Assembly: GCA_963842525.1 (NCBI GenBank)
Contig: CAWJGT010000009.1
Coordinates: forward strand, 1,504,001 to 1,568,000
Direction of reading: 5' to 3'
DNA length: 64,000 nt
Source: an uncultured Holophagales bacterium
GTDB lineage: Bacteria; Acidobacteriota; Thermoanaerobaculia; Multivoradales; UBA5704
Below are positions 1 through 64,000 of this stretch, in pieces. Made by a program: the position numbers and the translations under genes. How positions within the stretch are numbered: position 1 is the first letter of the stretch; each line of letters starts with the position of its first letter. Under the pieces are notes generated by a model that worked only from the letters and a program-made list of their open reading frames with translations, did not search any database and was not told where the DNA came from.

Positions 1-43
1 GTAGTTACACGGTGGAGGCGGTACTACGTCACCAACGCGGCTG

Positions 44-155
44 CAGTGTCCCGGGACACTGGTTTTGCGGATCTTGCGCAGGCTTGTTGCCCCGGGGCAC
101 TGGCTCAATGCCCCGGGACGCCGGAGCAGTGTCCCGGGGCGCTGGTTCTGCGGAA
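44..155. repeat. Cluster of four REP-like palindromic units (core TGYCCCGGGRCRC)
   Basis: Perfect 18-bp palindrome CAGTGTCCCGGGACACTG at 44-61; variants at ~88-103, ~107-124 and 127-144. Units 1 and 4 share the flank GGTTYTGCGGA. Confidence 0.6.
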
Positions 156-169
156 GTCGCGCTGGCTCG

Positions 170-860
170 TCACACGAGCAGCGACGCCTGCCAGCGATCA
201 CCGCCGGCGGCCGCGGTCGCGCTCTCCGACAGCTCCCGGTCCCGGCCGTCGTACAGGGTGCGTAGTTGGAAAGCGCTCCGCTTGCCTCCCAGGTAGTCGG
301 CCGGATCCTTGGTGACCACCGAGACGACGCCGCCCAGGGCGTCGCTGCCGTAGAGGGAGGAGGCGGCGCTTCTGACGATGTCGACCGAATCGACGGCATC
401 GAGATCGAGGAAGGACTGGGTCACGGAGAGTGGGCCGAAGTTGAACTGCTCGGAGGTGGGCACGCCGTCGATCAACGTTAACACCCGGTTGCCGCCGATC
501 CCCCGGATGTTGAAGCCCGAGAGCCCCAGACGGTTGGGGTCACCTTCGACATAGAGGCCCGGCTCGTAGCGTACGAGGTCGCGGACATCGGTCGACACCT
601 CGCGCTCGATGCGGTCGGCACCGAGCACGGACACCGATCCGGGTGCGTCCTTGAGGCTGTTCGGCGTCCGTATTGCGGTGACGGTAAGCGTGTCGAGGAA
701 TGTGGTCTGCGGCGGCGCCTCGTCCTGCGCAGGTTGCGTAGCATCGACCTGGGCTTCGGATGTTGAGGGTTCCGTCTGGGCAGGTGCGCCACGCACGCGC
801 CGCGTCCCGGTTACCAGGTGGCCCGGTGCAGCTCCCCCGAGTGAGACCGGGCCACCTCTC
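170..860 (-). pseudogene. TonB-dependent (heme/hemoglobin-type) receptor, truncated after the plug domain
   Basis: TonB box DTLTVTA and plug motifs (DLVRYEPGL, FNIRGIGGNRVLTLIDGVP, SSLYGSDALGGVV). TGA at 170-172 follows only the first barrel strands. No clear signal peptide in frame; start uncertain. Confidence 0.8.
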
Positions 861-889
861 TTTATGCCGGTCCCCGCGGGCCGGCTTTC

Positions 890-949
890 TGTTATTGAGA
901 TAATGTCAGCAACAAGAAGATTCTGTACCGGATCGGTACGGATTGTCAA
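890..949 (-). promoter_or_regulatory. Putative sigma70 promoter with downstream Fur-like box for the TonB receptor
   Basis: Minus strand reads TTGACA (949-944)-N18-CAGAAT, then the AT-rich imperfect palindrome TGACATTATCTCAATAA (~907-892), loosely resembling a Fur box. Confidence 0.4.
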
Positions 950-958
950 GGGACGTGT

Positions 959-1002
959 TACCCCCTGTCTCGCTGGCAGCGACACAGGGGGTAGGTTTTT
1001 TT
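959..1002. terminator. Intrinsic terminator-like hairpin downstream of the M16 operon
   Basis: Stem TACCCCCTGT/ACAGGGGGTA (959-968/984-993) with a T7 run on the + strand. Confidence 0.55.
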
Positions 1003-1023
1003 GTAGAGAGGAAGCGGAGCAGC

Positions 1024-2520
1024 TCAGCCGGCCGGCTTCGAATCGGCCTTGGGCTGCCGCAGGTCGGCGCGCAGCAGGTCGAGCTCCTGATAGGGGATGA
1101 CCTCGATCGGACCGTGCTTCTTCTCGAGGTCGGCCCGGAACGCCGAGGCATTACCGGCCAGCACGATCAGCGGCGGGGTGTCCTGAATGCGCCGGCCGGC
1201 GAAGCTCTTCACCTGGTCGGCGGTCACGGCATCGAGCCGGTCCCGATAGCTCTCCAGGTACTCCCGGCCGAGGCCGTACTTCATCGCCTCGAGCACCTTG
1301 GCCGCGATTCCCTCGGCGGTCTCGATCTCCAGGGGGAAGACGCCGGTGAGATAGGTCTTGCGCGTCGCCAGCTCCTCCTGAGGCACGGGCTGCTCCTTCA
1401 GGCCGCGGATGACCGCCAGTACCGTATCCAGCGCCTCTAGAGTGGACTCGGTCTTGGTGAACGTATTGGCCGTGAACGACCCCGGCTGGAGCATGTAGAG
1501 GAACGCGCTGCCGGCGCCGTAGGAGAGCCCGCGCTTGCGGCGGATCTCTTCGTACAGGCGGGCGCTCGCGCCGCCCCCGAGGACCGCGTTGTAGACCTGG
1601 GAGACGAAGTAGTCCGGGTCGGTGTAGGCGAGCCCGATCTGGCCCGTCCGGATCTCGGTCTGGACCGCGTCCGGCTTGTCGATCACCACGATCCGGGGCT
1701 TCCCGGCGGCGGGAGCCTGGATCTTCGGGATCTCGTGCGCCTGTCCCTTGGGCCAGGCGCCGAAGGCGCGCTCGACCTTGGCGAAGGCCTCCGCGGGCTT
1801 GACGTCGCCGACCACCGCGAGGATCGCCTCATTGGGCACGTAGTGCTCGCGGTGGAAGGCGACCAGGTCTTCGCGCGTGAGGCTCTGCACCGAGGCGGGC
1901 GTCCCGGCATCGGGCAGCCCATAGGGGTGATCGCCGAACACCGCGCGGTCGAGGCTGGCGTCGGCGAGATAGCCGGCGTCCTCGACCTGCACGCGCAGGC
2001 CGTTCAGCGTCTGTCCCCGCCAGCGCTCGATCTCGTCGGCCGGGAAGCTGGGGCGGAGGATCACGTCGGAGAGCAGATCCAGCCCGAGGTCGAGCTGGTC
2101 GGAGGTCGTCTGCGCGATGGCGCCGGCTGAATCCCAGCTCCCGTAGGTGGCCAGGTTGCCGCCCACCGCGTCGATGGCCTCCGCGATCTGCTGCGCCGAG
2201 CGGCTCTGGGTACCCTGGCGGAGGAGCTCGGCCGTGGCATTGGCGACGCCCGCCTTGCCGGCCGGGGTGAAGACCTTGCCGGCCAGGATCTGGAGCTGCA
2301 GGCTCACGGTCGGCGTCTCATGGTGCTCGACCACCACGACCCGCAGCCCGTTGGGCAGAGTCTTCTGCTCGAAGGCGGGGAAGTGGATCTTCTTCTCGGG
2401 CTGCGGCGGCGGAGGGGTCTGCTTCGGCTTCGCGGCCGGTTGCTGGGCGCTCGCCGCGGCGGCCGCGGCCCACAGGGACAGCGCCAGCACGGCGCTCCTG
2501 CGCGAAATCTTCGTCTTCAT
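1024..2520 (-). CDS. M16B (pitrilysin-family) peptidase, non-catalytic subunit, with signal peptide
   Basis: LPNGLRVVVVE, LGGGASARLYEEIRRKRGLSYG; lacks HxxEH; N-terminal signal peptide; ATGA overlap with the upstream M16 gene. Confidence 0.9.
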   Translation of the reverse strand: MKTKISRRSAVLALSLWAAAAAASAQQPAAKPKQTPPPPQPEKKIHFPAFEQKTLPNGLRVVVVEHHETPTVSLQLQILAGKVFTPAGKAGVANATAELLRQGTQSRSAQQIAEAIDAVGGNLATYGSWDSAGAIAQTTSDQLDLGLDLLSDVILRPSFPADEIERWRGQTLNGLRVQVEDAGYLADASLDRAVFGDHPYGLPDAGTPASVQSLTREDLVAFHREHYVPNEAILAVVGDVKPAEAFAKVERAFGAWPKGQAHEIPKIQAPAAGKPRIVVIDKPDAVQTEIRTGQIGLAYTDPDYFVSQVYNAVLGGGASARLYEEIRRKRGLSYGAGSAFLYMLQPGSFTANTFTKTESTLEALDTVLAVIRGLKEQPVPQEELATRKTYLTGVFPLEIETAEGIAAKVLEAMKYGLGREYLESYRDRLDAVTADQVKSFAGRRIQDTPPLIVLAGNASAFRADLEKKHGPIEVIPYQELDLLRADLRQPKADSKPAG

Positions 2521-3911
2521 GGCTTCACCTCGTTCTGGCCGCTCTTCGCCTCACCCCCCTGGGCCGGCCGCATGGCTTCGGGCAGCATGTGGACCACGGT
2601 GCGGTTCTCGGGACGGAAGTACTTCTTCGCCACCGCCTGCACGTCGGCCGCGGTGACCTTCTGGAAGCGCGCGAGCTCGTCGTTGACGAGGCGCCAGTCG
2701 CCCAGGATCACCTCCGCATGGCCGAGCGCGTCCGCCTTGGCGTCGTCGGTCTGGCGTTGGAAGACCAGGTTGGCGATGAGCTGGTTCTTGGCTTTCTCCA
2801 GCTCCGCGCTCGTGACCGGCTCGCTCTTGAGCTTTTCAATGGCCGCTTCCAAAGTCTTCTGCCCCTCCTCGGCGGCGTGCCCCTGCTGCAGGATGGCGAA
2901 GAACCAGAAGACTCCGGGGTCCTCCAGGGTGATCGTCTGGCCGCCGGCCTGCAGGGCCATCTGCTTCTCGTAGACCATCTCGCGATAGAGGCGGGAGCTC
3001 TGGCCGTCGGAGAGGATGCGGCTCGCCACCTCCAGCGCATAGAGGTCGGAATGCCCCTCCTCCGGCACGTGATAGGTGAAGATCACCGCCGGCAGTGGTG
3101 TGCGGGAGTCGTAGTCCACCAGCCGCCGCTCGGCCGTCTGCTCCGGCTCCACCGGGACATCGCGGGGGATGTCCTTTCCCTTCGCAATCGGACCGAAGTA
3201 CTTCTCGACCCACGTCAGGGTTTGGGCGGGATCGAAGTCGCCCGAGATCACCAGGGTGGCGTTGTTCGGCACGTAGTAGACGCGGTGGAACTCGCGCACG
3301 TCCTCGATGGTCGCGGCATTCAAGTCTGCCATGCTGCCGATGGGCAGGATCTTGTAGGGATGCGTGGTGAACGTGTTGTCCAGGACGACCTCGAAAAGGC
3401 GGCCGAACGGCGGATTCTCCACCCGCAGCCTGCGCTCCTCCTTGACCACGTCGCGCTCGGAGAGAAAGTTCGCCTCCGAGACGTCGAGGGTGCGCATGCG
3501 GTCGGCTTCCATCCAGAGCACCCGCTCCAGGTAGTTGCTGGGGAACACCTGGAAATAGAGGGTCCGGTCGAAGTCGGTCGTAGCGTTGTAGCGCCCGCCG
3601 ATCGACGCGAGGAAGTTCTTGTGCTCCTCGGGGCCGACGTTCTCCGAGCCCTTGAACATCAGGTGCTCGAACAGATGGGCGAAGCCGCTCCGCCCCTTGC
3701 GCTCGTCCTTCGAGCCGACGTGATACCAGACCTGGGTCGATACCACTGGAACGGAGTGGTCCTCGTGGAGCAGGACCTTGAGGCCGTTGGTGAGCTGGTG
3801 CTCCTGCGCCTCGATCTTCGGCGGTGCGACCTTGAGCGTGGCCGCCGCGGCGAACGCCGGGAGGGCCAGAGCCAGCCCGAGGGCCAGACAGAAGGTGGTT
3901 CGTTTGGGCAT
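2517..3911 (-). CDS. M16B zinc peptidase, catalytic subunit, with signal peptide
   Basis: WYHVGSKDE..SGFAHLFEHLMFKG (HxxEH) and VVKEERR; start MPKRTTFCLALGLALAL at 3911 with RBS AAGGAG. Confidence 0.92.
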   Translation of the reverse strand: MPKRTTFCLALGLALALPAFAAAATLKVAPPKIEAQEHQLTNGLKVLLHEDHSVPVVSTQVWYHVGSKDERKGRSGFAHLFEHLMFKGSENVGPEEHKNFLASIGGRYNATTDFDRTLYFQVFPSNYLERVLWMEADRMRTLDVSEANFLSERDVVKEERRLRVENPPFGRLFEVVLDNTFTTHPYKILPIGSMADLNAATIEDVREFHRVYYVPNNATLVISGDFDPAQTLTWVEKYFGPIAKGKDIPRDVPVEPEQTAERRLVDYDSRTPLPAVIFTYHVPEEGHSDLYALEVASRILSDGQSSRLYREMVYEKQMALQAGGQTITLEDPGVFWFFAILQQGHAAEEGQKTLEAAIEKLKSEPVTSAELEKAKNQLIANLVFQRQTDDAKADALGHAEVILGDWRLVNDELARFQKVTAADVQAVAKKYFRPENRTVVHMLPEAMRPAQGGEAKSGQNEVKP

Positions 3912-3980
3912 CCCTTCTCCTTTCACAGGGACCACAACACCAGGCGCCAAGTGTACGATTCCTTGCAGAGGAAAGTTTAG

Positions 3981-5237
3981 ATGAACCTTCAGAAAATACG
4001 CAACCTCCTTCGACCGGCGTTTCTCGTCCCGCTCATGGTGCTCCTCGCGGCCCCCCTCGCCGCCAAGGAGCCGTCCCTCCATCTCGCGATCGGCGATCCG
4101 GCCCGCAAGGACCGGGAGGTGCCGGTGGTCCTCGACGGGATCACCGACGCCCGCACCGGCGACCTGCTGGGGCCTGGGGACCTGCCCGCGCGGCTGGCGG
4201 ACGTCCGGCTGCTCCTGGTGGGCGAGAGCCATACCGACGCCGACTTCCATCAGGTCCAGCTCCGCGTGCTGGAGGAGCTCCAGCGGGCCGGACGGCCGGT
4301 TCTGATCGGCCTCGAGATGTACCCCTACACCGAGCAGCCGTCCCTCGACCAGTGGATCGACGGCCTGCTGACCGAGCACGGCTTCGTCCGGCTCTCGCGC
4401 TGGTACAAGAGCTGGGGCTACAACTGGGGCTACTACCGCGACATCTTCCTCTTCGCCCGCGACCACGGCATCCGGATGTTCGCCGTCAACGCGCCGCGGG
4501 AGATCGTCACGGCGGTGCGCGAGAAGGGCATCGACCATCTGAGCCCCGAGGGGGCGGCCCACCTGCCGCGCCAGATCGACACATCGAGCACCGAGCACCG
4601 CGCCCTGATCCGCTCCTTCTTCGGCGCCGACGATCCGCTCCACGGCGGCATGACCCCCGAGCAGTCCGACGCCATGTACGCGGCCCAGTGCACCTGGGAC
4701 GCCACCATGGGGCACAACGCGGTGAAGGCTCTGCGCGAGCACGGCAGCCCCGGCGCGGTGATGGTGGTGCTCGTCGGCTCCGGCCACGTGGCCTACGGCC
4801 TGGGCATCCAGCGCCAGGTAGCCGCCGGCTTCGAGAAGGAATTCGGCGGGCGGATCGCGTCCCTGATCCCGGTCACGGTGCGCGACGACGACGGCGATCC
4901 GGTGGACACCGTCCGCGCCTCCTATGCCGACTTCGTCTGGGGCCTACCCCCGGAGTCCGATCCGGTCTGGCCCGGGCTGGGCTTGTCGACCGGCAGCGGA
5001 GAAGGGGAGAAGGCGCGCAAAGTCCTCTTCGTGACCAAGGGCACGCCGGCCGCACAGGCCGGCTTCGAGGCCGGCGACCTCCTGCTGACGATCGACGGCG
5101 CGCCCATCCCGGACAAGGAGGCCTTCAACCGGGCCCTGGCCGGCAAGCGCTGGGGGGACTCCGCTGTGTTCACCATCAAGCGGGGGGAGGAGACGCGGAC
5201 GCTGACGGTTGCGTTCCGCAGACAGCGCAGCGGGTAA
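3981..5237 (+). CDS. ChaN-family (iron-regulated heme-uptake-like) protein with C-terminal PDZ domain
   Basis: LLVGESH, IGLEM, AQCTWDATMG and LVGSGHVAYGLGI motifs of ChaN/DUF399; PDZ-like GTPAAQAGFEAGDLLLTIDG; signal peptide. Confidence 0.85.
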   Translation: MNLQKIRNLLRPAFLVPLMVLLAAPLAAKEPSLHLAIGDPARKDREVPVVLDGITDARTGDLLGPGDLPARLADVRLLLVGESHTDADFHQVQLRVLEELQRAGRPVLIGLEMYPYTEQPSLDQWIDGLLTEHGFVRLSRWYKSWGYNWGYYRDIFLFARDHGIRMFAVNAPREIVTAVREKGIDHLSPEGAAHLPRQIDTSSTEHRALIRSFFGADDPLHGGMTPEQSDAMYAAQCTWDATMGHNAVKALREHGSPGAVMVVLVGSGHVAYGLGIQRQVAAGFEKEFGGRIASLIPVTVRDDDGDPVDTVRASYADFVWGLPPESDPVWPGLGLSTGSGEGEKARKVLFVTKGTPAAQAGFEAGDLLLTIDGAPIPDKEAFNRALAGKRWGDSAVFTIKRGEETRTLTVAFRRQRSG

Positions 5238-5250
5238 AATGGTGCTCCAG

Positions 5251-5333
5251 GCCGGAGTGGCGAAATGGCAGACGCAGGAGACTTAAAATCTTCCGCCCTT
5301 ACGGGCATGCGGGTTCGAGTCCCGCCTCCGGCA
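5251..5333 (+). tRNA. tRNA-Leu: tRNA-Leu(TAA)
   Basis: GCCGGAG/CTCCGGC acceptor stem, D-loop GGCGAAATGGCAGACGC, anticodon loop CTTAAAA, long variable arm, T-loop GGTTCGAGTCC. Confidence 0.96.
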
Positions 5334-5352
5334 TCACAGTAAAGATCTATAG

Positions 5353-5432
5353 AATCAGTAGCTTAGAAGGATTGTCTGTGTTGGGCCTTCCCTCGGCAGG
5401 GGCCGCTCGTGTACCATTTTTGTACCAGTGCC
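5353..5432 (+). other. attL arm: IHF-like site and integrase arm-type repeats
   Basis: AATCAGTAGCTTA matches WATCARNNNNTTR; two TGTACCA copies 11 bp apart at 5410-5427, repeated near 16335. Confidence 0.55.
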
Positions 5433-5447
5433 TGAGGGAGGATCTGC

Positions 5448-6554
5448 ATGGCGACGATTCGGAAGCGCAAGGGCAAGAACGGACGGATGACTTACGTAGC
5501 ACAAATCAGACTGGCGGGGAGACCCAGCATTGCCAAGACCTTCGAGCGCTTGACCGACGCCAGGGAGTGGGCTGCCAAGGCAGAGACTGAGATGCGGCGG
5601 AACCGCGTGCTCGGTGGACGCCGGACAGTGGCCCAAGCCATCGATCACTATCGCGCTCAGCAGATTGGGACCCTTTCACCGGCCCACATCGTCCACCGAG
5701 AACGCCAAGTCGCTTGGTGGAAGGAACGGGTTGGACGGGTCCTTCTCGAAGATATCGGCCCGAGCCACGTCAACGAGCACCTTCGAACTCTTGAGGGTCG
5801 CAAGGTGGCGACGCGGAATCGCTATCGCGCGGCTATCTCGGCAGTGCTCTCCTTTGTGGTGGAGGAGGAGTGGCTAAGCGCGAACCCTCTTCACGGGCGC
5901 CGTCGGCGACACCGCTCCCTCGGAGAGCGGGAAGAGGAGAGAGACCGTGAGGTGACTCCGCAGGAATGGGAGCGTCTCCAAGATGCGTGCCGGCGCTGCA
6001 GGGACCCAAGGCTCTACGCGCTCGTCTTGTGTGCTCATGCAAGCGGGGCTCGGCAGGGTGAGCTGCTGGGGATGGAGTGGCGGAGGCTTGAGCTTAAGCC
6101 TTGGGTTTTAGACCCTGAGACTGGGAACCGTCGTCAGGGTGTTCCCCGTTGCGAGGTGATGGCTACGAAGAACGGCACGAGCCGAATCTTGTACTTCCCG
6201 GGCGAGGCGGGGGAGCTTCTTGGCGCGATGCGAGCAAAGGCAGTGCTGTCGCGTTACGTCTTCGCTCGTCCAGGAGATGCCGCGAATCTTGAACCTAGGT
6301 TTCCGGGGTTTCCGGATCACGCCTGGCGGCACTGGCGGGACAAAGCCGGACTTTCTGATGTCCGGTTCCATGATTTGAGGCATACCTGGGCCTGCGAGAT
6401 GTTAGACAGCGGGGCTACCTTGGCCCAGCTGATGATTCTGGGGGGCTGGAAGACGGCGAGCATGGTTCGCAGGTATGCAGCACGGGCGCAGAGGCACGGG
6501 TCAGACGCGGTAGAAGTGCGGCATGCAAGAATGCAGGGAGGTCGGCTCGTTTAA
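5448..6554 (+). CDS. Tyrosine recombinase / phage-type integrase
   Basis: Catalytic residues R (SGARQGE), K (ATKNG), HDLRH, GGW, Y (RRYA); directly downstream of the tRNA; RBS GGAGG. Confidence 0.95.
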   Translation: MATIRKRKGKNGRMTYVAQIRLAGRPSIAKTFERLTDAREWAAKAETEMRRNRVLGGRRTVAQAIDHYRAQQIGTLSPAHIVHRERQVAWWKERVGRVLLEDIGPSHVNEHLRTLEGRKVATRNRYRAAISAVLSFVVEEEWLSANPLHGRRRRHRSLGEREEERDREVTPQEWERLQDACRRCRDPRLYALVLCAHASGARQGELLGMEWRRLELKPWVLDPETGNRRQGVPRCEVMATKNGTSRILYFPGEAGELLGAMRAKAVLSRYVFARPGDAANLEPRFPGFPDHAWRHWRDKAGLSDVRFHDLRHTWACEMLDSGATLAQLMILGGWKTASMVRRYAARAQRHGSDAVEVRHARMQGGRLV

Positions 6555-6557
6555 TGT

Positions 6558-6830
6558 TCACCGGCTGACATGACGTCGGTCGGGCGGTGCTGTATCTCGT
6601 AGCCAGCGCAGGAAGGGCTTCTCGTAAAGATACAGTCGGCGCCCCTTGGTCACCACGGCGCCGCATTGCTCGAGTCCATTTGAGGCACGGTGAAAGAGCC
6701 AATCGCGCACTGTCCCGGGCTTGAACCCGTGACGCGTACACATCTTGGCTGGTGTTAGAGGGGTCTCGACGGGTTCCAGCTTTTCAAGGCGCTCTCTAAG
6801 ATCCGCGATCTCCCGCTCCTGAATCTCCAC
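6558..6830 (-). CDS. Small HTH DNA-binding protein (excisionase-like)
   Basis: LTPAKMC..GFKPGTVRDWLFHRASNGL..GAVVTKGRRLYL..FLRWL; convergent with the integrase; upstream region interrupted by IS701. Confidence 0.65.
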   Translation of the reverse strand: MEIQEREIADLRERLEKLEPVETPLTPAKMCTRHGFKPGTVRDWLFHRASNGLEQCGAVVTKGRRLYLYEKPFLRWLRDTAPPDRRHVSR

Positions 6831-6852
6831 ACGCTTTACCAGCTCATTAATT

Positions 6853-8692
6853 CTACTTTGTCAGACTGTGGGGTAGCGGGTAGGAGCCCGTCAAGATCGG
6901 TCCAGCCGTCCCGTCGCGTCCGCTCTTCCATGGCTCATCCGGCGGTCTTAAGGTCTTGATTCCAGACACCTCGGCGGTGTAGAGTTCCGGCAAGGCGCCA
7001 TTGTGGCGCCGCCGGAAGATACCGAGATGCCAAACTCCCCACCTGAAGGGACGTAAGTCCAAGGAGAAAGCCGATGCCCCAACCCCACTTGAAGACATGG
7101 GGCAACGGTTCCAGAGCTTTACAGAGCGCTACGAGGGTCACTTTCAGCGCTGGATGCGCTCTGTTGTCCGTCAGGCCCAGAATTATCTACAGGGCTTGAT
7201 GCAGGCCAGCCGCAAAAACATGGAGCGCATGGAGGAAGTCGTGCCGGATTGCGACTATCAGTCGCTCCAGCACTTTGTCTCTGTTTCAGAGTGGGATTTT
7301 CGTGCGGTGCTGGACCAGGTGGCGGTGGAAGCGGACCGCCATCTTGGCGGGTCTGAAGACTCCTGTCTGATCCTTGACGAGAGCTCCTTCGAGAAAAAGG
7401 GAGAGATGTCCGTGGGTGTGGCGCGGCAATAGTCAGGCCGCCTGGGGAAGGTGGAGAACTGTCAAGTGGCGGTCTTTGCCGCCTTGTCTGAAGGGCTGCA
7501 TGCGATCTTGATCGACACCCGCTTGTACCTTCCCGAAGCATGGATTCGGGATCAAGAGAGATGCCGGGCGGCCGGCATTCCCGAGTCCGAGATGGTTTTG
7601 AAAAGCAAGACAGACCTGGCCTTCGAGATCGTTGTGCATGCTCACGACAACGGTGTACGTTTCAGTTGGGTGTGTGTCGATGGTGGGTATGGCAAGGAGC
7701 CTGGCTTTCTGCGCCGTTTGGAGAATCACGGGGAGGTGTTTGTCGCCGAAGTCCACAGAGATCAGCGGATCTACGTAGAAGATCCCGACCCCCGCGTACC
7801 CGAGCCGAAGCCGCGCGGCAAGAAGCCGACGCAGTTGCAGGCACAGAGTGCGAGCCAGCGCGTGGATGAATGGGTGAAAGCTCAACCCGCCGAGTCCTGG
7901 CAGCCGGTGACGGTTCGTCCGGGTAGCCAAGGGGAGTTGCGGGTGGAGGCGTTGCATGCGCGCGTGTGGCTGTGGGACGGCAGTGAAGAGAAGGGCCACT
8001 TGTGGCATGTTGTGGCGACGCGGGAGGTGGGTTCGCCAGAAACGATCAAGTACGCGCTGAGCAACGCCCCTGCGGAGACCTCTGTGGAGCGGTTGGTGCA
8101 GATGCAGCGGCGGCGTTTTTGGATCGAGCGTTGCTTCGAGGACGGCAAGAGCGAGTGTGGAATGGCAGACTACCAGGTGCGTGGTTGGCTCGCCTGGCAC
8201 CATCATATGGCGTTGGTGATGATGGCGATGCTTTTTATGTTGGAGGAGAAGCTCGCACAAAAGAAAAGCTACCCGCTGTTGAGCTGTTCTGACATCGAGG
8301 TCTTGTTGGCTCACTTTTTGCCGCGGCGTGACACTACGGTTGCGGAGGTGGTTCGTCAGATGGAGGCTCGGCACAGGGCACGCCAAAACGCCATTGAATC
8401 AGCCTATCGACGACAACAACGTGCTGATGAATTGGAAGCGATCACCCGGCGCCTGAACGGCCAGTAGAGACCGAAGACGGACTGCGGTCATCGAGGCGGA
8501 GGTGAAGCTTCTCACCTCCGGGTGTAATCCTCTTTGTCTCCGGCAGACCTAAAGAGGCGCTTCTGGGTAACCCGGTACGCCGAAAGGTATGGTTGGAGGT
8601 GGTGGAGCGCGGGCATCGCGGCCGGGTTATGCCGAACTTCCGCTGCCACCCTTCAGGCTGCGCTTATACCCGCACTCAGTCTGACAAAGTAG
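6853..8692 (+). mobile_element. IS701-family insertion sequence
   Basis: 16-bp perfect terminal IR CTACTTTGTCAGACTG / CAGTCTGACAAAGTAG; flanking AATT on both sides (6849-6852, 8693-8696). Confidence 0.9.
7097..8467 (+). pseudogene. IS701 transposase with in-frame TAG at 7430-7432
   Basis: RKNMERM, LILDESSFEKKG..SVGVARQ*SGRLGKVENCQ, DGGYG, RFWIERCFEDGKSECGMADYQVR; both ORFs lie in the same frame. Confidence 0.9.
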
Positions 8693-8963
8693 AATTAGGA
8701 ATCGGATTCGGCTGCACCTTGGTTGTCCTCGCCCTGCATGGGATCCGTGTGTTGGGAGGTCATCTCATCGATATTGCCCTTCCTCTCGGTACTCGCGTTG
8801 CCCCTTCTATCTCGGATGTCTGGGAGACCCTGGTTTACGGGGTCCGGCTCTTCGAAACTATCGTATTCGAGACGCTACTCATATTACCCATTGTCGGAAT
8901 AATCGTGCTGCCCCGATTCCTGCGCCGCCGCCTGGGCCGCCGGCTCCGGTCGGGAGGACGGCC

Positions 8964-10230
8964 ATGGGCGCACTGCTCTCGAGAGCCGACCGGATTGCTC
9001 GCGGAGTCCTGCTTCATTACACCGATCTGCCGAAACTGGTGGGGCCGGAGTGGCCTCGGCTGTATTGGTCTCTTCTCGACCGCCTCGACGAGTTCCACGC
9101 CGCCACCGACGAGGACTCCCGAGAGCGGATCACTCTCGCCTTGCTGGACTTACTGCTGCAGCGTCCCCTTTTCGACAGAGAGCTGGCTCACCGTTGGCCT
9201 CACCGTACCTCGATGGCGAGCCATCGCGAGGCCCGGTCGACCGTTTTCAGGCCAGTGCCCTTATCGAGCTTCTAGATCGCCTGCTTCGGCCCTCCCGCTT
9301 CCGCGGCTAGGTCGAGCTGACTCATCCCCAGGTGATCCGTATCGGAACCCGGGCTCTTGTATCGCTCGCCTTCCTGCCTGCGGGGGCAGTGGAAGGTGCG
9401 GCTGGCGCCTTGGAGCTGAAGGAGACGATTCCGGTTCAGGTGCGGGCGTGGGGCGAAGGTGTTTTCCTGTACTCCGGGCGAACAGCTCATTCACCTAGAC
9501 CGGAGTTCTCTGCCACGCCAACTGACCTATGAGATCACGGGTCTCACTCCCTGCCCGGGGCTTCTCGTCATTGAGATCCGGCAGGAGAGACGATTGCTCA
9601 AGGTCCTCCATGGCCGTATCCATATCGAGGAGAATCCTGCTGTCAAAAGCCCTCCACCGACGGCTTTCAGCCGCGACCCTGAGGCATAAAACTGCCGCCC
9701 GACTACCGCCGCAGTTTTATCAGAGGATCTCAGGGGTCCGGTCGATTCCCCTTCGAAGCAGGGGGGCGGGCAGCACCCGTCCCGACGCTCTCATTCATTT
9801 CGACCTGTCGGAGAGTGGACGTTTTCGGATCTCTCTGGAGTTCGACAACTCCCGTGGATTGGCGACTCAGGCAAAACGCCGCCTGGAGTCCGATCCAATC
9901 GTCTACTGGCGCAGCCTGCGGGCCGAGTTGGAACGACTCCCGACCGGCGATCCCCTCCGTGAACTCGAGCGGATCAGTGGGCGCCTCTACCAGGAAGGGT
10001 GGCCAGCCGCACTCATCCCCGCCATGGAGGAGTTACTTGCCAGCGACGCCCGAACCGTTCAAGTGTGCTTCTCGCATCGGTGGCTGATCCCCTGGGAGCT
10101 CCTCCGCCCCTACGGCCTATCAGCAGCTCCACGGTCCAGGAAAGCTTTCTCTGCGAGCGCTTCGACATGGCCCTCTGGCACTTTTCGGAGACGGCCATTC
10201 GGCCCTCCGTGCGTCTCGTCTCGCGGGCTC
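8964..10230 (+). pseudogene. Frameshifted remnant of a CHAT-domain-associated protein
   Basis: Successive frames give ..PDALIHF.., LERISGRLYQE..PAAL, WLIPWELLRP, then FLCERFDMALW, typical of the region preceding a CHAT (caspase-HetF) domain; the catalytic part is absent. Confidence 0.55.
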
Positions 10231-10706
10231 CGGAGGTTGCGGCCGGGTGCAGGGACGGTGCCCGTGATCCTGGAGGTGCGGCGGGGGTGGATCTGCTGCT
10301 CCTGGGGAGCCGTGTCGAGGCTGAGGTACGGCTGACCGGCGAGCTCGCCGGGATCGTGATCCCCGCTTTGGCGCTGGTAGACGACCACGGGGGCGAGGTG
10401 GCCTATGTCCAGCTCGGCGGGGAGAGCTTCGACCGGGAGGTCCAGGTCGAGGCCCGCCAGGGAACCGCTAGCGCAGGTGCGGGGCATCACGCCCGTCGAC
10501 GAATTAGCAGCGCAGGCGGCTACCATAGCTCGATTCTTCCGGTGCGGTACGCGGCGGCCCCGGCTTCGGAGAGTCCGGGCTTGTTCCTCGTACTCCACGG
10601 CTGCCTCGTGGTTCTTTTGCCTGCGAGCCTCTCTTGCCGCCTGGGACCATTCTGAGGCGCGACTCTCGAGAGCGCGGTGTCGAGTCCCGCGTAATTCCGT
10701 GGCCAC
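10110..10706 (-). CDS. Hypothetical protein (strand ambiguous)
   Basis: Open frame with high GC3 and a helical-looking N-terminus; the antisense frame is also open. Confidence 0.25.
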   Translation of the reverse strand: MATELRGTRHRALESRASEWSQAAREARRQKNHEAAVEYEEQARTLRSRGRRVPHRKNRAMVAACAANSSTGVMPRTCASGSLAGLDLDLPVEALPAELDIGHLAPVVVYQRQSGDHDPGELAGQPYLSLDTAPQEQQIHPRRTSRITGTVPAPGRNLRSPRDETHGGPNGRLRKVPEGHVEALAEKAFLDRGAADRP

Positions 10707-10747
10707 CTTTTCGAAATATTTCGTGGCGGACAGAAGGGGGAAGAGAG

Positions 10748-10793
10748 CAGTCCCGGATTGGGCCGGGTGGCGGTGGAATCCGGGACTGTTTTT
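10748..10793. terminator. Hairpin downstream of the transposon operon
   Basis: 12-bp stem CAGTCCCGGATT/AATCCGGGACTG followed by a T-run on the + strand. Confidence 0.5.
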
Positions 10794-10829
10794 GACCGAA
10801 GGGGCCGAGTTTTCAGCAGTTGCTTTGAT

Positions 10830-11072
10830 TCATTCTGGTCTTCGCGCCCAGGAGTTGGCAATCCAGCGCCGCAGGCCGACACGGACGTTCTTGAAACGGG
10901 CGGCCGGCCGGTTGTTGTGATACCACCTGAAGGTCTTGGTCTCCTCGAGAATGTTGAGATCCTGGAAGTCTGCGATCAGCTCGTCGACAAACTCTTCGTC
11001 GAGCTTGCGATCGAACGGGTACTCGGGGACCTGGTTTTGCAGGTAGTCGAGGATGGGTTCGGGTGTGTTCAT
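10830..11072 (-). CDS. Small hypothetical protein of the transposon
   Basis: 80 aa, ATGA-coupled to the ATPase gene; typical codon usage. Confidence 0.7.
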   Translation of the reverse strand: MNTPEPILDYLQNQVPEYPFDRKLDEEFVDELIADFQDLNILEETKTFRWYHNNRPAARFKNVRVGLRRWIANSWARRPE

Positions 11073-11875
11073 GAGCGCATCTCCTCGGCGGCTTGCAGGA
11101 CGTGCTCGGGCTCGACGAGCTTGGCTCTGGAAGTGGCTGCGGCGGCCAGGGCGTGGTGGGCCAGGGTGTCGATTCTGCGCATGATGCCCTGGGAGGCTTC
11201 AAAGAGGGCTTCCTGGGCGGGGGCGGTGAAGAGGGGTCGATCCAGGCCGGCGATCTTGAGGCGATGTTCGAGGTAGCAGCAGGTGGTGTCTCGGTCGAAG
11301 CCGCGCAGGGTGAAGCGGATGGTGATGCGCTGAGCGAGGGCCTCCAGATGCGACAGGCGCAGGATCTGTCGCAATCCGGATTGACCGGCCAGGAGAAAGG
11401 CAAGCCGTCCTTCTGCGTCCCATTCAAAGTTGGCGAGCAGGGGGAAGAGGGCGAGGACGTCGGGCCTGAGGTTGTGGGCTTCGTCGACGATGAGCAGGAC
11501 GGTTATGTGGCGGTCTTTGACGAGGCGTTGGATCTCTTGCTGGACGAGGCGGAAGGTCATGGCGCGAGACCATTCGGGCTGGAGGCCGAGTGCAAGGGCG
11601 AGTTGGCGGCAGAAGTCGGCGGGGTTGACCAGGGTGTCGTGCAGGTACACAGCGCGCACCTGGTCGGGGTGGAGATCGTCGCGCAGTCGCCTCAGGGCGG
11701 TGGTTTTGCCGCTGCCCGGCTCGCCGGTGAGCAGGCCGATGGCCCTGGAGTCGACCAGGTAGCGCAGACGGCTGTGGAGCTCTTCGAGCCCCTGAGGCCG
11801 AAACAGAGAGTCGGCGGTGAGGGGGCCGTGGAAGGGCGGCCGGGTGAAGCCGAAGGCGGTGGTATAGAGGTTCAC
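11069..11875 (-). CDS. ExeA-family AAA+ ATPase (transposition helper)
   Basis: Walker A GEPGSGKT, Walker B LIVDEAH, LAGQ, LAQRI; GTG start overlaps the transposase stop. Confidence 0.9.
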   Translation of the reverse strand: MNLYTTAFGFTRPPFHGPLTADSLFRPQGLEELHSRLRYLVDSRAIGLLTGEPGSGKTTALRRLRDDLHPDQVRAVYLHDTLVNPADFCRQLALALGLQPEWSRAMTFRLVQQEIQRLVKDRHITVLLIVDEAHNLRPDVLALFPLLANFEWDAEGRLAFLLAGQSGLRQILRLSHLEALAQRITIRFTLRGFDRDTTCCYLEHRLKIAGLDRPLFTAPAQEALFEASQGIMRRIDTLAHHALAAAATSRAKLVEPEHVLQAAEEMRS

Positions 11876-13200
11876 TGGGGCTCCCCCTGATAGAACTTCT
11901 TGGCGATGAGCTCGAGGTAGCTGATGCCGGTGGTGGGCGCTTCTCTGGCCGGCTCGCTGTTTCTTTCGAGTCGGCGCAGGGTGGCGTTGGTGGCGAGGTC
12001 GAGCCGGCGCAGAGGCAGCTCGGCGCTCTGGCCTTTGCGGCAAAAGTGGACGGGCCGGGCGGGGTCATAGGGATCGTAGAGGACGTCGACGGTCTCACCG
12101 GCATAGCCATCGGGAGCCTCATAGAGACGGCCGTCGAGGTGGACGGTGCGGTCGCGGCCGACCCGGCGGGTGACCTTCATGCGCAGCCAGGCCTCCAGGT
12201 GCTCGGGGGCCGGGCGGATCAGGGCCTGGTCCTTCAGAAAGCGGTCCAGAGGCGTTTGCCCGTCCAGGCCGCCGTGGGCAGTCTGGTGATACTCGCCCTC
12301 CAGCCAGGCCCAGAAGACGCGGTTGAGCTGGGCCAGATCGGCGAGGACCTCGCTGGTGAGGTGGGGGACAAAGGCGGTGCGGACGTGGCGGAAGAAGCGC
12401 TCGATCTTGCCGCGACCGCGCGGCTTGTGGGGCCGGGAGTGGACCAGGGAGATGTTCAGCGTGGCGCAGATGACCTGCAGGTGGTGGGTGCGGAAGGTGG
12501 CGCCGTTGTCGCAGTAGAGCCGTCGCGGCAGGCCGCGGCGCAGCAGAGCCTGCTTCAGAGCGTCCTGGAAGCAGGCGGCGTTTTCGGCCAGGTAGAAGGC
12601 GGCAAACGGCACCATGCGCGAGGCGTCATCGAGGAAGGCGTAGAGGTAGGTCTTGCCGCCGTCCTTGCGCCCCGGCACCAGCAGGCGGGGCCCGTGCATC
12701 AGGTCGGAGGTCCACAGGTCGTTGACATGCGGAAAGGTGAAAGCCAAAGCGTCCGGCTCGGCGCTGGACCCTTGGCGGGCCGGCACCGCCTGGGCGGCGA
12801 AGAAGCGGTGCACGCTGCTGCGCGACAGCCGCAGATTGGGCGCAAAGCGGCCGCACAGATGCACGGCGCGGATCAGGCTGTCGAGCGAAGCACCGGGCCG
12901 CTCGGCCCGCAGCGCCAGCAGCAGATCCTGCACCTCCTCCGGGATCGCCCGCGAGCGCCCGGCATCGGTACGCGGGCCCGGCTTGAGCCCCTCAAACCCA
13001 TGGATCTGGTACAGCTCGAGCCAATCTCGCACCGTCGAACGGCCGACGTGGCTGCGCGCGCTGCCCGGGATCGTCCACGTCTTTTCCGCGATCGCACACA
13101 ACAGCTTCTCTTTTTCGCGTGGCGCCAACGGCCGGCTGATCAGCTCGGCAATGACGCTGTGGCGAAACAACGCAATCTGCTCTCTTTGGCTCTCATCCAT
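11872..13200 (-). CDS. DDE (rve/Mu-type) transposase
   Basis: LWTSDLMHG, AFLDDASR, LYCDNG, GKIERFF; Mu-transposase C-terminal RRVGRD..LDGRLYE. Confidence 0.92.
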   Translation of the reverse strand: MDESQREQIALFRHSVIAELISRPLAPREKEKLLCAIAEKTWTIPGSARSHVGRSTVRDWLELYQIHGFEGLKPGPRTDAGRSRAIPEEVQDLLLALRAERPGASLDSLIRAVHLCGRFAPNLRLSRSSVHRFFAAQAVPARQGSSAEPDALAFTFPHVNDLWTSDLMHGPRLLVPGRKDGGKTYLYAFLDDASRMVPFAAFYLAENAACFQDALKQALLRRGLPRRLYCDNGATFRTHHLQVICATLNISLVHSRPHKPRGRGKIERFFRHVRTAFVPHLTSEVLADLAQLNRVFWAWLEGEYHQTAHGGLDGQTPLDRFLKDQALIRPAPEHLEAWLRMKVTRRVGRDRTVHLDGRLYEAPDGYAGETVDVLYDPYDPARPVHFCRKGQSAELPLRRLDLATNATLRRLERNSEPAREAPTTGISYLELIAKKFYQGEPQ

Positions 13201-13291
13201 CGCACGAAGTCTCCGCAATCGGGCTCTGGGACCATCCCACAGCCCCCGCCAGTAGCTTCGTGGCAGAACCCTGCGATGGGTAGTTACCAAC

Positions 13292-13853
13292 CTATGGAGA
13301 GGCCTCCCCTGACCGCCAGGACGGCCGGCCGTGGCGGAACAGTCCGCTCACTCCGCCGAAAAAGCAGCCCCAGGACGACCACAGAAAGTGCCGCAGCCGC
13401 GTCAACCAACCCGCCGCCTGGCCCACCACCTCCTGCGCCCCCCGCCACCACGGAGCCGGCACTGGCCCCAGCAGCGCCTGCAGCTTGGCGGCAAAGGGCT
13501 CGTGCGCGCTGCGCAGCCAACCCCGCACCCGCCGCACCCCCGAACTGCCGCACTGCCCTGAAACCTCGGCGCCTTCGCTCGGACTCCCCGCAGCCAGACC
13601 CGCCTCCACGGCCGCCAAGGTCAAATCGCGATAGGCGCACGTCCTCCGGCAACACCGCATGGCTGACCCTGCAACGCGGGCACCGCACCCGCCGCAAGGC
13701 CTGAAGCACTCCTGCGAGGAAGCGCTTGTAGGAGCCGTGGCCCCGCAGACGGGTCCTCTGACAATCCGGATCCGGGCAGCTCAGCTCGGGAACCGCCCCG
13801 CCGTCCATCTGCTCTCGATACTGCTTGCAGCCCACGCCCTTCAGACTTAACAT
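13292..13853 (-). pseudogene. DUF6431-like zinc-finger gene, frameshifted near 13640
   Basis: CPDPDC..HGSYKR..RVRCPRC..SHAVLPED continues in another frame as CAYRDLTL. Confidence 0.7.
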
Positions 13854-14101
13854 GGCCTCCTCTCGGAAGCCCGTCGGGTCATCCCCGGTCCGCCAAAAGA
13901 CACAAGGAGAGCCCGGCGGGCTTCGCTTGCCTTGCCCGACCTCTCCACAGGCAAAATCGTCCCGCACTCCTGCGCCGACGAATCTACCTGACCACGCTGA
14001 AAACTGGGAAAAACTCAGGCGGCGGTCACGAAATAAGGCGGGCGTCTACAGCGCGGACAAGTGCTTCGAGGTCAGGGTCGAGCGTCATGCTGCCTCCAAT
14101 G

Positions 14102-15483
14102 GATAGAGGTCCCGTCAAGAGGTGTGTAAAAGATCAGGCGGCTTTCTCCTCCTCGAACCGGTTTTGGACTCGTACTCCATCGACGAACTGAGCTTCCCAG
14201 AAAGACCTCTTTGAGCTGCTCGGGAGCGTTGAGCCGACGGAATGTCTTCTCCGCGACCAAGAGCAATTTCCAGAGGACCGCGGTGGCGTTGGCCACCTTC
14301 TTATAGCGGCGTGCGGCGTCGGTGCGTAGCCGCAAGGCCGCAAACGGCGACTCGATCGGATTGGTGGTGCGCAGGTGCCGCCAATGAGCCTCCGGAAAGC
14401 GATAAAATGTGATTAGTCGCTCCCAGTCTCGATCCAAACACTCGGCGGCGGCCTCCTGGGACTGCTGACGGCACCAGCGCTGAAACTCCCGTTTGGCCGC
14501 CTCGGCTTGCTCTTGCCCGGGCGCATAGACGATCCGGCTCAGCAGCGGTTTGGCTGCGCTCTGAAGCCGTTTCGGCAGCTTGTCGAGAATGTTCAGCATC
14601 TTGTGGTTCCAGCAGCGCTGCTGCTCGGCCTCGGGGTAGACGTTGCCAAGCGCCCCCCAGATGCCCAGGTGGCCGTCACCGGCGACCAGCCGCGGGCACC
14701 TCAGGCCGCGACTTTTCAGGTCCCGCAGCACCGCAGACCAGCTCTGGCTGGATTCCCGGTGGCCGGGCGCCACCGTCAAGATCACCTTTTTGCCGTCCGA
14801 CAGCGCCCCCAGCACCACCAACACCGCGGCCCGGTCCTTTTCCAGGCCCGCCTTGACATAGATCCCGTCCACCCACAGGTAGACCACCTCCAGATCGGCC
14901 AGCGACCGCTGGCTCCACTGCACCATCTCGGCTTGCCACTTTTCCTTCAGCCGCGCCACTGTGCTGGCCGACAACGGGGCCTCTTGCCCGAGCAGGCCCC
15001 TGAGGGCCAAGTCGAAGTCCCCTTCCGCCAAACCATGCAGGTAAAGCTCCGGCAGGAGCTCGCCGACCTGCCGGCTGCGACGAGAAAACATCGGCAGCAG
15101 ACGGCTTTCAAACGGCTCCTCCGTGTTGCGCACGCGCGGTCGCCGTAGCCGGATCGTGCCGTTGCTCAGCGTCAGACGGCGAGGCTTGCCGTAGCCGTTG
15201 CGGTAGCCCGAAGGGGCGTCCACGGCAGCGCGCCGCTGTGATCTCAGGCGACCCAAGAACTCCGTAACCTCTTCTTCGAGAAGAGCTTGCAGGGTCTCTT
15301 GCATCTTTCCTCGTAGCCACTCCTCGAGATTCTCAAAGCATGGGCTTGACACGGTCGTAGCTTCGGTGGTCCTCTCTGTCATGGGCGGTGCCCTCCCTTT
15401 CCCCGGGCCCTCACCCGGGATTTTGGTTGACGATAGGGAGTCTACACCGCCTTCTCTGTTTCCACACCTTCTGAGGGTACCTC
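14102..15483 (-). mobile_element. IS256-family insertion sequence
   Basis: Imperfect IRs GAGGTCCCGTCAAGAGGTGTGTAAA (14106) and reverse-complement GAGGTACCCTCAGAAGGTGTGGAAA (15483); CCAATG on both flanks. Confidence 0.85.
14134..15382 (-). CDS. IS256 (Mutator) transposase, probable frameshift in the last ~20 codons
   Basis: YRNGY, YLWVDGIY, GDGHLG, QRCWNHK, LRTTNPIES; the native-looking C-terminus FVDGVRV..EKAA is in another frame. Confidence 0.9.
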
Positions 15484-15772
15484 CCAATGCGCGCTGAATC
15501 GCCTTAGGTGGCGGCACGGGAACGCCGCCGGCAACGATCCGAACCGCTACCCCGGTCCGGACCGAACCCCAGGAGATTGTGCCCGGCCGGGGGTGGTGGA
15601 ATGGAGCAGCACATCTTTGACTCGCCACTTGGGAACCATACGCGAGGTGTAGCGATCCTGCGGCCCTACCCCCTTCGGAGCAGGTCTCTCGCGAATGGTG
15701 GATGGCTCAGGAGCGGAACGAAACCCAAGCACGGACCTGCCAACCGGCCGCGCGTAGTATCTCCTCGCTTGG

Positions 15773-15793
15773 ATGGTATCTATATGGTATCTA
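15773..15793. repeat. Tandem ATGGTATCTA x2 (11-bp period), arm-type site candidate
   Basis: Direct repeat ~60 bp from the tRNA-Thr fragment, with an IHF-like site (TTTCAATAGCTTG, minus strand) between them. Confidence 0.5.
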
Positions 15794-15853
15794 CAGAGGC
15801 GCCTTGGCGCCCTGGTTGCCACCTGCAAGCTATTGAAAGTAGTTGAATTACGC

Positions 15854-15898
15854 TGGAGCCGACGATCGGGATTGAACCGATGACCTGCTGATTACGAA
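15854..15898 (-). pseudogene. 3' half of tRNA-Thr(CGT), an att-site remnant
   Basis: Minus strand TTCGTAATCAGCAGGTCATCGGTTCAATCCCGATCGTCGGCTCCA; acceptor 5' strand and D-arm are absent. Confidence 0.85.
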
Positions 15899-15899
15899 G

Positions 15900-16200
15900 C
15901 AGCGCATAGCCGAGCCGCTGTCCGATCCGCCAGCAGGGCATGGCTTTGAGGCGGCCCTCTGTGAGCTGCTGGTCCGCAGGAGCTGCGAGAGCGCGGCCGA
16001 GCAGGCCTCGGAAGCCATCGACCTGGCCGACCTCGCGGTCCACTTGGCCGACAGGATCTCGGAACAAGACCTCTTCGAGGCGCACTTGGTCTACCAGCTC
16101 CGAGTCTCACCTGGGCAAAGTCTCGGCAACGCCACCAAAGTCCAGAGAGATCTCCCCGGCGCCGAGCGGTGCATCGGCATGGCGGATACCTGGTGGGCGG
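15900..16200 (+). pseudogene. Fragment of a TPR-like helical protein
   Basis: LCELLVRRS..AIDLADLAVHLADRI..LGNATKVQRDLPGAE resembles TPR proteins I recall from Thermoanaerobaculia; no start codon. Confidence 0.5.
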
Positions 16201-16569
16201 GAGGAAGGCGAGGGCTGGAGGGATGGTACGGGAATAGCGAGCTGCGGCAATCCTGGCCAGGACCGTGGGGTGGTCCAAGGGGGCACGGCCCGGGCTCAGG
16301 TCTCCCGGGCCAGCGGTAGGGCGCCCTGTTACCGTGTACCAGTTCTGTACCAGTGCCGGCCAATACTCACCTGATCTCGGGAGATCATGGGCGATTGGGC
16401 GACCAACCGAAAGCGTTGCGTTTGTTGAGTTTACCGTCTGGCGACGTCTGGGGAGTGTTGGCGGGAAGCCGACTTGTTCTCTCATTCGGGCATCCCGTGC
16501 GCGCATAGAGAGAATCCTCGGAGTTTTAAGGTCCCACCCGCTGGACGCACTAGACTAAGACTAGGTCCT

Positions 16570-16760
16570 GACCGATGAGGTGCATGAGGAGGTTGGCGCC
16601 CGCGCCAGAAGCGTCGGACCGTCTCGATCTGCTCCAGCATGATCTCGTGCCGGTGGGTATAGCGGTCCGGGAAGAAGAGGAATGTCGTCGACGTTCCAGC
16701 CCGAGCCGAAGGAGACCGCGACGCGGGCTCCCAGAGAGGTTGTCGACTTCGACCTGGATT
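16570..16760 (-). pseudogene. Degraded copy of a MupA/Atu3671-type LLM monooxygenase gene
   Basis: VDNLS..RVAVSFGSGWNVDD / FLFFPDRY..RHEIMLEQIETVRRFWRG / GANLLMHLIGQ align to 20427-21545, with frameshifts and an internal deletion. Confidence 0.85.
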
Positions 16761-17365
16761 GGGCGGGCGTCGATACCCCAGGGTGTGGTGGAGATGGCTC
16801 TCCCCGGAGCACCAGGAGGAAGCCGGGCCGGCCCTCAAGAGCGGCGGCCAGCCGCTCCTCCAGCGGCGGAAGAGCGCCGCGGGCGAGGCTGGGGCGACGC
16901 AGGCCAGGGAGGGGACGCGGAAGCGTCTGCTTCTGGGTGTAGTTCCGCCTACATTAGCCAGTGGAAGAAGCGCTATGGAGAGTCAGAACTGGCCGGCTTC
17001 AGGGCCGTCAAATGCACCAGTTCGCTACCTCTGCAAACTAGAGAAACATTCGAAATTGTGACATTCTAGGGGAAACGCGCCCGTGGCCGGCGGTCGGGAG
17101 TCCTCCGCGAACGAATGGCTACGGGCCCTCCTTCAAGACCATAAGGTTGAGGTGCGGCGCTATAAGCACACCCTTACTCAACGACATCCAGGCCTGTAGC
17201 GAGATCCCGCGGGCCAGGGGGCGTCACTGGTTTGGCCTCCTTGATGCCGGGATTGGCTGCCCGACGCCTGCTCCCGCTTCGCCTCTCAGGTACCAGTGAG
17301 AATGAGAAAAGGTGCAACTTGCCTGCAGGTCTAGTTCCGAGCGATGCTTTCCAGGAGGGCCTTCC

Positions 17366-18673
17366 GTGGTTGAACATCGACAGTTCCGCTTGAAAGCATT
17401 TGAGGTGATTGGATCCGAGTCCATTGCCAGCGTGATCGAGCGCATGGTGGGCCACGAGGCCTTGCGCTGGTACATCTCCCGGATTACTGATCAGGAGATC
17501 ATAGTCGAGGCTACACTCGCGGAAGGGGAGATGTTCGCGCCCGAGACGGTGGCCGATCGTGCGTGGTATCCTGGCAGGGCGGTGGTGGTGAACCTTGTCC
17601 CCACCGGCATCGGTTGCGACTTGGGTGGATACGCGGGCGATGCGGCTCCGGCTACCAATCTGATGGCCGCCACGGCGGACTACCTTGTCACCAATCCGAA
17701 CGCCGTCAACGCCTCCAACTTCATCAGTATGACCGACAACGTGCTCTACACCGAAGGCCTCTGCATCGACCTGCTAATGAAGGGAGCCGTGGACCTTCAG
17801 GTACCCTATGCGAACAAGGTCGGCCTGATTATAGAGAAGACCAGTCCTGAGGACCTGGACCTAGTGTTCAACGTGATCAATACAGTCCGAGCTGTGTTCG
17901 GCATCGACGTGGTGGAGTACGTCGTCACTGACCAGTCTATCGGCAGCCACTGCCTCGAGAACGGCTCCGGAGCGTTTGTAGGTACGGTGGACCGGCCAGA
18001 TGTGCTCTTCGATGCCTGTGAGCAACTGATCCGCAAGGGCGTCAACGCGATCTCCGTGACCACCAACATCCAGGACCTCCCGTCGGAAGAGTACGTCAAG
18101 CACTTCGAAGGCGATTATCCGAACCCGCTGGGCGGAGTCGAGGCGATCATCTCGCACCTGATCGTCAACCGGTTCCAGGTGCCAGCGGCCCATGCGCCGA
18201 TGCTGAACAAGAAGGATCTTGAGCTGAACGACCCGATCGTTGACGCGCGCGGGGCCGGCGAGATGGCGTCTGCCAGCGGCCTCGCCTGCACCTTGATTGG
18301 CCTGCGGCGGGCGCCGCACATCAGCCGGCATCGCTGCTTCAACCCGGCGGACCTGGTGAATGTCCACAACGTGCTGGCAGTGGTCTGCCCGGCGAGTTCG
18401 TTGGGAGGCATCCCGGCGAGCTATGCCCATAAGCACGGCATTCCAATCCTGGCGGTGAAGGAGAATGGCACAGTGATGAAAGTGCCGGGTAGCAGGCTCG
18501 GTTTCGAAAACGTGATCGAAGTCGGCAACTATCTCGAGGCCACGGGTGTGCTGCTCGCGCTGCGTAAGGGGATCAGCCTCTCCTCGGTGCGGCGCCCGCT
18601 CCCGACGCTCCGGCATGGGATGGGCTCCACCGCGGAGAAGGCGAAGCCGCGAGCCCGATTCGAGGTGGTCTGA
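17366..18673 (+). CDS. DUF3326 domain-containing protein
   Basis: VPTGIGCDLGGYAGDA, LVTNPNAVNAS, GGVEAIISHLI, PAAHAP, NYLEATG; GTG start after RBS GGAGG. Confidence 0.85.
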   Translation: MVEHRQFRLKAFEVIGSESIASVIERMVGHEALRWYISRITDQEIIVEATLAEGEMFAPETVADRAWYPGRAVVVNLVPTGIGCDLGGYAGDAAPATNLMAATADYLVTNPNAVNASNFISMTDNVLYTEGLCIDLLMKGAVDLQVPYANKVGLIIEKTSPEDLDLVFNVINTVRAVFGIDVVEYVVTDQSIGSHCLENGSGAFVGTVDRPDVLFDACEQLIRKGVNAISVTTNIQDLPSEEYVKHFEGDYPNPLGGVEAIISHLIVNRFQVPAAHAPMLNKKDLELNDPIVDARGAGEMASASGLACTLIGLRRAPHISRHRCFNPADLVNVHNVLAVVCPASSLGGIPASYAHKHGIPILAVKENGTVMKVPGSRLGFENVIEVGNYLEATGVLLALRKGISLSSVRRPLPTLRHGMGSTAEKAKPRARFEVV

Positions 18674-18699
18674 AGCAAGTGCAGCGGAGGCGCACGAGC

Positions 18700-18835
18700 A
18701 CCTCTGTCGCTGAACACGACATCCGCGGGCAAGGCGATGAGATCGCGGAAGATCTGGCGCCTGAGGGTCCGCATAGCCCGCATCCGATTAGCCAGCAGGT
18801 GATACAAGCCGCTGGCGATCACCAAGAGGGTGTCT
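18700..18835 (-). pseudogene. C-terminal transposase fragment
   Basis: TLLVIASGLYHLLANRM..RQIFRDLI resembles transposase C-termini; flanked by a short IR pair AAAAGTCGG/CCGACTTTT (18838-18923). Confidence 0.4.
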
Positions 18836-18932
18836 GAAAAAGTCGGAGCGCCATCCAGGGATTTGTTCCAAACTCCCGGTTTCCAAGGCGACAGAACGAC
18901 CTCGGCCTCCACGACCGACTTTTCCCGAGCGC

Positions 18933-20324
18933 TCAGACCTCGACGACGATTCCCTCAGTGGCGTAGAGGCTGAGGTTCACCGCCCCGCCGCTGGCCTTCG
19001 GCTGCATACGCAGGACCACCCCGGCGTACGACCCGGCGAAGACGAAGGGACCCCAGATGACATCGTGGACCTCGCACCCCTGGTCGCCGCTCTGGTAGAG
19101 GTAGGGGAGCGATTCGAGCTGCTCCTGGACAACCCAGGCGCCATCCTGCGCCAGCGCCTTGTCGACTGTCGCCCGCCACTCCTCGGCCGTGGCGAAGCGG
19201 CCGAGCACGACCCCCTTGCCACCTCTGGACGATGCCTCCTTGAGCACCAGGCGCTCCTGGCGCGCGATCAGCAGATCCTCCAGGGAGGAGGACCGCTCCC
19301 CTTCGAAGTCGACCGGACCGGGGACCACCAGGCGGGTCCAGGGCACGTGCCGGGCGATGAAGGCCCGCTCCTCGGCGTCGAAGATCTCCGCGGACTCGGC
19401 GTGCTGGGAGAGCAGCGCGACGTTGCGCTTGGTCGACAGCACCGACTCCAGGGGGCCATTGAGAATAGAGAGCTGGCCGGCCTTGAAAGCACGGTAGACC
19501 GGCTCCGGCGCGAGCTGCGACGCGAATTCGAGGACCGCCTGCACCCGACGTCCCTCATGAAACACGCCCTCCGGCGTGCCGGTCAGGTCCGCGTACCGGC
19601 AGACCACGGCGCGCCCCCGCAGGTCGCCGCGACCCGCGGCGGCGAACGCGCGCGCGATCTCGCCGTTGAGGAAGACAACCTCCGGATCCGTCGGGCCGAG
19701 CGGCTGGTTGCGGGTGGTAAAGGCGAGCGTCAGCTCGCCGCTGTCGAGGAGCCCCTTGCGCTCGAGGTCGGCGAGCAGGTGCAGGAAGAACTGGAGCACC
19801 GTGTCCGTGTAGCGCACCTCGATGCCCAGCTCGCGCAGGGCAGCGGAGGTTGCCGGTACCGACAGGTGCATGCCCACCAGCAGCGACGTCTCCCAGCCGC
19901 CGAGGTTGGGGGTGAAGTTGAACTCGATGCACTTGAAGCCGTCCGCGGTCTCGATCAGGTCGCCGCGGGAGACGGCGGTCTCGATGCCGCTCGGCGGGCT
20001 GAAGAGCAGCTCGGCGATCCGCGGCGGGCCCAGGCGGTAGAACTCGGCCAGGCGCGCCGGGTCGCCGCCGAAGATGCGCTGCGGCACGCTGGCCAGCAGG
20101 TTGAAGACGCCCAGGCTCACGCGCTGCAGCTCCGCGAGCTTCTCGGCCCCGAGGAAGGTCGGCCAGGGCTGCAGCCGGTACATCAGCAGGTCCTTGTTCT
20201 GCTCCAGCGCCTGGAAGGACGAGCGGGAGAGCAGCTCGGGGGAGCCGAGCGCCATCTCACGGAAGCGGAGATCCTGCTCGGACAGGGCCTGGTGCGTCGC
20301 ACGCCAGTCTGCGCTCTGGGTCAT
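18933..20324 (-). CDS. Circularly permuted ATP-grasp (glutathione/glutathionylspermidine synthetase-like) amide ligase
   Basis: SRGDL, KCIEFN, LVLKE..GGKGVVLG and WVVQE motifs; start MTQSAD with RBS AGGAG. Confidence 0.8.
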   Translation of the reverse strand: MTQSADWRATHQALSEQDLRFREMALGSPELLSRSSFQALEQNKDLLMYRLQPWPTFLGAEKLAELQRVSLGVFNLLASVPQRIFGGDPARLAEFYRLGPPRIAELLFSPPSGIETAVSRGDLIETADGFKCIEFNFTPNLGGWETSLLVGMHLSVPATSAALRELGIEVRYTDTVLQFFLHLLADLERKGLLDSGELTLAFTTRNQPLGPTDPEVVFLNGEIARAFAAAGRGDLRGRAVVCRYADLTGTPEGVFHEGRRVQAVLEFASQLAPEPVYRAFKAGQLSILNGPLESVLSTKRNVALLSQHAESAEIFDAEERAFIARHVPWTRLVVPGPVDFEGERSSSLEDLLIARQERLVLKEASSRGGKGVVLGRFATAEEWRATVDKALAQDGAWVVQEQLESLPYLYQSGDQGCEVHDVIWGPFVFAGSYAGVVLRMQPKASGGAVNLSLYATEGIVVEV

Positions 20325-20346
20325 GGAGATCTCCTGATACCGCACC

Positions 20347-20358
20347 AGCTTATAGCCG
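20347..20358 (-). promoter_or_regulatory. CGGCTATAAGCT -10-like motif upstream of the ATP-grasp gene
   Basis: Exact 12-bp match to 24143-24154 (+). Confidence 0.5.
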
Positions 20359-20426
20359 ATCCGCCATGGCTGGAAGGGCCCCGGTGCGCGACCTGGGTTA
20401 GACTCGGGTCTTTCAACGGAGCCTCC

Positions 20427-21545
20427 ATGGATTTCGGCTTGATGTTCTTCTCCAGCTCCGGCGCGGCTGCGGCGAACGGCCGCTACAGCCTGCTCCTCGA
20501 GGCGGCCCGCTACGCGGATGAGCACGGTTTCCGCGCCGTCTGGACGCCGGAGCGGCACTTCCACGAGTTCGGCGGCCTGTTCCCCAGCCCGGCGGTGGTC
20601 AGCGCCGCCCTCGCCATGATCACCCGCCAGCTCGAGATCCGGGCCGGCAGCCTGATCTCGCCCCTGCACCAGGCGATCCGCATCGCCGAGGAGTGGTCGA
20701 TCGTCGACAACCTCTCCGGCGGCCGGGTGGCGGTCTCCTTCGGCTCCGGCTGGAACGTCGACGACTTCCTGTTCTTCCCGGAACGCTATGCCTCGCGCCA
20801 CGCGGTCATGTACGGGCAGATCGACACCGTGCGGCGCCTGTGGCGCGGGGAAGAGCTGGAGCTGGCCAACAGCTTGGGCAAGCCGGTCCGGGTCGCGCTC
20901 TACCCGAAGCCGGTGCAGCCGGAGCTGCCGGTCTGGATCACCTCCTCGGGCAACGTCGAGACCTTCGTCAGAGCCGGTGTCCACGGCGCCAACGTGTTGA
21001 CCCACCTGATCGGGCAGACCGCCGACCAGCTCGCCGGCAAGATCGAGCGCTATCGCGCCGCGCTGGCCGAGCACCAGGGGCCGCAGGCCCGGGGCAAGGT
21101 CACGTTGATGCTCCACACCTGCCTGGGCGCCGACCGCGAGGAGGTCAAGGCGCGAGTGCGGACGCCGTTGCGCGAATACCTGCGCTCCGCGGTCAGCCTG
21201 GAGCAGCTCGCGGCCCTGGGCGGCGGGACGATCAGCGGCGGGCACCAGATCCAGGCGCAGGAGATCCCGCCGGCGGTCCTCGAGGAGCTGCTCGACGTCA
21301 CCTTCGAGCGCTACGTCGAGACCGCCTCCCTGATCGGCACGCCGGCCAGCTGCGAGCCTCTCCTCTGGCGCTGCGAGGAGATCGGCGTTGACGAGATCGC
21401 CTGCCTGGTGGACTTCCTCGACGACCCGGCCGCGGTGATGGCGGGCCTGCCGTACCTCGCGGAGCTGCGCGAGACCTTCGCCGACCCGGCAGGGCCCGGA
21501 GGCCTCGATCCCGTCCGTGCGCTGCTCGAGGGCTTCGAAGGATGA
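20427..21545 (+). CDS. MupA/Atu3671-family FMN-dependent luciferase-like monooxygenase
   Basis: MDFGLMFF, AVWTPERHFHEFGG, AEEWSIVDNLSGGR, GANVLTHL, GVDEIACLVDF. Confidence 0.93.
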   Translation: MDFGLMFFSSSGAAAANGRYSLLLEAARYADEHGFRAVWTPERHFHEFGGLFPSPAVVSAALAMITRQLEIRAGSLISPLHQAIRIAEEWSIVDNLSGGRVAVSFGSGWNVDDFLFFPERYASRHAVMYGQIDTVRRLWRGEELELANSLGKPVRVALYPKPVQPELPVWITSSGNVETFVRAGVHGANVLTHLIGQTADQLAGKIERYRAALAEHQGPQARGKVTLMLHTCLGADREEVKARVRTPLREYLRSAVSLEQLAALGGGTISGGHQIQAQEIPPAVLEELLDVTFERYVETASLIGTPASCEPLLWRCEEIGVDEIACLVDFLDDPAAVMAGLPYLAELRETFADPAGPGGLDPVRALLEGFEG

Positions 21546-24115
21546 CGCCGCCGGACGCCTCTGCGCACCGGGTCGCCCTCCCCGGCTCCGGCGGGCAATG
21601 GGCCGTCTGGCGCCGCCTCTGCGTGCGCGGCGCCGGCTTCCCCGTGGCCGGCGTGCTGCGCCTCGCCTCGCCGCTCGCCGCCGCCGCGGCCGACCGTCTC
21701 AACGCCGCCGAGGCCGAGGCCGAGCGCCGCCGCCTCGCCGCGGTGGAGGCGGTCGGCGCCGCCATGGAGGGTGTCCTGGAGAGCGCCGGCCGCGACGCCT
21801 TCAAAGGTCTGCTCAAGGCGATCCAGAAGCTCAACAAGGGGAAGGTCCCCCCGGGCGACGGCCTGCCGGCCGCGGCCGCCGCCGCCGTGGCGGCCTACGG
21901 CGCTGCGAGCGGGGAGGCCGGGAGGCTTCAGGAGGAGTACCTCGCCGTTGCGGCGGCCGAAGAGCGGCGGCTCGCGGGCGAGCTGCGCGCGGTCGCCCGC
22001 GAGCCGCGGTTCCGCGAAGCCGTCCTCTGGCAGAACCGCCACGTGCTCAAGGCCGGGATCGACAGCTTCCTGCGGCAGGAGGCGAGCGGGCGGCGATCGT
22101 CGAAGGAGCGCCAGAATGAGCTGGCGGTCACCTCCTACCTCCAGCGCTTCTGCACCAAGAACGACACCATTGGATTCTTCGGCCCGGTCGGCTGGGGGAC
22201 GCTGGGAGAGGAGGACGAGCCGCTCGCGGTCACCCACGGCCCCGGCTTCCTCGCCGCGCGCAGAGTCTTCTTCGAGGGGTGGAGCGTCGACGCCCTGGCC
22301 GAGCTGCTGGCGCGCGATCCGGAGCTGCGCCCCGGCCTCCCGCCGCGCCGGGGCATCTTCGTGCGCTCCGACGGCGAGGTGATGGGCCGGGGGGCCCGGC
22401 CGCTGCCGGCGCCCGCGCGCGCCCTGCTCGCCCTCTGCGACGGCGGCACCCCCGCCCGCGAGGTAGCGCGCCGCCTGGTCGCGGCGGGGACCTTCCCGGA
22501 CGCCGAGGCGGTCTACGGTGCGCTCGACCAGCTGTGCGCCGCCGGCCTCGTCCGCTGGGGCTTCGAGCTCCCCCTGGTGCTGGAGCCCGAGCGCGTCCTG
22601 CGGGAGCAGATCGAGGCCCTGGAGCCCGGAGAAGCGCGCGACCGGGCGCTCGCTACCCTCGGGGAGATGGAGGCGGCCCGCCGCGCGGTGGCACATGCCG
22701 CCGGCGACGAGCGGGCGCTGGACGCGGCGCTGCACGAGCTGGAGGATCGCTTCACCCGCCTGAGCGGCCTGGGCGCGACCCGCGGCCATGGCGAGACCTA
22801 CGCCGGCAGGACCCTGGTCTACGAGGACTGCCGCCGCGGTTCCGAAGTCGCCCTGGGCCGGGAGGTCCTCGACGCCCTGGGGCCGCCGCTGGCGCTGGTG
22901 CTGGCCAGCGCCCGCTGGCTGACCCACGCCGCGGCCGAGCTCCACCGCGCCTACTTCGACGAGGTCTACCAGCGGCTGCGCCAGGAGACCGGCGGTGCCC
23001 GGGTGGACCTGGCGACCTTCTGCCGCCGGGCGCTGCCGGCCATGGTCGGGCCGCAGAACCTGGTCGTCCGGCAGCTCCTGCCGGAATTCCGGCGTCGTTG
23101 GACGGAGGCGCTCGCGCTGCCCGACGACGGCCGCCGGCGGGTGAGCTACACCGCCGAGGAGCTGCGCCCGCGCCTGCTGCGCGCCTTCGACGCGCCGGGG
23201 CCGGGCTGGACCATCGCGCGGCACCACAGCCCGGACGTGCTGCTCGCCGCCCGCGGGCCCGAGGCGGTCCGGCGCGGCGACTTCCAGTTCGTCCTCGGCG
23301 AGCTGCACCTCGGCACCAACACTCTCAGCACCAACCTCTTCGTCGGCCAGCACCCATCCCCGGCGGACCTCTTCGCCGCCATGGAACGGGACCTGCCGGA
23401 GCCGTGCGTGTTCCCCACCCTGCCCAAGGTCTGGCAGCAGCAGCAGTCCGACGCGCTCCTCGGTGTCCCCTTGCAGGGGCTGACCGGCCGGCTGTACTTC
23501 GGCCTCGCGACCGGCAAGGACCTCTTCATCGAGGTCACCCCGGCGCCCCCGGGGCTGCCGAGCTCGCAGGTGCTGTCGGTCGCGGAGCTCGCGGTCGAGC
23601 CCGGCGCCCGCGGCCTGCAGGTGGTGAGCCGGACGGGCCGTTGCTTCGACCTGCTCGACTTCCTGCAGACCGCGATCACCTCCCAGATCGTGGGCGCCTT
23701 CCGGCTCTTCCCGGCGCGGTCCCATCTGCCGCGGGTCACCGTCGACCGTCTGGTCCTGTCGCGGGAGTCCTGGGCCTTGCGCGCCGGCGACCTGGAGTTC
23801 GCCCAGGCAGCGACGGAAGCCGCCCGCTTCGCGGGGGCGCGCCGCTGGGCCGCCCGCCTCGACCTGCCACGCTTCCTGTTCGTCAAGACACCCTATGAAA
23901 CAAAGCCGTTCTATCTCGATCTCGAGAGCCCCCCGTCTGTCGAGATCTCCGCCCGCGAGGTGCGGCGGGCGTCGGACAAGAGCGAAGGGAAGGGGGCGGT
24001 CCGTCTGAGCGAGATGCTGCCCGCGCCCGACGAGGCCTGGCTGCCCGACGCCCAGGGGGACCTCTACGCGAGCGAGCTGCGGATGGTGGCGGTGGACCTC
24101 GCCGGGAGGGGCTGA
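21542..24115 (+). CDS. PEARL / small LanB (lantibiotic dehydratase glutamylation domain only; peptide aminoacyl-tRNA ligase)
   Basis: FREAVLWQN, YLQRFCTKNDTIGFFGPVGW, GRTLVYEDC, HHSPD, LGELH, PRVTVDRLV..RESW, KPFYLD, SEMLP, ELRMVAVD at the C-terminus; 857 aa with no elimination domain. Confidence 0.9.
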   Translation: MTPPDASAHRVALPGSGGQWAVWRRLCVRGAGFPVAGVLRLASPLAAAAADRLNAAEAEAERRRLAAVEAVGAAMEGVLESAGRDAFKGLLKAIQKLNKGKVPPGDGLPAAAAAAVAAYGAASGEAGRLQEEYLAVAAAEERRLAGELRAVAREPRFREAVLWQNRHVLKAGIDSFLRQEASGRRSSKERQNELAVTSYLQRFCTKNDTIGFFGPVGWGTLGEEDEPLAVTHGPGFLAARRVFFEGWSVDALAELLARDPELRPGLPPRRGIFVRSDGEVMGRGARPLPAPARALLALCDGGTPAREVARRLVAAGTFPDAEAVYGALDQLCAAGLVRWGFELPLVLEPERVLREQIEALEPGEARDRALATLGEMEAARRAVAHAAGDERALDAALHELEDRFTRLSGLGATRGHGETYAGRTLVYEDCRRGSEVALGREVLDALGPPLALVLASARWLTHAAAELHRAYFDEVYQRLRQETGGARVDLATFCRRALPAMVGPQNLVVRQLLPEFRRRWTEALALPDDGRRRVSYTAEELRPRLLRAFDAPGPGWTIARHHSPDVLLAARGPEAVRRGDFQFVLGELHLGTNTLSTNLFVGQHPSPADLFAAMERDLPEPCVFPTLPKVWQQQQSDALLGVPLQGLTGRLYFGLATGKDLFIEVTPAPPGLPSSQVLSVAELAVEPGARGLQVVSRTGRCFDLLDFLQTAITSQIVGAFRLFPARSHLPRVTVDRLVLSRESWALRAGDLEFAQAATEAARFAGARRWAARLDLPRFLFVKTPYETKPFYLDLESPPSVEISAREVRRASDKSEGKGAVRLSEMLPAPDEAWLPDAQGDLYASELRMVAVDLAGRG

Positions 24116-24142
24116 GCCGGCCGCTGCTGCGGAGCTGGAAAC

Positions 24143-24159
24143 CGGCTATAAGCTATAAT
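24143..24159 (+). promoter_or_regulatory. Putative -10 region (CGGCTATAAGCTATAAT) upstream of the first NRPS
   Basis: TATAAT at 24154-24159 in a short AT-rich gap, ~30 bp before the GTG start. Confidence 0.5.
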
Positions 24160-24186
24160 CAGTTTTCCTTTCCGGAAGGATGTGGA

Positions 24187-64000
<39,814 letters not shown>

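Follow-up and report, generated by a model that had tools for sequence, protein, structure and literature searches.

Front part of a putative hybrid lipopeptide cluster with PEARL-type, luciferase-like monooxygenase, ATP-grasp-fold and DUF3326 genes in a Thermoanaerobaculia-like acidobacterium

We analyzed a stretch of 64,000 nucleotides (hereafter the window) from a Thermoanaerobaculia-like member of the Acidobacteriota, in which a FAAL-initiated NRPS/PKS line is preceded by genes for a PEARL-type protein, a stand-alone luciferase-like monooxygenase (LLM), an ATP-grasp-fold protein and a DUF3326 protein. We consider it moderately probable that a hybrid lipopeptide cluster of about 110 kb, situated on a genomic island, has its front half in the window, and that these four accessory proteins serve its pathway. 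Linkage of PEARL genes with NRPS/PKS genes is real and recurs widely among the relatives of this PEARL, and the exact combination of accessory genes was found only in this window.

Organization of the locus

The window opens towards a tRNA-Leu gene (anticodon TAA; 5251–5333, plus strand; ARAGORN) and a phage-type integrase gene (5448–6554, plus strand; Pfam Phage_integrase, E = 9.5e-19; GC3 0.67), which together probably mark the edge of a genomic island. Two mobile elements recognized with Pfam follow on the minus strand: an insertion sequence with an rve/Mu-type transposase (10678–14051) and a Mutator-family transposase gene (14072–15628; Transposase_mut, E = 2.2e-58). The DUF3326 gene (17366–18673, plus strand; PF11805) abuts these transposases and encodes a protein of 435 aa, called P0121. 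The gene for the putative ATP-grasp-fold ligase (463 aa) lies on the minus strand at 18933–20324, and a divergent spacer of 102 bp (20325–20426, from coordinates and sequence) separates it from the LLM gene (20427–21545, plus strand). The LLM stop codon and the start codon of the PEARL-type gene (21542–24115, plus strand; 857 aa) overlap by 4 bases, ATGA, as read directly in the sequence, and 71 bp separate the PEARL end from the first megasynthase gene. From the LLM gene through to a MacB permease gene, all genes lie on a single strand with short gaps.

The megasynthases N1 (24187–37893), N2 (37878–47420) and N3 (from 47417 to the window end at 64000) are all encoded on the plus strand. The window holds the first 5527 of the 10327 aa of N3, whose gene reaches position 78400 when the window numbering is continued. 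The NRPS/PKS span is about 39.8 kb inside the window and 54.2 kb for N1–N3 in total, and NRPS/PKS genes continue to about 128 kb in the same numbering. The preliminary description of this DNA had reported a FAAL-initiated NRPS/PKS of more than 40 kb, placed just behind a translationally coupled LLM–PEARL pair, a divergent ATP-grasp gene and a DUF3326 gene, and each of these elements was recovered at the positions given here.

Domain order was established with Pfam and a phmmer domain map, supplemented for N1 by motifs and NCBIfam. N1 reads FAAL-ACP-C-A-T-C-A-T-C-A-T. Its start combines a Pfam DIP2-like AMP domain, a GLDSL carrier motif and a starter-type C domain with the motif HHxxxDF; the best small-family NCBIfam matches of the N-terminus are fatty-acid--AMP ligases (PRK05850, E = 4.1e-142, under the curated cut-off). 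The third A domain of N1 has a Gly-type code (DILQLGMVWK) and hosts both an LLM (MOx) domain (34732–35640; TIGR04020, 524.2 bits) and an FkbM-family methyltransferase domain (36628–37212; Methyltransf_21, E = 8e-16; TIGR01444, 108.8 bits). N2 reads KS-AT-ACP-C-A-T-C-A-T, and Pfam and the phmmer map revealed no KR domain in it. N3 reads C-A-T-KS-AT-ACP-(C-A-T)x7-C-TauD, its last C domain having no HHxxxDG motif.

Beyond N3, a radical-SAM gene precedes the next NRPS gene, D1. D1 starts with a C domain and is therefore able to take a chain from N3. By heuristic code extraction, we take the A-domain codes of D1 and of the first A domain of D3 (D3_A1) to be of Asp and Glu type, respectively. TauD-type hydroxylases, as domains or as separate genes, occur three times. 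No thioesterase was detected in the ORFs scanned with Pfam, the downstream ORFs D2 and D3 being scanned with seed domains of our own choice. A regular-expression scan of N1–N3 and the downstream ORFs returned 19 HHxxxD[GAS] motifs, none of which was the EHHxxHDG motif of a ureido-forming C domain (Curea); as a positive control, that motif was detected in two related loci (L091 and L097).

The four accessory proteins

The LanB-like gene upstream of N1 is, on sequence criteria, a PEARL-type gene encoding a putative ATP- and aminoacyl-tRNA-dependent amide ligase. The LanB N-domain PF04738 is its sole Pfam family (E = 2.2e-39; 135.6 bits, cut-off 28), it is the only PEARL in the genome, and a sequence search against PDB chains gave no match at E = 0.01. 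Residues R29, Y199, Q201, R202, K206, N207, H589, E845 and R847 are invariant across 19 aligned PEARL-like proteins and invariant or with one exception in a 22-protein alignment, both of which include members of tandem multi-PEARL clusters. Phosphorylation is reported to require R10, E801 and R803 in TglB and R34, E813 and R815 in BhaBC (PMC11962472); the N-terminal R29 and the C-terminal Glu-x-Arg (E845, R847) of the window PEARL resemble these residues in position only. Among the intergenic gaps examined, the 259-bp spacer at 18674–18932 contains no plausible ORF for a carrier peptide, and the remaining gaps measure 102 and 71 bp.

The stand-alone LLM belongs to the MupA/Atu3671 family of FMN-dependent luciferase-like monooxygenases (TIGR04020, 457.6 bits against a curated cut-off of 244.45). 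Within the genome it is most similar to three LLM domains that are inserted into Gly-code A domains (56, 53 and 51% identity), the 56% match being that of N1 module 3; the remaining three paralogues show 45–47% identity. Embedded monooxygenases of this kind are known from the MtaG-type glycine module, which brings about the amidative release of myxothiazol (bioRxiv 10.1101/2024.10.28.620694). N1 module 3 resembles it in having an LLM inserted into a Gly-code A domain. It differs in being the third of 13 amino-acid modules in N1–N3, thus in mid-line, with an additional FkbM domain and no thioesterase after it, and the stand-alone LLM further departs from MtaG in belonging to no module.

The ATP-grasp protein gave sub-threshold Pfam matches (CP_ATPgrasp_2, 19.2 bits against 32; CP_ATPgrasp_1, 15.3 bits against 23.1, E = 0.01), and an NCBIfam scan of this protein, the PEARL and the DUF3326 protein returned no family. 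Its AlphaFold2 model, with a pLDDT of 93.4, matched a eukaryotic-type glutathione synthetase best in Foldseek (8fbz; E = 6.5e-18, TM 0.62); glutathione synthetase, Cp1B, 3n6x, glutathionylspermidine synthetase (GspS) and YgiC were all returned with a probability of 1.00. The model thus points to a circularly permuted ATP-grasp fold, which we regard as real: the protein shares this fold with glutathione synthetase, GspS, Cp1B and 3n6x (E = 6.5e-18 to 1e-11, TM 0.5–0.64), although identity to them is just 10–16% and no Pfam or NCBIfam model reaches its threshold. Among 175 homologues, the best 120 contain no Pfam domain, and the family, judged by sequence, is one without a Pfam model of its own. 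A profile of the family found nothing significant among PDB sequences (3n6x, E = 0.56). E134, N136, K299 and K362 are invariant in the family alignment and presumably resemble the Mg and ATP ligands of glutathione synthetase. Of the structural neighbours, Cp1B ligates amides in the biosynthesis of a natural product, E-64 (PMC12568646).

The DUF3326 protein matched PF11805 strongly (E = 4.1e-85; 286.2 bits against a gathering score of 25). Its predicted structure gave no credible fold match in a Foldseek search of the PDB (best E = 2.1e-3, TM below 0.25), and an ESM Atlas look-up with PF11805 left out yielded nothing usable. A DUF3326 protein with a Rossmann-like prediction, PavB, is encoded in the pavettamine cluster (bioRxiv 10.64898/2026.06.12.731819). 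This is another DUF3326 gene in a natural-product cluster, as here; the pav cluster, however, consists of three genes for a polyamine and includes no NRPS, whereas the DUF3326 gene of the window adjoins NRPS/PKS and PEARL genes.

Gene neighbourhoods and known PEARL systems

We retrieved at least 594 PEARL relatives from species-representative genomes and used the closest 80 for neighbourhood counts. Among these 80, NRPS/PKS domains occur within 10 kb of the PEARL in 64, a MacB permease lies nearby in 21 and a FAAL in 13; multi-PEARL-only loci number six. Against these 64 NRPS-linked loci, the exact ureido signature was found at only two of the same 80. An oxygenase gene adjoining the PEARL is a recurring element: it is TauD-like in 7 of the 80 best-matching loci, an FAD monooxygenase in L005 and the LLM here. 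The closest relatives (L005, L128, L126 and L127; 63–66% identity) are all NRPS-adjacent and form, with the window PEARL, a clade of five with support 1.0 (MAFFT alignment, FastTree).

The accessory genes recur in part. A PEARL is present in 6 of 14 DUF3326 loci; the DUF3326 gene lies directly 5' of it in L091, L097 and L110, with gaps of 32–67 bp, and near it in L005 and L128. No NRPS was found near DUF3326 in 6 of the 14. Of 13 distinct loci of the ATP-grasp family, five have an NRPS or FAAL gene next to the ATP-grasp gene, which in the other eight lies beside radical-SAM or MvdD-like genes or outside any cluster; in one locus, L118, the single PEARL-adjacent case, the ATP-grasp gene directly follows a PEARL gene. 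A DUF3326 gene and an ATP-grasp gene 7 kb apart in another locus (L037) were considered as a functional pair and discarded, as they are surrounded and separated by genes of housekeeping type, among them RecG and a SerA-type dehydrogenase. The conserved linkage of the accessory genes raised by the preliminary description therefore holds in part: PEARLs recur with NRPS/PKS and FAAL genes, and members of the DUF3326 and ATP-grasp families repeatedly neighbour NRPS genes and sometimes PEARLs, but the LLM–PEARL pair was found at none of the closest 80 of the at least 594 related loci and at none of four metagenome loci scanned, and the full set of DUF3326, ATP-grasp, LLM and PEARL was seen solely in this window among the loci examined.

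To our knowledge, a single NRPS-associated PEARL has been investigated so far, in a role tied to ureido chain reversal. This enzyme, SnaE, is encoded in the threopeptin (sna) NRPS-PKS cluster of Stackebrandtia nassauensis, and its proposed task is to attach an amino acid to a carboxylate which the thiotemplate machinery is unable to elongate (Yu and van der Donk 2024, PMC11212132). Because SnaE was described in 2024, a PEARL within an NRPS/PKS cluster is of a kind already known, and the view in the preliminary description that this is not a characterized architecture does not hold in that respect. The window PEARL resembles SnaE as a PEARL-like enzyme with only a LanB N-domain, encoded within an NRPS/PKS cluster without a RiPP precursor. 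The line in the window differs in being FAAL-initiated and far larger, and its PEARL has a coupled LLM and, as further neighbours, an ATP-grasp ligase and DUF3326. SnaE, to which the window PEARL is compared by context, moreover uses the carboxylate that a ureido-forming C domain leaves behind, and the EHHxxHDG motif of such domains is absent from those scanned here. The absence of this motif means that the SnaE logic does not apply, and the only proven NRPS route to a PEARL substrate is therefore missing here. We found no characterized counterpart of the cluster in the literature, its close homologues all being unnamed MAG proteins, and a limited search returned no report of a PEARL-NRPS product from Thermoanaerobaculia-like Acidobacteriota.

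Proposed pathway and alternative explanations

In the pathway that we propose, FAAL would load a fatty acid, N1–N3 would incorporate 13 amino acids along with two malonate units, and further modules would act downstream. The PEARL would most likely use ATP to phosphorylate a free carboxylate on the lipopeptide and couple to it an amino acid from aminoacyl-tRNA; this carboxylate could belong to an Asp- or Glu-type side chain or to the released terminus. The coupled LLM would then most likely oxidize the added residue or its acceptor, the ATP-grasp ligase would contribute another amide bond to this pathway, again by way of an acyl phosphate, and DUF3326 would be a further cluster-associated enzyme, possibly supplying a building block. 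As the preliminary description had proposed, thiotemplate, tRNA-dependent and ATP-grasp chemistries may all meet on one lipopeptide; we infer this convergence, the PEARL substrate and the order of steps from gene context.

One specific version of the LLM–PEARL step deserves mention, although we consider it unlikely. The pair may form a tRNA-dependent amidation cassette, in which the PEARL would transfer glycine from Gly-tRNA to a lipopeptide carboxylate and the LLM would hydroxylate its alpha-carbon, the adduct then collapsing to a primary amide and glyoxylate. Glycyl-tRNA is reported to serve as a nitrogen donor in the ammosamide pathway (work cited in PMC12945691). If true, such a cassette would join MtaG-type glycine cleavage with glycyl-tRNA as nitrogen donor and constitute a new free-standing route from acid to amide on a nonribosomal peptide.

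A rather improbable alternative to the single-pathway reading is that chance or recent recombination joined two gene sets, ATP-grasp, LLM, PEARL and N1–N3 on the one hand and DUF3326 with the downstream NRPS/PKS genes on the other, so that the accessory enzymes would not all act on one molecule. The cluster region is indeed a compositional mosaic beside insertion sequences: GC3 is 0.91–0.95 from the ATP-grasp gene to N3, a likeness that speaks for the linkage of these genes with one another, against 0.78 for the DUF3326 gene (GC 0.61) and 0.71–0.88 for the downstream genes, and GC is 0.74–0.76 for N1–N3 against 0.56–0.67 downstream. Transposases and copies of the insertion sequence flank the region; the element has at least seven copies in the genome (blastn), including an inverted copy, 99.9% identical to that at 10678–14051, at 129078–132452 in extended window coordinates. 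The same separation is suggested by the end of N3 without a thioesterase and by the radical-SAM gene that follows it. A rare A-domain code, DF[FWY]HHGG[VI]NK, is common to the downstream block and the DUF3326 clusters L021, L091 and L097, and in L021 DUF3326 lies within an NRPS line, the retrieved stretch showing no PEARL. Against such a junction stand the C domain that opens D1 and could accept the N3 chain, the terminal T-C*-TauD arrangement of N3 followed by a presumed Asp-type module, the co-directional, closely spaced genes from LLM to MacB, and the recurrence of DUF3326–PEARL adjacency in other phyla.

As a side observation on this DNA, seven public sequencing runs matched, each sharing 0.05–0.07 of sampled words, and no RNA run was among the matches listed.

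Distinctly unlikely is the explanation that LLM and PEARL form a self-contained pearlin-type unit, which would assemble a small molecule from amino acids on an unrecognized carrier, independently of the NRPS. The PEARLs characterized before 2024 reportedly all act on ribosomal carrier peptides, with oxidative tailoring afterwards (PMC12945691, PMC11212132). The window PEARL shares with the pearlin enzymes TglB, AmmB and BhaB its domain family, the N-terminal Arg and C-terminal Glu-x-Arg and a frequent oxidizing-enzyme partner; the sister group of its clade includes two PEARLs with no NRPS within 20 kb (L032, L033), and the six multi-PEARL-only loci among the closest 80 of at least 594 point the same way. 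It nevertheless departs from pearlin PEARLs in having no recognized carrier gene, in being a single PEARL rather than one of several and in its NRPS rather than RiPP-like context. The empty 259-bp spacer, the overlap of LLM with PEARL, the short distance to N1 and the NRPS linkage of most of these 80 relatives likewise tell against such a unit.

Decay of the cluster, leaving no full product, is very improbable: frame changes near 94.3, 110.7 and 117.05 kb, in the continued window numbering, interrupt one A domain and two C domains, and a multi-copy insertion sequence flanks the region, yet the 54 kb of N1–N3 and all four accessory genes are intact, and the insertion-sequence copies show small differences in aligned length (2500 against 2502 bases), which would fit indel errors of sequencing. 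Hardly credible is a split-LanB glutamylating dehydratase acting on Ser or Thr without ligation, for which PF04738 as a glutamylation domain family and a presumably Ser-type module (N2_A2) might speak, since the sole elimination domain PF14028 of the whole genome lies on another contig (C3) and the retained Arg and Glu-x-Arg resemble PEARL phosphorylation residues.

Under the lipopeptide-pathway reading, the cluster is a large, intact-looking example of PEARL–NRPS association in Thermoanaerobaculia-like Acidobacteriota. It may yield enzymes that extend or amidate lipopeptide carboxylates, and an account of how PEARL, LLM and ATP-grasp ligase act would make the products of many silent clusters easier to predict.

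Genomic setting and gene order

The region (G000:C9:1504001-1568000) is part of a 9.95-Mb genome with a GC content of ~67.5%, and every close homologue of its genes belongs to a MAG of the Thermoanaerobaculia or of other Acidobacteriota. Its left part carries core-type genes, encoding M16 peptidases and a ChaN-like protein. A tRNA-Leu (5251-5333), a phage-type integrase (5448-6554), an rve-type insertion sequence (IS; 10678-14051) and a Mutator transposase (14072-15628) were also located. The ~1.7 kb between this transposase and the DUF3326 gene (15629-17311) contain only two ORFs, 15892-16506 on the minus strand and 16575-17069, neither with a Pfam match; the stretch is probably non-coding or a remnant.

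The DUF3326 gene starts at 17366 (protein P0121; PF11805, E 4.1e-85). The ATP-grasp-fold gene (18933-20324, minus strand) is separated by a divergent 102-bp spacer from the gene for a stand-alone luciferase-like monooxygenase (LLM; 20427-21545; TIGR04020, 457.6 bits). The LLM stop codon overlaps, as ATGA, the start codon of the peptide aminoacyl-tRNA ligase (PEARL)-type gene, which encodes a LanB N domain only (21542-24115; PF04738, E 2.2e-39). This start is supported because homologues align from residue 3.

A second, inverted copy of the IS, 99.9% identical, lies at 129078-132452 (here and below, coordinates beyond 64000 continue the window numbering); the element is 3.4 kb long and has at least seven copies in the genome. 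The whole cluster thus sits downstream of the tRNA-Leu and integrase, between two inverted IS copies, an arrangement that resembles a genomic island or composite transposon of ~115 kb. GC3 is 0.91-0.95 from the ATP-grasp gene through the third megasynthase, 0.78 in the DUF3326 gene and 0.71-0.88 in the downstream block, so the region is a compositional mosaic. Reading-frame changes at ~94300, 110700 and 117050, affecting one A domain and two C domains, lie in the lower-GC downstream NRPS/PKS block, and the three megasynthases are intact; these changes may be sequencing indels or decay.

[quoted passage not shown] The second (N2, from 37878) is KS-AT-ACP-C-A-T-C-A-T. The third (N3, 47417-78400; 10327 aa) comprises C-A-T-KS-AT-ACP, seven C-A-T modules and, at its end, a C-like domain that lacks HHxxxDG and is joined to a TauD-type dioxygenase (75614-78400). 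This terminal layout resembles the interface-domain plus hydroxylase layout described for MxgA and MxgB (PMC13638107). The stretch after N3 encodes a B12-radical-SAM protein, ten or more additional NRPS modules and one KS-AT-KR-ACP module. It also has genes for an asparagine-synthase-like protein, a methyltransferase, a carbamoyltransferase, a MacB-type permease and a CmlA-like hydroxylase. Two more TauD-type genes occur there, one following a C domain and a stop codon (91849-92886) and one stand-alone, ahead of an A-T-C ORF (113373-114515). Pfam scans revealed no thioesterase in the ORFs they covered, and the final NRPS ORF terminates with a C domain.

A-domain specificity codes were extracted heuristically by anchoring on conserved A-domain motifs. 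On this basis we take the codes to be Gly-type in N1_A3, N3_A1 and D2_A1, Ser-type in N2_A2, Asp-type in D1 and Glu-type in D3_A1, where D1-D3 are NRPS ORFs downstream of N3. The signature of ureido-forming C domains, EHHxxHDG, was absent from all C domains scanned, and the same search detected it in two relatives' loci, L091 and L097.

In N1 module 3 (33000-37893), which is placed mid-line rather than terminally, the Gly-code A domain contains two insertions, one an LLM (MOx) and the other an FkbM methyltransferase. The same module type recurs in another cluster of this genome (G000:C9, near 1345836), and the genome holds three A-embedded LLMs, each within a Gly-code domain. To our knowledge, no module of this kind has been described; its composition suggests an alpha-hydroxy- or alpha-methoxy-glycine residue. 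Local searches across the genome found ~220 adenylation domains and >15 FAAL-type starts, an unusually large NRPS load for 9.95 Mb.

The PEARL-type and ATP-grasp-fold proteins

The PEARL-type protein contains no elimination domain (PF14028), and matches to that family occur in the genome on contig C3 only. When the window protein was aligned with a further 21 PEARL-like sequences, some of them from tandem multi-PEARL clusters (G020, L007, L008), nine residues (R29, Y199, Q201, R202, K206, N207, H589, E845 and R847) each showed no more than one exception; all nine are fully invariant in a 19-protein alignment. Mutagenesis and modelling have been described as showing that an N-terminal Arg and a C-terminal Glu-x-Arg are required for the PEARL reaction (TglB R10, E801 and R803; BhaBC R34, E813 and R815; PMC11962472). 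The window residues R29, E845 and R847 match these by position only. A PDB search found no PEARL structure, and a 2026 review likewise reports none (PMC12945691).

The preliminary description had called the divergent gene product a circularly permuted ATP-grasp ligase. All Pfam matches of this protein were sub-threshold and spanned ~50 residues, and NCBIfam gave no match. Its family has at least 175 proteins; the 120 listed have no Pfam domain and, where named, are 'hypothetical protein' of Acidobacteriota MAGs. An AlphaFold2 model built from 33 sequences (pLDDT 93.4) was grouped by Foldseek with circularly permuted ATP-grasp ligases, namely human and yeast glutathione synthetase (E 6.5e-18, TM 0.62), glutathionylspermidine synthetase, YgiC, 3n6x and Cp1B, the last reported as an amide ligase of the E-64 pathway (PMC12568646). 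As a statement on fold, that label is thus correct; by their thresholds, the protein falls outside the Pfam families.

This family is present in 10 of 201 class genomes. Thirteen distinct loci outside the window were examined, L039 repeating L016 and being counted once, and NRPS or FAAL genes were adjacent in five (L016, L018, L019, L042, L044). Of the remaining loci, L013 has radical-SAM genes alongside, L014 has an MvdD-like ATP-grasp gene, L041 and L043 are tandem pairs, and the rest show no evident cluster. The settings of L013, L014, L019, L041 and L043 hint that the family is involved more broadly in peptide natural products. The order in L016 and L018 is ATP-grasp, MacB, FAAL-NRPS, mirroring several Pyrinomonadaceae loci (MacB, PEARL, (TauD), FAAL-NRPS), which suggests that the roles of the two ligase types may be similar.

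Conservation in relatives and the proposed mechanism

A PEARL relative occurs in 5 of 201 genomes sampled from the class. A pattern search with the PEARL alignment in species-representative genomes retrieved at least 594 relatives, and the loci of the best 80 were scanned locally for domains; the resulting counts are descriptive and not tests, because kin are not independent. Within the flank, NRPS/PKS domains were present at 64/80 loci, a FAAL at 13/80 and a MupA-type LLM at 0/80. Flanking genes also included the MacB permease (21/80), a TauD-like gene (7/80) and an asparagine-synthase-like gene (1/80). DUF3326 lies directly upstream of PEARL in three of these loci (L091, L097, L110) and the window-type ATP-grasp family directly downstream in one (L118). 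Six loci have several PEARLs without NRPS and ten a single PEARL without NRPS, eight of the latter on loci <14 kb. The closest relatives (L005, L128, L126, L127; 63-66% identity) are each NRPS-adjacent and form a clade of five with the window PEARL (FastTree support 1.0). L032 and L033, which fall in the clade branching next to it, have no NRPS within 20 kb.

Of the 201 class genomes, 3 carry DUF3326, as do 5 of 401 genomes of the phylum. Among 14 loci examined, NRPS/PKS domains occur at eight (the window, a second copy on C34, L005, L128, L021, L091, L097, L110), PEARL at six, and neither at six. At one locus without NRPS/PKS or PEARL (L045, G113:C13), a gene for an Orn/DAP/Arg-type PLP decarboxylase immediately precedes DUF3326, a pair that echoes PavA-PavB as described for the pavettamine cluster (bioRxiv 10.64898/2026.06.12.731819). 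Four DUF3326-holding clusters share a rare A-domain code, DF[FWY]HHGG[VI]NK (D3_A3, ~100656-102155; L021:599; L091:12802; L097:12807). In the 80 best PEARL loci, 2 of 101 A domains carry it, both in DUF3326 loci; in the window's genome, 4 of ~220 do. It was not found among the resolvable A domains of the C34 locus. DUF3326 may help to make or handle the building block of this domain. The L091 (Gammaproteobacteria MAG) and L097 (Parvularcula) contigs encode, in this order, FAAL-C, DUF3326, PEARL and A-T-C with exact EHHxxHDG, that is, a sna-like chain-reversal system plus FAAL and DUF3326.

The analysis establishes gene identities, domain order and statistical linkage; the mechanism is inferred. 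PEARLs require a free carboxylate, which here would be either an Asp/Glu-type side chain or the terminus after release. In the only NRPS case known to have been studied, a ureido-forming C domain makes this carboxylate (PMC11212132); because the present line lacks such a domain and its fatty acid caps the N-terminus, these two groups are the candidates. An oxygenase gene adjoins PEARL recurrently and belongs to three unrelated types (TauD-like, FAD-dependent, LLM), so a shared step that oxidizes the added residue or its acceptor is plausible.

The stand-alone LLM is 56, 53 and 51% identical to the three LLM domains embedded in Gly-type-code A domains, and 45-47% to the other three paralogues. 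Since embedded domains of this type are described, for myxothiazol biosynthesis, as cleaving glycine so that an amide remains (bioRxiv 10.1101/2024.10.28.620694), LLM-PEARL could be a Gly-tRNA-dependent amidation cassette, which we consider improbable. The closest known system is SnaE of the sna (threopeptin) cluster, broadly alike in that a PEARL serves an NRPS/PKS line. The window locus departs from sna in lacking the defining ureido-forming C domain; its FAAL start, coupled LLM, ATP-grasp ligase and DUF3326 are additions.

A compact locus on a Candidatus Angelobacter MAG contig (L088) consists of MacB, PEARL, FAAL-C-A-T with a Glu-like code, and a second PEARL. It is a minimal system whose PEARLs may lengthen an N-acyl amino acid, and would be a simpler experimental target than the window. 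Small systems such as this fit a PEARL role on acyl-amino-acid carboxylates.

Follow-up and report, generated by a model that had tools for sequence, protein, structure and literature searches.

A PEARL-like enzyme in an NRPS/PKS operon without the EHHxxHDG ureido signature

What does a PEARL-type enzyme act on when its gene lies beside a non-ribosomal assembly line, with neither a scaffold peptide nor an elimination domain nearby? The question is raised by an ORF in a 64,000-nt window (the whole stretch of DNA analysed) from an uncultured Holophagales bacterium. To our knowledge, the only NRPS-linked PEARL studied so far is SnaE, whose mode of action relies on a ureido-forming condensation (C) domain. 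In the report on the threopeptin pathway of Stackebrandtia nassauensis, the NRPS/PKS cluster encodes SnaE as a free-standing enzyme with Lant_dehydr_N alone and includes neither a scaffold peptide nor an elimination domain; SnaE is proposed to take an amino acid from aminoacyl-tRNA and join it to a carboxylate that the assembly line cannot extend (PMC11212132). That report also states that a ureido-forming C domain, with the motif EHHxxHDG and part of an A-T-C-A-T loader, exposes this carboxylate, and that SnaE may act on T-bound intermediates (PMC11212132). The background given in an earlier, sequence-only reading of the window, in which TglB- and Bha-type PEARLs use ribosomal scaffolds and SnaE follows ureido reversal, agrees with these sources (PMC11212132, PMC11962472).

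The ORF runs from an ATG at position 21542 to a stop codon ending at 24115 (+ strand), exactly where the sequence-only reading had placed a PEARL, and encodes an 857-aa protein (P0001) with the C-terminal end ...YASELRMVAVDLAGRG; the third-position GC content (GC3) of the gene is 0.94. The domain check proposed with that reading was carried out: Lant_dehydr_N (PF04738; E = 2.2e-39, 135.6 bits against a cut-off of 28, in two stretches) was the sole Pfam family, Lant_dehydr_C (PF14028) was absent, no further Pfam family appeared at E ≤ 0.01, and NCBIfam gave zero matches at the same threshold. The AF2 model (pLDDT 86.9, pTM 0.87) has the LanB glutamylation fold. All 11 PDB matches found with Foldseek at E ≤ 0.001 were LanB-type (TbtB of thiomuracin, GodF, MibB, MadB and NisB), led by TbtB (6ec7; E = 1.2e-23, TMq 0.62) and including MibB (E = 2.1e-17) and NisB (E = 7e-15). 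P0001 shares the fold of these proteins but, unlike split and full LanBs, has no elimination partner; as in PEARLs, the glutamylation-type fold has no elimination domain fused to it or encoded close by. The model also contains a winged-helix, RRE-like insert at about residues 260–340, a likeness to scaffold-dependent PEARLs, and residues 271–341 gave weak PqqD and Fur-type matches (E = 0.25–0.47). Searched against PDB sequences, the family profile found TbtB alone, weakly (E = 1.5e-11) and in an alignment that ends before the E-x-R motif, and phmmer with the C-terminal 158 residues returned matches at chance level only.

By its residue signature against LanB comparators, P0001 is PEARL-like and not a dehydratase, which supports the earlier assignment. 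Scaffold-linked homologues from one locus (L092; 22–27% identical to P0001) and Pfam-confirmed LanBs of related genomes served as stand-ins for TglB, AmmB, BhaB and SnaE. P0001 has R29, Q201, N207, D208, R423, D565, E587, H589 and R847, and nearly all of these nine columns hold the same or a conservative residue in five proteins from loci L087, L091 and L092, three of which adjoin a BhaA-like scaffold gene in L092. R29, D565, E587, H589 and R847 are missing from all three full LanBs compared, which come from related genomes and have a Pfam-confirmed Lant_dehydr_C, and from all four N-only 'E-x-L/V' proteins. Residues common to every LanB-type protein compared (Y199, R202, R731, R741, D793, E824 and E845) are kept. 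In an alignment of the family (120 stand-alone and 89 fused proteins), each of D565, E587, H589, E845 and R847 was invariant or absent in one sequence; Y199-x2-R202 and R423 were invariant across these and 6 distant sequences, apart from Y199, which 119 of the 120 stand-alone proteins have. Every family-invariant residue is intact in P0001. In a report on TglB and BhaBC-Trp, the carboxylate-phosphorylation residues (TglB E542, E801 and R803; BhaBC-Trp D558, E575, E813 and R815) are ones that dehydratases lack, the tRNA 3'-CCA end is held by BhaBC-Trp Y205, R208 and R429, and the printed sets also include TglB R10 and BhaBC-Trp R34 (PMC11962472). The order and spacing of the P0001 residues fit both printed sets, a match made by pattern and numbering rather than by alignment; on this pattern, D565, E587, E845 and R847 would be the ATP-dependent carboxylate-phosphorylation residues and Y199, R202 and R423 those that contact tRNA-CCA. 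At the presumed ATP, carboxylate and tRNA-CCA sites of scaffold-dependent PEARLs (TglB, AmmB and BhaB enzymes; PMC11962472, PMC12945691), P0001 has the same residue set as the homologues that adjoin the BhaA-like scaffold gene in L092.

The gene lies in an operon with three NRPS/PKS genes. Immediately upstream, a MupA/Atu3671-family FMN-dependent luciferase-like monooxygenase (LLM; 20427..21545, +) was identified by TIGR04020 (E = 2.3e-136, 454 bits against a cut-off of 244), Pfam Bac_luciferase and the coding-frame plot, and its stop codon overlaps the PEARL start codon by four bases (ATGA), a translational coupling. Downstream, 71 nt separate the PEARL gene from NRPS 1 (24187..37893, +), which Pfam searches on pieces and core motifs resolved as FAAL-ACP-C-A-T-C-A-T-C-A-T, the third A domain carrying an LLM insert and an FkbM methyltransferase insert. 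NRPS 1 overlaps by 16 nt with NRPS/PKS 2 (37878..47420, +; KS-AT-ACP-C-A-T-C-A-T), which overlaps by 4 nt with NRPS/PKS 3 (47417..64000, +, extending to 78400; C-A-T-KS-AT-ACP-(C-A-T)x7-C-TauD, without a thioesterase), both read from Pfam matches on pieces. The LLM, PEARL and NRPS genes share a GC3 of 0.90–0.95. The FAAL-ACP-C loader supports the proposal of the sequence-only reading that the line starts with a fatty acyl group, and the C domains are, as it held, ordinary: their motifs are HHIAADF, HHIVADG and HHIVADG in NRPS 1 and HHLVSDA and HHIVSDA in NRPS/PKS 2, and EHHxxHDG is absent from all 14 C domains of the three genes and from every C domain between –20 and +135 kb. The sole near match in that range, LHHIVHDE at 76370 in the terminal C domain of NRPS/PKS 3 beyond the window, has the extra His of the ureido type and lacks its Glu and Gly. 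P0001 thus resembles SnaE in being a stand-alone, N-only enzyme of an NRPS/PKS cluster with neither scaffold nor elimination domain, and differs from it in that its line has no A-T-C-A-T loader with a ureido C domain.

We favour, as probable, the reading that P0001 is a functional PEARL-type ligase, taken up by a non-ribosomal assembly line whose lipopeptide it modifies with no ureido reversal of the chain. By analogy to TglB, BhaB and SnaE, P0001 would use ATP to phosphorylate a carboxylate of the lipopeptide, and the amine of an aminoacyl-tRNA would then attack the activated group; the outcome would be one added proteinogenic residue that the NRPS itself cannot add, reached, unlike in the SnaE step, without reversing the chain. 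We infer this ATP- and aminoacyl-tRNA-dependent amide bond formation from the analogy, and the acceptor is presumably an NRPS product. The leading candidate, at rather less than an even chance, would be the carboxyl group at the C terminus of a chain that a carrier domain has just let go or still holds. A free chain end is plausible here: the queries used detected no thioesterase between 18.9 and 128 kb, and the last NRPS gene terminates with a C domain; a type II thioesterase query and Pfam searches on the tail genes from 78 to 135 kb also found none, though a divergent enzyme could have escaped them. Distinctly weaker, and level with each other, are a carboxylate on the starter or N-terminal cap and an Asp, Glu or beta-hydroxy-Asp side chain from the downstream NRPS block; some other group would account for the remainder.

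The A-domain codes bear on this choice. They were read by hand from motif anchors and matched, with no predictor, to known codes, by which the three adjacent NRPS genes presumably contain no Asp or Glu module and two Asn-like ones; we take module 5 (DVWHVSLVD) to be Ser-like, and Asp- and Glu-like modules presumably occur only past the end of the window, in an NRPS block of different composition. The sequence-only reading had offered an iso-linked Asx alpha-carboxyl, an Asp side chain and the released C terminus as acceptors; all three stay candidates. The predictable part of the product shows no free carboxylate, which counts against the preferred reading, as does the stand-alone state of the gene, which has no carrier domain directly at its side and no A-less carrier domain anywhere in its cluster.

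The PEARL family has hundreds of members in at least seven phyla, and an A domain lies within 10 kb of the PEARL in 58 of 79 genome loci. The 21 loci without one count against the recruitment of P0001 to an assembly line; at least eight of them (L005, L019, L056, L059, L060, L068, L069 and L074) have full 10-kb flanks and zero NRPS/PKS matches. Of eight loci from relatives of the host, four (L124, L127, L128 and L129) show no NRPS domain within 20 kb; these include three of the four most closely related, at 46–49% identity. The three closest relatives of P0001 with genomic context (L083, L084 and L085; 63–66% identity) all have NRPS domains on the same contig. Moreover, 92 longer proteins fuse the PEARL domain to NRPS/PKS parts, mostly as C-A-T-PEARL, with an A-domain core motif ahead of the PEARL domain in 84; one KS-AT-ACP-TE-PEARL fusion falls within P0001's own clade. 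Fusions of the form A-T-C(EHHFVHDGW)-A-T-PEARL mirror SnaA plus SnaE, and in a tree built without SnaE the P0001 clade is sister to, not within, the clade of such ureido-type fusions. Within the DNA fetched, 88 of the 90 related loci lack EHHxxHDG and the other two have it. A carrier domain ends at most 600 nt upstream of the PEARL in 14 of 85 loci, and L009, L070, L130 and L131 show a carrier-domain match without a preceding A domain 27–243 nt after the PEARL, which in the ORF lists of L131 and L070 opens the next megasynthase ORF. In these relatives, the fused proteins and the orphan carrier domains point to chains held on carriers as the substrate, an option not among the acceptors named in the sequence-only reading. 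A separate proposal, tRNA-dependent loading of an A-less C-T module in Streptomyces and Kitasatospora loci, was rejected, a stand-alone A domain lying just upstream.

The same relatives invite another reading, in which P0001 would be a tRNA-fed step of the assembly line that joins a carrier-bound chain with an aminoacyl-tRNA and passes it to a carrier thiol, or loads a carrier directly, in place of a C-A pair or a thioesterase. Orphan carrier domains after the PEARL fit such a step, as do the C-A-T-PEARL fusions, in which the PEARL domain takes the position expected for a TE or the following C, and the T-bound intermediates suggested for SnaE. For P0001 we think it unlikely: the cluster has no orphan carrier, every T or ACP having its own A, AT or FAAL, the conserved ATP-site residues would be needless with a thioester donor, and no such reaction was found in the literature searched. 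Beyond the preferred reading of P0001 as a ligase, we raise only tentatively the broader view that PEARL-type domains are a widespread modular NRPS part which mostly, P0001 included, supplies an amino acid charged on tRNA to a chain that is bound to a carrier or newly released, with no ureido reversal. If true, such domains would link the translation pool with NRPS chemistry in a general way, and could be a means of chain release in lines without a thioesterase; within the DNA fetched, this locus and 88 of the 90 related ones lack the ureido signature on which SnaE's logic depends. Should the enzyme add proteinogenic residues to NRPS products, structures predicted only from NRPS genes would lack a residue, and the enzyme could be a tool to append amino acids to non-ribosomal scaffolds.

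The fold shared with TbtB, MibB and NisB, the LanB-wide residues and the presumed Ser-like module would also suit a LanB-style aminoacyl (glutamyl) transferase, which would form an ester with the hydroxyl group of a Ser or Thr in the lipopeptide, module 5 being one candidate site, and lead to dehydroalanine after elimination by another enzyme, or to an ester branch. We regard this as improbable. P0001 has the residues that separate scaffold-linked PEARLs from the full LanBs and the E-x-L/V proteins, and the stand-alone elimination domain beyond the window that the earlier reading named as a refuting find was not near: the whole 9.95-Mb genome has PF14028 on a different contig alone (C3:1391806-1392583), where it adjoins Lant_dehydr_N matches of that contig, and the family profile detected nothing in this LanB region. 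Pfam was run on representatives of ten families, out of 25 listed as recurrent neighbours, and gave no PF14028. The genome has 14 LanC-like matches, the nearest 239 kb off, on contig C9, and the class I LanB arrangement of a fused or adjacent PF14028 with LanC and a precursor peptide was not found at the locus.

Nor did the small-ORF search proposed earlier yield a scaffold. From 15.6 to 81 kb, no small intergenic ORF had the GC3 signature of the block, so none was a credible scaffold, and no ORF across the surrounding mobile island (5–134 kb, about 129 kb) had a PLAL(A)-type scaffold C terminus, the scaffold type that this search covered; the same script recovered a PLAL(A)-type peptide in L092 as a positive control. 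Unlike with scaffold-dependent PEARLs, no ribosomal scaffold gene was found near P0001 by these searches, and its genomic partner is an NRPS/PKS line. The island carries the whole cluster and spans about 128.6 kb: tRNA-Leu(taa) and a tyrosine integrase mark its left end (5251..6554, +; tRNA match, Phage_integrase E = 9.5e-19), and a 25-nt stretch of the tRNA 3' end occurs at both 5309 and 133855. The island contains IS copies, and the cluster is a compositional (GC) mosaic; with apparent frameshifts in its downstream NRPS block, the pathway may be broken, a further point against the preferred reading. That P0001 is instead a RiPP-type PEARL with a carrier peptide encoded elsewhere, or a relic, set beside the NRPS by accident of island assembly, would suit the island, the relatives at 46–49% identity without NRPS within 20 kb and the retained RRE-like helix, but is very improbable given the overlap with the LLM gene, the 71-nt gap, the GC3 shared with the NRPS genes, the intact invariant residues, the NRPS domains of the three closest relatives and the lack of a scaffold-like ORF in 129 kb.

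Between 17 and 24 kb, the sequence-only reading had seen no LanC, elimination domain or scaffold ORF, and that part stands, but the stretch is not empty. Besides the LLM, it holds a DUF3326 protein (17312..18673, +; PF11805, E = 4.1e-85), a recurring neighbour of the family that lies beside or near the PEARL in L056, L066, L077 and L085; its AF2 model (pLDDT 91.4) had zero PDB matches at E ≤ 0.001. It also holds an overlooked, divergently transcribed 463-aa gene (18933..20324, –), the first of the high-GC block (GC3 0.9–1.0 in the minus frame). The product of this gene matched CP_ATPgrasp_2 under the cut-off (E = 7e-4), and its Atlas neighbours carry GSP_synth or CP_ATPgrasp on 11–42% of members with scores of 0.96–0.98; as a lead only, it is possibly a glutathionylspermidine-synthase-like or circularly permuted ATP-grasp ligase.

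From an ATG start, the ORF at 21542-24115 (+) encodes an 857-residue protein, P0001, with the C terminus ...YASELRMVAVDLAGRG; its GC3 of 0.94 resembles that of the downstream NRPS genes. The sequence-only reading had taken this gene for a peptide aminoacyl-tRNA ligase (PEARL), and we confirmed the ORF, its domain content and a fold of the class I lantibiotic dehydratase (LanB) type. As that reading had anticipated, the Pfam scan found Lant_dehydr_N (PF04738; E 2.2e-39) and no second family in P0001; NCBIfam gave no match. An AlphaFold2 model, built with 24 relatives as input, was confident (pLDDT 86.9, pTM 0.87), and all 11 of its PDB matches at E<=0.001 were LanB-type, led by TbtB (1.2e-23) and followed by GodF, MibB, MadB and NisB.

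We compared P0001 with scaffold-linked homologues and host-related LanBs, which stood in for the named TglB, BhaB and SnaE sequences. Host-related genomes supplied four full LanBs (Lant_dehydr_N plus Lant_dehydr_C by Pfam), three of which were aligned, and four N-only proteins of another subfamily. On L092, a metagenome contig of 41% GC, we found matches to four tandem PEARL homologues (one partial; L092:183-14930) and, upstream of these matches at L092:597 (+), a gene for a 36-residue acidic peptide ending in PLAL. Such a C terminus is conserved among PEARL scaffold peptides, according to PMC11962472, and the locus looks like a BhaA/BhaB-type pearlin cluster. In a single alignment, Y199, R202, R731, R741, D793, E824 and E845 were common to every sequence of the P0001 family, the LanBs and the N-only proteins. 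Nine further residues (R29, Q201, N207, D208, R423, D565, E587, H589 and R847) are present in the P0001 family, and proteins from the loci L087, L091 and L092 carry the same or a conservative residue at nearly all of these columns. This signature was absent from all three aligned full LanBs and all four other N-only proteins. Its order and spacing fit the ATP, carboxylate and CCA-site residues printed for BhaBC-Trp and TglB in that paper (PMC11962472). Because the signature is shared with the L087, L091 and L092 proteins, absent in LanBs and in accord with the BhaBC-Trp/TglB pattern, we read P0001 as a putative PEARL-type ligase, with residues mapped by pattern. Among 120 stand-alone members of the family and 89 fused ones, D565, E587, H589, E845 and R847 were each invariant or lost from a single sequence. 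With the exception of a scaffold peptide, the P0001 gene shows the PEARL features that are testable here. Elsewhere in the host genome, the sole Lant_dehydr_C match (G000:C3:1391806-1394854) lies beside Lant_dehydr_N matches; these are scattered over several frames, with one TGA within the C-domain match, and the locus may represent a class I dehydratase gene that is broken or was assembled incorrectly.

The PEARL start codon is overlapped by the stop of a MupA/Atu3671-family luciferase-like monooxygenase gene (20427-21545). Farther upstream are a minus-strand gene of very high GC3 (18933-20324), overlooked in the sequence-only reading, whose product has weak, sub-threshold similarity to circularly permuted ATP-grasp or glutathionylspermidine-synthase-like ligases, and a DUF3326 gene (17312-18673). 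The placement immediately upstream of an NRPS held: three overlapping megasynthase genes follow the PEARL gene after 71 nt. The first is FAAL-ACP-C-A-T-C-A-T-C-A(LLM and FkbM inserts)-T, the second KS-AT-ACP-C-A-T-C-A-T and the third, ending beyond the window at 78400, C-A-T-KS-AT-ACP-(C-A-T)x7-C-TauD. In module 3 of the first (32647-37890), an A domain with a Gly-like code is split twice, by a luciferase-like monooxygenase and an FkbM-type methyltransferase, and a KR-less PKS module comes next; module 3 may resemble the MOx module of myxothiazol MtaG, which hydroxylates glycine. A(LLM) modules also adjoin PEARL genes in three other loci (L055, L061 and L067).

SnaE is the closest known case for P0001, and our literature search for PEARL or LanB-like enzymes with NRPSs turned up nothing beyond the SnaE work, one commentary and review articles. 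SnaE is regarded as the likely founder of a broader class, and EHHxxHDG as necessary and sufficient for ureido formation on current examples, in PMC11212132. The P0001 locus lacks the ureido feature by which the SnaE system is defined. In the 14 C domains adjacent to P0001 the motif reads HHIAADF, HHIVADG, HHLVSDA, HHIVSDA, HHIVSDG or HHIASDG, and in the last of them LHHIVHDE. The absence of a ureido-type C domain extends beyond the window, as no EHHxxHDG was found in any of the six frames between -20 and +135 kb; among 90 related loci, the motif occurred only in L066 and L077. The unusual LHHIVHDE domain is fused to a TauD dioxygenase at the end of the third megasynthase (76007-78397), the C domain that opens the next NRPS gene scores weakly (105 bits), and two further instances of a stand-alone TauD after a terminal C domain lie downstream. 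Since the potashchelin line has a layout similar to this C-TauD end followed by C-A (FAAL-ACP-C-TauD and then C-A(Asp); PMC7100376), the LHHIVHDE domain is more likely to be linked to β-hydroxylation than to chain reversal.

The P0001 finding makes concrete the question of which carboxyl group would serve as acceptor. We read A-domain codes by hand and compared them with tables of known codes. On that basis, modules 1-7 of the 13 in the high-GC block (18.9-78.4 kb) presumably specify Ala, Phe, Gly (LLM and FkbM), an unknown residue, Ser, Gly and Ala, and modules 8-13 an Asn-like, Pro-like and Asn-like residue, an unknown, a Pro-like residue and Ala. None of the 13 has what we take to be an Asp or Glu code; Glu-like and Asp-like A4/278 signatures (DAKD and DLTK) occur only in the low-GC block (78.4-128 kb). 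Because we found no thioesterase in the cluster and its final NRPS gene terminates in a C domain, the carboxyl group would most simply come from the end of a chain that is free or held on a carrier. Stepwise lengthening of such an end is consistent with the TE-PEARL and T-PEARL fusions and with the tandem PEARL copies of several loci. Frequent proximity of a FAAL loading module (of 21 loci with a FAAL-length match, 19 have it within 5 kb of the PEARL) points instead to a possible acceptor at the starter end, as in SnaE.

PEARL domains also occur in 92 longer proteins, 84 of which have an A-domain core motif upstream of the domain. The commonest order is C-A-T-PEARL (Micromonospora, Saccharothrix, Actinophytocola, Salinispora and others), with an A code that we take to be Val-like. 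Six fusions are A-T-C(EHHFVHDGW)-A-T-PEARL, equivalent to SnaA and SnaE in a single chain, and one is KS-AT-ACP-TE-PEARL, without the winged-helix insert of P0001. Four loci (L009, L070, L130 and L131) have a carrier-domain match without a preceding A domain 27-243 nt after the PEARL, and ORF lists for L131 and L070 show this A-less carrier opening the next megasynthase. In a FastTree phylogeny of 215 sequences, P0001 and the TE-PEARL fusion both fell in a 46-member clade (support 0.998); the sister of this clade (0.815) consists of actinomycete fusions, with the ureido-type fusions nested among them.

A word-indexed protein search scored 7999 candidates, 1289 of them at E<=0.001; the best 120 of these 1289 all contained PF04738 only and were ~820-900 aa long, with one exception of 662 aa. 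The nearest relative among the matches listed (75% identity) is of metagenome origin. Species-representative genomes gave at least 576 relatives among the 600 pattern matches listed, and we retained 79 loci from these for neighbourhood counts, spanning Acidobacteriota, Chloroflexota, Myxococcota, Actinomycetota, Cyanobacteria, Gemmatimonadota and Pseudomonadota. Within 10 kb of the PEARL, A domains occurred in 58/79 loci, C in 52/79, T in 55/79 and KS in 7/79. Recurrent neighbours included ABC and MacB exporters, an ornithine-cyclodeaminase/PLP-enzyme pair, MFS and type II thioesterase; none of the 10 representatives of recurrent neighbour families scanned with Pfam had an elimination domain. 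NRPS domains lay on the same contig in each of the three closest relatives with context (63-66% identity). Other loci count against a strict NRPS link of the family: 21 of the 79 had no A domain, at least eight of these 21, all with full 10-kb flanks, had no NRPS/PKS domain match whatever, and four of eight loci from relatives of the host, among them three of the four closest (46-49% identity), had no NRPS domain in 20 kb.

An ornithine-cyclodeaminase-family gene lies beside the PEARL in 13/79 loci and a PLP-dependent (PALP) gene in 10/79 (L014, L020, L021, L030, L038, L050 and others), a pair that may resemble SbnA/SbnB-type diaminopropionate synthesis; six loci have the order PEARL-OCD-TauD-FAAL. 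DUF3326 recurs near or adjoining PEARL genes in L056, L066, L077 and L085, directly upstream in L066 and L077, both with a ureido-type C domain. Its AlphaFold2 model was confident (pLDDT 91.4) and had no PDB match at E<=0.001; a search found 878 representatives at that threshold. At L129:13941-14405 (-), a 154-aa ORF adjoins a tandem pair of PEARL genes that have no NRPS in their vicinity; the N terminus of the ORF product may resemble D-aminoacyl-tRNA deacylase.

The cluster has a sharp GC mosaic, 0.72-0.77 at 18.9-78.4 kb and 0.60-0.65 in the abutting co-directional NRPS block to ~128 kb, around a genome mean of 0.675. The low-GC block contains a B12/radical-SAM gene, more co-directional NRPS/PKS genes, two stand-alone TauD genes, an asparagine-synthase-like gene, a MacB-type exporter, a carbamoyltransferase, a methyltransferase and a CmlA-like hydroxylase. 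Overlapping frames in its NRPS genes near 94.3, 110.7 and 117.0 kb suggest frameshifts, and the cluster may be a non-functional mosaic. All of it lies on a ~128.6-kb island integrated at tRNA-Leu(taa), which is followed by an integrase gene (left end 5251-6554); the final 25 nt of the tRNA are repeated beyond the window at 133855-133879, as part of a degenerate copy (~50 nt) of the 3' half of the tRNA. Inside the island, the cluster is bracketed by two inverted, 99.87% identical copies of a 3.05-kb IS21-like element (~11000-14050 and, beyond the window, 129080-132130), encoding a transposase (rve and Mu-transposase C domains) and an AAA_22 helper. Transposases of the DDE_5 and Mutator families are encoded at 7451-8467 and 14072-15628.
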